Below, in pieces: positions 1 through 64,000 of a stretch of 64,000 nucleotides of DNA. A model generated the notes under the pieces. It searched no databases and was not told the origin of the DNA. It saw nothing but the letters and a program-made list of their open reading frames with translations. Source of the stretch: an uncultured Actinomycetes bacterium (GTDB lineage: Bacteria; Actinomycetota; UBA4738; HRBIN12); NCBI GenBank assembly GCA_963722795.1, contig CAVROD010000004.1, forward strand, positions 267,768-331,767, written 5' to 3'. Position numbers and translations under genes: made by a program. How positions within the stretch are numbered: the first letter of the stretch is position 1; each line of letters opens with the position of its first letter.

Positions 1-75
1 GGGCCGATCGCCGGCGCAGCCCCACCTGGAGCGTCTCTTGCCTCATCGTCGCTCACCCGTCATCGGTCAGATGGC

Positions 76-981
76 TCACGCCACGTTGCTTATCTTCTGC
101 ACCATGATCGAGTAGTCCTGGATCGTGACCCCTGGGATCTGTGGGTAGGCGCTGAAGCTGAAGAGGAACGGTACCGGGGTGTCGCTGAAGTGGGCGAGGA
201 TGCCGTTGGCCACGAATCCGTCGTGCCCGGTGGCGACGGCACCTCCGGGGAATCCGGGCAGGTAGTACGGGGGTTGTCGAGTTCGTCTCCGACGACCGGC
301 GATGCGCTGTACCAGGTCAGCGTGATGCTCCCGTTCCATGTCACCCTCGTGATCGAGGTAGGCCGACACCGCATAGATGCCCTTGGGCAGTACCAGCGCG
401 CGTCCAGCCGGCACGACGTCGTCTGTCCCCGTCCAGTCACTCGTGGTCTCCACCGACGAGCTGGATGCCCAGAGCCCCCCGTCGTAGGAGTACCCTGCAG
501 CTCGCCTGGCAGATGCCTGGTCCAGCTGCAAGTAGGGGCTGATCGACGAGCCCGTGTTCCCGATGCCGACGGCTGGGTTCGTGCGGCTGTAGAAGACGAA
601 CCGCTCGTGAGCGGCGATGAGGGTGGGCGCCCGACGTTCGGCTGTTTCATACGGCCCGACATGGCCGACGGATGCGCCCGCCCGCTCGGCGGGGCCTCGG
701 GGAGCGCCGTCCGCCGGCCGCCACGGGCAGCGGTCGTCACGAGCAGCGCGGTGACGACAACGCCTGCAAGCACTCGACCTGCCGATGCTCGTATGGTCCA
801 GGCTCGCCGAGACGGCGAGGGCCGGACACGGCAACGATCCCTGCGGACGCTTGCGAGGCGATCGCTTCGTCGCTCCCAGCGTCTGGGGCGTCCGGGAAGG
901 GCGGGCGACACGATGTGGATGCTTTCGTCGTTGTGATGCATGTTGCTTATAGCCTGAGCCGAGAGCCGATGTCATCGGCAA
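76..981 (-). CDS. hypothetical protein, probably secreted; N-terminal part uncertain or frame-broken
   Basis: 301-aa ORF. The C-terminal ~200 aa (FVFYSRTNPAVGIGNTGSSISPYLQ...FLFSFSAYPQIPGVTIQDYSIMVQK) are aromatic-rich and not shadow-like. A signal-like segment (RVLAGVVVTALLVTTAA) lies in the overlapping 90..941 frame, suggesting an indel. Confidence 0.4.
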   Translation of the reverse strand: MPMTSALGSGYKQHASQRRKHPHRVARPSRTPQTLGATKRSPRKRPQGSLPCPALAVSASLDHTSIGRSSACRRCRHRAARDDRCPWRPADGAPRGPAERAGASVGHVGPYETAERRAPTLIAAHERFVFYSRTNPAVGIGNTGSSISPYLQLDQASARRAAGYSYDGGLWASSSSVETTSDWTGTDDVVPAGRALVLPKGIYAVSAYLDHEGDMEREHHADLVQRIAGRRRRTRQPPYYLPGFPGGAVATGHDGFVANGILAHFSDTPVPFLFSFSAYPQIPGVTIQDYSIMVQKISNVA

Positions 982-1023
982 ACGATGTTGATTCCAACAG
1001 CGCAGGGGATGTTCATGACCCCG

Positions 1024-2003
1024 TCAGGGGGACAACCTGGCGGGGGTGGGCCTCGCTGCTAGCTGGCCTCTCAGCGAGGCTTCACGATCACGCCCGAGGT
1101 TCTGGCGCTCGTTCTCGACGGGCCCGATGGCCTCGAACGCGACCCAAGTCGCATACCCCTCAACCGTCATCTCGATGGCCAACAGGTCCGACGACGTGGG
1201 ATCCAGCACGGTGTCGTCGGAGTCTCGTCCTCCTCGACGACCGCGATCCTGCCCGACCAGGGGGTCGGTGACCCTCCGAGGTCGGCGATGTCGGGAAGTC
1301 CGGCCGCCACTCGAAGAGGGCGGCACGCAATGCTGGCGATGCCCGGGGATCGACAGCAAAGCCCGATCTCGTCGAATACGGTGGAGGCGCCTGGCGCCTG
1401 CGCTTCGACCTGCGCAACGAGCTCGCGGCGCAGCGCTGCGGGCGTCGTGGGCAGCGATCCAACGTCGCGTGACGGGAAGGTGCCTGCTCTGAACCTCTCC
1501 TCATCCGGTCGGGTCAGGCTCGGAGAGCCGGCGTCCACCCAGGCCTGCTCGTCGGCGGACGTGAGGAATCGCGCGTCCTCGACCGTGGTCACGATCCGAC
1601 CCGATCCGTCCGGGGCCAGCCAGGATTCTCGGGTTACATCGACCACGTATCGCCATGACAAACCGCTGCAAGTCCGCGCCGCTCGGAGTTCCCTCGCCTC
1701 GAGCGTGTATACACGCACGAGCCGGGGGCAACGACACCAGGCTGCACGTGTTCGGCGAGCCCACGACGCGTCGCCTTCGCCGAAGTGGGCGGGGCTAATC
1801 CCGCTCGGCGAACAACGCGGCGATCGCGGCAGCGATCGCGGGCCACAGGACCCGAAGTCTCGGCCGCATCGGCTTCCCGGCGGTGCGCACACCGTGATCT
1901 GAGGCGATCTGTCGTCGCAGCTGTGACAGGGCGCGCTCCTCCGCGAGCTCGTCGACCTCCGTTGGCTCGAAAGGGCACCGCGCAAAGCGTCCAACTCATC
2001 CAT
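1024..2003 (-). pseudogene. putative anti-sigma-like protein downstream of the ECF sigma gene (frame-broken)
   Basis: Starts MDELDALRGAL, overlapping the sigma stop codon by 8 nt. Protein-like segments (YVVDVTRESWLAPDGSGRIVTTVEDARFLTSADEQAWVDAG; VLDPTSSDLLAIEMTVEGYATWVAFEAIGPVENE) lie in two different frames. Confidence 0.4.
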
Positions 2004-2580
2004 CTCTCGGCCCTTCGTCGGCAACAATCATGATTGCCTTGAGGGGCGGGAGATGTTCACGAAGGATACGCCTGGCCCGATGAATCCTCGAGCGAACGGT
2101 GCCCTTGGGGATCGCCAGGACGCTGGCGATGTCCTCGTAGGAGAGATCGGCGATCCCGTAGAGGAGGAGGGCCTCGCGGTCTCGTTCGTCGAGCGATGCG
2201 AGTGCGTCGAAGACGAGGGGGATCGTGTGGGCGATGATCATCCGATCATCGTCAGCGGCCATCACGCCCAAACTCAGTCGCGACTCTCGTTGGAGGATCT
2301 CACGATGGCGTTGCTCATCCCGCGCGTGGTGTCGAAGCAGATTGGTCGCGATCGCGAACAGCCAGGGTCGAGCCGACGGGTAGGCCATGTCATAGCTGGC
2401 CCTGCGTTCGAACGCCACCAGGAAGGTCTGGGCGCCGAGCTCCTCGCCAACGTCGGAACCGAGTCGGCGTTGGAGGTACCGACGGATCGGCTGATAGTGG
2501 CGTCGGAAAACGCCTTCGAAAGCCTCCGGGTCACGCAACGACGCTTCGATGAGCTCGGCGTCGGTCCGCGCGTCTGGCAT
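1996..2580 (-). CDS. ECF-type RNA polymerase sigma-70 factor
   Basis: 194 aa. Region 2 (FEGVFRRHYQPIRRYLQRRLG...ELGAQTFLVAF) and region 4 HTH (LSYEDIASVLAIPKGTVRSRIHRARRIL). Confidence 0.9.
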   Translation of the reverse strand: MPDARTDAELIEASLRDPEAFEGVFRRHYQPIRRYLQRRLGSDVGEELGAQTFLVAFERRASYDMAYPSARPWLFAIATNLLRHHARDEQRHREILQRESRLSLGVMAADDDRMIIAHTIPLVFDALASLDERDREALLLYGIADLSYEDIASVLAIPKGTVRSRIHRARRILREHLPPLKAIMIVADEGPRDG

Positions 2581-2591
2581 CGGCGGGAAGC

Positions 2592-3176
2592 CTAGCCGAG
2601 GCTGCCGCCCCGGTCAGGGCCGCCAGCGCAGCGATGAGACTTCCTGTTGAGGGCGCCGACCGCGCAGCTTGGGTTGCAGGTGCGGACATCACCGCCGAAA
2701 TCGCTGTGGGCGAACTTTCGATTGCTGTCACACCCACCGAACCCTTTACCGGACTCGAAGTCGTCATTCCAGCTGTCACCGACGTAGGCCACGCTCCAGG
2801 ACACGTCGGATGAGCAGGTCGAGGGCGCGAAGTAGCTACGAGAGTTCCCGTTGAACGACTGAAGGACGTATTCGGTGCCGATCAGCACGCTCGATGCACC
2901 TGGCTCGGTCGATTCCGCGAGGACAGCCTCGGTCAATGACGATGGGACCGAGCCTGGGGGCAGATGAGTGCCTCCGCTGGTCCCCACCTCGACGGCTTCG
3001 GCGTACGTGTCGAAGCACCCGAGGTCAACGAGCACTGCGTCGATGATCTTTTCTCCGGATGACTCGCTGGTTGGTTCGAGGATACTCACGCAATGCTCCG
3101 GGGATGATGCGATCGCCGACTGAGTGCCGCCAACGAGGCCGATGACGGCCACGACGAGGGCCGCGCGTCGAGTCAT
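2592..3176 (-). CDS. secreted hypothetical protein
   Basis: 194 aa with N-terminal signal peptide MTRRAALVVAVIGLVGGTQSAIASS. Cys-containing, non-shadow composition. Confidence 0.6.
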   Translation of the reverse strand: MTRRAALVVAVIGLVGGTQSAIASSPEHCVSILEPTSESSGEKIIDAVLVDLGCFDTYAEAVEVGTSGGTHLPPGSVPSSLTEAVLAESTEPGASSVLIGTEYVLQSFNGNSRSYFAPSTCSSDVSWSVAYVGDSWNDDFESGKGFGGCDSNRKFAHSDFGGDVRTCNPSCAVGALNRKSHRCAGGPDRGGSLG

Positions 3177-3552
3177 ACGGGCAAAGGGTGCCCTGCTGGT
3201 TGAGGGCGGAGGTCGATCGGTACGTGAACGTGCGCCGCGCGAAGGAAGGGTTGACCGAGTCGGAACGTCATCAATCGGGAATCGATGAAGTGGGGCTGGC
3301 GAGCCTCGCCTTGCAGTGCCATGAACCTCCGGCCCCGGGTATGGCTATCTGGTTGTCAGATGAGCACGCCAACGGTGCATTTGATCGGGACGGATGACCT
3401 TCTGCGCATCCTGGCTAGCTCGCCCTCGGGCCATCGCATCGCGGCGCGCGACGACGGTTCGGAGAGGGAGGCAGCCTTGAATCGAGCATCCTGTCGGACC
3501 CTCCGCTGAGGCCGGTCGGGGGGATCGCGATCGATGGGAAGGGCGACGCGCG

Positions 3553-3840
3553 ATGTGGCGCGGCCAGGAACTTGCCCTCACACCATTGGAGTTCAGAGTG
3601 ATGGCCTGGATGGCAGCACAACCAGGACGTGCCTGGTCCTTCGAAGATCTCCGCCGTGCCGGCTGGGGGGAAGGGGCGGCGGGTGGGATCGACATCTACG
3701 CGGTGCGCTCGGTCGTACAACGCTTGCGCCGCAAGCTCAGGGCAGCTGACGTTCCCGGGTCGATCGCCAGTGTCCGTGGTTTCGGTTTCCGCTTCGATCG
3801 AGCCCCCGCGGTCAGGGAGGGGCTGGCAGCCGTTCCGTGA
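3553..3840 (+). CDS. OmpR/PhoB-type winged-helix DNA-binding domain protein; no receiver domain recognisable
   Basis: ELALTPLEFRVMAWMAAQPGRAWSFEDL...IDIYAVRSVVQRLRRKL...SVRGFGFRF is a typical Trans_reg_C pattern. The frame stays open and protein-like a few codons upstream of the first ATG, so the start is uncertain. Confidence 0.6.
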   Translation: MWRGQELALTPLEFRVMAWMAAQPGRAWSFEDLRRAGWGEGAAGGIDIYAVRSVVQRLRRKLRAADVPGSIASVRGFGFRFDRAPAVREGLAAVP

Positions 3841-3892
3841 TGCGGGTGCAGGAGGCCGAAACCTCAGCGCAGGTCGTAACCCTAGCGCATCG

Positions 3893-5329
3893 TCACTCCC
3901 GCTCGAACACCTTGCCGACCGCCGTCGGCGCACCCGGCGGGCCACCGGTCGCCGACGTGTACTCGGGCACGCCGACGCAGGTGAACAGCAGGCCGTCGAG
4001 CGGTTCGCCCAGCAACGCCGGGATCTCGCTGTCGAGGAACGTCATGCCCGAGGCGCTCGCGCCGAGCGCGTACGCGAGCAGGTGCAGGCGCCCCTCGACC
4101 AGACCCGCGGCGAGGTGCGCCTCGCGGTAGGCGTGGTCGTCGAGCGCGCCGACGTCGGTGGCGCCGATCACGACGAACGCGGCGTCGCGCGCGAGCGACT
4201 GGTCGAGACAGATGCGGTACAGCTCGTCGCGCATGGCGCCCGGGTGCACGGGCGCCGTGAGGTCGGGCCAGCGGTAGACACCCGGCTCGAAGCCTTCGAC
4301 GTCGTGCACGGCGATGAAGTGCGGCATGTCGATGCCCCGCATGGCGGTCGGCAGGGCGCTGCGGAGCAACACTGCCGGCAGGCCGCACGTGGGGTCCATG
4401 CGCCGTTGCGAGCCTCGGGCGAGCACCACCTGCTCGACCGGACGAGGGTTCGCCGCCGGCACATCGACGGCGCCGCCGCGGTCCCACGACGGCCCGAGCG
4501 CGTCGAGGTCGCCCGCGTGCTGGGCGGCGGTGACGAGTGGGAACTCCAGCGGCTCGGCATCGACCTCGCCCGTCGTCGCCGCCCCGGTCGCGGGGAGCCC
4601 CGGCTCGCTCTCGCCGAGGGAGACGACCGCCACCGGCCATTCATGCACCCCGTCGGCGCCGACCAGCGTCGCGACCGCCGCATCCGGGAACCGTGTGTGC
4701 AACCTCGTGGTGAGCCCCGCGGAGTCGGCCACCGCGAGCAGTTGGGCGAGCATCGTGCCGGCGTCCCAGTACACGTGGCGGAACCCGCGCTCTCGGTATC
4801 GCCACCCGGTGCGCCACGGCACGCCGGTGACGACGACCGCGGGCGACCGTCCGTGAGGAGGCGGGCCGACCAGCACGAGCGCGTGTTCCCGCGGGTCGTA
4901 CCAGTGCACCCCGGCAGGCAGGCTCGAGCCCTCGGGCACGGCCACGTAGACCTCCAACGGGAAGCGGCCGCCCGCCGACCCCGACGCGCGGAACAGCCAC
5001 GTCGCGTAGGGACGCTCCATGGTCCGCACCACGCCGGCGGACAGATGGAGCAACCGGGCGAGCTGATGCAGGTCGACCGCGGCGGGCTCGACATCGGCCG
5101 AGCCGGCGAGCACGGCGACGGCCGGCGCCGTCGTGGTGGGCAACTCGCGAGGCAGCGACCGCCGCGGCAGCCGGTCGGGGTATCGCTTGGTGAACCACGG
5201 GAAGCGGTCGAGGTCGTTCACCTCGAGGTCCTGCACCACGAGAGGGTCCTCGACGGCCTCGTCCCATTCGCGACCGGGCTCGTACGACGTGAGCCGATGC
5301 AGCGTCTGCGTCGGGCTCTCCACCGGCAT
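3893..5329 (-). CDS. nitroreductase-superfamily (SagB/ThcOx-like) dehydrogenase, two-domain
   Basis: The 557-aa ORF is trimmed to MPVESPTQTLHRLTSYEPG (start 5329, just after the upstream stop at 5338). Two nitroreductase-like halves (FRASGSAGGRFPLEVYV...; AHLAAGLVEGRLHLLAYALGASASGMTFLD). Confidence 0.7.
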   Translation of the reverse strand: MPVESPTQTLHRLTSYEPGREWDEAVEDPLVVQDLEVNDLDRFPWFTKRYPDRLPRRSLPRELPTTTAPAVAVLAGSADVEPAAVDLHQLARLLHLSAGVVRTMERPYATWLFRASGSAGGRFPLEVYVAVPEGSSLPAGVHWYDPREHALVLVGPPPHGRSPAVVVTGVPWRTGWRYRERGFRHVYWDAGTMLAQLLAVADSAGLTTRLHTRFPDAAVATLVGADGVHEWPVAVVSLGESEPGLPATGAATTGEVDAEPLEFPLVTAAQHAGDLDALGPSWDRGGAVDVPAANPRPVEQVVLARGSQRRMDPTCGLPAVLLRSALPTAMRGIDMPHFIAVHDVEGFEPGVYRWPDLTAPVHPGAMRDELYRICLDQSLARDAAFVVIGATDVGALDDHAYREAHLAAGLVEGRLHLLAYALGASASGMTFLDSEIPALLGEPLDGLLFTCVGVPEYTSATGGPPGAPTAVGKVFERE

Positions 5330-5337
5330 CTCCCGGA

Positions 5338-6183
5338 TCAACGGTCGCGCGTGAGCGGGTCCGTTCGCAGTGCCAGCCCCGCCGCGCCGACATCGAGGGC
5401 CACGATGCTCCATCCGCCGAGGCTCGAGATGGCCAGACGGTCGAGGTCGGCGCCGATGAACGCCACGTTCGCCGGCTGGTTGAGGGACACCCCGTCGGGG
5501 TCGTCGAGCAAGATCTCGGGCGAGCCACCGGGTGCGATGCGCCACACGCGGTCGGGGCGGTAGCACCCCACGTACATCGTGCCGTCCGCCGCGAGGGCGA
5601 TGCCGTCGGGCTGCGAACCGGCGAGCTCGACGACCACCTCGGGCTCGCCCGCGTCACCATCTGCCCCGATGGGCACCCGCACCACGCGCCGCCGGCTCGA
5701 TTCCACGACCAGCAGCGCGTCGCCCTCGATCGACAGGCAGCAACCGTTCGGGAACCCCGGCACGCGCGCCGACCAGACCTGCGTCGTTCCCTCGGTGTCG
5801 ACGCGGAACATCAGGCCGTCGTCGGCGCCCCAGTTGCCCGAGTCGGTCACGTACAGGTTGCCGGCGTCGTCGAACGCCGAGAAGTTCGGCACGCGGATCG
5901 GATGGTCGGGCGTGCCGGTCGTCACGGTGGAGATGTCGCCGGTGCCCGTGATGCGCGAGATCTCGGCACGTCCGAAGTCGCACGCGATGATGTCACCACG
6001 GCCGTCGACGGTGACCCCGTACATGAATCCGCCCGTCGACGCGATCTCTCGCACCTCGCCGTCGTCGCCGATGGCGTAGATCTGTCCCGCTTCCCCGCCG
6101 GCATAGATGCGCCCGTCGGGCCCCCAGGCGACCCCCTCGGGGTGGTCGAGCCCGGTGGCGATCGTCACGAGCTTCTCGAGCAC
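5338..6183 (-). CDS. SMP-30/gluconolactonase/LRE-family beta-propeller protein
   Basis: GTG start at 6183, 3 nt after the upstream stop. Motifs LDHPEGVAWGPDGRIY, NLYVTDSGN, PNGCCLS, PDGIALAADGTMYV. The Arg-rich N-terminal extension of the 494-aa ORF is discarded. Confidence 0.8.
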   Translation of the reverse strand: MLEKLVTIATGLDHPEGVAWGPDGRIYAGGEAGQIYAIGDDGEVREIASTGGFMYGVTVDGRGDIIACDFGRAEISRITGTGDISTVTTGTPDHPIRVPNFSAFDDAGNLYVTDSGNWGADDGLMFRVDTEGTTQVWSARVPGFPNGCCLSIEGDALLVVESSRRRVVRVPIGADGDAGEPEVVVELAGSQPDGIALAADGTMYVGCYRPDRVWRIAPGGSPEILLDDPDGVSLNQPANVAFIGADLDRLAISSLGGWSIVALDVGAAGLALRTDPLTRDR

Positions 6184-6185
6184 GG

Positions 6186-6764
6186 TCAACCCTTCAGGTC
6201 GTAGGCCGAGATGAGTTCGACGAAGGCCGGCGCGGTCGCGCGGCGTCCGCCGGCGTGCAGGTACGACACCGACGAACCATGCTGCCACGCGGCGAGGAAG
6301 ACGGGTACGTCGTTGTGGCAGCAGCCGTCGGGGAGATGCCGGAACACGACGACCCCGTCGGGCACGCCATCGGGATCGATGCGTTCCGACGTGATGATCT
6401 CGGCGGGCGCATGGCCGGCGAACCACGCAACGAACGCGGCGGCGCCGGCCGCATCGGCGAAGGTGAGGCCCCGCGACAGCACCCTCGAGAACGGGCGGCC
6501 CGTGCCGCCCCCGAACGAACGTTGGGCGGCGCGCGAGAACCCGGCCTCGGCGAGCACCGCTCGCAGCTCGTCGGGATGGGTGACCTCGTTCGCGAGCCGG
6601 TCGATGTCGACCGGCGTCGTATCGCCGGACATGCGGGGCACCGCTGAGTTCGGCAACAACTGAGGCGGGGGACCGGATGCGGGGGTGTCGCGAGGAACGG
6701 CATCGGAGGCGCACGCCGCCGCCAGCAGGAGCACGACCGCTGCGACCCAGACAGAGCGTGTCAT
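6186..6764 (-). CDS. putative lipoprotein
   Basis: MTRSVWVAAVVLLLAAACAS is a lipobox-type signal. Coupled upstream of the SMP-30-like gene. Confidence 0.55.
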   Translation of the reverse strand: MTRSVWVAAVVLLLAAACASDAVPRDTPASGPPPQLLPNSAVPRMSGDTTPVDIDRLANEVTHPDELRAVLAEAGFSRAAQRSFGGGTGRPFSRVLSRGLTFADAAGAAAFVAWFAGHAPAEIITSERIDPDGVPDGVVVFRHLPDGCCHNDVPVFLAAWQHGSSVSYLHAGGRRATAPAFVELISAYDLKG

Positions 6765-6870
6765 CGGCCTCGCGTTCTCCCGCTTCCGTGTGTGCCTTGC
6801 CCCCAGCGCCTGTCGAGCGCATGATACGGCCATCACCGGGGCCTCGCGAATCGGCGGAGGGGAGAGCGGC

Positions 6871-8048
6871 ATGGTGGAAAAGCGCTTAGGCAACTCGATC
6901 GGCAGGCGGGACTTCCTGCGGTATGCCGGCTACACGGGGATGGCCGTGAGCATGGCGGGCGTGCTCGCCGCGTGCCGCGACGCGAGACACCCTCCGGAGC
7001 GCACGCAGGGTTCGGGCCAGGCCGCGATCCCGCCGATCGAGCAGGAGCCTGGCGGTCTGCAGGTCTTCGACTGGTCCGGCTACGGCAACGGCGACTACTA
7101 CCCCAAGGAAGAGAAGAAGTTCCTCTGGGGCCAGTACGCGAAGGCCACCGGCGACACGCCCGAGTTCGCCCTGTTCGAGAACGACGACTCCGCCTACACG
7201 AAGGTCGTCGCGGGCGCGCGCTACGACGTCGCGCACCCGTGCGGCTATCGCTACCAGGACTGGGTCGACCTCGGCGCCATGCAGCCCTGGGACACGTCCG
7301 CTGATCTCGAACTTCTCTCACGCTGAACCCGAAGCTCATGGAAGCGGGCCAGTTCGACGGCGAGCAGTACTTCGTGCCCCTGGACTGGGGCTTCATCGCC
7401 CCGCTCGTGAACCTCGACCACGTCGACGGCAGCGACGAGACGTTCGGCATGCTGTTCGACGAGCGCTACAAGGGCAAGATCGCCTGGGTCGACACGCTCA
7501 ACATGATGGTGCGTCGCCGGCCTACTGCCTCGGCATCGAGGACCCCTGGGACATGACCGACGAGGAGCTCGCCGAGGTGCGCGACTTCCTCGTCTCGAAG
7601 AAGGGCCTCGTGCGGTTCTACTGGAACCAGTCCTACGACTTCTGGCTCGCCTTCAAGAAGGAAGAGGTCTGGGCCGGCTACTCGTGGCCCGACACGGTCG
7701 GCTACGCCGACACGGCGGGCATGAACTACCAGTACATGCAGCCGAAGGAAGGGCGCATCTCGTGGGTGTGCGGACTGGGCCTGTTCGCCGACACGGAGAA
7801 CTACCACCACGCGCACGAGTACGTGGACTCGTGGGCGAGCAAGGAGGCGGCGGAGTTCCTGCTCGCGTACTACTACTACGGCCACACCAACACCGACGGC
7901 GGACCTCGACGTGGTGCCGGACGGGGTGCGCGCGGCGCTCGGCCTCGACGACCCGACCGTGCTGGACGAGCCGAACGCGCACCCCGAGTCGTAGATCCCG
8001 CGGCGCGACGTGTACCAGCAGTACTGGAGCGAGGTGCAGGCATCCTGA
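6871..8048 (+). pseudogene. ABC transporter substrate-binding protein, PotD/PotF-like, Tat signal; multiple frame breaks
   Basis: GGAGG-type RBS then ATG at 6871. Twin-arginine signal GRRDFLRYAG. Homologous segments occupy three frames (6871-7326, 7338-7556, 7553-~7900, tail ...DVYQQYWSEVQAS* ending 8048). Confidence 0.75.
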
Positions 8049-8077
8049 GCCGGCGGCCCGGACGCCGGTAGCGCTCC

Positions 8078-8985
8078 GTGGCGACGCTCGAAGCCACCGC
8101 CACCGGCCGGGGATGGCGACGACGGGACCGGCGGGTCACGGCGGGCCTGCTCGCCGGCCCGCTGCTGTGGCTGCTGATCTTCTTCGTGATCCCGGTCGGC
8201 TTCGTGGCGGCCTACAGCGTGGGGGCCGTGTCGTTGTTCCCGACGGACTCCGGCGTCGTCTCGCTCGAGGGCTGGCGAGCGCCTGCTGTTCAACGACTCC
8301 GTGTACATGGGCCTGTTCTGGAAGTCGATCCGCATGTCGCTGACGGTCTCGATCGGTCGTCGTGCTGCTCGCCTACCCGACCGGCTACTTCCTCGCGATG
8401 TGCGTCGCGCAGACGCAAGTACGTGCTGTTGCTGCTGATCATCGCCCCGTTCCTCACGAGCTACCTGCTGCGGTGCTCGCATGGAAGGTGATCCTCGGCG
8501 ACGGCGGCGTCATCGGCTCGTTCCTGTCGTGGACCGGCGTGCGGGGAGCCGACGACCCGGTCAGCTGGCTGATCTACAGCCGTTCACCGTGATGCTGGTG
8601 CTCGCCTACATGTGGGTGCCGTTCGTCGCGCTGCCGGTCTTCGTGAGCCTCGAACAACCTGGACCGCAGTCTGCTCGAGGCCGCGGGCGACCTCGGCGCG
8701 AGCCGGCTGGCGGACGTTCGTACGGGTGACGCTGCCGCTCAGCCTGTCCGGGCGTGTTCGCGGCGTTCCTGTTCGTGTTCATCCCGACGATCGGCGAGTT
8801 CGTGACGCCGCTGCTCGTCGGCGGCACGAGCGGCTACATGTACGGCAACGCGATCCAGGACCTGTTCACGGAGGGCCTCGACTGGCGAGACGGGCTCGAT
8901 GCTCGCGCTGTTCCTGCTCGGCATCGTGGCGGTGCTGATGGCGGCGTTCGGACGCTTCCTGCGCGTGCGAGCGGTGGCGCGATGA
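8078..8985 (+). pseudogene. ABC transporter permease (PotB-like), several frame breaks
   Basis: LLAGPLLWLLIFFVIPVGF; LLAYPTGYFLA; VMLVLAYMWVPFVALPVFVSLE; FLFVFIPTIGEFVTPLLVGGTSGYMYGN are spread over three frames. The stop overlaps the next start (ATGA at 8982). Confidence 0.7.
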
Positions 8986-9832
8986 GCGATATCGCGACCT
9001 CCCAGGGCGCGCGGCGTGGACTGACGCTGTTCTTCGTGCTGCTCGTGGTGTTCCTGTACGCGCCGATCGTGATCCTCGCGATCTTCTCGTTCAACGACGG
9101 CGACGTGGCGTTCCCGCTCGCCGGCTTCACGCTCGATTGGTACCGGCGGTTCTTCTCGAACCCGAAGATCCTCGGCGCTCGAGCGCAGCGCGATCGTGGC
9201 CGCCGATCTCGAGCCTGATCGCGGTGGCGCTCGGGGTGCGCGGCGGCCTTCGCCCTGCTGCGCCGGCGCTTCGCCGGCAAGTCGGCCGTCTCCGCCCTGC
9301 TGTTCTCGCCGCTCGTGGTGCCCTACCTGGTGTTCGGCGTCTCCCTGCTCGTGATCTTCACGGCGGTCGACAAGCTCCTCACCTCGACGACGGGCATACT
9401 ACTCGGGCTCGGGTCTGCACACGGTCGTGATCGGTCACGTGGTCGTGTCGCTGCCGTACACGGTGCTCACGATCATGCCGTTGCTCGAGCGATTGAGCGT
9501 CGAGCCTCGAGGAAGCGGCGAAGGACCTCGGAGCGAGCCCGTGGCAGTCGTTCCGCCGTGTCACGCTGCCGCTGCTGATGCCCGCGCTCGTCTCGGCCTT
9601 CATGATCGCGTTCACCCTGTCGTTCGACGAGTACGCGATCGCGTCGTTCCTGGCAGGGGAGACCCCGACGTGGCCGGTCTACCTGTTCGCGCAGCTGCGG
9701 GTGCCGAGCCAGCTGCCGCAGCTGCTCGCGGTGTCGTCGGTGGTGCTGATCGCCTCGCTCACGGTCGTGCTGGCGGCCGAGATCGGGCGCAGGCTCGCGG
9801 AGAAGCGGTACGCCGGAACCGAGAGCTCATGA
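8982..9832 (+). pseudogene. ABC transporter permease (PotC-like), several frame breaks
   Basis: MSDIATSQGARRGLTLFFVLLVVFLYAPIVILAIFSFND...; VVPYLVFGVSLLVIF; IGHVVVSLPYTVLTIMPLLERL; MPALVSAFMIAFTLSFDEYAIASFLAG lie in different frames. Confidence 0.7.
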
Positions 9833-9848
9833 GCGACGTTTGCGGTGT

Positions 9849-9885
9849 TTCTCAGAAGTTCTCAACAGTTGAGAAGTCCTGAGAA
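9849..9885. promoter_or_regulatory. AT-rich imperfect palindrome (candidate operator or hairpin) upstream of the AAA ATPase gene
   Basis: ttctcagaagttctcaac-ag-ttgagaagtcctgagaa. The arms match at 15 of 17 positions. It lies in the 74-nt gap between the permease stop (9832) and the ATG at 9907. Confidence 0.35.
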
Positions 9886-9906
9886 CAGATGTAACGTGCC
9901 GCCCTG

Positions 9907-11098
9907 ATGGATCCGGGCTTGAACCCATACACGCCGAACGCCGGTGCCAAGCCTCCGGCGCTCGTGGGTCGAGAGAACGAGCTCGCGGCGTTCGACGTGC
10001 TCCTCGCCAGGCTCCAACGCGGTCGCGCCGAGCAGTCGTTGCTCGTCACCGGGCTCCGAGGCGTCGGCAAGACCGTGCTGCTTGGCGCATTCCAGGAACG
10101 GGCTTTGAGCGCTGGATGGGTATCGGTCGAGACCGAGATCACGAGAACGACGACGTTCGCCGATCGCATGGCGCACCTCACCAAGCGGGCGCTGCTGGAG
10201 ATCGCCCCGAAGCAACGATGGAAGGAGCGAGCCCGCCGGGCAGGGCGCGTGCTCCAGTCCTTCTCACTCACGATCTCGACCGAAGGCTCCATCACCGGCA
10301 GCCTCGATCTGGAGCCCCTTGACGGCCGTGGTGACAGTGGCGACCTGGGGGAGGATCTCACGGACCTCCTGGTGGCGCTCGGAGAAGCCGCGCAGGACCA
10401 CGAACGCGGGGTGGTCTTCCTCATGGATGAGATCCAGTTCCTCGAGGACGAGCCGTTCGAGGCGTTGATCGCCGCGATCCACAAGACCGTGCAGCGGCAG
10501 CTGCCGATCACCTTGGTCGGCGCCGGTCTCCCGCAGCTTCCGCGGCTCGCGGGCGAGGCGAAGAGCTATGCCGAACGCCTGTTCAGATTCCCTCGCCTCG
10601 GTCCGCTCGACGATCGGGAGGCGACCGAGGCTCTCGTGGATCCTGCGCGTGCACTCGGTGTGGAGATCGACACACGCGCCGTCCGAACGGTGCTCGAGTA
10701 CACGCAGGGCTATCCGTACTTCATCCAGGAATACGGACGGTTCCTCTGGGATCGGGCCGACCGGTCACCGATCGGTCCGATCGAGGCTGTCGAGGCGCAG
10801 GGGATCGTCGAGGCCAAACTCGACGACGACTTCTTCGGCACACGCTTGGAGCGGGCGACCGACGCCGAAGTTGCGCTACCTTCGGGCGATGGCCGAGCTG
10901 GGTGGAGAGCCCCAGCGCACGAGCACGGTCGCCGACCAGATGGGCCGCCCGGTCCAGCGAGTCGCCGAAACGAGGGCCCGGCTGATCGACAAGGGCCTCC
11001 TCTACGCGCCGAAGCGGGGACTCACGGCCTTCACGGTGCCGCAGTTCGACAGGTTCCTTCGCCGAACATTCCCTCAGGGCTCGTCGAACGTGCCGTAG
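9907..11098 (+). pseudogene. AAA/P-loop ATP-binding protein with C-terminal winged-helix region (one frame break near 10870)
   Basis: Walker A GLRGVGKT, Walker B VVFLMDEIQF. The tail ...LRYLRAMAELGGEPQRTSTVADQMGRPVQRVAETRARLIDKGLLYAPKRG continues in the 10568..11098 frame. Confidence 0.7.
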
Positions 11099-11404
11099 AG
11101 GTCGCTCTTGGGGTCGAAGAAGCCGCCGGCGGGGCGTGCGTGCGCGTGCCAATGGTCGGGGATGCGCCGCCGTTCGGGGTCGACGTAGTAGCCCTCGTCG
11201 CCGTAGCGCTCGGCGGCCACCCGCTCCAGATGTGCGAGCAGTTGGGCTTCGTGCTGCGGGGTCGGGCAGACCGTGCGTGCGCCAGACGACCATCGGCGTG
11301 CGACACACGACGCATTCCGCGATCCAGCAGTCCTCGTCGTCGTGCAGCCAGTCGGTCATGCGCTCCGCCGTGCAGAGCATGCAGTCCTGGGGGTCCTCAG
11401 ACAT
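11064..11404 (-). pseudogene. small Cys-rich protein with HIT-like His triad (one frame break)
   Basis: Manual translation gives MSEDPQDCMLCTAERMTDWLHDDEDCWIAECVVCRTPMVVWRTHGLPDP, then after a 1-nt shift QHEAQLLAHLERVAAERYGDEGYYVDPERRRIPDHWHAHARPAGGFFDPKSDLYGTFDEP*. Confidence 0.4.
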
Positions 11405-11900
11405 GGCCGATCCTTTCGAGCGTGGCGCGGTCGCCGACCGCGATGCCGTGCGCCGTGAACCATCCTGCGTTCGCCTCGATCGCCAGCGTGTAGGTGGCGC
11501 CAGCCGAGTCCCACGTCGGGCAGGGGTCGGTCTCGCACGGCGTCATCTCCTCGATCGCCACGATACGGTCACCGTCGACGAACGCGATCGACAGCGGGAT
11601 GAGCGTGTCCTTCATCCAGAAGCTGCCGGCCGTGGGGTCGTCGTAGACGAACGCCATGCCGTGGTCCTCGCCGAGTGACTCCACGCCCATCAGCCCCTGC
11701 CGCTGCTCGTCGGCGGAGTCGGCGATGCGCACGATGAGGGTCGCCTCGGTGCCCGAGAACACCACGCGCGCGCCAGGGTCGACGGCGTCGCCTACGTCCG
11801 AGCCGCAGCCCGCCGCGACCATGATCAGCAGGAGCGCGATCGCCGCGACACGGGGCCTCGGCGGCTTCGCGCCGGGGGTCGCGATCCGCTCCATCATCAT
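11397..11900 (-). CDS. DUF192-family protein with lipoprotein-type signal
   Basis: MMMERIATPG...IALLLIMVAAGCGS signal. DEQRQGLMGVESLGEDHGMAFVY...FWMKDTLIPLSIAFVD is a typical DUF192 core. It overlaps the downstream start by 8 nt. Confidence 0.7.
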   Translation of the reverse strand: MMMERIATPGAKPPRPRVAAIALLLIMVAAGCGSDVGDAVDPGARVVFSGTEATLIVRIADSADEQRQGLMGVESLGEDHGMAFVYDDPTAGSFWMKDTLIPLSIAFVDGDRIVAIEEMTPCETDPCPTWDSAGATYTLAIEANAGWFTAHGIAVGDRATLERIGHV

Positions 11901-12070
11901 CGCATCGTCGCACGTGGTTGGCGCTTCGCGGGGGTTGTGGTTGCTATCATCGCCTGGGTCTTCGGGCGAACGGCCGTGGACCCATGACCGGGGTCTTTGG
12001 TCCGATGAAATTCGGCCGATGCCCATGACAAGATGCGCCGGAGACCGAAGGCCAGTCGAGACGTGCAAAG

Positions 12071-13678
12071 GTGCGTGCAACCTTGGAACGCCAGACCCCC
12101 GAGCTGAGTGACTATCTCGCCATCCTCTGGCGACGCAAGTGGACGATCGCGATCGCCACGATCGCCACGGTCTCGTTGTCACTGTTGAACTCCTTCCGCG
12201 AGGATCCGACCTACGTCTCGACCGCCGAGGTCCTCGTGATGCCGGTGCGCGACCCCTCACAGCCGTTCGCCACCACCGTCTTCATGGAGAACGAGGTTCG
12301 CATCGCGAGCTCGGCGCCGGTCAGCGAGCGCGCGCTCGATTCGCTTCCCTCCGACGCACCCGGGGTGGGCGCGATCTCGGTCTCGGCCGTGCCCGAGACC
12401 GATACCCTGATCTTCAACAGCCGTGCAGGGGACCCCCGCACCGCCCAGCTCACCGCGCATGCGTACGCGACGGCGTACCTCGGCTACCGCGAAACGACCC
12501 TGTTCGCCAGGGTGGACGCCCAGGAGGAGCAACTCGATACCCTCGCTTCCGACCTGCGGACGCAGATCGCCGAGGAGTCCGACCCTGCCGAGGTCGCCAG
12601 GCTGCAAGGCGAGCTGAGCGACATCGAGAGCCAGATCAGAGAGCTCACCCTCGTGCGCAGTCAGGAGGTCGGCGTGCTCCTGCAGGACGCGGTGGAGCCC
12701 CGGTCCCCCGCCTCGCCCAACCACATCAAGGCGTTCGTGCTCGGCCTCCTGCTGGGCCTGATCGCGGGCGTCTCACTCGCCCTGTTGTTCGAGCGCCTGG
12801 ATCCGCTCGTGCGCAATCGCGAGGAAGTCGAAGCCGCAACGGGCCTGTCGATCCTCGGCATGATCCCGACCAGCCAGAAGCGACCGAAGGTCAAGGGTGC
12901 CGTCACGCAGCTCGCCGATCTCTCGAAGGATCCGATGGTCACCGAGGCGTTCCGAGGACTCCGGTCTCGAGTGCTGTTCCTCGCATCGCAACAGCGCCTG
13001 CGCACGATCGTGATGACGAGCTCGAAGGAGGCGGAGGGCAAGACGACCACCTCGCTCGGGCTGGCTCGCACCCTCGCCGAAGCCGGCAAACGCGTGGTGT
13101 TCGTGGCGGCCGACCTCCGGCGCCCGTCGCTGGATCGCTTCGTGCCCGAGGCACGGAGCAAGTACGGCCTCTCCGATGTCCTCGCGGGGAAGATGATCCT
13201 CGACGACGCGATCGTGTCGACGTCGGTCGAGAACCTCTTCGTGGTGCCGCACGGTCGTTCCGGAGACCACACCGACAAAGGGCTCGCGACGCTCCCGATC
13301 TCCGAGGTGCTGGGCCAGCTCGAGGAGCAGGCCGATTTCGTGATCGTCGACACGACGCCCGTCCTCGGCGCGTCCGATGCCCTCGACCTGGTCCCTCTGG
13401 TCGACGGTGTGATCTTCGCGATCGACGCACGCAAGACACCCCGATCGGAGATCGGAAGCGCCATCAGCGACCTCTACTCGGTCGGAGCCCCGATGATCGG
13501 TGTGGTCGTCACGAACTACGACCCGGCCCGGTTCAGGGCTCGCGCTCACTACTACTCGACGTGGGTCCAAGAGCCCGAGATCGTCGCGCCGGCCCCGACG
13601 AGAGCCGTCAACGAGGATCCAGTCATGCTCACCCCGCGCGCGCGTCGTCGAGGCACCGGCACGTCGTCGATGCCGTGA
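12071..13678 (+). CDS. polysaccharide biosynthesis tyrosine autokinase (Wzz-like chain-length domain plus BY-kinase domain)
   Basis: N-terminal LSDYLAILWRRKWTIAIATIATV (Wzz-type TM). Walker A SSKEAEGKTTTSLGLA, A' VVFVAADLRRP, Walker B FVIVDTTPVL. Confidence 0.85.
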   Translation: MRATLERQTPELSDYLAILWRRKWTIAIATIATVSLSLLNSFREDPTYVSTAEVLVMPVRDPSQPFATTVFMENEVRIASSAPVSERALDSLPSDAPGVGAISVSAVPETDTLIFNSRAGDPRTAQLTAHAYATAYLGYRETTLFARVDAQEEQLDTLASDLRTQIAEESDPAEVARLQGELSDIESQIRELTLVRSQEVGVLLQDAVEPRSPASPNHIKAFVLGLLLGLIAGVSLALLFERLDPLVRNREEVEAATGLSILGMIPTSQKRPKVKGAVTQLADLSKDPMVTEAFRGLRSRVLFLASQQRLRTIVMTSSKEAEGKTTTSLGLARTLAEAGKRVVFVAADLRRPSLDRFVPEARSKYGLSDVLAGKMILDDAIVSTSVENLFVVPHGRSGDHTDKGLATLPISEVLGQLEEQADFVIVDTTPVLGASDALDLVPLVDGVIFAIDARKTPRSEIGSAISDLYSVGAPMIGVVVTNYDPARFRARAHYYSTWVQEPEIVAPAPTRAVNEDPVMLTPRARRRGTGTSSMP

Positions 13679-15465
13679 GCAGCCTCGGCGCGATCCTGGT
13701 GCGCAGGGGCAGGCCCGATCCTGCACAGTTGCGGCGGCTGCTGGAGGCATCCCCGCACCGTGGAGCCCCGGCGGCGCCCGCCGAGTTGGGAGCCGTGATC
13801 GTCGGGGTGACCACCGATGACGTCGGCGACACGAGCATGGCCGTCTCCGGTGACCTCGTCGCGGCGGTCGTCGGCTCCTTCGATGACGGCGAGGACCTCG
13901 CGGCCGAGCTCACGCGTGCCGGCATCGAGATGACCGGAACGTCGCCCGCGGATCTCCTGCTGGGCTCGCACCGAGCATGGGGTTCGGGATGCATCGAGCG
14001 TCTGCGGGGGACCTTCGCCTGCGTGGTGACCGATGGACGCACCCTCTGGAGCAGTCGCGATCACCTCGGGTTCCGGACACTCTTCTACCGCGACGATGCC
14101 GGCGCCTTCGTCGTGGCGACCGAGGCCAAGCAGGTCGCGGCGGGTGCCGGCATCGCGGCCGAGCCCGACCTCGACGTGCTCGAGACGGTCTTCTACAGCG
14201 AGTACGACGACGAGACGCCGTCGGCACTGCGGGGTGTCCGTCGCCAGCCCAAGGCCACGACGATCCGGGCCGAGGAGCATGGAAGCCGGATCCGGCGTTA
14301 CTGGTATCCGGAGCGACTGCTCGAGACGGCACGCCTCAGCGACGACGAGCTCGCCGAGGCATTCCACGAGCGCATGCGCGTGGCAACCGCCCGGAGCCTC
14401 GGCGGCGACGACGTCGTCGCCTTGTCCGGCGGCATCGACTCCCCTGCGGTCGCAGCCTATGCGGCGCCGACCTATCTCGAGCGCACGAGCGAGCCGCTCG
14501 GGGCGCTCTCCGCCGTGTACCCCGACCACCCCGAATGCGACGAGACGCCGTACATCGAGGATGCTGCCAACGCGATGGGCCTCAAGCTCCACACGTTCGT
14601 TCGGAGCGCGCCGATCATCAGCGACCTGCAGGAATGGGTTCGCCTCTTCGACGGCCCGGCGCCGCAATGGACGGTCTCGCAGGGCGTCGAGTTCCACCAC
14701 GTCGCGAAGGAACTCGGGTTCCGCAACATCATGACGGGCGAGATCGCCGAGTTCGTGATCGACTCGCGCCAGCACACGATGGAACACCTGCTGCTGCATC
14801 TGCGCCTCGGCGCCCTCCGCACCTACGTGGGCAGCATGCGATCGAAGGGCTTCGGGCGGAAACGCATCGCGCGAGAGCTGCTCGGGGGCATCGCCCCGCC
14901 GTCGGCATGGGCCGCGTACCTGCAACTGCGTCCGCCGAAGGACGCGTGGACGCCGGCGTGGGTCACGTCTCGCGGTCCCGGCGAAGGCATCGGCTACGAG
15001 GTGTACAAGCGTCCGGCCCGCGAGCGGTGGGAGAAGGCGCAGGTCATGAGTTTCTTCGGCGCCCCGGGCCTGTCGCAGGAAGCGGACAGCGTCGTCCAGG
15101 CCGTGACCGGCATGCGCGTGCGGCGGCCCTTCGCCGATGTGGACCTGTGGGAGTTCTTCCTCAGCCTGCCTGCCGAGCAGAAGTTCCCCCGGAACGAGAC
15201 GAAGGGCCTCATCCGGCAGCTCTTGCGAGGGCGGGTTCCCGATTCGATCCTCGATCGCACCGACAAGACGCATTTCAACGACTACATCATGGCGAGCGTC
15301 GACTACGAGGAGCTCGGTCGATGGGTGCGCGATCCGCAGGTCCGCGTGCGCGGGGTCGACTACGCGCTGCTCGCCCAGCGCCTGGACGCCAGGGACCTCA
15401 GCCTTCCGGAGTACATCTGGGCCAAGGACCTGGCCGGCGTCCACGCCTTCCTGGGGCTGTGGTGA
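13675..15465 (+). CDS. asparagine synthase-related protein lacking the N-terminal Cys nucleophile (lasso-cyclase-like or glycan amidotransferase)
   Basis: GTG start overlaps the kinase stop (GTGA). It begins VSSLGAILV rather than MCG. PP-loop VALSGGIDSPAVAAY. 596 aa. The upstream part of the 1108-aa ORF is shadow sequence. Confidence 0.8.
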   Translation: MSSLGAILVRRGRPDPAQLRRLLEASPHRGAPAAPAELGAVIVGVTTDDVGDTSMAVSGDLVAAVVGSFDDGEDLAAELTRAGIEMTGTSPADLLLGSHRAWGSGCIERLRGTFACVVTDGRTLWSSRDHLGFRTLFYRDDAGAFVVATEAKQVAAGAGIAAEPDLDVLETVFYSEYDDETPSALRGVRRQPKATTIRAEEHGSRIRRYWYPERLLETARLSDDELAEAFHERMRVATARSLGGDDVVALSGGIDSPAVAAYAAPTYLERTSEPLGALSAVYPDHPECDETPYIEDAANAMGLKLHTFVRSAPIISDLQEWVRLFDGPAPQWTVSQGVEFHHVAKELGFRNIMTGEIAEFVIDSRQHTMEHLLLHLRLGALRTYVGSMRSKGFGRKRIARELLGGIAPPSAWAAYLQLRPPKDAWTPAWVTSRGPGEGIGYEVYKRPARERWEKAQVMSFFGAPGLSQEADSVVQAVTGMRVRRPFADVDLWEFFLSLPAEQKFPRNETKGLIRQLLRGRVPDSILDRTDKTHFNDYIMASVDYEELGRWVRDPQVRVRGVDYALLAQRLDARDLSLPEYIWAKDLAGVHAFLGLW

Positions 15466-15469
15466 TCGC

Positions 15470-16471
15470 ATGCTGACCGCCGATGACACCGACCGATTGA
15501 AGGGATCGCGGCCCCCCGGCCCCCCCGCCGCGATCGATGTCGTCGATGTCGCTCGCTCGTTCGGCCCGAAGCAGGTCCTGCGCGATGTCTCGCTCGCCGT
15601 CGCGCCCGGCGAGATCCATGCCGTGCTCGGCCCCAACGGCGCGGGCAAGACGACCTTGATGCGCATCGTGGTCGGCCTCACGCACCCCGACAACGGCTCG
15701 GTGTGGATCGAGGGCGAGCAGACCCAGGAGGCACGCTCACGAGACGAGCGACGCCGGGTGCAGATGGTGCCCTCGGGCGACCGAACGTTGTACCTGCGCA
15801 TCTCTGGCATCGAGAACCTGGCCTTCTTCGGACGGCTCGCCGGCATGTCCCGCAAGGAGGCGCTCGAGGCCGGCTACCGCAGCCTCGGGGCAGTGGGACT
15901 CACCGACGTCGCCAAGCAGCGTGTGCACACCTACTCCCATGGCATGCAGAAGCGCCTGTCGATCGCCCGAGCGTTGCTCACGGAACCCCCGATCCTGGTC
16001 TTCGACGAGGCGACGCACGACCTCGACCCGGCAGGCGCGCACACCATCCTCGAGCTCGTTCGCGGCGCAGCGTCGCGCGGCACCGCGGTGATCTGGACCA
16101 CCCAGCGGGTCGAGGAGATCCGGGGGTTCTGCGATCGCGTCACCCTGCTGCACGAAGGCACGATCCGGTTCTCGGGCTCGGTGCCCGAACTCATCGCGCA
16201 GGGCTCCGGGCGTCGGTACCTGGTGCAACTTCGGACCGCCGACGGACGGGATCCGTTCGCCGCTGCGATCGCGACGAACCCCGACCACGTGGTGCTCGAG
16301 CGGCTCGAGCACGGCTCCGAGGGACAGGTCCGCATGTCGCTCGGCGAGCGGGCGTCCGTCGGCGACGCGATCGCCGCGCTCACCGGTGCGGGTATCGACG
16401 TCGTGGCCTGTCACCTCGAGGGGTCGGAGATCGAGGACGCGTTCCTGCGGCTCACGGGGGAGACGACGTGA
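15470..16471 (+). CDS. ABC transporter ATP-binding protein
   Basis: Walker A GPNGAGKTT, signature-like YSHGMQKRLSIA, Walker B ILVFDEATHDLD. It starts 4 nt after the upstream stop. Confidence 0.9.
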   Translation: MLTADDTDRLKGSRPPGPPAAIDVVDVARSFGPKQVLRDVSLAVAPGEIHAVLGPNGAGKTTLMRIVVGLTHPDNGSVWIEGEQTQEARSRDERRRVQMVPSGDRTLYLRISGIENLAFFGRLAGMSRKEALEAGYRSLGAVGLTDVAKQRVHTYSHGMQKRLSIARALLTEPPILVFDEATHDLDPAGAHTILELVRGAASRGTAVIWTTQRVEEIRGFCDRVTLLHEGTIRFSGSVPELIAQGSGRRYLVQLRTADGRDPFAAAIATNPDHVVLERLEHGSEGQVRMSLGERASVGDAIAALTGAGIDVVACHLEGSEIEDAFLRLTGETT

Positions 16472-17322
16472 GCGTGCAGCCGATGCACCGTTCCCGCCTC
16501 TCCGCGATCCCCGAGGACCTCCGCAAGCTCGGTGCGTTCATCCGGCGCGACTTCCTCGTGCTCATCAGCTACCGGATCGGGTTCCTCTCGGACTGGTTCA
16601 ACCTGCTCGTGCAGGTGCTGATCCTGTACTTCGTCGGCAAGCTGATCGACCCGTCGACCCTGCCGGAGTACGGAGGGACGCAGCCGAGCTACGTCGAGTT
16701 CGCCGCAGTGGGCATCGCCGTCGGATCGCTCGTGCAGGCCAACCTCGCCAGGGTGATGGCGGCCATCAGAGGCGAGCAGCTGATGGGCACCCTCGAGATG
16801 GTGTTCCTCACCCCGACCGCGCCCACCACCGTGCTGTTGGGCTCGGTCGTCTACGACCTGATCTACGTGCCGGTGCGCACGGTGATCTTCCTCGTGCTGT
16901 TGACGGTCCTGCTCGACCTCGGGTTCTCGTTCACGGCCATCGGGCCGTTGGTGATCGTGCTGTTGGCGTTCATCCCGTTCCTGTGGGGGCTCAGCTTGAT
17001 CGGCGCCGGCAGCATGCTCACGTTCCGTCGCGGCGGCGGCATCGCGGGCATCGTCGGGCTCGTGCTCGTGGTGGCATCAGGCAGCTACTTCCCGATCACC
17101 GTGCTGCCGACATGGCTGCAGTCCTTCGCCGAGAACAACCCGGTCACCGTGGCCGTCGACGGTGTGCGAGAAGCCTTGCTCGGGACCGCGAATGCCTCCG
17201 ACGCGATCAACGACGCGCTCACGATCCTTCCCTACGCGGTCGTCTCGCTCGCCGTCGGCCTCGTCGCGCTCCGCGTCGCGCTGCGTCGTGAGCGCCAGCG
17301 GGGCACGCTCGGCACGTACTGA
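16468..17322 (+). CDS. ABC-2 type transporter permease
   Basis: GTGA overlap with the ATPase gene. Six hydrophobic segments. FIRRDFLVLISYRIGFLSDWF is a typical ABC-2 N-terminus. Confidence 0.8.
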   Translation: MSVQPMHRSRLSAIPEDLRKLGAFIRRDFLVLISYRIGFLSDWFNLLVQVLILYFVGKLIDPSTLPEYGGTQPSYVEFAAVGIAVGSLVQANLARVMAAIRGEQLMGTLEMVFLTPTAPTTVLLGSVVYDLIYVPVRTVIFLVLLTVLLDLGFSFTAIGPLVIVLLAFIPFLWGLSLIGAGSMLTFRRGGGIAGIVGLVLVVASGSYFPITVLPTWLQSFAENNPVTVAVDGVREALLGTANASDAINDALTILPYAVVSLAVGLVALRVALRRERQRGTLGTY

Positions 17323-17371
17323 GGGCCTGCGCACGACCGGGCCGCACGGCGATCAGACGAGGAGCGACCGC

Positions 17372-18226
17372 ATGTGGGAGGACACGTTCGACCGGGCGGC
17401 TCCGGACTACGACGCTCCCGAGTTGTCGTTCCTCGACGACGCGGCGGCGGCCCTGGCCGAGGCGGCCGGCATCCAGGCGGGCGAGCGGGTGCTCGACGTC
17501 GCGACCGGCACCGGCAAGCTGGCGGCCTCGGCGGCCCGCGAGGTGGGAGAACGCGGTTTCGTGGCGGGCCTCGACGTCTCGGGCGGCATGTTGCGGCAGG
17601 CGCGGCGGAACGTGGCGAGCCCGAGAGCGTCGTTCGTGCAAGCCGATGCAGCCCTGCTCCCTCTGCGTGATGGCTCGTTCGATCTCGCGCTGATGGGGTT
17701 CGGCATCTCCTTCCTTCCCGCGCCGATCGCCGCGTTCCGCGATGTGCGTCGAGTGTTGCGGGGGAACGGCCGACTCGGGCTGTCGACCACAGCCCACGAT
17801 TGCTTCGCTCCGTTGCTCGGCGTCTTCCTCGACGCGCTCGAACGAGCCGGCATGCCTCGCCCCCGTCCCTCGCATGAAGCCTGGCGATCCGTCGACCGAC
17901 CCGAGCACCTCGAGCACGTGCTGCGGCGCGCGGGGTTCGCGGAGCGCCGGGTGCGGCGCCTCGAGCTCGGGACGTTCCTGGCGGATCCCCTGGAGTTCTG
18001 GGCGCTCCTGCGAGGGAGCGCCTGGCGTGGCACGATCGACCGGCTCTCGCCGGAGCACCGAGTGCGCGTGCGGGAAGAGCTCGGTGTGGGAGCCGAGAGG
18101 CTCCGGGAGGCGCGAGGCATCCCGCTTCGGACGCCCGTCTTGATCGCGACCGCCACGCGCGGCCGAGTGCCGCTGCGCACGCTGGCCGGGCCGATCGCCG
18201 GCCGGGTGAGGAAGGTCCTCGGTTGA
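17372..18226 (+). CDS. class I SAM-dependent methyltransferase
   Basis: GAGGAG RBS then ATG at 17372. Motif I VLDVATGTGKLA; post-I LDVSGGML; DGSFDLALMGFG. Confidence 0.8.
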   Translation: MWEDTFDRAAPDYDAPELSFLDDAAAALAEAAGIQAGERVLDVATGTGKLAASAAREVGERGFVAGLDVSGGMLRQARRNVASPRASFVQADAALLPLRDGSFDLALMGFGISFLPAPIAAFRDVRRVLRGNGRLGLSTTAHDCFAPLLGVFLDALERAGMPRPRPSHEAWRSVDRPEHLEHVLRRAGFAERRVRRLELGTFLADPLEFWALLRGSAWRGTIDRLSPEHRVRVREELGVGAERLREARGIPLRTPVLIATATRGRVPLRTLAGPIAGRVRKVLG

Positions 18227-19254
18227 GGGCCGCGGGCCGCACGCTCGTGGCGGGCTGGTTCAGCTTCCCCGACACCGGGGCGACGGCGGGCGACCTGATG
18301 GCGATGCAGGTCGTCCGCAGCTGGCTCGACGGTGCGCACATCCCCTACGACGTCGCGCTCGCCCCCAGGTACGGCCACGGCGTCGAGTGGGGCTCGGCCG
18401 ATCCGCAGCGGTACTCGCACGTCGTCTTCGTCTGCGGCCCCTTCTACCGCTCCGACCTGCTTCGCAGGTTCGAGGGGAGCCGCCTCGTGGGCGTCGATCT
18501 GTCGATGGTGGACCCGATCGAGGGATGGAACCCGTTCGACCTGCTGCTCGAGCGAGACAGCACGCAAGCCTCTCGGCCGGATCTCGCGATCGCCGCTCCG
18601 GTCACGCGGGTGCCCGTGGTCGGCGTGTGTCTGTTGCCGCCGGACACCGCGAAGGTCGCGACCGATCGATACCTCGCAGCCGACGAGGCCGTCGCCCGTC
18701 TCCTCGAGCGCCATGACGTTGCGCCGGTCGTGATCGACACCGAGCTGTCGGACGGCGCGATGGACCTCCGCAGCCCTGCGGCGGTCGATTCCCTCGTCGC
18801 CCGCGCCGACGTCGTCGTGTCCACGCGCCTGCACGGGCTCGTCCTGGGTCTTCGCAACGGGGTGCCGGTGCTGGCGATCGATCCCGTTCCCGGGGGTGAG
18901 CGGGTGCGCCGCCAGGCCGAGGCGCTCGGCTGGTCGCCCGTGCTGGGGCCAGATGAGCTGGATGATGCATCGCTCGACCGAGCGTTCGAGCAGTGCCTGT
19001 CACCCGAGGCCCGTGATCGGGCCGCGGCGAGCACGAACGAGGGGCGCGACGCGGTGGCCGAGATCGGGTCCACGCTGGTCGCGGCGATCGCCGACGACGA
19101 CGGCAGTCCCGGGTGGGGAGACGGTCGCCGTCGGGGTGGGTGGACGCTTCCCGAAGGCACGACATCGTCCCTGCAGGCGGCGCCCGGGCGCCTCGGTGGC
19201 GGAGCCCGGGCCGTGCGAGCCGTGCGCAGGCGGCTCGGGAAGGGGTCGAGGTGA
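18223..19254 (+). CDS. polysaccharide pyruvyl transferase family protein
   Basis: TTG start overlaps the upstream stop. GWFSFPDTGATAGDLMA...ADVVVSTRLHGLVLGLRNGVPVLAIDP resembles the PS_pyruv_trans pattern. This is a recollection-based call. Confidence 0.65.
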   Translation: MRAAGRTLVAGWFSFPDTGATAGDLMAMQVVRSWLDGAHIPYDVALAPRYGHGVEWGSADPQRYSHVVFVCGPFYRSDLLRRFEGSRLVGVDLSMVDPIEGWNPFDLLLERDSTQASRPDLAIAAPVTRVPVVGVCLLPPDTAKVATDRYLAADEAVARLLERHDVAPVVIDTELSDGAMDLRSPAAVDSLVARADVVVSTRLHGLVLGLRNGVPVLAIDPVPGGERVRRQAEALGWSPVLGPDELDDASLDRAFEQCLSPEARDRAAASTNEGRDAVAEIGSTLVAAIADDDGSPGWGDGRRRGGWTLPEGTTSSLQAAPGRLGGGARAVRAVRRRLGKGSR

Positions 19255-19928
19255 CGCCCGGCCGTGTGGTCGTGCTCTCGACCCATCTCGACGACGGGGT
19301 GCTGTCGATCGGGGGGTGGATGCATCGGGCGGCGCGCGGTGGCTCCGCCATCACCCTCGTCACCGTGCTCGCGGGCGATCCGAACGACACGAGACCGGGA
19401 AGCGACTGGGATCGCCGTTCGGGATTCTCGACGGTCGGTGAGGCGGCCACCGCCCGACGTGCCGAAGACCGGCGAGCATGCGCGATCCTGGGGCTTCGAA
19501 CCTCGTGGCTGCCGTTCGGCGACATGCTCCAGGGCAGGGGCGCTTCGGACGAGGCTGTCTGGAACGCGCTCGTGCCGCTGCTCGCGAACGCCGACCTCGT
19601 GCTGGGGCCGGGGTTCCCGCTGAGCCATCCCGATCACGCGTGGCTCGCGACGCTGTTGCACGGGGAGGGCGGGAGCCTGCCGACGGGCTTCTATGCCGAG
19701 CAGCCGTATCGTCACCATGGCGGGGGCGCGCTGGGCGATCCGCCGAGCGCGGGGGAGGGGATCCGTTGGGAGCCGGTCCGGTTGTCCCCCCGTGAACGGT
19801 GGGCCAAGTTCCGCGCCGTGCGTGAGTACCGCTCCCAGCTCGCCTTGCTGAGCGACCGCCGGGGGCTCGCCCGGCGGCTGGGTCTCGCCCGCGGCGATGC
19901 AGGGGAGGCGCTCGCATGGGGGCCCTGA
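19251..19928 (+). CDS. PIG-L/LmbE family deacetylase
   Basis: GTGA overlap with the upstream gene. VVVLSTHLDDGVLSIGG and LSHPDHAWL are metal-binding motifs of the family. Confidence 0.75.
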   Translation: MTPGRVVVLSTHLDDGVLSIGGWMHRAARGGSAITLVTVLAGDPNDTRPGSDWDRRSGFSTVGEAATARRAEDRRACAILGLRTSWLPFGDMLQGRGASDEAVWNALVPLLANADLVLGPGFPLSHPDHAWLATLLHGEGGSLPTGFYAEQPYRHHGGGALGDPPSAGEGIRWEPVRLSPRERWAKFRAVREYRSQLALLSDRRGLARRLGLARGDAGEALAWGP

Positions 19929-20620
19929 GCTCGGTCCGCCGCCGGGTCCGCCGCTTCAGGCGCTTGGTCGCGCGGCGACCGCCCGTGGGCCTGGTGCGCT
20001 TCGGCAGCCTGCGCAGGACGACGCCGATCGGCCATGAGTGGGGTGAGGATCGGGGTCTGCCCGTCGACCGGGTTTACATCGACCGATTCATGAACGCCCA
20101 TCGCTCCGACATGCGCGGGCACGTGCTCGAGGTTCAGTACCCGGTGTACACCGGCCGCTTCGGCTCGGCGGTCACGGAGACCGACGTGCTCGACATCCGT
20201 GCGGACAACCCCGCGGCCACGATCGTGGCCGACCTCACCGCGGCCGCCATGGTCCCCGATGACACGTTCGACTGCGTGGTGCTGACACAGACGCTGCACC
20301 TGATCCACGACCACGTGGCGGCGGTTCGAGAGGTACACCGCATGCTGCGCCCTGGCGGGGTGCTGCTGGCGACGGTCCCGGGCATCTCGCCCGTCGTCGA
20401 CACCACCGCGCGGTGGTGCTACACGCCGTTGTCCGTTCGTGAGATCTTCGCCGGCGTGTTCGGGTCCGAGCACATCGATGTCGAGTCGTTCGGCAACGTG
20501 CTCACCGCGACGGCGTTCCTCTACCAGCTGGGGGCGCGGGAACTGCGGGCGGCGGACTATGCCGCGCGCGACCCCGCGTACCCCATGGTGATCGCGGTGC
20601 GGGCGGAGAAAGGGTCGTGA
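19916..20620 (+). CDS. class I SAM-dependent methyltransferase
   Basis: 234 aa. FDCVVLTQTLHLIHD...MLRPGGVLLATVPG (Methyltransf_11-like). It overlaps the upstream gene by 13 nt. Confidence 0.8.
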   Translation: MGALSSVRRRVRRFRRLVARRPPVGLVRFGSLRRTTPIGHEWGEDRGLPVDRVYIDRFMNAHRSDMRGHVLEVQYPVYTGRFGSAVTETDVLDIRADNPAATIVADLTAAAMVPDDTFDCVVLTQTLHLIHDHVAAVREVHRMLRPGGVLLATVPGISPVVDTTARWCYTPLSVREIFAGVFGSEHIDVESFGNVLTATAFLYQLGARELRAADYAARDPAYPMVIAVRAEKGS

Positions 20621-21616
20621 CCGCGATCAGCGTCGTCGTGCCGACGAGGAACCGAGCCCAGGTGCTGGGGTCCTCGCTCGCCTCGATCGCAGCGCAGCGA
20701 GCGGGCGCCGACTTCGAGGTGATCGTCGTCGACAACGCCTCCTCCGACGGCACGACGGATCTGCTCCGTGCATGGACCGCTCGGGACGACCGGTTCCGCC
20801 TCGTACGGGAAGAGCGGCTCGGGCGGAGCTGCGCGATGAACGCCGGGATCTCGGTCGCCGCAGGTTCCCTGCTGTTGTTCACCGACGACGACGTGGAGCT
20901 CGCTCCCGGCTGGGTGGAATCGTTCCGTCGGTTCTTCGCGTCGCACGAAGGCCCTCGTCATCGCCGGAGGGGCGATCGAGCCCGCGCCCCCCGACCTGTC
21001 GTCGTGGCCCTCGTGGTTGTCGCCGGCGTCGCGTTCGGCCGACGGCCCGGGCCTCGACCACGGCGAGGATGAGCGAGCGCTGGCGTCCCACGAGTTCCTG
21101 TGGGGCGCGAGCATGGCGGTGCCCGCCGAGGTCTTCGAACGACTGGGCACCTGGAACGAGACGGTCGGCCGACGAGGAGACCATCGGGGTACCTTCGAGG
21201 ACATCGACTTCCAGCAGCGCCTGCGCGCGGCGGGCGGCTCGGTCTGGTACCTGCCCGACGCTCGGCTGCGCCACCGCGTGCCCACGGCCGAGGTGACGCC
21301 CCGGCGCATCCTCCTGCGGGCGTACCGCAACGGCCGCAACGACGCATGGTTCCCGCCGGGCGGCGAGGCACGTCCGCCGCGGGCGTCGTGGGTGCGGGGG
21401 AGGCCTTCGCGCGGTGGATGGCCGTGACGATCGCCTTCCGTGCTCGCCCCGATGCCGCCGCCTTCGATCGTGCCCGCGATGCCGCCCGGCACGCCGGTCG
21501 GGCCGGCGAGCGGGTGGCGATCGGCCGCCATCGAGCTCGCGCCTTCGTCCAGCGGCTCGCGTGGGCTTTCGCGAGCGCGGATCCTGAGGGTCGCGCCCGA
21601 TCGACCGTCGCGTTAG
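20617..21616 (+). pseudogene. family 2 glycosyltransferase (at least 2 frame breaks; 3' end uncertain)
   Basis: ISVVVPTRNRAQVL...EVIVVDNASSDGT...LLLFTDDDV. It continues in other frames (WGASMAVPAEVFERLGTWNE...FEDIDFQQRL...WYLPDARLRHR). Confidence 0.65.
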
Positions 21617-22561
21617 GGCAGGCAGGTCGCCACGATGAGCTCGACCAGGTCGTCGAGGTCATCGAAGCGAAGATCGCGGTGCAGGTTCCAGGAGGGGACG
21701 CTCGCCGCCAGCCCCGCGACACCGTGGAAGCATCGCGATCGGTCCTCGTGCGTCGGCAGGTGCAGGCTGAGCGCCCACAGGTCGGGGATCGTGTCGGCCG
21801 GCTGCCGGCGCTCGAGCACCGGGGAGCCCTCGCCTCGGCGCAGGAACACGATGCCTGCGATCGGCACCGGGTCGCCGGTGCCTCGCCGCGGTGGCGTCGA
21901 GGGCGACGTGCACCCGGTCGGGCTCCTCGGCGATGACCTCCACGTCGGGCACGTCGATCGAGCCGTGCACGTCGGGGCGGAGCCGGAGCAACGCGGGTCC
22001 GGGGAAGATCGAGGGATGCGATGTCGGCCGGATGCGGGCCAGATCCTCCGAGAGCATGCGGTAGCCCGCCCGATGGAAGGCCGCCGCGGTCGTGGTCTTG
22101 CCGTGGCGCCCCGGAGCGGGGAAGAGGATCGCCCGTCCGCCTACCTCGACGGCGGCGCTATGCAGCGAGATGTCGCCGTGGGCGAGATAGCTCGTCGCCG
22201 TCGGGATGCCCCACAGCCGCTGCTCGCGCCTGACCGAGTGCCCTCGATCGGAGAGCCCGATCGAGGGTACCGACGGATCGGCGACGAACCAGCCTTCGCG
22301 GTCGGTCCAGAACGCGAACCGTCCGTCGTCGGCGTAGAGCGAGGCACGGAAGTCCCGTCCTGCTCGCAGCGGCCACTCCAGCATCGCGTCGCCCACCGGA
22401 GCCGGATCGGCGTCGAGCTGGTGCACGTCGAGGGGATCCGTGATGCCTCCGAGGTCACGCAGGAACCGCCACGCGATCGGTGAGCGCACGGCATAGCCGT
22501 GGATCGCGCCCAGCGGGGCGATGCGCTCGTCGTCGGTGCTCTCGGCCCCGGTCGCGGTCAC
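21613..22561 (-). pseudogene. HPr kinase-related P-loop kinase (one frame break near 21870)
   Basis: LHSAAVEVGGRAILFPAPGRHGKTTTAAAFHRAGYRMLSEDL resembles HprK C-terminal domains. GTG start overlaps the oxygenase stop (GTGA at 22558-22561). The tail IAGIVFLRRGEGSPVLERR... lies in the 21613..21867 frame. Confidence 0.7.
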
Positions 22562-23268
22562 CGAGCGCGGTGGTACCAGCCACCGATCGAGACACGGGCC
22601 GTGCCCTGCGACGCACTCTCGACCGGCAAGACCTCGTGCACCGATTGAGCCTGCACGTCGAACATCACGATCGAGTTGAAGTCGGCATGTACCTGGTGGG
22701 TGGTGCCGGCGCCGTCGATCATCGCGAGCGTGCCGCCGTACTCCGGCCGCCAATCCGGGTTCAGGTAGAGCACGAGCGCGAGCCGGCGGTCCTTGTTGTC
22801 GTCGGTGTGATGCCGCAGGAAGTCGCCTGTTCGCATCGAGTGCACGCCGAAGTCGTCGCTCGCCGTGAGCGGCAACCCGCTCACCGCGGCGAAGAACGAG
22901 CGGAAGGCGTCGGTCTGCAGCGCCTGTCGGAACTGCAGGTACGTCAGGGCGTTCGGGCTGAACTGGTGCTCGGCGGGCACCCCGTGCAGCCTGGAGAGCC
23001 GGAAGAACCGGTCGTCCTCGGTCGCACCCTCGTACTGCGACTCGGAGACGCCCCCCTCGACCGAGAAGATGCCGTACTCGGTCTCGTAGTCGGCCTCGTC
23101 GAGCAGGAACCGTGCGAGGTGTTCGGCCTTCTCCTGCACGAGCAGGTCGTGCACGACGAGCATGCGCGCAGGATGGGAGTCGAGCGATGTTCGATACGAC
23201 GCGAGTGCGTCGTCGTCGAGGTGCTGGGGCTGGAACCAGGGCTCGAGGGCGTTGCGATCGATCGTCAT
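22558..23268 (-). CDS. 2OG-Fe(II) oxygenase, prolyl-4-hydroxylase-like
   Basis: Starts MTIDRNALEPW. Facial triad candidates FLRHHTDDN (HxD) and SVHEVLPV. RLALVLYLNPDW...GGTL is typical of 2OG-FeII_Oxy_3. Confidence 0.75.
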   Translation of the reverse strand: MTIDRNALEPWFQPQHLDDDALASYRTSLDSHPARMLVVHDLLVQEKAEHLARFLLDEADYETEYGIFSVEGGVSESQYEGATEDDRFFRLSRLHGVPAEHQFSPNALTYLQFRQALQTDAFRSFFAAVSGLPLTASDDFGVHSMRTGDFLRHHTDDNKDRRLALVLYLNPDWRPEYGGTLAMIDGAGTTHQVHADFNSIVMFDVQAQSVHEVLPVESASQGTARVSIGGWYHRAR

Positions 23269-23403
23269 GGTTCGCCGATGGTAGTCGACCGATGGGGGCG
23301 AGACATCCGTCCGATGGTCACTCCTCGGGGGCCGTGTGGCACTGCTAGGATGCGCCACACCCGCGAGGCTGCGAGGCAGTTCCCGAGAGGAGATGGGCAC
23401 GCG

Positions 23404-23706
23404 ATGATCGATGATGCCACCGTCGTCCGGCGCAACCCGACCGTCGAGTACAGGAGCTTGGGCGCCGACGACGGGGGAGGCGTGCTGCTGCACGTCGGCA
23501 CCGGCGCCTATCACGGGTTGAACGAGGTCGGCGCCGCCGTCTGGGCCCTGCTCGAGCCCGAGCAGGGAGTCGCCTTCGGCTCGATCGTCGAAGGGGTGCG
23601 CGGCCAGGTCGAGGAGGCGCCGGAGAACCTCGCCGAGGAGATCGGCGAGTTCCTCGAGGACCTCTCGACCCGCGACCTTGTGAGCCTGGGCGCGACGGAA
23701 GGCTGA
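23404..23706 (+). CDS. PqqD-family protein (RiPP recognition element, lasso B1-like)
   Basis: 100 aa: MIDDATVVRRNPTVEYRSLGADDGGGVLLHVGTGAYHGLNEVGAAVWALLEP... is the canonical PqqD pattern. An alternative ATG exists at 23350. Confidence 0.8.
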   Translation: MIDDATVVRRNPTVEYRSLGADDGGGVLLHVGTGAYHGLNEVGAAVWALLEPEQGVAFGSIVEGVRGQVEEAPENLAEEIGEFLEDLSTRDLVSLGATEG

Positions 23707-23721
23707 GCGCCGCCGCCGACC

Positions 23722-24159
23722 CTACGAGTATCGAGCGATCTGCTCGTGCCGCCCCTTGCCGGGCGGTGGTCCCACGTCGACCCCGCCGATCTCGATCCAT
23801 GCATGCGCGTCCTTGTCGCGGGGCTCGCGCGGCAGGCCGATCACCAGCTCGACCCCGTCGCCCTGCTCCCGCAGGAGCCGGAACAGCACCAGCGACGTGA
23901 ACAGGCATCTGGCCTTGAGCGGGCCGAATCGCAGCACCATGTACACGAGCTGTCCGAGGCGTCGTGGGTGCGCGTAGAGGGTGCGACCGGGGCGGGCCGG
24001 CGCTCGCAACGTGGCCACCACGGCGGGGAGCGGTCGCGTGCGAACAGCGCGAGCCACCAACACGTATGACGCGAGGATGTGCGGCGCGAGCCTGATCTTG
24101 TCCAGCAGACGCAGTGGGCGGGGCACTCCGCGGAGCTCGGGCTGGGGGCGTGTGCTCAT
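23722..24159 (-). CDS. lasso peptide B2-like transglutaminase-fold cysteine protease
   Basis: 145 aa from MSTRPQPEL. KARCLFTSLVLFRLLREQG...DKDAHAWIEIGGVDV gives the Cys/His catalytic context typical of B2 proteins. Confidence 0.8.
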   Translation of the reverse strand: MSTRPQPELRGVPRPLRLLDKIRLAPHILASYVLVARAVRTRPLPAVVATLRAPARPGRTLYAHPRRLGQLVYMVLRFGPLKARCLFTSLVLFRLLREQGDGVELVIGLPREPRDKDAHAWIEIGGVDVGPPPGKGRHEQIARYS

Positions 24160-24208
24160 GGGCGGGTGGAGGTCACCTGGCGCCTCAGAGCTCGTTGCCC
24201 TCGCACGC

Positions 24209-24241
24209 AAGAACGCCCGCGCCGAGGGCGCGGGCGTTCTT
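24209..24241 (-). terminator. perfect hairpin between the precursor and B2 genes (attenuator/terminator candidate)
   Basis: aagaacgcccgcgcc-gag-ggcgcgggcgttctt: 15-bp stem, 3-nt loop, 27 nt downstream of the precursor stop. There is no clear U tract. Confidence 0.5.
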
Positions 24242-24268
24242 GTCGAAACGCGTTTCGATCAGAAGCGG

Positions 24269-24415
24269 TTAGCTTCCGACTTCCTCGTGCGACAGCTCGC
24301 CGTACTCGTCCGGCTTCGCAGGCGGCTTGCCGCCCTTCTGCTGTCCACCAGGGGTGGTGAACGTGTGGTCGGAGATAGGACCGAAGTCCGTCACCTGGGG
24401 CTTCTCGTACTGCAT
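24269..24415 (-). CDS. RiPP precursor peptide with lasso-type leader (48 aa; below the ORF-track cutoff)
   Basis: Manual translation: MQYEKPQVTDFGPISDHTFTTPGGQQKGGKPPAKPDEYGELSHEEVGS*. GGAGG lies 6 nt upstream of the ATG. The leader fits YxxPxL/V...G.....T-x. It sits between the NTase and B2 genes on the same strand. Confidence 0.7.
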   Translation of the reverse strand: MQYEKPQVTDFGPISDHTFTTPGGQQKGGKPPAKPDEYGELSHEEVGS

Positions 24416-24547
24416 ACCCAACCTCCATGGTCGTCGGGGTCGGCCGACTATAACCCAGAATGACCCACACTGTGTAGGCCGAATGGGCTAATCCTGCAAG
24501 AAATTTCACCTGCGTCGGATGACCCGGCGGGCACATGCATCCGGGCG

Positions 24548-25570
24548 TCATCTCCCGACTTTCCCGACTTTCCGGGCTTTGCGGGCTGCTCGGATCGCTG
24601 GTATGAGTTTCCATGCAACCCAGAACGGGCGAGCGATGTAGGCGAGCGCAAGGCCGAGTCTACCTCGTCGGGCGAGGGGCGACCACGCGCGCATGTGTGC
24701 GGGCGGTGGCCACACCTTGCGGGCCGCCACTCGAAGTCCTTCGGTGGGCGTCGCGTCATGCATCATCCAGTCCACCCCCACCGCGAGCGGCGGCGGTTGC
24801 TGCAGCCTGAGCGCGACCTCCGGGCTCATCCGATCGGTGAGCTCCAGCTCGTCTGCCAAGAGCCCTCCGGCCTCGATGCGGCGAAGGCCCGCGGCGAACG
24901 CTTCCAGGGCGTCGAGCTGGGTCGCGAGCTCGGCCGTGTGGCGCCAATCCTCGACGGGGATCCTGGCGACGGCCAGCTCCAAGTCCCTGATGGCCTTGCC
25001 CCCGCGCCCTTCGCGCTTGCCGCCGTCCTTCGCGGCGTGCAGCACCAGCACCAAGGCCCGAGCGACCGGGTCCAAGACCGGCACCTGACCGCCGGCGAGG
25101 GGCATGGTTTGTGTCCGAGCCTCGAGTGTGTCCCACACCCGGTCGGGGGGCGCCTTGATACCGAGGAACGTGGTGTGCAGGTCGACGGACACGTTGTCGG
25201 CGCGCCAGAGTGGGAAGCCGTAACGCGGTCGGTCACGCACGACGGATTCGAACCCGCGGCGCACGAATCCGGCGCCGGCCAGGACCGATTCCGCCCCCGC
25301 CGCATCCCCGGGAGGGATCAGCAAGTCGCAGTCGGCGTAGGTGCGCTCATCGGGGTCGTCGTACAGCCACCGGGCATGGCTCGCCCCTTTGAGCAGGATG
25401 CTCGGGATACCGGCGTCGCGCAGGCGGGGGATGACCTCGACCACCGCTCGGTCGACCGACATCGATCGGACCGCCGCCCGCATCGCCGCGGGGATCGGCG
25501 TGGTGACGTCCGACCCGAGGTCGGTCACGACCGGTCGGACGCTGGTGTGCTCGCTTCGGTCTCTCGCCAT
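24548..25570 (-). CDS. nucleotidyltransferase family protein (NTP_transf_5-like)
   Basis: 340 aa. VEVIPRLRDAGIPSILLKGASHARWLYDDPDERTYADCDLLIPP matches my recollection of the uncharacterised-nucleotidyltransferase family seen in lasso/kinase clusters. Confidence 0.7.
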   Translation of the reverse strand: MARDRSEHTSVRPVVTDLGSDVTTPIPAAMRAAVRSMSVDRAVVEVIPRLRDAGIPSILLKGASHARWLYDDPDERTYADCDLLIPPGDAAGAESVLAGAGFVRRGFESVVRDRPRYGFPLWRADNVSVDLHTTFLGIKAPPDRVWDTLEARTQTMPLAGGQVPVLDPVARALVLVLHAAKDGGKREGRGGKAIRDLELAVARIPVEDWRHTAELATQLDALEAFAAGLRRIEAGGLLADELELTDRMSPEVALRLQQPPPLAVGVDWMMHDATPTEGLRVAARKVWPPPAHMRAWSPLARRGRLGLALAYIARPFWVAWKLIPAIRAARKARKVGKVGR

Positions 25571-25771
25571 CGACCCTTCAGACCAGCCGGGTCCGCAGCT
25601 CGATGGGTTCGATGCCGTTCACATCCCCATCTTCCCATAGCGATCGCGACCCGCCCGCGCCGGAGTGGTCTCGAACGCAGCTTAGGTCTGACGGCAGGGG
25701 TGCCGATAGGAGTCCGGAGAGGGAGCGGGGCCTGAACGGGCCACTGCGGATAGCGAGGGGGTTGTTGATAT

Positions 25772-27385
25772 ATGAGGGCACCCATCAGGCAACTGATGAC
25801 GTGGGGACTGGCGCTGGTCTTGATCAGCAGCGGGCTGGCCTGGGGCGCGACCGGCGATCCGGTCGGAACGGCCCTGTACCGGGTGAACGCGGGTGGACCC
25901 GCGCTCGCCGGCGGCGCATGGGCTGCCGACGACTCGCCTGAGGTGTCCGCGCTCACGAACGAGGAGCGCACGAGGATCGCATCCACCGATCATGCGATCG
26001 ACATGTCGCACCCGTCGGTGCCGGCCGGCACCCCTGCGGCGCTCTTCTCGACGCAGCGCTGGGATCCCCGCGAGCAACCGAGGATGGCCTGGCGGTTCCG
26101 GGTTGAGCCCGGCCAGTACGAGGTGCGGCTCTATTTCGCCGAGATCTCGCCCGACGCCCAAGGTGTCGGGTTGCGGTCGTTCCATGTGGCGATCGAAGGA
26201 TCGGTGCTGCTTCGCGACTACGACGTCTTCCGCGTCGCCGGCGGCGGCTACCGAGGTGTGATGGAGTCGTTCGCGGTCGACTCTGATGAACGACTCCGGA
26301 TCGCGTTCCGTCACCAGCGAGGTATGCCCGTGGTGAACGGCATCGAGGTGCTGCCGTTCGGCTCGACGCCCGATCCGACCGTGGACCCCGATCCGACCGT
26401 GGACCCCGATCCGACCGTGGACCCCGATCCTGAGCCCGATCCGGACGGCACGCCTATCGGAACCGCGTGCGGGGGCGTCAACGTGGCTTCGAGCACGAAT
26501 CTGCAGGCGGCGGTCGATGCGAACCCGACCGGCACGACGTTCTGCCTCCAGGGGACCTACCGGCTCTCCAAGCCTGTCAAGCCGAAGGCGGGGCAGTCGT
26601 TCGTGGGGCCGGCCGTGCTCCTCGGAGCCGGCGCAGCCTCGGCGTTCGACCTCAACAACGGCACGAGTGGCGTCGCCGGTGTCTCGTTCGTCCATCTCGA
26701 CGTCTCCGGCTTCACCGAACGAGGCATCGACTGCTGGGTCGGGACCCGCGTCATCGGCGGGCGATACCATCACAACGACCGGAACGGCATCGGCTGTGGT
26801 CTGGACTACGAGCGCGGCCAGATCCTGATCGTCGGGGTCGAGATCGACCACAACGGTTCGGAGGACGATCTCGGCCAGGGCAGCGGCGGCCTGAAGATCG
26901 CCCGTCTCGGTCCCGACGGCCTGACCGTTCGATACTCGAACATCCATGACAACCTCGGCAGCGGTGTCTGGTGCGACGTGCAGTGCATCGGTACCTTCCT
27001 GGTCGAGGACAACCTGATCGCGCGGAACTCGCGCAAGGGCGTGCACTACGAGAAGTCGGGTGCAACCGACGAGTACATCGAGGGCAGGGTCGTCGAAGGC
27101 CAGGCGGTGATCCGTCGCAACGTCGTCACCGGCAACGGGTGGGAAGGTCGCGATCACGCAGCCGACGGCGGCATCGGCGGTGTGAGCTCGGTGAACATGC
27201 TGATCGAGGGCAACATCACGTCGGGCAACCCCCGCGGCGGGATCTTCCTTCGCACCGACGGGCGTCTGTCGGGCGACAAGCACGGCTGGCCGATGGAGGC
27301 GATCGTGCGCAACAACCAGACCCTCGACGGCATCCGCGGGTGCGTGGAGGAGCCGGGGGTCACCTGCATCGGCAACCTCCTCTGA
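25772..27385 (+). CDS. secreted malectin-domain / right-handed beta-helix protein
   Basis: Signal MTWGLALVLISSGLAWG. Malectin-like YRVNAGG...QRWDP...YEVRLYFAEI...VNGIEVL. (PTVDPD)n linker. Repetitive beta-helix turns (NGIGCG, IHDNLGSGVWCD, IARNSRKGVHYE, VTGNGWEG, EGNITSGN). Confidence 0.8.
   Translation: MRAPIRQLMTWGLALVLISSGLAWGATGDPVGTALYRVNAGGPALAGGAWAADDSPEVSALTNEERTRIASTDHAIDMSHPSVPAGTPAALFSTQRWDPREQPRMAWRFRVEPGQYEVRLYFAEISPDAQGVGLRSFHVAIEGSVLLRDYDVFRVAGGGYRGVMESFAVDSDERLRIAFRHQRGMPVVNGIEVLPFGSTPDPTVDPDPTVDPDPTVDPDPEPDPDGTPIGTACGGVNVASSTNLQAAVDANPTGTTFCLQGTYRLSKPVKPKAGQSFVGPAVLLGAGAASAFDLNNGTSGVAGVSFVHLDVSGFTERGIDCWVGTRVIGGRYHHNDRNGIGCGLDYERGQILIVGVEIDHNGSEDDLGQGSGGLKIARLGPDGLTVRYSNIHDNLGSGVWCDVQCIGTFLVEDNLIARNSRKGVHYEKSGATDEYIEGRVVEGQAVIRRNVVTGNGWEGRDHAADGGIGGVSSVNMLIEGNITSGNPRGGIFLRTDGRLSGDKHGWPMEAIVRNNQTLDGIRGCVEEPGVTCIGNLL
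26369..26446 (+). repeat. 18-bp tandem repeat (3 perfect units plus degenerate tail) encoding the PTVDPD linker
   Basis: cccgatccgaccgtggac x3 at 26369-26422, followed by cccgatcctgagcccgatccggac. Confidence 0.8.
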
Positions 27386-27394
27386 GACCGCGCG

Positions 27395-27420
27395 CCCGGC
27401 CGGACTTGCGTCCGGCCGGG
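27395..27420. terminator. GC-rich hairpin between convergent genes (bidirectional terminator candidate)
   Basis: cccggccggac-ttgc-gtccggccggg: 11-bp perfect stem between the stops at 27385 (+) and 27429 (-). Confidence 0.5.
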
Positions 27421-27428
27421 CGGGCCGA

Positions 27429-28274
27429 TCAGGGTTCGTAGCCGTAGGCCCGCAACCGCTCGTCATTCACTCGGGCGCTGAAGCGCTCGGTGAGCTCATC
27501 GTCGAACCGCTCGCGCCAGCCGCCGATCGCTCCCTTGCGGAAGGTCGGGCTGGCGTCAGAGAAGAGCTCTCCGCAGACCCGCTCGACGAGCGCGGTGTCG
27601 ACGTCGAGTCCCAGGTGACGGAAGATGCGCTCGACCGCGTCGCGCTGACGAGCGGCGTCGCCGCCGCCGTTCGGTCCGATCAGGTCCTCGAAACGGACCG
27701 TCTCGGCCGGGCCGCGGAGCCAGCCGACGTACCGCTCGAGCCGGTCCCCGATCGACGGGAGGCCGGTGGCAGGGTCGCCCTCGATCGCCACGAGCACCCG
27801 GCCTCGCAGGTCGGTCTGGCCGGCGAAGGCTTGGTGGAACGGGTGATCGGGCTTCTGCACCGCGTAATGCGCCTGTGAGAGCACGATGTCGCGTGGGTCG
27901 CGCGTGAGGAACAGCGCTCGCACCCCGCCGGCCTCGATCACCGCCGGATAGTCGGGCTCGAAGGGCAGGTGCGCCACGACGACCTGGCCGGGAGCGAGGG
28001 TGTCGAGCAGCCCCGAGAGTCCCCGCCATCGCTCGAGCGCCTCGGGCCAGACGGTGGCGAGCATCTTGCGATGCAGCCGCGGATGCAGGCACACAGCACG
28101 CTCGAGCAGATGCGTGCCGGCCTTCGGGAGCGAGATCGACAGGACCCGCGGCGCCCCGCGATCGGTGAGCCGGTGGGCGAGCCTGGACGGGGTGAGGCCG
28201 AACCGCTGCAGTGTCCAGGTGTTCAGTGGCAGACTCGCCGCGCGCGCTCGGATCGAGGAGCCGAAGCCGCTCAC
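27429..28274 (-). CDS. sulfotransferase domain protein (PKxGT type)
   Basis: GTG start overlaps the upstream stop (GTGA at 28271-28274). 5'-PSB-like SLPKAGTHLL. LFLTRDPRDIVLSQ (3'-PB region). C-terminal FRKGAIGGWRERF. Confidence 0.8.
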   Translation of the reverse strand: MSGFGSSIRARAASLPLNTWTLQRFGLTPSRLAHRLTDRGAPRVLSISLPKAGTHLLERAVCLHPRLHRKMLATVWPEALERWRGLSGLLDTLAPGQVVVAHLPFEPDYPAVIEAGGVRALFLTRDPRDIVLSQAHYAVQKPDHPFHQAFAGQTDLRGRVLVAIEGDPATGLPSIGDRLERYVGWLRGPAETVRFEDLIGPNGGGDAARQRDAVERIFRHLGLDVDTALVERVCGELFSDASPTFRKGAIGGWRERFDDELTERFSARVNDERLRAYGYEP

Positions 28275-29203
28275 GAGGTGGCCTTCCACCGATAGCCGTA
28301 GCGACCCAGCCAGGGGGCCGTCAGGGTGGACGCGATGAGCTGCGTGCTGCGGGGCGCCCGGCGCCAGGCGTCGTCGAGTCGGATCTCGACGTCGCCCTCG
28401 GAGAAGCGGCTGCGGTTGCCCGAGACGGCGTGGCTGACGGCGAGCCGCACGGTGCGATCGTCGACGAAAGGCAGTCGGTCGGACGGAGCGCCCACGAACC
28501 GACAGATGGCTTCGACGACCTGTTTCGGGTGCTCGGCGAAGTCCTCGTAGCGCAGCAGCATGGTGCGGGCGGCCGGCAACCGGCGCCGCACGGAGTCGCC
28601 GAGCACGTTGGTCGAGACCCAACGTCCCGACGTGCGCACCGGCCCGGGCGAATACTCTCGCGGACCATGCGCATCCTCGCCCGCCGGCCGCCCGCGTTCC
28701 CAGGAGAACGCGACGCCGCGGGGGTCGCGCACGAGGTGCAGGATCGAAAGGTCGATCTCGTCGAGTCGTTCCAAGATCGCGGCGGCCGCGGGGGTCTTCG
28801 ACGAATCGACGATCACGTCGGCGCCGGAAGCCCGTCGGACCTCGGGGTAGAGACGACGAAGCAGGTCGACGTAGCGGTCGAGGTCGGCTCGTCCGGTCAC
28901 CGGCCATCGGTCGGTGCGCAGTAGCCGCGGGGTGTGGAGCATGCGCGCCTGAGCGAGCTGCCACCGGTACACCTCGTTCGGGTCGTCGGGGCTGCCGACC
29001 TCGGTCAGCACGGCCGACCAGAAGGGGCACGACGCGATCTCCTGGCCGCATCCGCACCGGAACCCACGCGCCATGCCGCGCCACAGCATGTGGATCTCGC
29101 CGGCTGCGAAGAACCCCGGGGCGCTGCCGAGCACGTTCTCGAGGATCGTCGATCCGCACCGTGTGGTGCCCAGGATGAAGAGCACCTTCACTCGATCGCT
29201 CAT
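28271..29203 (-). CDS. sulfotransferase family protein (RSGST-type P-loop with CGCG-x7-C motif), paralogue A
   Basis: Starts MSDRVKVLFILGTTRCGSTILENVLG. FRCGCGQEIASCPFW. HLVRDPRGVAFS. Ends PWLGRYGY. Confidence 0.8.
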   Translation of the reverse strand: MSDRVKVLFILGTTRCGSTILENVLGSAPGFFAAGEIHMLWRGMARGFRCGCGQEIASCPFWSAVLTEVGSPDDPNEVYRWQLAQARMLHTPRLLRTDRWPVTGRADLDRYVDLLRRLYPEVRRASGADVIVDSSKTPAAAAILERLDEIDLSILHLVRDPRGVAFSWERGRPAGEDAHGPREYSPGPVRTSGRWVSTNVLGDSVRRRLPAARTMLLRYEDFAEHPKQVVEAICRFVGAPSDRLPFVDDRTVRLAVSHAVSGNRSRFSEGDVEIRLDDAWRRAPRSTQLIASTLTAPWLGRYGYRWKATS

Positions 29204-29331
29204 GTCGACGTCGAACTCCCGGTTCTCGTGGGGGGCAGGCGAGCGGTCGGGCGACACGCGTCCGGATCCGCCGGGTACCGACGATAGCATCGGCACGGAC
29301 GCCCACGTCCTGACCTCGTAGCATCGGCGAC

Positions 29332-30309
29332 ATGGTGGGACGCCCCGAGGGACACGCCGAGCCATATCCCTCGCGGGTCAAGGTCGTCGCGATCGTCGGC
29401 TACACGCGAAGTGGCAGCACGCTGCTCGACTCGATCCTCGGCCAGATCCCAGGCTTCTTCTCCACCGGAGAGCTGCACTACATCTGGGAACGCGGGCTGA
29501 TCGATCGGAGGCGATGTGGGTGCGGGGTGCCGATCCCCGAGTGCGAGGTCTGGTCGGACGTGCTCGAGCGGGCGTTCGATGACTCGCCTCCGGATCCTCG
29601 CCAGGTGATGCGGTGGCAGGACGGGGCGGTGCGTACCCGGCACACCTGGGGTCTGCTCAAAGGCGGCGTGCGCCCGGTGGACCGAGCCGCCCTCGAGGCG
29701 TACCTGGCGGTTGCCGGCCCCCTCTACGGTGCGATCGCCGGTTCCACGGGGGCGCGCGTGATCGTGGACTCGTCCAAGCGTGCCTCCGATGGCGCCGTGC
29801 TTCGCCTGCTGGACGAGATCGATCCCTACGTGGTGCACCTCGTCCGCGATCCCCGGGCGGTGATCCACTCCTGGCGTCGTCGGAAGGTCGAGCTCGACAG
29901 CGACCAGCCGAGCGAGATGCCCCGTCAGGGCCGGGCCCGCACCGCGGCAGAATGGTCGCAGTCCAACATCGCAGCCGACGCGCTGCGCAAGCGGATGGGT
30001 CCGGGTCGGTCGATGCTGCTGCGGTACGAAGATCTGATGCGCGCTCCGAGGACCGCGGTGGAGGCGATCGCCCGCATGGTCGGCGAGGGCGACGCCGCGC
30101 TCCCGTTCGACGACGAGCACAGCGTGCGGCTCGGACCCAATCACACCGTGGGCGGGAATCCCGCCAGGTTCTCGGCCGGAGCGACCGAGTTGCGCGCCGA
30201 CGACGAGTGGCAGCGGCGGATGCCTGCCGCGGCGCGCATCGGGGCCACCGCCCTCACCGCGCCGCTGCTCCCACGCTACGGCTATCCCGTGATCGGGGCG
30301 GGCCGATGA
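29332..30309 (+). CDS. sulfotransferase family protein (RSGST-type with CGCG-x7-C motif), paralogue B
   Basis: VKVVAIVGYTRSGSTLLDSILG. RRCGCGVPIPECEVW. HLVRDPRAVIHS. PLLPRYGY. Divergent from paralogue A across a 128-bp gap. Confidence 0.8.
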   Translation: MVGRPEGHAEPYPSRVKVVAIVGYTRSGSTLLDSILGQIPGFFSTGELHYIWERGLIDRRRCGCGVPIPECEVWSDVLERAFDDSPPDPRQVMRWQDGAVRTRHTWGLLKGGVRPVDRAALEAYLAVAGPLYGAIAGSTGARVIVDSSKRASDGAVLRLLDEIDPYVVHLVRDPRAVIHSWRRRKVELDSDQPSEMPRQGRARTAAEWSQSNIAADALRKRMGPGRSMLLRYEDLMRAPRTAVEAIARMVGEGDAALPFDDEHSVRLGPNHTVGGNPARFSAGATELRADDEWQRRMPAAARIGATALTAPLLPRYGYPVIGAGR

Positions 30310-31157
30310 GCCTGCCTGCGACGCTGCGGCGGGCGAGATTCCGCAGCCGCCTGCTACGGGCTCCCGTCGTCGTGATGCGCCATCGCCATCTCGACGCTGC
30401 CGACGCCCTGCTCGTGAGCTATCCGCGGTCGGGCACGACCTGGCTGCGGTTCCTGCTGACGCAGGCGTTGACCGGCGAGGTGGCCGACTTCCATCCCGAC
30501 CGCCAGGCGGTGCGCTATGTGGGCGATCATCGTGGCGCACCGCGCATCGTGCCCGGTCCGGGGCGGCTGATCTACTCGCACGAACGCAGGTCCGCGGGCG
30601 ATCGCACGGTGCTGTACATCGCGCGTGACCCGCGCGCGGTCGCGATCTCGGAGTGGCGCTGGCTGCAGCGGCGAGGGCTTGCCGATCGGGACTTCGATTC
30701 GTTCCTCGGGCGGTTCGTCCGCGGCCGGTCGAACCCATGGGGACGATGGGACGAGCACGTGCGGTGGTGGCTCGACACGTCCGAGCCCGCACGGTCCGGG
30801 CGGGTGCGTTTCACGCGCTTCGAGGACCTCCGCTCGCAGACGTCGGCGACCCTCGCCGAGCTGGTCACCTTCCTGGGCGCCGACGCGACCCCCGGTCGGA
30901 TCGAGGGCGCCGTTCGTGACAACTCTCTGGAACGCATGCAGGAGAAGGAATCCGACGCACCGGACCGCGCCTTCGCGAAGGGCGTTCGACGCGACGTCAA
31001 GTTCGTGCGGACCGGCTCGGTCGGGGGGTGGCGTGAGGCGCTGTCGGCGGAGCAGCAACACCACATCGGCGACGCGTTCGGTCCCGTGATGCAGCGGCTC
31101 GGTTATGACCCCGCGCCCACGGTCTCCGAGGCCGGCGGCTCCGAACGCAGCGGGTAG
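30306..31157 (+). CDS. sulfotransferase domain protein (Sulfotransfer_1-like)
   Basis: ATGA overlap with the upstream gene. LVSYPRSGTTWLRFLL (PAPS 5'-phosphate loop). YIARDPRAVAISEW. RTGSVGGWREAL. Confidence 0.85.
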   Translation: MSLPATLRRARFRSRLLRAPVVVMRHRHLDAADALLVSYPRSGTTWLRFLLTQALTGEVADFHPDRQAVRYVGDHRGAPRIVPGPGRLIYSHERRSAGDRTVLYIARDPRAVAISEWRWLQRRGLADRDFDSFLGRFVRGRSNPWGRWDEHVRWWLDTSEPARSGRVRFTRFEDLRSQTSATLAELVTFLGADATPGRIEGAVRDNSLERMQEKESDAPDRAFAKGVRRDVKFVRTGSVGGWREALSAEQQHHIGDAFGPVMQRLGYDPAPTVSEAGGSERSG

Positions 31158-32077
31158 CCGTATCGGTGGAGCCACGGTGAGCACATCGCGGTCACGAGAC
31201 GCCGTTGTCCCGCGCGCGACGCCGTGCGCCACGCCTCGTCGGAGCGGATCGCGACCGAGCCGGTCGCGAACCTGCTGCGGTTGCCCCACACGTTGTGGTT
31301 CGCGCCCAGCTCGACGACGCCGGGCCCGGTGAACGGAGACGGGTGTGGTTCACCGCCGTCGAGGCCGAGGATGGTCTCCGCCGTCTCGCGCGGTTCGGAG
31401 GCGAACCGCTCGTAGGGCACCAGGGTCCACTCGCTGCCATAGCGCCGCCGGACCCGCTCGGTGAGCAGGTTCACGCTGACCCACCGCAGGGAGCTCTCGA
31501 TGGTGCCGCGGCGGTGCATGGTCTCGCCGCCACGGTGGACGTCGAGCGTCGGCTTCTCCCGGCCCTGGGAGTAGGCGACCGCTCGCGGGTCGCGCACCAG
31601 GTGCACGAGCCGGGCGTGCAGACCGTCGAGCCCGGGAAGCAGCGCAGCATCGGCCGGCGTCTTCGAGGAGTCCACGATCGTGCGCGCGCCGGTCACACGG
31701 GCGATCGATGCATACAGCTGCGTGAGCAACTCGCGGTAGCGGTCGAGGTCGGGCCTGCCGGTGGGGCCGGTCAGGGGGAGGCCGAGCGATCGGCGGGTAT
31801 GGGCCACACGAGCCTCCCCGAGTTGCCACCGACGAACGGTGTGTGGATCGCCGTCCCAGACGCTCGTGGCCCGGAGCTCCTCGAGAACGCGGGACCAGAC
31901 CGGACAGGCGGCCACGGTCTTCCCGCAGCCACATCCGGTCTCGCGGACCAGCGCCTGCCAGAGCAGATGGAGCTCGCCGGTGGAGAACACGCCGTCGTAG
32001 GCGCCCAGCACGTTGCCGAGCAGCGTCGATCCCGACCGGCCGAACCCGGCGATGTAGATCACCTCGACGGTGCTCAT
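31103..32077 (-). CDS. sulfotransferase family protein (RSGST-type with CGCG-x7-C motif), paralogue C
   Basis: MSTVEVIYIAGFGRSGSTLLGNVLG. TGCGCGKTVAACPVW. HLVRDPRAVAYS. PWLHRYGY. The start overlaps the GT4 stop (ATGA). Confidence 0.8.
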   Translation of the reverse strand: MSTVEVIYIAGFGRSGSTLLGNVLGAYDGVFSTGELHLLWQALVRETGCGCGKTVAACPVWSRVLEELRATSVWDGDPHTVRRWQLGEARVAHTRRSLGLPLTGPTGRPDLDRYRELLTQLYASIARVTGARTIVDSSKTPADAALLPGLDGLHARLVHLVRDPRAVAYSQGREKPTLDVHRGGETMHRRGTIESSLRWVSVNLLTERVRRRYGSEWTLVPYERFASEPRETAETILGLDGGEPHPSPFTGPGVVELGANHNVWGNRSRFATGSVAIRSDEAWRTASRAGQRRLVTAMCSPWLHRYGYPLRSEPPASETVGAGS

Positions 32078-33225
32078 GGACGCGTCCGCTCGCGCCGGGT
32101 CTCTGCTGCCACGCGATACGTCATCTCGAGCCCGGCCAGGCTCTGGGCAGGGTCGTGCACCTCGACCCAGCGTCGGTGGGCGGCCTCGCCCATGCGAACG
32201 GCGACCTCATCGGCGGCCATCCTGCGGGCGCCCTCGATCCACGCGCTCGCGTCGGAGGGCGGGACCAGGAAGCCGGTCTCACCGTCGACGACGATCTCGG
32301 GCAGGGCACCGATCTCGCTCGCCAACACCGGCACCCCTGCGGCGTAGGCCTCGATGATGGCCCGGGGTGCGCCCTCGTACCAGGTCGACGGCACGACCAG
32401 CGCGCGCGCCCCCCGCAGCAGATCGGGCACATCGGATGCCGGCACGCTGCCCCGGAACTCGACCTGGCCCGAGGCCTGCGCCCGGAGGGCTTCCTCCTCG
32501 GGCCCCTCTCCGACGATGAGCAGGGGCACGGGGACCTGTTCCCAGGCGCGCACGAACGGCGCCAGTCCCTTCTCGGGAGCCAGGCGTCCGAGGTAGAGGA
32601 AGTAGCCGCCCGGACCCTGCCTGCGCTCGGTCGGCCACGAGAAGTTCGTCTGCACGACCATGCGATCGGCAGGCAGCCCCGCGTGCTCGTGCTTTCGGCG
32701 CATGAAGTCGCTGAGCGCGATGAACGTGTCGACCCCCGCCCAGCTGTCGATGCCCCGGTGCAACGTGATCGACGACGCGAGCGTGGCACTGGCTGCCTTC
32801 GAGTCCCGATAACAGCCGTGCACGACCCCGGGCCAGGGCACGCGCCCGACGCAGTCCTCGCAGATGCGTCCGTCGCGGAACAGCGTGCCCGACAGGCACA
32901 TGTATCGGAAGTTGTGCAGGGTCACCACCACGGGCACGTCGTCATTCATCCGCAGCACCGCCGGTGAGAGCATCGGGAAGAGGTTGTGCACGTGCACCAC
33001 GTCTGGTCGGGTCTCGGCGACGAGGCGGCGGACGGTGTTCGCGGCCCTGCGGGACCAGATCGTGCCGAGCCCCGCCTGCACCATCGAGACCTCCTCGGCA
33101 GATGGCGCATACACGACGACCTCGTGGCCCGCCTCTCGCAGCAGCCGAGCCTGGTCCTCGACCACGCGGTTCTCGCCCGACACCGGTCCGGACAGATAGC
33201 GGGAGTGCAAGATCGCGACGCGCAC
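32074..33225 (-). CDS. family 4 glycosyltransferase
   Basis: Starts VRVAILHSRYL (GTG at 33225 overlapping the flippase stop). EGAPRAIIEAYAAGVPVLASEIGALPEIVVDGETGFLV (E-x7-E region). The upstream part of the 738-aa ORF is shadow. Confidence 0.85.
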   Translation of the reverse strand: MRVAILHSRYLSGPVSGENRVVEDQARLLREAGHEVVVYAPSAEEVSMVQAGLGTIWSRRAANTVRRLVAETRPDVVHVHNLFPMLSPAVLRMNDDVPVVVTLHNFRYMCLSGTLFRDGRICEDCVGRVPWPGVVHGCYRDSKAASATLASSITLHRGIDSWAGVDTFIALSDFMRRKHEHAGLPADRMVVQTNFSWPTERRQGPGGYFLYLGRLAPEKGLAPFVRAWEQVPVPLLIVGEGPEEEALRAQASGQVEFRGSVPASDVPDLLRGARALVVPSTWYEGAPRAIIEAYAAGVPVLASEIGALPEIVVDGETGFLVPPSDASAWIEGARRMAADEVAVRMGEAAHRRWVEVHDPAQSLAGLEMTYRVAAETRRERTRP

Positions 33226-34517
33226 TAGGCCAGCCCCTCGTTGGTGACGATCTCGGCGGGGGCCTCCACGGGGACCTCGGCGGCGCCTCGGAGCTCGGGC
33301 CGACCGCGCGAGGCCGCGCGGAGTTGCCACCACCAGAACGGCACGCTCAACAGGTTCGCCGTCGCGATGCCCCATGCGCCGCCCACCGCACCGTCGAGCC
33401 AGAGGCCGGCCGTGCCTGCCGCCACCGTGAGCACCGAGTTGGCCAGCCGAGCTCGAAGACTGCGCTTGGCCTCCTGCATCGCCCGCAGCGTCACCGTCGG
33501 ACCGACCCACAACCCCCATGCGACGGCCGCGATCCCCAGCGGCACGATCACCGGCTGCGCGTTCGTCCACGACTCGCCGAGCAGCAGTGGCCCGATCTGT
33601 TCTTCGAACGCGACCAGCACGATCGTGTACAGGGCCCCGATCGCACCCAGGCCGAGTGAGAGCAGGCCGGCGACCGTGATCAGCTTGGTCGGCCGGTGGC
33701 GCAACGTGCGGACCTGTTCGGGGATGGCCACGATCCAGATGCCCTGGAAGGCCACGTTCAACGGCCCCAGGAGCACCTGGCCGGCGCGCAGCGCCCCGGC
33801 CGCCACCAGGCCGCCTATCGCCCCAGCCGCATACATCACGAACTGGTTCGAGCCGGAGTTGGCCGCGAACTCGCCGAGCTGGCGGCCGCCGAGATCCCAG
33901 TGGGCCCTGACCCAGGCGACGCCGTGCATCGGGCGGGGCCACACGCGCGCCTGGAGGATGCCGGCGAGCCCGGCGGCACCACCCGCGAGGCCCCATCCGA
34001 GCACGAATGGCTCTGCAGATGTGGTGCCTGACGACACCGGGATCATGAGGGCAGGGATCATGAACAGCGCCCACAGGAAGTCGTTCAGGAAGGCCGCCCA
34101 CGTGGTTCCCCGCGCGAGGAACGCGTGACGCCACGAGTCCTGGAGCAGGAGGAGCGGCAGCGTCACGGCGAGCGCGAGCAGCGGTCCCCGCGTCCCCGGG
34201 AGGATCGCGGCCGCGGCCGCGCAGACGACGCCCCCGGCCACGCCTGTGATCAGCGCGGTACCGGTCGCCGATGCGGCTGCGGTGCGCCACGACGGATCCT
34301 CGACGCCGCTGAAGCGCACCAACAGGGGCAGGGTGTTCACCGACCTCGAGATGCCGAGCGCCAAGAGGTACGTTGCGAAGACGAGTGCGAATTCACCGAA
34401 CGCGTCGGGCGTGACCGAGCGGGCCACGATCGCGCTGAGGGCGAAGTTGGTCAGGCTCGAGAACGCCTGGTCCGCGACCCCCCAGACGGCCCGCCCCGAG
34501 ACGCCCCGCGAGCTCAC
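33225..34517 (-). CDS. polysaccharide flippase (Wzx/MOP-superfamily-like)
   Basis: GTGA overlap with the upstream gene at 34514-34517. About 430 aa with 10-12 hydrophobic segments. ADQAFSSLTNFALSAIVARSV...FGEFALVF is a typical polysaccharide-biosynthesis-protein N-terminus. Confidence 0.7.
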   Translation of the reverse strand: MSSRGVSGRAVWGVADQAFSSLTNFALSAIVARSVTPDAFGEFALVFATYLLALGISRSVNTLPLLVRFSGVEDPSWRTAAASATGTALITGVAGGVVCAAAAAILPGTRGPLLALAVTLPLLLLQDSWRHAFLARGTTWAAFLNDFLWALFMIPALMIPVSSGTTSAEPFVLGWGLAGGAAGLAGILQARVWPRPMHGVAWVRAHWDLGGRQLGEFAANSGSNQFVMYAAGAIGGLVAAGALRAGQVLLGPLNVAFQGIWIVAIPEQVRTLRHRPTKLITVAGLLSLGLGAIGALYTIVLVAFEEQIGPLLLGESWTNAQPVIVPLGIAAVAWGLWVGPTVTLRAMQEAKRSLRARLANSVLTVAAGTAGLWLDGAVGGAWGIATANLLSVPFWWWQLRAASRGRPELRGAAEVPVEAPAEIVTNEGLA

Positions 34518-35887
34518 CTGCCGATCAGTGCCCGCGCCGTGGGCGATGTCGGACGGGGCTGGAGCTCGACCCGTGTCTGCCTTCCGCGCTGCAACGCCGG
34601 CGCAGCGGCCATACCGGTGATCACCCACACGGGGATGGCGGCGTACGGGGTCTCGAAGTAGTTCGAGAACGTCGCGATCGTGACCGACGAGGCGAGGAAC
34701 GCGAGTCCGAACGCCTGTCCGGTGAGGCGGAAGGTTCGCCACAACAGGGACCCCAGCGCGAGCAGCAGGAACACGAAGCTCAGCACGCCGAGCCAGCCTC
34801 CGTACCCGAGGGCGTACATGAACCAATTGTGCGGTGTTCGAAGGTCGTCCTCGCTGGATCGCAGATCGGCGGTGCTCGTGAGTTCGAAGCCGTAGCCCGG
34901 ACCGAAGGCGGTCAGCGTCGGCTCGGAGTGGATCGAATCCCAGATGCCGGCCCACCATGTCTTCCGCCACTCGGTCGTGCCGGAGAAGTTCCGCGCGTCT
35001 TCGGAGTAGCGGGCGGCAGCCTGCTCGTCGAAGGGGGCGATCACCGCAGCAGCGATGTTGCGGGCCGAGTACTCGCTCGCGCCCCGAGCGAACTCGATGC
35101 GCAGGTCGAGGATCCATGCGGCCGCGAGCAAGGAAACAGCCACCGCGATCACCGCCAACGTCTGGCCGATCCGTTTGGACAGCACGGCCCAGATCGCGAG
35201 GCCGACCACGAAGCCGGCGTAGGACGCCCTGCTCTGGATGCCGAGCAAGATCACGAGGTTGAGGATGAACGGTACCGCCATCTTGTACCCCTTCGGCCGG
35301 AAGGCCATGAGGGCGAGCAGCAGGGTCGACTGGCCCAGCGGCGAGCGGAAGAGCAGGACGTTGGTGCCGGGCAGCGTCAGCAGCGTCTGGTTCAGGACCG
35401 CGATGTACAGGATGCCGTAGATGCCGTTCACCCATGCGAGACCCAGCATGAAACGCTCGAGCAGGCGCGGGTCCTGCTCCGCGAGCCAGATCCCGAGCAG
35501 GATGTACAGCGGGTAGATGTTGAACACCAGCTCCTGCACCAGGAGACGCCGCGGATAGCCTGCCGCGTCTCCTCGGATCGCCAAGACGAAGCCGTAGGCG
35601 ACCAGGATCAGCATGCTCCACGCCAGGGCACCGAGCGGGCTCGGCTCGGTCAGCGCCACCATCAGGCGATGGCCCGACACCTGCGGCCGGAACACGAAGA
35701 AGGCCGCGAGCATCATCTCGCCCATGAACAGCGGCACGCCGGGTACACCGAGGTAGGCGAACGGGCGTTGGAACACCATGTATCCGCCGACGACCACCAT
35801 CGTCGCGATCGCCCACCTCCGGACGCCGGCGTCGGTGGCGGCCTGCGCGACCCCTCGCGCATGGCTCGCGGCGTCCGCCCTCATCAT
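34514..35887 (-). CDS. O-antigen ligase/polymerase (Wzy_C) family membrane protein
   Basis: ATGA overlap with the GT2 stop at 35884-35887. Polytopic. LVILLGIQSRASYAGFVVGLAIWAVL followed by a long periplasmic loop ending HNWFMYALGYGGWLG, typical of the family. Confidence 0.75.
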   Translation of the reverse strand: MMRADAASHARGVAQAATDAGVRRWAIATMVVVGGYMVFQRPFAYLGVPGVPLFMGEMMLAAFFVFRPQVSGHRLMVALTEPSPLGALAWSMLILVAYGFVLAIRGDAAGYPRRLLVQELVFNIYPLYILLGIWLAEQDPRLLERFMLGLAWVNGIYGILYIAVLNQTLLTLPGTNVLLFRSPLGQSTLLLALMAFRPKGYKMAVPFILNLVILLGIQSRASYAGFVVGLAIWAVLSKRIGQTLAVIAVAVSLLAAAWILDLRIEFARGASEYSARNIAAAVIAPFDEQAAARYSEDARNFSGTTEWRKTWWAGIWDSIHSEPTLTAFGPGYGFELTSTADLRSSEDDLRTPHNWFMYALGYGGWLGVLSFVFLLLALGSLLWRTFRLTGQAFGLAFLASSVTIATFSNYFETPYAAIPVWVITGMAAAPALQRGRQTRVELQPRPTSPTARALIGR

Positions 35888-37089
35888 GGCGTCGCCTCCG
35901 CGCTCCCGCCGCCGGTCGAACGGATGCCAGGCCGCCAGCGCACCACTCGGCGAACCAGATCCTTGGCCGCCGACGCGGACAGGCTCGCCGAGAGCCAGGG
36001 CACGCGCATCTGGCGCGGCAGCGCGATGGCCACGAGGTACATCACACGTGCCCACCGCCGCTGGAGGGCGCCGTAGAGGTCGTCGTCCGCGAAGGCCGAT
36101 GACAGGGGGCGGTAGCGACGCCACAGTGAGCGCCGGCCGATGCCTGCGTCGAACAGAGCGGCCTGGAACACCAGCTCACGGTACTTCAGATTCCGCTCGA
36201 GATTGAGTGCGACGTCGTCATGGCCGAGCGCCTGGAGCCGGGCATTCACCTCGTCGACGGACAGGCGCAGGTTGCCGATCAGCCGGTCGGTACGCTCGGG
36301 ATCGAGCTGGGCCCGAGCGTAGACGTTCGCGCCGTGGCGCCGGTAGGTGCCGAGCACCTCGTCGACCGAAGCGATCGGCGTGAGCAGGGGTACGAGCATC
36401 AGGAAGAACGTGTCGGCCGAGCTGCTGAAGCCTTCCTCGGGCATCGGGAAGACGAGGTCGGCGACCTGACGGCGCATCGCGATGCCGCTCGTGGGGACCC
36501 ATCGCCATCTGCCTCCGCGGCGCAGGACCCGGGGGGCGAGCCATCCGTCCTCGAATCGGGTGAGCGCCGGGATGCGCTGGATGGGCTCGCCCTCGGCATC
36601 GGTGACCATGAGCGGATGCACGACCGCGCCGACCTGGCCGCTGCGCAGCTCGTGGACGACGGCGTCGAGTTTGCCTGACTCGAACGTGTCGTCGGCGTCG
36701 AGGAACGCGATGATCTCGCCGCGTGCCCGCCCGAAGGCCGTGTTGAACCCGGCGCCCTGACCACGGTTCACCTCGTGACGCTCGAGGCAGAACCGCGGGT
36801 CGCGCTCGACGAACGAGGTCGCGATGTCGACCGAGTCGTCGCTCGACCCGTCGTCACAGACGATGACCTCGAGGTTGACGTACGTCTGCGCCCGGATGCT
36901 GTCGAGCGCCGCCGTGAGGAACCGGCCATAGTCCTTGTTCGGGACCAGCACCGAGACGAGCGGTTCGGGCGATGACGGCTCGAGCCGCACCGGTTGCAGC
37001 ACTGCATCGCTCACCGCCCGAGGGTACGAGGCGGGTGCGCTGCTTTCGCCCTGGGGTCGATCGTCGCCCCGGCCGACCTCGATGTCCAT
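35884..37089 (-). CDS. family 2 glycosyltransferase
   Basis: VSVLVPNKDYGRFL...VIVCDDGSSDDS...IAFLDADD. It starts 6 nt after the upstream stop. Confidence 0.85.
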   Translation of the reverse strand: MDIEVGRGDDRPQGESSAPASYPRAVSDAVLQPVRLEPSSPEPLVSVLVPNKDYGRFLTAALDSIRAQTYVNLEVIVCDDGSSDDSVDIATSFVERDPRFCLERHEVNRGQGAGFNTAFGRARGEIIAFLDADDTFESGKLDAVVHELRSGQVGAVVHPLMVTDAEGEPIQRIPALTRFEDGWLAPRVLRRGGRWRWVPTSGIAMRRQVADLVFPMPEEGFSSSADTFFLMLVPLLTPIASVDEVLGTYRRHGANVYARAQLDPERTDRLIGNLRLSVDEVNARLQALGHDDVALNLERNLKYRELVFQAALFDAGIGRRSLWRRYRPLSSAFADDDLYGALQRRWARVMYLVAIALPRQMRVPWLSASLSASAAKDLVRRVVRWRPGIRSTGGGSAEATP

Positions 37090-37095
37090 CGCTGC

Positions 37096-39586
37096 CTACG
37101 GGATGGGCTCGACGTGCATGAAGTCCCACGAGGCCGGGAACTCGGGAGCCTTCCCGGCGGACGTGGAGATCATGCCGACCGCGAGGCCGCGGGTGGCAGC
37201 GTCGACCCAGGAGGCGAGCGTGCCGGCCTGGAGCGTGATCGGTCCACCCAACTTGATCTCGGGTCCGAACGTGGAGCCCTGGAACGCCTGGGCGAACCCC
37301 TGCACCGTGCCGGCGCCGGGCTTCACGATGAGCCAGAGGTCGATGAAGTCGGGGCCGGGCATGACCATGTCCTTGTTCCGCTTCACGATGACCGCACCGT
37401 TGTCTTCATAGAGCAGGTTGACCTTGTCCGGCGTGCTGTTCGTCCCCTTCAGCACGACCTTCAGGTAGTCGTCTTGGGTGCCGTCGCCGATGAACAGCCC
37501 CATCGACTGGCTGGCTGCGGGCGTGATGCCCGAGAAGGGGTTCACGATGCGGGTCGACACCTTGAAGTCGGTGCTCGGTGCGTTGACCCCGAATTGGAAC
37601 CCGTATTCCTGCTTGTTCTTGGCCTTGAAGGCGTCGCCCGCCGGCACGTGCTCGATCGTGAACACGCCGGCTGCGCCACCGACCACCATGTTGTTCTCGT
37701 TGAACTGGTTCAGGTAGTCGGTCGTGCCGTTCGTCATCAGCCCCGTGAAGCCGGTGTTCGCGATGCCGCCCGGTGGCGGCTCGCCGTTCTCCCACGAGAT
37801 CACGAAGGGCAGGCCCTGCGAGAGCCCGTTGGTCGGGATCGATCGCGAACGCGTCGTTCTTGTCGGTGACGCCGTCGTTGTCGTCGTCGGGGTCGTTCAG
37901 ATCGGAGATGAAGTCGCCGTCGTTGTCGGCGGGCGTCGACGCCGCCGAGCAGGGGTCGTGCCGTTGTCGATCTCGTCGGCGTTGTCGTAGCCGTCGCCGT
38001 CCTCGTCGAGGGCCGGGTTGTCGGCGCCCGTGCACGGCGGCCTCCGCCGCCGTCGAAGTCGTTCGGCTCCATGACGATGATCTTGCCCGGTCGTCGAGGT
38101 CGGCGATCCAGATCGTGCCCGGGAAGGTCCGCCGGTCGCCCGATCGTCGTGACGTCGAGCGGGCGCGCGGGTCGACTGGAAGGTCGCGAACGTGTCGTCG
38201 ACGCGAGCGTGACCGCGGTGCCGGCGGAGTTCAGGGTGACCCGCGCGAGCAGCGCGACCCTGGTATCCGGCGAGCAGAAGATCGCCCTGCATCGCGCCGT
38301 CGAAGTTGCCGGCCGTGTACTCGGCGATGCCGTTGGACGAGTCGGGGAGCGTCGCGAGCGATGGCGATCTCCGGCTGGTCCGACTCCGGATAGTCGCACT
38401 CGACCGGGTTGGCTGCGACGATCGGCGACTCTCCGTGGAACGTGTTCGCCGCGTTGCCGCGAGTCGGGTTGGGATGCCCGCCGTAGTAGCCCTGGCCGTC
38501 ACCAGATGCAGCGCAGTCCGGCGTGCCGTCCAGGCCGTCGACGTTCAGCTGGTTCGTGCAGTTCGGGGTGCCCTCGCCGATCGGGACGTCACCCCACGAT
38601 CCGTTCGGGCCGTTGTCGGGCACGTACATCTTCCCGGCGTGGTTGCCGACGGTCGCGATCACCAGGTCGTAGGGGTTGCGGAAGCCCGACGCATGGACCT
38701 GCACCGGGCTTCCGGCGGTGATCTTCGCCTGGTTCGCGCCGTCGTTGCCGCCGAACGGGTCGTTGACGTCCTGGCCTCCCGAGTTGGCCCGGCCCGGGTC
38801 GTCGAGCGTCGGCAGGTCGTACGGCGGGTTCGTGATCGCCTCGAGGTCGATGCTCAGGATCGCCGCCGAGTACGCGAACTCAGGGAGGCCGGCGAACTTG
38901 AACGACGGGCCTCCCTTGTTCGTGTTCCCGCCATAGGCCCAGTAGAGGGTGTTCCCGTTCGGGCTCAGCGCGATGCCGTTGGGGCCGTGGTTCTCCTCGG
39001 AGCGCGGGAGCCCCCGCACGAGCACCGTGTGCGTCCACGAGCTGTCCGTTCCACGTCAGGCGCGAGAGCGTGCCGGAGTTCGTGTCGAGGTCGAGGTCGC
39101 TCCCTTCGGTGCCCGCCCCGATGCGTGGGTCCGAGGAGGTCGCGTAGATCACGGGGTTGTTCGCTGTGCCGGTGACGACGATGCCGAGGAGGAGCCGCGT
39201 CTGCGAAAGTCGATGCCGTCGACTACGGAAGTGTTGACCGCACCGTCGTCGTCGTGGTTCGGGATGGTCGTCACGCCATCGATCGTCTCGGTGTTCGTCA
39301 CGTCGTAGTTGTTGACCCCGTTGCGCACCACCGTGAACACACGGATCGTGCCGTCGAAGTACCCGACGTACAGTCGTCCGTCGGGCCCCCACTGGAGTGT
39401 GGTGGGCGCGAACCCCGAGGTGCCCCCGAGGAAGCTCGCGGCCGTGAACCCGATCGGCGCGGCATGGGCGACCGTGACCGGCAACAGCGACGCCAGCATC
39501 GCCACGACGGCGAAGGCTCCAACCGTGAATCGCGAACGTGTCCGTGAGTGCTGCATGACGCTCCTCGGGGGTCGGTGTTCCGTCAT
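37096..39586 (-). pseudogene. secreted modular protein: GSDH/SGL-like beta-propeller, TSP3 Asp-rich repeats, shared C-terminal module (many frame breaks)
   Basis: Signal FTVGAFAVVAMLASLLPVTVAHA. WGPDGRLYVGYFDG, RGLPRSEENHGPNGIALSPNGNTLYWAYGGNTN, HASGFRNPYDL. DEDGDGYDNADEIDNGT and DNDGDFISDLNDPDDDNDGVTD. Intact C-terminal 235 aa (37096..37803). Confidence 0.6.
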
Positions 39587-40693
39587 CCGCATCCTGTGCC
39601 TGCGCTGAGGCGGAACACGTCGTGGTAGGGCGATGCGCCGCCTCCTCCCTGCTTGATCGAGCCGGTGGCGATGTAGAAGGCGCCCCCGCACTCGGCGACC
39701 TGGAAGCCGTGCCGGGGCTTGGCCATCGAGGTCAACGAGCGCCACGAATCGGTCGACGTGTCGTAGGCCTGCACGGCGGCCTGGACCCCCCCGCCCTCAC
39801 CGCCGAAGACGATGACCTCACTCCCGGCCACCCCGATGCCGAAGCCGCCGCGCTTCGTCGGGATCGGGGCGTACCCCGTCTCCCACCTGCCCGTCGAGAA
39901 GTCGAACGCGTCGGTCGGCATGACCGTGGAGTTGATCGGTCCCTGGCGCCCGCCGATCGCCCAGAACTTCCCACCCGCGGTCGCGCCGTGGAAGTGCTCC
40001 CGGGCCCGGGGCATGTTGGGCAGGGCGGTCCAGTCGTCCGTCGCGGGGTCGTAGACGTCGAACCACGAGACCGCGGTGCCGCCGTGCAATCCGCCGGCGT
40101 AGTAGATCTTGCCGTTGCGCACGGCAACCGCGCCGGCGCCGCGCCCGCGGTTGCCCATCGACGCTCCCTGCGTCCATCGGTTCGTGGACGGGGTTGTAGA
40201 TGTAGACGGTGTTGACGTCGCCGTCGGGCCACGAGGTCAGGCCGCCGATCATGTAGATCTTGCCGTCGACCGCGACGGCCTGCACGTGGTGACGTTGCAC
40301 CGGCATCGGGGCCTTGGAGCTCCACGAGTTGGTGGCAGGGTTGTACGCTTTGTGCGCCGTCGTCCACCCGAGCAGGTGGAGCGTGCCGTTGAGGTTGACG
40401 TAGGAGGCTTCCTGCCGTTTGGCGGGCGCGTCAGCGAGACGCTGCCAGGACCCGGCAGCTGCGCCAGCGTCGCGCACCGGCAGGAACGAGAGCATGAGGC
40501 CGCACGCGAGCAGCAGCGCGACGACGGGGCGCGATCGAACGGTGCGTGCTGCTGCCGTGCCGGCGTGGGTGGGGGTTACCCGATGCACATCCGCCAGGCT
40601 AGCACTCGCACCGGGAGACGGGGAGGGCGACGGCTGAGCGCCGCCGCCCTCTCGCCCACGCAGGGTCCTCGATGTCGAGTCGCTAGCCACCAT
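39583..40693 (-). pseudogene. secreted Kelch-repeat beta-propeller protein (one frame break at the G-run 40187-40190)
   Basis: VVALLLACGLMLSF signal. HHVQAVAVDGKIYMIGG, AVRNGKIYYAGG, GGKFWAIGG, SEVIVFGG, GAFYIATG blades. The frames rejoin if one C is removed from AACCCCG. Confidence 0.65.
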
Positions 40694-42635
40694 TGCCCCC
40701 GACGACCTCGAGCGATCCCCAGGTCGCGGGGAAGGGGTCGCCGGGTCCCCTCGAGGTGGAGATGATGCCCACCGCGAGCGCCTTGGACCCGTCGTACCAC
40801 GATGCCGGGATCGGGATCGGCTTGCTGAGCTTGGTCCGTGGCCCTGCCACGCCGCCGGTGGTGGCGACGAAGCTGCCCTTCACGGTGCCGGCCACCGGGT
40901 TGATCGTGAGGAACAGCTCGACCGAGTCGAGGCCGGGCATCGCGAGCGCGTGCCGGGACCGCTTGATCAGCGAGTCCTTGATCTCCTTGGTCAGGTTGAC
41001 CCGGCCACCCGCGTCGCCCTGGGCGACGAGCTTCACGTAGCCGGACTGCGACCCGGAGCCGACGAACAGCCCCATCGATTGGCCGGCTTCGGCGGAGCCA
41101 CCGAACGGGTCCTCGAGCGTGGTCGAGGCCGTGAACTTCCCGGCGGTCGGCATCACGCCGAGCTGGAAGCCGAACCGCTGGTTGTTGAGGAGCCTGTACG
41201 CGTCGCCGGACGGCACCCCGTCGATCGTGAGGCTGCTCCCGAGCGTGATCTTGCCGCGTTGAACTGCTGCTGGTAGTTCGTCGTGCCGTTCTTCATGAGT
41301 CCGGTGAATCCGGTGCCGGCGATGCCGCCGGCAGGACCGCTCCAGCTCATCGACACCGGCACATCTGTGCTCGTGCCGTTGTCGGGATCGATCGCGAAGG
41401 CGTCGGTCTGGTCGGGCTTGCCGTCATCGTCATCGTCGGCGTCGTTCAGATCGGAGTTACCGTCGCCGTCGTTGTCGGGAGGCGTGGACGCCGTCGTCGC
41501 AGGGGTCGGTGCCGTTGTCGATCTCGTCGGCGTTGTCGTACCCGTCACTCGTCCTCGTCGAGCGCCCCGTTGTCCGCTCCGGTGCACACGGGCGGAGGAG
41601 TGGTCGTCGTGGTCGTCGTCGTCGTGGCTCGTGCCACAGCCGGCACCGTCGCTCAGGCGGAAGACGTCGTGGTAGGTCGTGGCGCCACCGCCGCCCTGCT
41701 TCGTGCCGCCGGTCGCGATGTAGAACGCGCCGCCACACTCGGCGACCTGGATGCCATGGCGTGGCACCGGCATCGAGGTGAGCGAACGCCAGTCGTCGTC
41801 GGAGACGTCGTAGGCCTCGACCTCCGCGTGAGCCGCGCCGCCGCCCTCACCGCCGAAGACGAGGATCTCGTCGCCGGAGACGCCGACACCGTAGCCGGCC
41901 CGCTGCGTGGGGATCTGGGCGAACCCGGTCTCCCACGTGCCGGTCGAGAAGTTGAACGCGTCGGTCTGACCGACCGTGGTGTTGATCGCGCCTTGCCGCC
42001 CGCCGATCGCCCAGAGCTTCCCGCCGACGATCGCAGCGTGGAAGTGCTCGCGCGCGCGAGGCATGTCGGGGAGCGAGCGTCCACGAGTCCGTCGCAGGGT
42101 CGTAGACGTCGAACACGGCCACTGCGGTGCCACCGTGCAGCCCGCCGGCGCACGTAGATCTTCCCATCGCGCACGGCGAGCCGGATGCGCCGCGGCCGCG
42201 GCCCGCGGGGAACGGGCTGCCCTGCGTCCAGGCGTCGTCCGCCGGGTCGTAGATGTAGACCGTGTCGACGTCACCGTCGGGCCAGGCCGCAGCCCGCCGA
42301 TCATGTAGATCTTGCCCCCGACGGCCACTGCCTGCACGTGGTCGAGCTTGATCGGCATGGCGGCGCTGCACGACCCACGAGTCGGTCTTCGGGTTGTACA
42401 CGTGATGGTCTTCGCCATCCCATCAGGTAGAGCTTGTTGCCGGCGTTGACATACGACGCTTCTTGGCGCGCGAACGTTCGCGTCGGCCAGATGCTCCCAG
42501 GAGCCATCGGAGGCGGAGTGCCGCGGAATGCGGTCGGCAGCAGCGTTGCCATACAGCGGTCGATGGCGCGAGATCGTCAACCGTCAGTCGCGTCCGGCTT
42601 CGTCATGAGACGGAACGTTCGGGATCGCTTGCCAT
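40683..42635 (-). pseudogene. Kelch-repeat propeller, TSP3 repeats, shared C-terminal module (several frame breaks; start uncertain)
   Basis: Blades GGKIYMIGG, GGKLWAIGG, DEILVFGG, GAFYIATGG. DNDGDGNSDLNDADDDDDGKPD. Intact C-terminal part 40683..41216 is paralogous to 37096..37803. Confidence 0.6.
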
Positions 42636-42740
42636 CGTGCTCCTCGGGGGATGGGGATGCGTCGTCGGGGGGAACCAAGTTACCACCAGTGATGTAGCAC
42701 TGCTATCGGACCATGGGCGGCCGCTCGTAGGCCCATCGGC

Positions 42741-45166
42741 CTATGTGGTGCCCCTGAACACGTGGACGAAGTCCCAGGTCGCCGGGAACGGAGTCGCCGG
42801 GGCCCCTCGAGGTCGAGATGATGCCGACCGCCAGCGCCTTCGACCGGTCGTACCACGTCGCGGGGATCTTGATCGGCATCCGAGGCGCGGTCCGCGGCCC
42901 GGCGTCGCCGTCGGTCGTCGCGATGAAGCTCGCCCTTCACCGTGCCCTTGCAGGTCGTTGATCGTGAGGAAGAGGTCGACGAAGTCCGGGCCCGGCATCG
43001 CGAGCGCGTTGCATCGCTGTGATTCGCACGGTCGTCCTTCAGCTCCTTCAGCAGCTGCACCTGTCCCGCCGGCGTTCGCCCTGGATCACGAGCTTCACGT
43101 AGCGGGACTGGGTGCCGCTGCCGAGCACCAGGCCCATCGACTGGCCGCGGCTCGGGTCGAGGCCGTCGAACGGCCCCACGATGCGCGTCGACGGCCGTGA
43201 ACTTGCCCGACTTCGGCGGGCTCACGCCGAGCTGGAATCCGTACCGCTGGGAGTTGAGGCGCGGTAGCGCGTCGCCGGCGGGCACCGGTGCGATCGTGAG
43301 CACGCCCGCCGCACCGCCCACGACCATGTTCGACTCGTCGAACTGGTTCAGGTAGTCGGCCGATCCGTTCGTCATGAGCCCCGTGAACCCCGTGTTGGCG
43401 ATGCCGCCGGCGGGTGAGGAGTCGTTCTCCCACGAGATCTCGACCGGCAGCCTGGTGCGTCGTGCCATCGCGCGCGATCGATCGCGAAGGGGTCCTTGCG
43501 GTCGGGGGTGCCGTCGTCGTCGTCGTCGGCGTCGTTGAGGTCGGACGTGCCGTCGCCGTCGTTGTCGCGGCGGCACCGACGCGGCGGAGCAGGGGTTCGT
43601 GCCGTTGTCGATCTCGTCGGCGTTGTCGTAGCCGTCGCCGTCCTCGTCGAGATCTGGGTTGTTCGTGCCCGACGCAACCGCCGCCCCGCCACCGCCGCCG
43701 AAGTCGTTCGGCTCCATCACGTAGATCTTGTCGGTCGCGAACGCCGGCGATCCAGATCGTGCCCGGGAAGTCCTCGCCGTGTCCCATCGTCGTGACGTCG
43801 AGCGGCTTCACATCGCCCTCGGGGAAGGTCGCGAAGTTCTCGTCACTGCGCGGTCACGGCGGTGCCGGCCTGCGTTGAGCGAGACCCGCACGATCTTGCT
43901 CGGCCCGTACGCCGCGAGCACGAGGTCTCCCTGCATCGCGCCGTCGAAGTTGCCGGTCGTGTACTCGGCGATGCCGTTGGACGAGTTGGGGAGCAAGGTG
44001 AGCGAGGTCGTCTCGTTCGACTTCGATGCCCGGTAGTCGCACTCGACCGGGTTGTCCGAGACGATCGGCGACTCGCCGTGGAACGTGTTGGCATCGTTGC
44101 CGCGCGTCGGGTTCGGGTGGCCGCCGTAGTACCCGTTCGAGACGAGGTGCAGCGCGTCGTTCGACCCGGTGTCCCCGCCGGGCACGGTGGCGTTCGTGCA
44201 GTTGTTCGTGCCCTCGCCGACCGGGGGCTCGCCCCAGCTCTTGTTCGGGCCGTTGTCGGACAGGTACATCTTGCCGGCGTGGCTGCCGACGGTCGCGATC
44301 ACGAGGTCGTAGGGGTTGCGGAATCCGGGCGCGTGCACCTGCACCGGGCTGCCGGCGGTGATCTTCGCCATGTTCGCGCCGTCGTTCCCGCCGAACGGAT
44401 CGTTCACGTCCCTCCTCCCGAGTTCGCGCGGTCGGGGTCGTCGAGCGTGGGCATGTCGTAGGTGCGTGTTCCCGATCGCAGCGAGGTCGACCTTGAGCAC
44501 CGCCGCCGAGTACGCGTACTCGGGCAGGTTCGCGAACTTGAACGACGGGCCGCCCTGGTTCGTGTGCCCCCCGTACGCCCAATAGAGGGTGTTGCCGTTG
44601 GGGCTCAGCGCGATGCCGTTCGGCCCGTGGTTCTCCTCGGAGCGGGGGAGCCCCCGCACGAGCAGCTTGTGGGTCCATGCCGAGCCGCTCCAGGTCAGGC
44701 GCGAGAGGGTGCCGGAGTTCGTGTCGAGGTTGAGGTCCGCCCCCTCGCTGCCGCCGCCGATGCGGGGATCGGACGACGTCGCGTAGATCACGGGGCTCTG
44801 CGCGGTGCCGGTGAGCGCGAGGCCGAGCAGCAGACGGGTGTTCATCGCGCGTGTTCTCGGTGCCGTTGTCGTTGTGGTTCGGGATGTTCTTGACGGCGCT
44901 GATCGTCTCGGTGCCGTCACCCGGTAGTCGTTCTTCGCGTCGCGCGTCACGGTGTAGGCGCGGATCGAGCCGTCGAAGTAGCCGACGTAGAGACGGCCGT
45001 CGGGACCCCACGCGAGGGTCGTCGGCATGTTCGCCGACGTGCCTGCGAGCGTGCTCGAGGCCGAAGCCGACCGGCTGCCTGGGCCGGGAGCGCCGGGAGG
45101 AGCGACGCGCATGAGCGCGATGCAGGGCAACGGGAGACGAGCGAGCGGGGAAGGCGGGACCTGCAT
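42741..45166 (-). pseudogene. paralogue of 37096..39586 (GSDH-like propeller, TSP3, C-terminal module; many frame breaks)
   Basis: WGPDGRLYVGYFDGSIRAYTV, RGLPRSEENHGPNGIALSPNGNTLYWAYGGHTN, GYYGGHPNPTRGN. DEDGDGYDNADEIDNGTNP. The tail ...TPFPATWDFVHVFRGTT* ends at 42741. Confidence 0.6.
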
Positions 45167-45340
45167 GTACGAACTCCTTGTCGTTCAGGTACCCCCTGAG
45201 CGTCCGTTTCGCGCCGAAGCTAACACAGCTGCTCGTAGGACGCGGAACGGGCCGATCGGCCCACGCAGCGTAGGCCGAAGGTCGAGCATCCCCGGCCCCG
45301 AGGCCTCGCCGGAGCCGTGTTCGCTACGCCCGTGGCGGAG

Positions 45341-46949
45341 TCAGAAGTTGTCGGTGCACTCCACGAGTGGCTCGGAGCACACGCCCACGCCGTCGGCGGC
45401 GTCGTTGTTGCGCACGATCGCGTGCATCTGCCAGCCGTGCTTCTCGCCCGAGAGCCGGCCGTCGGTCCGCAGGAACACGCCCCCGCGGCCGTTGCCGGAG
45501 GTGATGTTGTTCTCGATCAGCATGTTGCGGGAGCTCACGCCCGAGATGCCGCCGTCGGCGGCGTGGTCGCGACCCTCCCAGCCGTTGTCGGTGACGACGT
45601 TGTTCCGGATGATCGCGCGGCCCTCCACGACGCGGCCCGCGATGTACTCGTCGCTCGCCCCCGACTTCTCGTAGTGGACGCCCTTGCGCGAGTTCCGCGA
45701 GATCACGTTGTTCTCGATCAGGAACGTGCCGATGCACTGCACGTCGCACCACACGCCGTTGCCGAGGTTGTCGTGGATGTACGAGTTGCGAACCGTGAGC
45801 CCGTCCTCGCCAAGACGCGCGAACTTCAGGCCGCCCGCGCCCGATCCGAGGTGCTCGTCAGAACCGTTGTGGTCGATCTCCGCGCCGTCGATCAGGATAT
45901 GGCCGCGCGCATAGTCGAGGCCGCATCCGATGCCGTTGCGATCGTTGTGGTGGTACCGGCCGCGGATCACCTGCGTGCCCGTCCAACACTCGATCGCGCG
46001 CAGCTCGAAGCCGGAGATGTCGAGGTCCACGAACGACACGTCTCGATGCGCCCCGTCGCCGTTCGTCAGGTCGAAGCGCCATGTCGGCTCCGCGCGCCCA
46101 CGATCGTGGCGGGGCCCACGAAGGTCTGGCCGGTCTTGGGCTGACCGGCTCGTCGAACCGATACGTGCCGTGCAGGCAGAACGTCGTGCCGGGCCGGCGT
46201 GTGCGTCGACGGCGGCCTGCACGTTCGCGCCGGACGCGACGTGCGACGCCGTGACACTCGGTGATCGGCGGCTGCGTCACCGGGGTCTCTTCCGCCGGTG
46301 GCTCCGTGGGCGCGGGTTCCTCCGGCTCGACGGTCTCCCTCGGCACGATCGATCCGGTCGCGAGCACCTCGATGCCCTTGATGGCCGGATGCTGCTCGTC
46401 GTTGCGGAACGCGACGCGCAGCCGATGATCGGACTCGACCACGAAGGATTCCATCACGCCCCGGTACCCGCCGCCGGCCTCGGTGAAGACGTCATAGCTC
46501 CTGAGCACGGTCGAGCCCTCGATCACGACGGCGAACTGCCTCGCGCCCGTCGAGAAGGCCTCCGGGAAGGTCTCGGCGAAGTACAGGCGCACCTCGTAGG
46601 TGCCGGGCTCGACCGGCAGCCGCCAGCGCATCCGTGGATCCTCGTCGGGGTCCCATCGCTCGCTCTGGAACATCGCGGCAGGCGTGCCGTCGGGGATCGA
46701 CGGGTGGGAGATGTCGATGACCTGCTGGGTGCCGGATGTGCTCGTGTCCTCGGCGTTCACGTACGGCGAGGGCCGCGACTCCGTGTCGCGCGACCACCCG
46801 CCGGCGAGGTCGGGTCCGCCCGCATTGATGCGATAGCGCACCACGGCCCCGACCGTCTCCGCATCTGATGCCTCGAACGAGGCGAGTCCTGCACTGACGA
46901 CCGCGAGCAGCAAGCCCGCGATCGCGAACGACTCGATCCGTGTCCGCAT
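45341..46949 (-). pseudogene. malectin / beta-helix protein, paralogue of 25772..27385 (frame break near 46150-46230)
   Basis: Signal FAIAGLLLAVVSAGLASF. YRINAGG...ERWDP...YEVRLYFAE...IKGIEVL. The beta-helix half lies in the 45341..46222 frame (IHDNLGNGVWCDVQCIGTFLIENN...). Confidence 0.7.
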
Positions 46950-47378
46950 CGTGTCCCCCTCCGTCGTTGCGGTGGTCTCTGACCACCGCTCGTGCGGCCT
47001 GCGGGCCCCCCGGGGCTACCACGTGACCTCCGTGCCGGCCCGCCTACCGAGCCGCCTTCGGTGCGTGTGTGCGATCGATCCGTGCTCCGATATGGGAGAA
47101 CCTCCCGACCGTCTCGTCATCGTGACGGTGGGGAGGCTGTAAGCCAGAAACGCTACAGAATCGATCGCGGGGCGACCACTGAATCTCGCGAAGGCGCCCG
47201 GCGCTTCTCGGCGAAAGGGCGCACCTGCGTTGCAGGTGTTGGGGGAAGTCCACCATGGACGAGCCGGTAGCCAAATCGTCGATGGGATCGAGGAAGCTCG
47301 CAGGAAGGGCAAGCCATGAGGATTCAGCTATGGCGAGTTCGCCGACGTGTATCGCGGCGGAGGGTTCGACGACCGGCT

Positions 47379-47870
47379 CTAAGGGGCTGGACTGTCGGAA
47401 GTCGGGCCGCTGGTTGCGTCCTGGATCGCGGAAACGAATATCGCCGCCGGTTCCGCCAGGAACACGAGCATGATCACGTGCAGGTATCCGACGCTGCCGA
47501 CGGCAACGTTGCCGAGAACGAATGCGCACTGGAACGCCCAGAGCGCCATGGTGGAGCGCCGCCAACGCTCGTCTGGCCACGCGGCACTCGGTCGCGAGGC
47601 TTGCCAGCTTCGGACCGCCATGAGTAACGCCCCGAGCCCGCTCGCGATACGTGCCGTCTGCTCGGAGTCCTCGATGAGCGAGTAGATCGCTATGACGCCG
47701 AAGCCGAGGAGGGTGACATGGAGGCCCCAGGACACGACGCGACCGATGCGCCACCTCGCCAGCGCAGAGTCGCGTTGCTGCTCCGGCGTCAAGGCAGCGA
47801 TCAAACCAGCGAAGCCGGCGAGCGAGACGCCGAGCCCCCCGATAGCCATGAAAAAGAACTCCCCCGGCAT
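47379..47870 (-). CDS. hypothetical membrane protein (about 4 TM segments) in a lower-GC patch
   Basis: 163 aa: FFFMAIGGLGVSLAGFAGLIAAL, VVSWGLHVTLLGFGVIAIYSLI, ALWAFQCAFVLGNVAVGSVGYLHVIMLVFL. No recognisable family. Confidence 0.4.
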   Translation of the reverse strand: MPGEFFFMAIGGLGVSLAGFAGLIAALTPEQQRDSALARWRIGRVVSWGLHVTLLGFGVIAIYSLIEDSEQTARIASGLGALLMAVRSWQASRPSAAWPDERWRRSTMALWAFQCAFVLGNVAVGSVGYLHVIMLVFLAEPAAIFVSAIQDATSGPTSDSPAP

Positions 47871-48463
47871 CGCGCCGTACTATAGGGGTCGTGGGGAGTC
47901 GGCTGCATCTCAGCGCCGAGGCGCGCGCTGTTCGTAAGGTCGTCCGTGATATGCAGCTCGCCAGCCTCGAGCTTCCGGCATCGGCGAAGCGTGAGGTGCA
48001 GCCGTACGGCCATCTCGATCTCCCACAGGCCACCTCTGCTCCCGGTCACGCGGCAGGAGCTGGACCAGGATGAGATGCATGGGGAGGCTGGTCCGGGCTC
48101 GGACGGCGCCTTGGCGTTCTGCGGCTGCTTCCCCCGCCTTGCGTCGCCACCTCGAGCCCGCCGTGCAACGCCCCTCAGACTCAGGACCTCTTGTGACCTC
48201 GTAGCCATCCGCGACTCGCGCTCGGGTGAGCGAGGGTTCCCGTCGCGCCAGTCGCGTCCATGGAAGAGTCGATCGTGCTCGGCGACTTGTCCTCGGCTCC
48301 TCGTGTGACAATCGCCACGGAGGCGTCAGAGTGCTGAGGTCGGATACACTCGCCGCCGTGACACGTGCCGCTCTGGTCGTTCCCACCGACTCCCTGGGGT
48401 GCCGTCTTAGGTGCTGTGGGACGAGGCTGCAACGTCCTTGAATAGGAAACGCGCAGGTCACAC

Positions 48464-48536
48464 GCCGGAGTAGCTCAGTCGGCAGAGCGCCTCCATGGTA
48501 AGGAGGAGGTCAGGGGTTCGATTCCCCTCTCCGGCT
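48464..48536 (+). tRNA. tRNA-Thr (anticodon GGT)
   Basis: Hand-folded cloverleaf: acceptor GCCGGAG/CTCCGGC, D stem GCTC/GAGC, anticodon stem CCTCC/GGAGG with loop AT-GGT-AA, T arm AGGGG-TTCGATT-CCCCT. Confidence 0.9.
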
Positions 48537-49722
48537 CTCGGACACGGTCGGCCTGCTCGCGAGCGACGACCGATGCCGCCAGCCAGGTCGTGATCGGCAT
48601 CGCGGCGACGAGGCCGATCGAGCCGACGAGCGTCCTGACGATCTCGGTCGCGACGATCTCGGTCCCGATGACCTGACCGAGCGGCTGCTGCGAGAGCTGG
48701 AACAGGATCAACAGCGGTAGCGACGCACCGGCGTAGGCCAACGCCAGGGTGTTCACGATGGAACCGACGTGATCGCGCCCCACGCGCATGCCCGCGCGGA
48801 ACAGCCCGACGGAGCCGAGTTCCGGGTCGGCCGAGCGGAGCTCCCAGACGGTGGATGCTTGCGTGACCGCGACGTCGTCGATCGCGCCGAGCGCACCGAT
48901 CATGATCCCGGCGAGCAGCAGACCCCCGAGGTCGATCTCGGCCCCCACCGCCTGGATGACGAACGCCGACTCCGACGCGAGGCCCGACAGCTTGGCGAAC
49001 GGTGTCCAGAGCAAGGACAGCGCCAGGGTGACGGCGACACCGGTCAGGGTGCCGAGCAAGGCGACCGTCGTCAGCCCGGTGAAGCCATGGGCGAGGTACA
49101 ACACGATGAAGCTGATGGCGCCCGCCCCGACCGAGGCGACGAGGACCGGCGAGGCTCCTTCGAGGATGCCCGGGATCACGAAGGTGAGCAGGATCGCGAC
49201 CGAGACCCCGAGACCGACCAGCGCTGCGAGCCCGCGAAGCCTTCCCACGAGGACCACGAGGATGCCGAAGATGAGGGCCAGCCAGATCAGCGAGGGCGTG
49301 CGGACCTGATCGTAGAAGGCGTACGGCGCACCGGGGACCTCGACCGGTGGTCGTTCGAGCAGCACGGTCTCACCCGCCGACAGGTCAGGCGCGGTCGATC
49401 GTTCCGGCAGCTCGATCGTCACGCCCGTGCCCTCGTCCGGACCCGTGACGACGACCAGCTCGATGGCCCGGCACTGCGGCGCATCCGCGGGCGGGGGAGC
49501 GACGTCGCCATCGACCGCCGTCGTCGAGCCACAGGGGACCACCTCGATCGTCGTCACGTCCGCCTCGACGATCGCGCCTCGACGCAGCAGCTCCGCCCCC
49601 TCCGGGGGCTGCACGTCGCTCGGCCAGAGCACCACCATGCCGACGACGATGGCGATCGCGAGGGCGGCCGTGACACCGGTCAGGAGCGGGTGGGCCGATG
49701 GCCGTCGATGCGCCTGCGCCAT
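48475..49722 (-). CDS. YibE/F family membrane protein
   Basis: Starts MAQAHRRPSAHPLLTGVTAALAIAIVVGMVV. GAIDDVAVTQASTVWEL...GRDHVGSIVNTLALAYAGASLPLLILF. The last ~20 codons are antisense to tRNA-Thr. The upstream part of the 646-aa ORF is discarded. Confidence 0.75.
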   Translation of the reverse strand: MAQAHRRPSAHPLLTGVTAALAIAIVVGMVVLWPSDVQPPEGAELLRRGAIVEADVTTIEVVPCGSTTAVDGDVAPPPADAPQCRAIELVVVTGPDEGTGVTIELPERSTAPDLSAGETVLLERPPVEVPGAPYAFYDQVRTPSLIWLALIFGILVVLVGRLRGLAALVGLGVSVAILLTFVIPGILEGASPVLVASVGAGAISFIVLYLAHGFTGLTTVALLGTLTGVAVTLALSLLWTPFAKLSGLASESAFVIQAVGAEIDLGGLLLAGIMIGALGAIDDVAVTQASTVWELRSADPELGSVGLFRAGMRVGRDHVGSIVNTLALAYAGASLPLLILFQLSQQPLGQVIGTEIVATEIVRTLVGSIGLVAAMPITTWLAASVVAREQADRVREPERGIEPLTSSLPWRRSAD

Positions 49723-49809
49723 GGCGCCAAACGTACCGGTACCTCGCCCAGCGGTCGGTAGCCGGCGGCATCTCGGTACCGTGAACCCCCAACGAGACGG
49801 GAGGACGGT

Positions 49810-51205
49810 ATGGCGGGCGACACCTTCGACGTCATCGTGATCGGGGCCGGACCGCCCGGTGAGAACGCCGCGGGTCGATGCGCCGACGCGGGACTCAGCG
49901 TCGCGATCGTCGAGTCGCGACTCGTCGGCGGGGAGTGCTCGTTCTGGGGCTGCATCCCGAGCAAGACGCTGCTGCGACCGGGCGACGTGATCGCGGCCGC
50001 GCGGCGCGTGCCGGGGGCCGCCGAGGCCATCACCGGGTCGCTCGATGCGGCCGCTGCCTTCGCCCAGCGCGACTACATGACCAGCTCGTGGAGCGACGAG
50101 ACGCAGACCCCGTGGCTCGACTCCAAGGGCATCGAGCTCGTGCGAGGCGTCGGGCGGCTCGCAGGCGAGCGCGCCGTCGAGGTCGAGACCGGCTCGGGCG
50201 TGCGCGCGCTCGCCGCGTCGCGCGCGGTCGTGCTGGCGACCGGCACGACGCCGTCCATGCCGCCGATCGAGGGCCTGGCCGATGCCGGGGCCTGGGACAA
50301 CCGAGACGCGACATCGACCAAGCGAGGTGCCGCCTCGCTTCCTCGTGCTGGGCGGAGGGCCGATCGGGGTGGAGCTGGCGCAGGCGTTCCGGCGACTCGG
50401 GTCCGAGCAGGTCACGGTGATCGAGGGCGGCGAGCCGACTGCTCGCCCGCGAGGAGCCGTTCGCCGGCGACGAGGTGGGGGCGGCGTTCGAGGGCGAGGG
50501 CATCACGGTGCGCACCGGCGTCACCGCGACGGCCGCCTCGCGCGACGCCGACGGGGTGCGGCTCGTCGCTGAGCGACGGCGACACCCTCGTGGGCGACGA
50601 GCTGCTCGTGGCGGTCGGGCGGCGCGCCAACACCGCCGACGTGGGGCTCGAGACGGTCGGGCTCGAGCCCGGCGCGCGGCTCGCGGTCGACGAGCGGCTG
50701 CGGGTCGGGCGGCGTGGCGGGGGAGTGGCTCTACGCGGTGGGCGATGTGGCGGGCCTGCGCCCAGCTCACGCACATGGGCAAGTACCAGGGGCGGCTCGT
50801 GGGCGACGTGATCGCCGGGCGCGACGTGACCGACGAGTCCGACGCGGCGGCGGTGCCGCGGGTCACCTTCACCGATCCGCAGGTGGCGGCGGTCGGTCCG
50901 ACCGAAGCCGAGGCGCGCGGCGCCGGCATCGACGTACGGGTGCTGCGGGTGGGCACCGGCGAGCGTGGCAGGCGCCTACGTGCGCGGCAACGACATCGCA
51001 GGGCACCAGCCAGCTGGTCGTCGACGACGGCCGGCGTGTGGTCGTGGGCGCCACGTTCACCGGCCCCGACGTGCAGGAGATGCTGCACGCGGCCACGATC
51101 GCGATCGTGGGCGAGGTGCCGCTCGAGCGCCTGTGGCATGCGGTGCCGGCCTTCCCCACGATGAGCGAGGTGTGGCTGCGCCTGTTGGAGCAGTACGGGT
51201 TGTGA
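49810..51205 (+). pseudogene. FAD-dependent pyridine nucleotide-disulfide oxidoreductase (Lpd/mycothione-reductase-like), about 5 frame breaks
   Basis: [16 protein letters not shown], redox-active [36 protein letters not shown], dimerisation tail HAATIAIVGEVPLERLWHAVPAFPTMSE. The segments are spread over three frames. Confidence 0.75.
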
Positions 51206-51247
51206 GGCTCGAGGCCCTGACCGCGTGCCCGCGGTAGCCTGCATCCC

Positions 51248-51691
51248 GTGTCCGTCACCCGTCTCGCGATCGCGATGTCCTTCGCGGCCGGCCTCGCCGG
51301 TGCGGCACAGGCGTCGGTGAGCGGCACCCTCGGCAAGCGCGTCGGCAGCGTGCAAGCGGCGGCGTTCGGCGCGATCGTGGCCGCCGTGCTGCTCGTGGGC
51401 CTTGCCGTCGTCTCCGGACGGGGCGCCGGCATCGCCGACGTCATTCGCCAGCCCGCGTGGCTGCTCCTGTCGGGCGTCTTCGGCGCCGGCATCGTGCTGA
51501 CGCTCGCCTACGCCCCCTCGCGCATCGGCACCTTCGCCGCGGTGGCGCTCATGATCGCGGGGCAGCTGCTGGCGGGTGCCGCGATCGACGCGTTCGGATG
51601 GCTCGGCAGCGAGCGCATACCCGTGACCGCGTCGCGGGTTCTCGGACTACTCCTACTCACGGCGGGGGCCGTGCTCATCGTTCGGCGCTGA
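51248..51691 (+). CDS. DMT-superfamily small membrane protein (DUF606/YdcZ-like)
   Basis: 147 aa from a GTG start with five hydrophobic segments. The family call is from recollection of the pattern only. Confidence 0.55.
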   Translation: MSVTRLAIAMSFAAGLAGAAQASVSGTLGKRVGSVQAAAFGAIVAAVLLVGLAVVSGRGAGIADVIRQPAWLLLSGVFGAGIVLTLAYAPSRIGTFAAVALMIAGQLLAGAAIDAFGWLGSERIPVTASRVLGLLLLTAGAVLIVRR

Positions 51692-52445
51692 CCGAGGGCA
51701 TTGGGGCGATCGCAGGGCGTGTCAGCTCGCTCCCGAGGTCGGCCGTTGCTTGCGACGGTGCCACCTGCAGCTCTCGGTCGAGCATGTCTTCGAGCTGATG
51801 GAACACCTGCAAGGCCCTCGCCCGATTGCCCTCGGCGATGTGTGCCCGCATCAACGCCCGATGCGACGATTCACGCAGCGGCTCGCCCTGCACCGCCAAC
51901 AAGCCGCACTGCACCGCATCGGCGTGCTCGCCGAGGGCGCTCAACCGGTCGCACAGGCGCTCGAGAGCATGGATGCGCAGGTCTCGGAACCGCTCGCGGT
52001 CGAACTCCAGCCACTCGTCGTCCCAGTCTGGCAACAGGTCGCGGGAGAGAGGCGACGAGGCGCTCCGAGCCAGATGGAGCGGAGGCGCTCCGTACAGGCA
52101 GCGGTGCGCCATCGCGTCGGCCTCACGCAGGTCGATCGTGACTTCCGGATCCAGTCGGAGATTCGGTCCGGACGAACGGACGATGTCTGTGGAGAGGCCG
52201 CGGAGCCTCCAGAGGGCGGTGCGCAGGTTCGCCGAGGCGTGCCCGTGCTCCACTTCCGGCCACAGGATGCCGGCCGCGTGCGACCGCTCGATCTCGCCCC
52301 GCAGGGCCAGCAGCGCCATCAGGCGCTGGGCCGGGAGTGGGAGGGCAGGTCGGGCGTTCCCCAGCATCATGTCGAAGCACCCGAGCAGGTTGAGAGCGAC
52401 CGGCTCCCTGCGTTCGGACACCCGGTCCGAAGGGTCCATCCGCAT
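51675..52445 (-). CDS. SARP/AfsR-family transcriptional regulator (OmpR-type wHTH plus BTAD domain)
   Basis: Starts MRMDPSDRV. LNLLGCFDMMLG...QRLMALLALRG...ANLRTALWRLR. BTAD region DDEWLEFDRERFRDLRIHALERL...ESSHRALMRAHIAEGNRARALQVFHQLEDMLDRELQVAPS. Confidence 0.75.
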   Translation of the reverse strand: MRMDPSDRVSERREPVALNLLGCFDMMLGNARPALPLPAQRLMALLALRGEIERSHAAGILWPEVEHGHASANLRTALWRLRGLSTDIVRSSGPNLRLDPEVTIDLREADAMAHRCLYGAPPLHLARSASSPLSRDLLPDWDDEWLEFDRERFRDLRIHALERLCDRLSALGEHADAVQCGLLAVQGEPLRESSHRALMRAHIAEGNRARALQVFHQLEDMLDRELQVAPSQATADLGSELTRPAIAPMPSVSAER

Positions 52446-52731
52446 CGCGGATCTCCACGCTGCCAGGGGGGGAAGTCTCCCCGAATCGGCGGCTCCCGCC
52501 GGTCGACGTGCCTCCCAGCCGAACGCCCATCGAGGTCCTGCTCGTCTGATGCGTTCTACCCCGGCACAACCCGATGGCGCAAGTCGGACATCCTGCGCAG
52601 TGCATTGACGCTCCCCTGACGCAACGTCGACGCCGCGCAGACGGGGGTGTGACGCCGCGTGGTGACGATGTTGCCGGCGGCCGGGGACGCTGCCCCGCTT
52701 TCGGGCGGAGATGCTTCGGAGGGAGGGATCG

Positions 52732-54000
52732 ATGCAGATCTCAACGAGGAGACACCGGCTTCGCACGCGGAGCGCCGCGACGGTCGGTGCGCTGTTGATC
52801 TACATGGTGGTCGCCGCGGTGCCAGCCACCGCGGCCGTGACGTGTGTCGTGACCGGGACGAGCCCGAACGAGACGATGACCGTCACGATGGATGCTGACG
52901 CCGACGCGGTGACGCTCGCGGTCGACGGGGCGAACATCGAGTGGAACGGCAATCCGTGCACGCCGGTCGCGACGACGGCGGGGGTGTCCACGATCGTCGT
53001 GAACGCTGACACGCTCGCACAGGTGGAAGCGCAGACCGTCACGATCGACGGATCCGGCGGATCGTTCACCGCGTCGATCGCGATCAACACCGGCGACGGC
53101 GGGGACACCGTCAACGTCAACGACACGGTGGCGGCGGACGCGGTGTCGGCCGACCTGGGAGCCGGCAACGATGACTTCAACACGAGCGCTGCCAACGGGG
53201 CCGTGACGGTGACCGCTGGGACCGGGATCGACACGGTCGACGGGGGCACGGGGAACGACACGATCCACGGTGGGCCCGGCGCGAACATCTTGAGCGGCGG
53301 CGGCGGCAACGACACCGTCGATGCCGGCGACGACGGCAACACCCTCGCCGGCGGCGCCGGCCTCGACTCGCTCACGACCGGCGCCGGGGCCGACACGATC
53401 GACGGTGGCGATGATGCCGACACGATCAGTGCGGGCGCCGGAGCCGACATGGTCAGTGCCGGCGATGGCGATGACACCGCGAGCGGTGGGGCTGGAGCCG
53501 ATGAGCTCGACGGCGGCACCGACAGGGATGCGCTCTCGGGTGACGGCGACGACGACGACCTCTTCGGTGGCGAGGGCCGCGACTGGCTCCAGCCAGGGGA
53601 AGGCGACGACTTCGTCGACGGCCAAGCCCACAAGGACACCGTCTCGTTCGCCGATGCGACCGCTTCGGTCGACGTCGACCTGAGCGATGGGACCTCGTCG
53701 ACGGGCAACGACGATGACACCCTCGAGAACGTCGAGAACGTGGACGGCTCGCCGTTCGTCGATACGGTCCGCGGCACCGGCACGAACAACGACATCAGTA
53801 CCGGCGGGGGCGGGGACGCCGTTCGTGCCGCCGGCGGTGACGACGACGTGCACGGTGGCGGTGGTAAGGACAGCCTGCGCGGCGGTGAAGGTGACGACGA
53901 CTTGTTCGGCCAGGGTGGCGCTGACGCCTTGTTCGGCGGTCCAGGCACGGACCTGTGCAAGGGCGGGAAGGGAGTCGACACCATCAGCGGCTGCGAGTGA
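52732..54000 (+). CDS. secreted calcium-binding repeat protein (RTX/hemolysin-type GGxGxD repeats)
   Basis: GGAGGGAGG RBS then ATG at 52732. Signal AATVGALLIYMVVAAVPATAA. More than 15 nonapeptide-like repeats (GGTGNDTIHGGPGANILSGGGGNDTVDAG...). Confidence 0.75.
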   Translation: MQISTRRHRLRTRSAATVGALLIYMVVAAVPATAAVTCVVTGTSPNETMTVTMDADADAVTLAVDGANIEWNGNPCTPVATTAGVSTIVVNADTLAQVEAQTVTIDGSGGSFTASIAINTGDGGDTVNVNDTVAADAVSADLGAGNDDFNTSAANGAVTVTAGTGIDTVDGGTGNDTIHGGPGANILSGGGGNDTVDAGDDGNTLAGGAGLDSLTTGAGADTIDGGDDADTISAGAGADMVSAGDGDDTASGGAGADELDGGTDRDALSGDGDDDDLFGGEGRDWLQPGEGDDFVDGQAHKDTVSFADATASVDVDLSDGTSSTGNDDDTLENVENVDGSPFVDTVRGTGTNNDISTGGGGDAVRAAGGDDDVHGGGGKDSLRGGEGDDDLFGQGGADALFGGPGTDLCKGGKGVDTISGCE

Positions 54001-54024
54001 TCCCCCCAGATCCCTCGCGATCGA

Positions 54025-54052
54025 GAAGGGCCGGCCCTCGGGCCGGCCCTTC
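54025..54052 (+). terminator. intrinsic terminator candidate after the RTX-like gene
   Basis: gaagggccggcc-ctcg-ggccggcccttc: 12-bp perfect stem followed by ttccatct. Confidence 0.6.
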
Positions 54053-54125
54053 TTCCATCTGGTCGCTCTCGGGTCGGTTCCTGCCGCGGGGCCGCGTCGC
54101 GGGTAGAATCCTGCACCGGACGCAC

Positions 54126-54200
54126 GGCGGCGTAGCTCAGAGGTAGAGCAAGCGGCTCATAATCGCTGTGTCGGTGGTTCGAGTCCACCCGCCGCTACCA
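54126..54200 (+). tRNA. tRNA-Met (anticodon CAT), CCA encoded
   Basis: Acceptor GGCGGCG/CGCCGCT (G1-U72 wobble), D stem GCTC/GAGC, anticodon loop CT-CAT-AA, T arm GGTGG-TTCGAGT-CCACC, 3' ACCA. Confidence 0.9.
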
Positions 54201-54245
54201 TCCCCAGACCGTCGGACGCGCGAGAGAGGAACCGAAGGGAGTCAG

Positions 54246-55431
<1,186 letters not shown>

Positions 55432-55485
55432 TCGAGCGCGAAAGGAACGGGCCTCAGGTAGCGCAGCGATAGGCCCAACGAAGAG

Positions 55486-55650
55486 ATGGCCAAGGCCGAC
55501 AACCGCCCGAAGATCACGCTCGCGTGCACCGAGTGCAAGCGACGCAACTACAACACGGTCAAGAACAAGGTGAACGATCGCGACCGCATCGAGCTGAAGA
55601 AGTACTGCCGCTGGTGCCGCTCGCACACCTTGCACCGCGAGACGCGCTGA
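55486..55650 (+). CDS. rpmG: 50S ribosomal protein L33
   Basis: Manual translation (54 aa, below the ORF-track cutoff): [54 protein letters not shown]. Confidence 0.9.
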
Positions 55651-55662
55651 CGCGTCGCCGGT

Positions 55663-56388
55663 TCAGGCCGGTTCGTCGGCCTCGCTCGCCTCGAGGTCTT
55701 CGGGTGTGACGTCGATCGTCTGCACCTTGCCGTAGCGGATCGCCGCCACGATCGCGTCGAGCTTCGAATGCACGCCCAGCTTCGTGAGCACGTTCTGCGT
55801 GTGCGTGCGCAGCGTGTGCTTGCTCATGGTGAGGTCGGTCGCGATCTTCTCGGGCGTGTCGCCGTTGGCCATGCGCTGCAGGATCTCCAGCTCGCGAGGC
55901 GTGAGGCGCTCGATGCGCTGGGCGAGGTTGCCGTCGTGCGCCCGGCGACGCCGCAGGCGCTTGAGCGACTCTTCGACCTCGGCGCTCGTGTGCAACGGCT
56001 CGCCTCGGTACGCGCGGCGGATCGCGTCGGCGAGGCCCTCGATCGCCTCCTCTTCGTCAGGTACCCCCGCGCCCCGGCCTGGATCGCCCGGGCGAGCGCG
56101 ATGTCGTCGGTCTCGGCCCGACAGGATGATGACCGACGTGCCGGCGGTCTCGTCGTGGATGCGCCTGGTGGCCTCGATGCCGTCGACACCCGGCATCTGC
56201 AGGTCCATGAGCACGATGTCGGGGTGCTCCTTCGAGGCGCTGTCGATCGCCGACTGACCGTCGGTGACGACCTCGATCACCCGCAGGTCGTCTTCCTGGT
56301 CGAGGGCCACCTCGAGGGCTTCGCCGAACGAGCGATGATCGTCGGCGATCACGACGGTGATCGGCTCATGGGTCTTCCGCGTTGGCAT
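55663..56388 (-). pseudogene. NarL/LuxR-family response regulator with two compensating 1-nt indels
   Basis: Receiver ITVVIADDHRSFGEAL...DIVLMDLQMPGVDG. LuxR HTH LTPRELEILQRMANGDTPEKIATDLTMSKHTLRTHTQNVLTKLG. The middle segment AETDDIALARAIQAGARGYLTK is only in the 55824..56189 frame. Confidence 0.8.
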
Positions 56389-56489
56389 CGCGGAGCATCG
56401 TAGGTCGGCGCTCACGTCGTTTCACGCACCTACGGCAAGTTGCTGAGGCCCGCGTGGAACGGTTGCCGAGCACGGAGTGCGGGGCTACG

Positions 56490-56886
56490 GTGCCCGCCGT
56501 GAACCCCGAGGCGGAAGGCACCACCTACCCCGCGGTCGAGTTCGTGGTCGAGCCGGAGCGTGTGGCGGCGTTCCGAGACGTGTTCGGCCAACGCCGAGGG
56601 GGTGCCGCCCACGTTCCTCACAGCGGCGGAGTTCGCCGTCTTCCCGCAGGTGCTGGGCGACCCCGCCCTGGACCTCGACTTCGCCAGGGTGCTGCACGGC
56701 GGGCAGTCCTACGAGCTCGAGCGACCGCTGCGTGCGGGCGAGACCCTCACGGTGCACGCGAGCATCGAGTCGGTGCGGGTGCGCGGGGGCGCGGGCTTCC
56801 TCGTGATCGCGATGCGGCTCGACGACGAGACCGGCGCGCCGGTCGCGCGCACGCGCTCCACGATGATCGAGCAGGCCACGGCGTGA
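56490..56886 (+). pseudogene. MaoC-like/hotdog dehydratase subunit (HadA-like), one frame break near 56590
   Basis: YPAVEFVVEPERVAAFRDVFGQ, then after a shift GVPPTFLTAAEFAVFPQVLGDPALDLDFARVLHGGQSYELERPLRAGETLTVHASI. Position between rpmG and secE matches mycobacterial hadABC. Confidence 0.55.
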
Positions 56887-57305
56887 CCCGTGCCTTCGAC
56901 TCGGTCTCGGTGGGCGACGAGCTGCCCGAGCTGCGTCGGGTGGTCACGCGCGACGATGTCAATGCCTACGCCGATGCGAGCGGCGATCAGAACCCGTTGC
57001 ACCAGCGCGACGAGGTCGCCCGCGCGGCCGGGTTCGACGGCATCATCGCCCACGGCATGTTCACCATGGGGCACATGGCCGCCTGCGTCGTCTCGTGGGC
57101 GGGCGAGCCCGACGCGGTCACCACCATCGCGGCCCAGTTCCGCGCGCCGGTGTCGATGGGCCAGGAGCTGGTCGCGGGAGGGCGGGTGCGCTCGCTCGAC
57201 GAGGAAGCTCGCACGGTCGCGCTCGACCTGTGGGTCACGAGCGAGCGTGACGGCGCGACCGAGTGGCCGATCAAGCGCGGCGACGCGACCGTGCGACTGG
57301 ACTGA
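56883..57305 (+). CDS. MaoC family dehydratase (HadB-like)
   Basis: GTGA overlap with the upstream gene. DDVNAYADASGDQNPLHQRDEVARAAGFDGIIAHGMFTMG is the canonical hydratase motif. Confidence 0.8.
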   Translation: MTRAFDSVSVGDELPELRRVVTRDDVNAYADASGDQNPLHQRDEVARAAGFDGIIAHGMFTMGHMAACVVSWAGEPDAVTTIAAQFRAPVSMGQELVAGGRVRSLDEEARTVALDLWVTSERDGATEWPIKRGDATVRLD

Positions 57306-57314
57306 CCGTGCGCC

Positions 57315-58844
57315 TCAGGCGCTGCGGCGTGTCGCCGACATCGCCTGGATCGCGTCGGTCATGCGATCGATCACGACCTGCATGTCGTTGCCGACCCCCT
57401 CGTCGACACGCACGCTGAGCCGGTCGATCTTCTCGCCGAGCACCTCGGCCACCTTCACCATCGACTCGGTCGTGGACTGGGTCTCCTGGTGCAGCTGGTC
57501 GCTGATCGAGCGCAGGTTCGCGTCGACGCGGGTCTGCACGTCCTCGGCGAGGCCGGCCTGCAGCTCCTTGATCGCCCGCAGGGTCTGGCGGACGAGCTCG
57601 GCGTCGAGCGGCTCGCTCGGCGTGATCGGCTGCTGCTCGCGCACGGCCGAGGCCAGGGCCTGGTTGTCGGAGCGGATCAGCCGGGCGATCGCCGTCATGC
57701 GATCGTCGATGTGGGCGCGCATGCGCTCCTCGACGCCCGCCTGGCCCTCGGCCAGCATCTCGTCGAGCCCCTCGATCGAGCCGGGGGTGGACGACAGCGA
57801 CGAGGCCACGGTCTCGTTCACCGACGACGCCACCTCGGTCGCGATCGAGCCGAGCTTCTCGTCGATGCGCTCGGCGAACGCGGCCATGCGCCAGTCGACC
57901 GTCTCCCGGATCGTCTCGACCTGCACGTCGGTGCGGTCCTCGATCAGCTGCCGCAGCGCCTCGGAATCTGCCCGGATCAGCTGCGCGACGCCCATGATGC
58001 GCGCCTCGACGAGTCGCTCGATCGCGCCGCGCACCTGCTCCTGGTCGCGTCCGTGCAGGCCGACCTGCTCCGCCAGCAGCTCGAGCTGCTCGGCGACCGG
58101 GGCGATCTCGGTGGCGACCCGGTCCGCCACCGTCTGGCTGATGGTGCCGTCGTGAAGGGCGAACGCCTCGGCGTGCTCCTCGACCCGCTGGCTCAGCGTG
58201 CCCATCGCCTCGGCGCCGGTCTGCACGTAGGCGTCGATGGCCCCGATGACCTTGGCGGTCTCCTCGGCGAGCAGCTGTCCGTGTGCCTGCACCTGCTTGG
58301 TGACCGTCTGCACGATGGCGCGGTCGCGATCCTGCATCGTGGCGAGCGCGGCGGCGATGTGGTGCTCGACCTGTTCGAGCTGGGACCGCACGCCCTCGAC
58401 GCCGTGCAGCGTGGGGGAGTCGGCGATCTCGCGGATCGCGAGCAGCGATGCCTCGACCGCGTCGCGGGACGTGCGGCCGTGCTCGGCGACCTCGTTGACG
58501 GCGTCCTCGACCCTCGCCGAACGCAGCGCGAGTGACTGGAACCGCTCGTCGTTCGAGGCGATGAGCGTCTTGATCGTCTGGTCGCGTGAGAGCAGGGACA
58601 CGATGCGTTCCTGCTCGGGGCGCATGTCGTTGCCCGAGGCACGCCAGATCTCGCCGGCGATCTCGCGCATGAGGTCGGTCGCCTGCTCCTCGAGCGCTCG
58701 CAGACCTTCTTCGAGCTGCCCGTCGATCGACCTGCGCAGCGAGGCCGAGATGCGGTGCTCGCTGCTCGTCATGAGCTGTTCGTCGTCATCGTGTTCCAGC
58801 CGGCGGAACATGCTTCGCCGGGGGGTGCCGGACTGCTCTTCCAT
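57315..58844 (-). CDS. long alpha-helical/coiled-coil protein of unknown function
   Basis: About 510 aa, rich in E/A/R/Q/L with repeating ...VEE..A...L..Q segments. No hydrophobic segments. The start (MEEQSG) is uncertain. Confidence 0.55.
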   Translation of the reverse strand: MEEQSGTPRRSMFRRLEHDDDEQLMTSSEHRISASLRRSIDGQLEEGLRALEEQATDLMREIAGEIWRASGNDMRPEQERIVSLLSRDQTIKTLIASNDERFQSLALRSARVEDAVNEVAEHGRTSRDAVEASLLAIREIADSPTLHGVEGVRSQLEQVEHHIAAALATMQDRDRAIVQTVTKQVQAHGQLLAEETAKVIGAIDAYVQTGAEAMGTLSQRVEEHAEAFALHDGTISQTVADRVATEIAPVAEQLELLAEQVGLHGRDQEQVRGAIERLVEARIMGVAQLIRADSEALRQLIEDRTDVQVETIRETVDWRMAAFAERIDEKLGSIATEVASSVNETVASSLSSTPGSIEGLDEMLAEGQAGVEERMRAHIDDRMTAIARLIRSDNQALASAVREQQPITPSEPLDAELVRQTLRAIKELQAGLAEDVQTRVDANLRSISDQLHQETQSTTESMVKVAEVLGEKIDRLSVRVDEGVGNDMQVVIDRMTDAIQAMSATRRSA

Positions 58845-58936
58845 GACGTCTCTCGCGATCCGGGGCCGCCGCGGTGTCGTCCGCAGGAGCATAGGTCACG
58901 ACCTGGGCCGACTCACGCACCTGCGAGCAGTGAATC

Positions 58937-60592
58937 TCAGGGGATCTCGGTGGCCTGGCGGTCGGCTTCCCGGACCCCCGCAGCGTCGGCCGGGAAGCGC
59001 TCGAGGTGCTCTTCGACCCATGCCGCGGCTGCATCGTCGTCGCGAAGGAGCGTCTCCACGTCGGCGGCCCACAGCCGAACGTCGACGTCCCATGGATGTC
59101 GGATCACCGCGTCTCCGATGACGACCCGAGCTCGGTCGGCAGCGTCGGCATCCCCCGCCCGCCCATCGATGGCCAAGCGCAAGGCCAGTCGCTGGGCCGC
59201 ACTGACCCGCCACGGCTGCACTTCGAGGGCCTGCTCCAGTGCCCAGGCTTCCCCGTAGGTCCTGCCCCATTGCTCGAGCGTGGCACCGGCGATCATGATC
59301 GCTGAACCCACCAGGCAGACCGACAAGATGCTCGTGATGATGGCCGTCACCGGCCTGCTGACCTCGATCTGCTGATGCGCTCGCTCCCGCCCGCCGGCCA
59401 TGCTTGCGAACAGGAAGAGCAAGGGCGTCAGCACGAGGCCGACCGGCTCGACGAGGGCGAACGCCCCCAGGGCAGCTGCAGAGCCGAAGGCCCATGCACG
59501 GTCCGGCGGGCATCGCATCGCCCTCACGGCCATCAACAGGAGCAGCGCCAAGAGCACGACCGCAGCCGGGAAGCCCGATGTCACCGCCGTCTCGAGCACG
59601 ATGTCGTGCGCGTCCGCCCAGGTTCGCGTCGCCCGGGCGATGTCCTCCGGCCGAGCGGTGGCGAGGTAGGCGGACTGGGAGGAGCCGGGTCCCCAGCCGA
59701 GCGCCGGGCGCTCGGATGCTGCCCGTGCCATGGTGTCCCAGACCACGAACCGTTGCGAGTCTGTCGCCTGCTGCGCGAAGCCGCCGACGGCTTCGCCTCG
59801 GCCGGTGGTGTCGGGCAGGATCGATTCGCCTGCGAGTTGCCACACCGTCAGCGGCAGGACGACGCTCGCCAGGAGCACCGCCGAGGTGCGGCGCCCGATG
59901 CCCGATCGCCAGATCGTCGCGCCCGCCGCGATCAGCGGCACGACGATCGACGTCCGTTCGCCGAACGTCGCTGCGCCGAGCGAGAGCACCGCGACGGCGA
60001 GCACGACCCGACGAAGCGGACGTGATCTCGCCGCGCCGATCGCGGCGGCGATGCCGGCTCCGAGCAGCCCGGCGGCATACAGCTGATTGCCGAGCGTGGC
60101 TCCGATGAACTCCAGATCGAACCATGACGTCGTGAGATCGGGGAAGACGCGAACCGAGAGGCCGATGACCGCCACGACTGAGCATGACGCCACGAACCAT
60201 CGACGCGCTCGTTCGCGGAGATCATCCGGCACCGAGGCACCGACGGCCGCGAGGGCGACACAGCAGATGACCAGGATCGCACCCCCTCCCTCACCCTCGG
60301 TCCGCGCGGTCAGCCCTCGCATGACGTCGACCCCGGTGAAGGCAGAGATGACGACGAGCGTCGCCAGGATCACTCCGAGGGCCCCGAGACGGCGGTCGAT
60401 CGCGAGCCCGGAGGCCCACAGCGCCAGCGTGCCGCCCACGAGCACGACCAGCTTCGGGTCGCCGAAGGGGCTCGCCGAGAACGGCGTGAACACGAGCGGC
60501 AGGGCCACGACCAGCAGGAACACCCCGAGTTCGGCGAGCTGGGGGCGTCGGGCCGGCATGACCTGGCGCATGCTAGTGCCGACCTGTGGCAT
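58937..60592 (-). CDS. O-antigen ligase-like polytopic membrane protein with soluble helical C-terminal domain
   Basis: About 10 TM segments. A loop with GWGPGSSQSAYL...ADAHDIVLETAVTSGFPAAVVLL resembles Wzy_C. The C-terminal ~130 aa are TPR-like. Confidence 0.65.
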   Translation of the reverse strand: MPQVGTSMRQVMPARRPQLAELGVFLLVVALPLVFTPFSASPFGDPKLVVLVGGTLALWASGLAIDRRLGALGVILATLVVISAFTGVDVMRGLTARTEGEGGGAILVICCVALAAVGASVPDDLRERARRWFVASCSVVAVIGLSVRVFPDLTTSWFDLEFIGATLGNQLYAAGLLGAGIAAAIGAARSRPLRRVVLAVAVLSLGAATFGERTSIVVPLIAAGATIWRSGIGRRTSAVLLASVVLPLTVWQLAGESILPDTTGRGEAVGGFAQQATDSQRFVVWDTMARAASERPALGWGPGSSQSAYLATARPEDIARATRTWADAHDIVLETAVTSGFPAAVVLLALLLLMAVRAMRCPPDRAWAFGSAAALGAFALVEPVGLVLTPLLFLFASMAGGRERAHQQIEVSRPVTAIITSILSVCLVGSAIMIAGATLEQWGRTYGEAWALEQALEVQPWRVSAAQRLALRLAIDGRAGDADAADRARVVIGDAVIRHPWDVDVRLWAADVETLLRDDDAAAAWVEEHLERFPADAAGVREADRQATEIP

Positions 60593-60690
60593 GGTGGGGG
60601 AGCGGAGACCGCGGCCTTTGCCGTGGCCTCGGGGCGAACCCTATACTGACCCTTCCGAACGCGCCCCAACCGGGGTGGCCGAGGTCTCGG

Positions 60691-60764
60691 AGGCGCGTAG
60701 CTCAACTTGGTAGAGCACCGGTCTCCAAAACCGGGGGTTGGGGGTTCAAGTCCCTCCGCGCCTG
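60691..60764 (+). tRNA. tRNA-Trp (anticodon CCA)
   Basis: Acceptor AGGCGCG/CGCGCCT, D stem GCTC/GAGC, anticodon stem CCGGT/ACCGG with loop CT-CCA-AA, T arm GGGGG-TTCAAGT-CCCTC. Confidence 0.9.
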
Positions 60765-60779
60765 CAAGGGGAACATCGC

Positions 60780-61085
60780 ATGAACCGACAGATGAAGAGG
60801 ATGCAGGAGCGCGCCGAGCGCCAGAAGAAGCGCGGCGGCTCCGAGCGTGCGGCCGCGCCCACGGCGGCGGCTCGCCGTGCCCAGACGCCCGAGAAGCGCA
60901 AGCGCGCCGGCATCCGACAGTTCCTGCGTGAGGTTCGCCTCGAGCTCAAGAAGGTCGATTGGCCGAGCCGGCGCGAACTCGTCTCCTACACGGTCGTGGT
61001 GCTCGCCACGCTCATCGTGACCACGGCCTATGTCGCGGGGCTCGACTTCGTGTTCTCGAAGGCGATCCTCGACCTGCTGTCCTGA
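60780..61085 (+). CDS. secE: preprotein translocase subunit SecE
   Basis: Basic N-terminus then [48 protein letters not shown]. Conserved position tRNA-Trp/secE/nusG. Confidence 0.85.
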
Positions 61086-61111
61086 CACAGAAAGAACCGC
61101 CAGGGAAACCC

Positions 61112-62194
61112 ATGGAAGACGTCAACACCACGCCCGACTCGCCCGTCGTCGATGCCCTCGACGATGGCTCCGATCCGCACGACCTCACCGACGACGCGCC
61201 CGCCGAGACGCCTGAGGAGTCGGTCGCCGAGGCTGTCGCCGACGCCGAGATGGTCCAGGCCGTCGCCGACGCGAGCGCCGACGTCGTGCTCGCCGAAGGC
61301 CTCGAGGAGGCGTCCACGCTGATCGACGCCGGTCAGCCCGACGAGGCCGAGGCAGTGCTCTCGCAATCGCTCGCCGACGCCGCAGGCGTCGAAGAGGTGG
61401 GCGCGGAGGTCGCCGAGGAGATCGTCACCGAGGCGGTCGGCCAGACTGAGTACCTCGCGATGGAAGCCGAGCAGGGCGACGGCGAGCTCGCACCCGGCAC
61501 GATGTCGTCCGCCGAGACCGCCGCCGCAGCGGAACCCGAGCCCGAGCCTGAACCCGAGCCCGAGCCCAAGGCTGAACCCGAGCCGGAACCCGAGCCGGAA
61601 CCGGCTCCCCAAGAGGCTGCCGCGGTCGACGCCGAGCCGGCTGCGTCCGACCCGTTCCGTGGCCCGGGCGAGTGGTACGTCGTGCACACCTACGCCGGCT
61701 ACGAGAACAAGGTGAAGACCAACCTGGAATCGCGCATCCACACGATGCAGATGGAAGGCAAGATCTTCCGCGTCCACATCCCCATGGAAGACGTGATGGA
61801 GATCAAGGGCGGCAAGAAGCAGATCGTGCAGAAGAAGGTCTTCCCGGGCTACCTGCTCGTGAAGATGGATTACGACAACGACTCCTGGTACGTCGTGCGC
61901 AACACGCCCGGCGTGACGGGCTTCGTGAGCGCCGGCACCGGCACGAAGCCGACGCCGCTCAGCAAGCGCGAGGTCGAGAAGATCCTCGTCGTGAAGAAGG
62001 AAGAGGTGAAGCCCCAGGTGCGCCTGGGATTCGACGAGGGCGACGTGGTCCGCATCATCTCGGGGCCCTTCGCCGATTTCAACGGCACGATCAGCGAGAT
62101 CAACGCCGACCAGGCCAAGCTCAAGGTGCTGGTCAACATCTTCGACCGCGAGACGCCGGTCGAGCTGGGCTTCGACCAGGTGTCGAAGGTCTAG
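61112..62194 (+). CDS. nusG: transcription termination/antitermination factor NusG with about 180-aa acidic N-terminal extension
   Basis: NGN domain [22 protein letters not shown]...[55 protein letters not shown]. Confidence 0.9.
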
Positions 62195-62291
62195 AGCGGG
62201 CTCAAGAGAGCGGAGCGTAGCCCGGAGAGTATCCACAACCGAGAGAGCGGGAGGCCTCACGGCCGCTTGCACCGCTGGAGGTGAACGCCAT

Positions 62292-62720
62292 ATGGCACCC
62301 AAGAAGGTGCTCGCGAACGTCAAGCTGCAGATCAGAGCCGGTCAGGCCACGCCGGCGCCGCCCGTGGGCACCGCCCTCGGCCAGCACGGCGTGAACATCA
62401 TGGAATTCTGCAAGCAGTACAACGACGCCACGCAGTCCATGAACGGCCAGGTCATCCCGGTCGAGCTCACGATCTACGAGGACCGCTCGTTCACGTTCGT
62501 CACGAAGCAGCCGCCGGCCGCCGAGCTCATCAAGCAGGCCGCGGGCGTCGAGAAGGGCTCGGGCGAGCCGAACCGCGAGAAGGTCGCGCGCCTCAGCCAG
62601 TCGCAGGTGCGCGAGATCGCCGAGAAGAAGATGGTCGACCTCAACGCCAACGACCTCGACAACGCGATGCGCATCATCGAGGGCACGGCGCGCAGCATGG
62701 GCGTGGAGGTGGACGCATGA
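62292..62720 (+). CDS. rplK: 50S ribosomal protein L11
   Basis: [44 protein letters not shown]... Confidence 0.95.
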
Positions 62721-63436
62721 CCACCACCCACGGCAAGCGCTACCGCAACGGCATCGCGGCCTACGATCACGAGCAGACGCACATGCCCGTCGACGCGATC
62801 AAGATCCTCAAGGCGCAGCCCGAGGCGAAGTTCGACGAGACGGTCGAGCTCGCCCTGCGGCTCGGCATCGACACCCGCAAGGCCGACCAGGCCCTGCGCG
62901 GCACCGTGTCGCTCCCCAACGGCACCGGCCGCTCGGTGCGCGTCGGCGTGTTCGCCGTGGGCGAGAAGGCCCGTGAGGCCACCGAGGCCGGCGCCGACAT
63001 CGTCGGCGGCGAGGAGCTGGTGGAGCAGGTGATGGGCGGCGAGATCGATTTCGATGCCGCCGTCGCGACCCCCGACATGATGGCCGCGGTCGGCAAGGCC
63101 GGGCGCGTGCTGGGCCCCCGCGGCCTGATGCCGAACCCGAAGACCGGCACGGTCACGAACGACATCGGCAAGGCGGTCGCCGACATCAAGGGCGGCAAGG
63201 TCGAGTACCGGGCCGACCGCACCTCGAACGTGCACATGGTGATCGGCAAGAAGTCGTTCGGCGAGCAGCAGCTGATCGAGAACTACCTCGCCGCCGTGGA
63301 CGAGATCCTGAAGGCGAAGCCATCGTCGGCCAAGGGCCGCTACATCCAATCCCTCACGCTCTCGTCCACGATGGGCCCCGCGGTGCGCATCGACCCCACC
63401 CGCCCGAAGGGCATGGACGCCCCGATCTCGGAGTGA
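62717..63436 (+). CDS. rplA: 50S ribosomal protein L1
   Basis: ATGA overlap with rpl[34 protein letters not shown]...[15 protein letters not shown]... Confidence 0.95.
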
Positions 63437-63562
63437 CGCTGTAGCCCGGCCGGGGGGTTTCGGTGCCTGCGGCGGGTGACGCGGCTTTGCAACTCGAATA
63501 GCCCGCGACAGCTTCAGTCCCCCGGGAAATCCCTGCGCTTCATCCCGGCCGTGTGTGGGCCG

Positions 63563-64000
63563 ATGATGCAGGCGCATATGGAATCCGTCAGCGACGCATC
63601 CGCTCGCCCCGCCCCGGAGGGTCTCGCCGGAGCGCTCACCACCATCGGCACCGGCGCCGCGATCCGCGCCGGCTGGAGGGTGCTGATCACCCTGTGCACC
63701 TTCACGACGACCGCTCTCGTGGTCCGTGCGGCGGGCGCGCAGCGGTACGGCGCGCTCGCATTCGGGCTCTCGATCGTCGGACTCATCGCGGGCCTGTTCA
63801 CAGGGCTCGCGACGGCCTCGAACCGGACGATCGCCGCCGCCCTCGCTCGGGGCGAACGTCCACACGACGAGATCCGTGCGCTCGCTGCAGTCGTCTTCGC
63901 CGTGGCGGGCTCGGGGGCCGCCGCGATCTTCTTGGCATTGGGTCTCACCCAACGCCAGCTCGATGGATCCGAGTTGTGGATCATCGGCGTGGCGATGTGC
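63563..64000 (+). CDS. polytopic membrane protein, 5' partial (runs off the window); possibly flippase-like
   Basis: Open frame from ATG 63563/63578 to the window end: MESVSDAS...WRVLITLCTFTTTALVVRAAGAQRYGALAFGLSIVGLIAGLFTG... The polysaccharide-biosynthesis-protein-like N-terminus is tentative. Confidence 0.45.
   Translation, partial: MMQAHMESVSDASARPAPEGLAGALTTIGTGAAIRAGWRVLITLCTFTTTALVVRAAGAQRYGALAFGLSIVGLIAGLFTGLATASNRTIAAALARGERPHDEIRALAAVVFAVAGSGAAAIFLALGLTQRQLDGSELWIIGVAMC

Follow-up and report, generated by a model that had tools for sequence, protein, structure and literature searches.

Five neighbouring minus-strand genes (37096–46949) head a surface-polysaccharide cluster in an uncultured soil actinobacterium, and raise the question of whether they are genuine genes, how they are related to each other and whether they act on the polymer of that cluster. 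Analysis of the window (the whole stretch of 64,000 nucleotides) leads us to favour, with moderate confidence, an account in which they form a conserved array of secreted, carbohydrate-directed proteins working on a sulfated polymer, with frame breaks that are consensus errors and with duplications that are old.

A conserved five-gene block ahead of GT2 and Wzy genes

Pfam matches on the frame pieces together with intact orthologues upheld the five consecutive genes and the architectures given in the preliminary description, and frameshift-aware alignment to intact relatives gave the same order of propeller, TSP3 repeats and C-terminal module. The stop codons lie at 37096, 39583, 40683, 42741 and 45341, and the features are as follows.

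25769..27382, plus: paralogue of gene 5 at the opposite end of the glycan cluster, an intact, inverted malectin–beta-helix gene with a 538-codon open frame
35884..37089, minus: GT2 glycosyltransferase (Pfam Glycos_transf_2, 103 bits), starting 6 nt past the gene 1 stop
37096..39586, minus: gene 1, own signal peptide, sGDH/AA12-like propeller, three TSP3 repeats, ConA-like module; about 800–830 aa
37096..38040, minus: cassette copy 1 (gene 1), TSP3 plus ConA-like module; direct-repeat families D5, D9–D11, D13 and D15
39583..40693, minus: gene 2, signal peptide and six-bladed Kelch propeller alone
40683..42635, minus: gene 3, signal peptide, Kelch propeller, Thr-rich linker, three TSP3 repeats, ConA-like module; about 649 aa
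40683..41590, minus: cassette copy 2 (gene 3), TSP3 plus ConA-like module, from repeat search and alignments
42741..45166, minus: gene 4, signal peptide, sGDH/AA12-like six-bladed propeller, three TSP3 repeats, ConA-like module; about 800 aa
42741..43690, minus: cassette copy 3 (gene 4), TSP3 plus ConA-like module, from repeat search and alignments
45341..46949, minus: gene 5, signal peptide, malectin, Pro/Glu/Thr-rich linker, right-handed beta-helix; about 530 aa

The array is a genuine conserved block. An independent metagenome contig (L039) contains the same five genes, intact and in identical order, at 87% nucleotide identity, and is colinear with positions 47188..38211 of the window (86.5–87.2%). 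L039 and at least seven other independent JGI contigs show this order with uninterrupted ORFs, which measure 530, 800, 649, 334 and at least 442 aa. Reading of the junction confirmed the claimed 6-nt gap between gene 1 and the GT2 gene (37090–37095, GT2 start at 37089), and no minus-strand terminator-like site was found within the array; the block is probably co-transcribed into the GT2/Wzy surface-polysaccharide operon. The GT2 gene heads a downstream block of GT2, Wzy, polytopic membrane protein, GT4 and sulfotransferase genes. GT2 and Wzy (Wzy_C, 39 bits) were supported by Pfam, but the supposed Wzx (33252–34508) had no Pfam match and is described here as a polytopic membrane protein, conserved in an orthologous locus of another genus (G081).

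Genes 1, 2 and 5 have recognisable signal peptides, as do all L039 orthologues, in line with the secretion proposed earlier, and from their sequences all five products are predicted to be Sec-type secreted proteins built of carbohydrate-directed modules. Gene 5, whose frame pieces score 58.9 bits for Malectin and 46.3 bits for Beta_helix, shares 88% identity with its intact 530-aa L039 orthologue and 66% with its paralogue in the window, and its product probably serves the locus as a glycanase, lyase or epimerase. Gene 4 has a ribosome-binding site, AAGGAG, ahead of its ATG at 45166 and, by frameshift-aware alignment, is 87% identical to the intact 800-aa L039 orthologue and 61% to L016. In gene 3 the signal peptide is scrambled in the window sequence; the gene is 89% identical to an intact 649-aa orthologue (P0121/L039) present on 18 contigs, matches Kelch_1 in both the window and the intact orthologue, and cleanly lacks the dehydrogenase-like propeller. 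Gene 2, starting at ATG 40693 or, as called in L039, at GTG 40588 (334 aa), matches Kelch_1 at 77 bits, is 92% identical to its 334-aa L039 orthologue, has a KEAP1-type Kelch as its best PDB match by sequence, and shares 70% identity with the Kelch of gene 3. Gene 1 starts either at ATG 39586, where it overlaps the stop of gene 2, or at ATG 39556 as in L039, and its last 235 codons (37099–37803) are intact in a single frame.

Predicted folds of the module and the propeller

Among the domains named in the preliminary description, Kelch, Malectin and Beta_helix were matched by HMM search, but GSDH and TSP_3 were not matched in the window. The C-terminal module of about 235 aa is without a Pfam model, and a GH43_C2 match was obtained for 1 of 12 module sequences (3e-4). 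The earlier guess of a ConA/LamG-like fold was borne out by structure prediction and fold search: the module of cassette copy 1 alone (pLDDT 72, pTM 0.75) gave GH43_C2 domains as best PDB matches (E 7e-8, TM 0.6), followed by legume lectins. The module is thus predicted to fold as a ConA-like beta-sandwich, nearest to the C-terminal domain of GH43 xylosidases. GH43 beta-xylosidases share the layout of propeller then sandwich, although their propeller is five-bladed, whereas the array proteins have a six-bladed sGDH-like propeller, a Ca-repeat linker in between and only 11–14% sequence identity.

In thrombospondins and COMP, TSP type-3 repeats are wrapped on an L-lectin-like C-terminal domain. 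Three DxDxDGxxDxxD Ca-type repeats are present in the array, as previously noted, and TSP3 plus sandwich matched the COMP signature domain 3fby (E 5e-8; sandwich alone 2e-5), with which it shares these Asp-rich repeats, conserved cysteines and a following lectin-like beta-sandwich. Pfam TSP_C and TSP_3 gave no match, and TSP3_bac matches were sub-threshold. Note that the array proteins, which are bacterial, secreted and propeller-fused, have just three repeats and a sandwich structurally nearer to GH43_C2 than to TSP_C, and that the likeness shown is one of fold and layout.

Fungal AA12 enzymes have a propeller joined to carbohydrate-binding modules, as in the array proteins. The model of the propeller–TSP3–module core (pLDDT 87, pTM 0.87) matched a PQQ sugar dehydrogenase (3a9g; TM 0.67 on target) and the Trichoderma reesei AA12 enzyme 6h7t, with six blades in both the array and these proteins (GSDH PF07995/AA12). 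Comparison by hhalign with a canonical GSDH of the same genome aligned invariant His154 with the HNGG His, Arg258-Asn259 with HRN, and GYYGGHP with GNYGWP (GxYGxP), albeit at a probability of only 26%. Pfam GSDH had no match in the window propellers or the intact L039 orthologue, a GSDH search across the genome returned none of the array genes, and a PDB sequence search with the dehydrogenase-like propeller gave no match; relatives scored 28.6–29.5 bits against a cut-off of 25, in the C-terminal half only. The array propeller also contains large insertions (~465 vs ~340 aa). We regard the core propeller as a remote relative of the PQQ-dependent soluble sugar dehydrogenases (CAZy AA12), a relationship that is weak at the sequence level.

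At least 1,714 homologues of the propeller–TSP3–module family were found; the best 120 of these cover at least 88% of the 795-aa core, all but one at least 94%, and the module forms 1,078 clusters at 50% identity. TSP3 repeats immediately precede the module in 51 of 53 representatives, and in 48 of the 53 this cassette comes straight after the propeller, a coupling not seen in the PQQ sugar dehydrogenases. On these sequence comparisons, propeller–TSP3–module appears to be a near-obligate unit of a large uncharacterised family; our literature search found no paper on the family and no characterised member.

The proteins could instead be non-catalytic matrix or adhesin components, that is, thrombospondin-like Ca-dependent lectins that cross-link or anchor sulfated exopolysaccharide with propellers serving as binding platforms only. 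The COMP-like layout of TSP3 and lectin-like domain fits such a role, as do Kelch and malectin being binding modules, the adhesin-like appearance of giant multi-copy members (up to 6,083 aa and six module stretches) and the failure to find pqqC in this genome or in five carriers at least 90% complete. We consider it unlikely, though deserving of serious attention, since the invariant His and Arg-Asn occupy the positions of sGDH catalytic and cofactor residues, and since the near-obligate coupling of the cassette to one propeller points to a functional unit that has an active site.

Genomic context and the probable link to a sulfated polymer

The link to the adjacent polymer genes, proposed from the window alone, was backed by synteny in another genus and by sulfotransferase, sulfatase and EPS genes that turn up repeatedly near family members elsewhere. 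G081 has one orthologue, which is flanked by genes for a priming transferase, UDP-glucose dehydrogenase and epimerases on one side and by GT2, Wzy, GT4 and sulfotransferase genes on the other. Of the 10 contexts examined, 6 have sulfotransferase or sulfatase genes no more than 10 kb away (in two of these six, a sulfatase gene abuts the family member), and two of the 10 have no glycan genes. A role in scavenging environmental sugars or foreign polysaccharides, unrelated to the biosynthetic neighbours and parked in a variable island by tRNA-Thr, would agree with those family members that adjoin sulfatases and ABC sugar-uptake genes or lack glycan context, and with nearest folds that are degradative or auxiliary-activity CAZymes. 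It is improbable given the 6-nt distance from gene 1 to the GT2 gene, the position of the G081 orthologue in the middle of a biosynthetic cluster, and the recurrence of sulfotransferase, Wzy and GT neighbours on unrelated contigs.

Frame breaks within the array

The frame breaks are passed over in the preliminary description. None of the five genes can be read through in one frame of the window sequence, and two to many frames are needed for each. The array contains ~55 single-base frame breaks in 9.9 kb. Relative to the L039 orthologues, there are four in gene 5 (clustered at ~46.07–46.25 kb), ~25 in gene 4 (22 of them extra bases), ~13 in gene 3, where what looks like a stop at 42603 lies outside the reading frame, and one in gene 2 near 40189; gene 1 has ~11–13, six in the first 442 codons against L039 and ~7 beyond these, counted against L016. 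All events are of ~1 nt. The same method applied to the adjacent GT2, Wzy and membrane-protein genes (~6 kb, against G081 orthologues) revealed none.

This restriction to the array, and the accessory nature of the locus (in searches of same-genus genomes, the module was found in none of 13 and the adjacent GT2 in none of 36), would be expected of pseudogenes, relics of an island being lost, in which dozens of frameshifts are real. Natural bacterial gene decay, however, is biased towards deletions and slippage, whereas one-base insertions in the window outnumber deletions by 38 to 12, and 34 of the 38 differ from both adjacent bases, i.e., are not homopolymer extensions. No true in-frame stop was found across the array genes, 96–98% of family-invariant residues are retained (gene 1, 113/115; gene 4, 110/115; gene 3 cassette, 39/40), and divergence from L039 is mostly at the third codon position (8.3, 6.3 and 22.6% at positions 1, 2 and 3). 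Both copies of the essential tuf gene in this genome are likewise split across frames. Decay is thus quite improbable, and the breaks are most likely long-read consensus errors. That the array is an assembly chimera or collapsed repeat is scarcely credible, even though the consensus is poor exactly there and the content is paralogous, because all five genes recur in this order on the independent contig L039, assemblies from several samples agree on gene order across 9 kb, and the paralogues, only ~75% identical in DNA, are too divergent to collapse.

History of the cassettes

The three TSP3-plus-module cassettes were confirmed, and a 35-nt motif quoted from them occurs exactly three times (37961–37995, 41512–41546 and 43602–43636, in copies 1, 2 and 3) against 0 expected by chance. 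Pairwise comparison showed clear similarity, with protein identities of 54–61%, but the long stretches of near-identical DNA reported earlier were overstated: genes 1 and 4 share 75% identity across 2.3 kb, rising to 80–86% in blocks. Nor did the proposed recency of the duplication hold, as the paralogues are 54–73% identical in amino acids and the gene 1 cassette groups not with those of genes 3 and 4 but as sister to the G081 orthologue in the tree (support 99/97). As for domain shuffling, rearrangement is real: the Kelch and the propeller–TSP3–module core are fused in G081 and split in the window, and other relatives have core-then-Kelch fusions. Free shuffling of the cassette is contradicted by its coupling to the propeller. 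The comparisons point to old duplications with gene fission, fusion and propeller loss, not recent shuffling.

Related clusters and proposed function

In the Streptomyces CslA-GlxA system a GT2 synthase is accompanied by a secreted radical copper oxidase with a Kelch-like propeller, an enzyme thought to act on the nascent glycan. The window similarly pairs a GT2 gene with a secreted propeller protein, here a putative oxidoreductase; however, the match of the array to the GlxA model is negligible (E 0.0018, 16.6 bits vs a cut-off of 800), and the array Kelch is a plain KEAP1-type six-blade, unlike GlxA. The window is of the same type as two sulfated-EPS Wzx/Wzy clusters, Synechocystis xss (synechan; PMC8205485) and Actinoplanes missouriensis wps-1, which includes two sulfotransferases and a GH26 hydrolase in a paper that contains no mention of a propeller (PMC13390465). 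Common to these loci and the window are GTs, Wzy, several sulfotransferases and an in-cluster accessory secreted glycan-active protein, whereas in the window the accessory genes are expanded to five.

We infer that the array serves extracellular binding or oxidation of a sulfated polymer. Outside the cell, the Ca-loaded TSP3 stretch would pack against the lectin-like sandwich in the manner of the thrombospondin signature domain, and the two together would dock the protein on the sulfated exopolysaccharide that the neighbouring genes produce. The gene 3 product would be a derivative of the core with a Kelch propeller in place of the dehydrogenase-like one, and Kelch and malectin modules may add binding valency. 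The propeller, in which the catalytic His and the Arg-Asn cofactor motif of the family are kept, may then oxidise or otherwise process sugar residues or chain ends.

Gene content of the array

The array at 37096–46949 comprises five minus-strand genes, numbered from gene 5 (45341..46949) down to gene 1 (37096..39586), in an assembly (G000) of 3.08 Mb in 4 contigs with 70% GC and 67% marker completeness, where the window is C4:267768-331767. Genes 1 and 4 encode propeller–TSP3–module proteins (the core), gene 3 a Kelch–TSP3–module protein, gene 2 a Kelch protein and gene 5 a malectin–beta-helix protein; the TSP3 repeats and the C-terminal module of genes 1, 3 and 4 form a cassette in three copies. 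Each gene model of the preliminary description is spread over at least two frames, and no long minus-strand ORF matches them in 37096–46949. Pfam searches on stop-to-stop pieces located the following domains.

Domains found by Pfam on stop-to-stop pieces of the array
39586-40236, minus strand: Kelch
39821-40879, minus strand: Kelch
41156-42583, minus strand: Kelch
45344-46276, minus strand: Beta_helix
45861-47015, minus strand: Malectin

Against a cut-off of 20.1, Kelch_1 (PF01344) reached 69–77 bits in the pieces from the window and 143 bits in the intact orthologue, and with KEAP1 as the top PDB match (E 1e-40) the domain is a plain six-bladed KEAP1-like propeller. The gene 5 protein contains Malectin (PF11721; 58.9–60.2 bits, cut-off 23) and the right-handed beta-helix model Beta_helix (PF13229; 43.4–46.3 bits, cut-off 25.9), both above cut-off in one protein.

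The gene boundaries proposed previously stand, with starts, stops, signal peptides and a ribosome-binding site read in the sequence. A separate signal peptide and a separate start are present in gene 1, the start overlapping or following the stop of gene 2 (39583); gene 2 likewise has a separate signal peptide, beyond the stop of gene 3 (40683); AAGGAG lies ahead of the ATG of gene 4 at 45166; and 6 nt separate the gene 1 stop from the GT2 start (37089). A fused Kelch and core gene for genes 2 and 1, of the type in G081 (a genome of another genus with a syntenic cluster), was rejected on the strength of the separate start and signal peptide of gene 1.

Paralogy within the array was borne out by direct repeats between genes 1 and 4 together with three-copy families over the cassettes, and a 35-nt motif quoted for the cassettes occurs exactly 3 times versus 0 by chance. 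The term "near-identical DNA" needs correcting, since the repeat blocks of genes 1 and 4 share only 80–86% identity, with an offset that drifts between 5638 and 5645 nt in direct-repeat analysis. The preliminary description spotted the array correctly and parsed it mostly correctly, and clustered frame errors are to be added to it; the array is real, and it amounts to a fairly ordinary expansion within a family of secreted carbohydrate-directed proteins that is uncharacterised.

Intact arrays on independent contigs

A search with the gene 3 read-through protein revealed an intact 649-aa homologue (P0121; 87% identity) present on 18 metagenome contigs. Eight contigs (L039–L046) share the array with complete ORFs, and window positions 47188..38211 are colinear with L039 at 86.5–87.2% identity. 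These independent contigs with an intact array rule out a chimera or collapsed repeat.

Array genes on L039-type contigs
Malectin–beta-helix: complete ORF, 530 aa
Core: complete ORF, 800 aa
Kelch–TSP3–module: complete ORF, 649 aa
Kelch: complete ORF, 334 aa
Second core: truncated where the contig ends

Beside the array, tRNA-Thr directly adjoins an Lpd-like oxidoreductase gene in L039 (L039:1502-1663), whereas the window has a YibE/F-type gene, absent from L039, between the two (48458-49825).

Origin of the frame breaks

Comparison with intact references revealed 4 breaks in gene 5, about 25 in gene 4, about 13 in gene 3, 1 in gene 2, and 6 in the first half of gene 1 with about 7 more in its remainder, and the identical procedure found 0 in the adjoining GT2, Wzy and membrane-protein genes. 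Nearly all events were single-base, with 38 insertions versus 12 deletions. The inserted base differed from both neighbouring bases in 34 of the 38 cases; slippage, or natural decay with its bias towards deletions, gives a different pattern. Substitutions relative to L039 amounted to 8.3, 6.3 and 22.6% at codon positions 1, 2 and 3, respectively. After frame tracking, 113/115, 110/115 and 39/40 family-invariant residues were kept and 0 genuine in-frame stops were left; apparent stops at 42937 and 42603 were gone with a closer reference or direct DNA alignment. Both EF-Tu copies of the genome are split across frames (window 54246-55428 and G000:C4:393865-395048, the second also with a TGA), so consensus errors reach essential genes; rpoB is intact in the same assembly. 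Six indirect lines make it very probable that the frame breaks are an assembly artefact.

As to the source of such errors, the breaks resemble generic insertion errors of long-read sequencing. Stacked strain alleles are unsupported, because insertions lay beside third codon positions in 25 of 35 cases against a chance expectation of 2/3, with no enrichment, and because the inserted bases, although non-homopolymer, were mostly transversion partners. Short G/C runs fit the Kelch break at 40189 and fail for most breaks. Gene calls fail over the array because the probable consensus errors are clustered; an entire functional gene block is lost to gene calling in this assembly, and automated annotation would give fragments or pseudogenes.

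C-terminal module and TSP3 repeats

The module is intact in gene 1 (37099-37803). Its 3 copies in the genome all lie within the array; among 150 other genomes searched within the order 10 have it, and none of 13 searched within the genus does. Modelling from a 12-sequence alignment predicted a beta-sandwich (pLDDT 72, pTM 0.75), in agreement with an earlier guess that the module is ConA-like: the top PDB fold matches of the model were the ConA-like C-terminal domains of GH43 xylosidases (E 7e-8, TM ~0.6), followed by legume lectins and the COMP signature domain. The fold likeness to GH43_C2 is real, but the propeller upstream is sGDH-like here, not GH43, and GH43_C2 (PF17851) matched 1 of the 12 module sequences (E 3e-4) and not the window copy. 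At sequence level no significant PDB match emerged, whether the query was the profile of the module, that of the core or an intact relative. Having no Pfam model in Pfam and NCBIfam searches of the frame pieces and the module itself, the module may represent a new ConA-like domain family. Its profile retrieved 1,078 clusters at 50% identity, with proteins of up to ~6,000 aa. Four giant proteins (P0238, P0243, P0348 and P0352) have 2,500–6,100 aa and 2–6 module copies, and their composition suggests adhesin-like, multi-core versions of the family.

In the TSP3 stretch, three DxDxDGxxDxxD motifs are readable in every copy, together with two invariant Cys residues; Pfam TSP3_bac scored 16.7–21.9 bits, under the cut-off of 25. 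The model of the stretch is confident and shows no regular secondary structure; in a fold search TSP3 plus the sandwich matched COMP (E 5e-8). Tandem Ca-type TSP3 repeats are thus common to these proteins and the thrombospondin signature domain; however, there is no TSP_C Pfam match here, and the likeness to 3fby is at fold level only and ranks below GH43_C2.

Propeller and relation to sugar dehydrogenases

For the core, a 777-aa model was made from the sequence of G081, the closest intact relative, which is 61–63% identical to genes 1 and 4 (pLDDT 87, pTM 0.87). Foldseek matched the model to the PQQ sugar dehydrogenase 3a9g (E 3e-11, TM 0.67 on target) and to the AA12 structures 6h7t/6i1t (E 1e-11); as modelled, the propeller has a six-bladed sGDH-type fold. 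At sequence level, GSDH (PF07995, cut-off 25) scored 28.6–29.5 bits in three relatives (L024, L021 and L023), in matches confined to the C-terminal half of the profile, with no score on the window pieces or the intact L039 orthologue. A PF07995 search of the whole genome did not recover the array, and Pfam plus NCBIfam on the window frame pieces returned nothing for the propeller. All 51 sequences compared share His154 and Arg258-Asn259; an hhalign alignment to a canonical GSDH from the genome placed them at HNGG and HRN, respectively, and aligned the family GYYGGHP with GNYGWP, at a probability of only 26% (E 7e-4).

The cofactor gene pqqC (TIGR02111) was found neither in this genome nor in five carriers of 90% completeness or more, in searches whose control set was without any positive. 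Three canonical GSDH-family (PF07995) genes lie elsewhere in the genome (G000:C1:13088-13951; G000:C2:200562-202706), which makes PQQ scavenging possible; the organism may rely on it.

Polysaccharide locus and genomic contexts

For the adjoining genes, described previously as a GT2/Wzy/Wzx operon, Pfam confirmed GT2 (103 bits) and Wzy_C (39.1 bits, cut-off 31.7). The presumed Wzx, a candidate flippase at 33252-34508 (minus strand), is unconfirmed, with no Pfam match at E<=1e-3; its product is a 419-aa polytopic membrane protein, 57% identical to its G081 counterpart. The G081 orthologue is flanked on one side by genes for a priming sugar transferase, two epimerases and UDP-glucose dehydrogenase, and on the other by GT2, Wzy, GT4 and sulfotransferases, with a malectin–beta-helix gene at the far end; the Bac_transf priming enzyme was seen in this syntenic locus only. 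The window contains a second, intact malectin–beta-helix paralogue at 25769-27382 (plus strand), which forms an inverted pair (66% aa) with 45341-46949 (minus strand) that brackets the glycan cluster and the array; of these two positions, G081 has the distal one only.

The GT2 next to the array had no homologue at E<=1e-30 in 36 same-genus genomes. The lack of GT2 and module in the same-genus genomes searched, together with the syntenic cluster in G081, indicates that the locus acts as a patchy accessory island beside tRNA-Thr. Contexts of family members elsewhere were varied.

Genomic contexts of family members
Wzy, galactose-3-O-sulfotransferase, GT4: one locus
Abutting sulfatase: one locus
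Abutting sulfatase plus four sulfotransferases, GT2, pyruvyl transferase: one locus
GT87, three PMT_2 genes, deacetylase, phosphodiesterase: two loci
No glycan genes: two loci

Formylglycine-type sulfatase genes abut members on two unrelated contigs (L033:8598-13288 and L035:3097-6941), with a 4-nt overlap at one junction and a 5-nt gap at the other. Such gene adjacency hints at a sulfatase partnership of the family. The closest published contexts are the sulfated-EPS loci of Synechocystis (PMC8205485) and Actinoplanes (PMC13390465).

History of the copies

In the cassette tree, gene 1 and the G081 orthologue form one pair (support 99/97), and genes 3 and 4 form another (100/96). Protein identities were 73% between the two propellers, 54–61% among the cassettes and 70% between the two Kelch domains, and propeller, cassette and Kelch are each ~50–65% identical to G081. 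These values show the duplications to be old, and the earlier claim of recent duplication needs correcting accordingly. Since the groupings differ from domain to domain, the copies may have undergone recombination or gene conversion. Kelch and core form one fused gene in G081 and two genes here, and other relatives have a core-then-Kelch fusion in a single ORF. Gene 3 resembles a gene of the G081 type from which the propeller was excised between two conserved Cys residues.

Wider family

An intact relative used as query retrieved at least 1,714 homologues; among the best 120, identity is 49–85% and coverage of the 795-aa core is 88% or more, with 94% or more in every case except one. Upstream of the module, TSP3 was present in 51 and the propeller in 48 of 53 representatives, so the tripartite core is a conserved unit. 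The propeller-less form of gene 3 is a minority, yet it is conserved in five further proteins (P0121–P0123, P0126–P0127). Domains added among members include Kelch (N- or C-terminal), malectin plus PF11617, Ig-like, PA14 and FN3. The source MAGs are labelled Actinomycetota, Acidimicrobiales, Gaiellaceae and Nitriliruptorales, plus one Candidatus Polarisedimenticol..., and the proteins have generic names ('glucose/arabinose dehydrogenase', 'kelch repeat-containing', 'hypothetical'). The propeller–TSP3–module architecture is described nowhere in the literature found by searching.

Proposed function

To our knowledge, sulfated-exopolysaccharide systems are barely described outside cyanobacteria. 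In the mechanism that we propose, the array proteins would be exported, the Ca-loaded TSP3 and lectin-like unit would dock onto a sulfated polymer, the sGDH-like propeller would act on sugar residues or chain ends, and the beta-helix protein might trim or epimerise the polymer. A purely structural, thrombospondin-like lectin role stays a serious rival, because pqqC was not found in carriers and the sequence link of the propeller to GSDH is weak. It is rather unlikely, although conceivable, that the core is an undescribed class of extracellular polysaccharide-modifying oxidoreductase, a bacterial AA12-like enzyme with thrombospondin-signature-like Ca/lectin docking that is dedicated to sulfated exopolysaccharides; in that case soil Actinomycetota would have a matrix of sulfated glycan whose 'matricellular' proteins parallel those of the animal extracellular matrix.

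If the proposed role holds, the family would be a widespread, unstudied accessory part of bacterial sulfated-exopolysaccharide systems.
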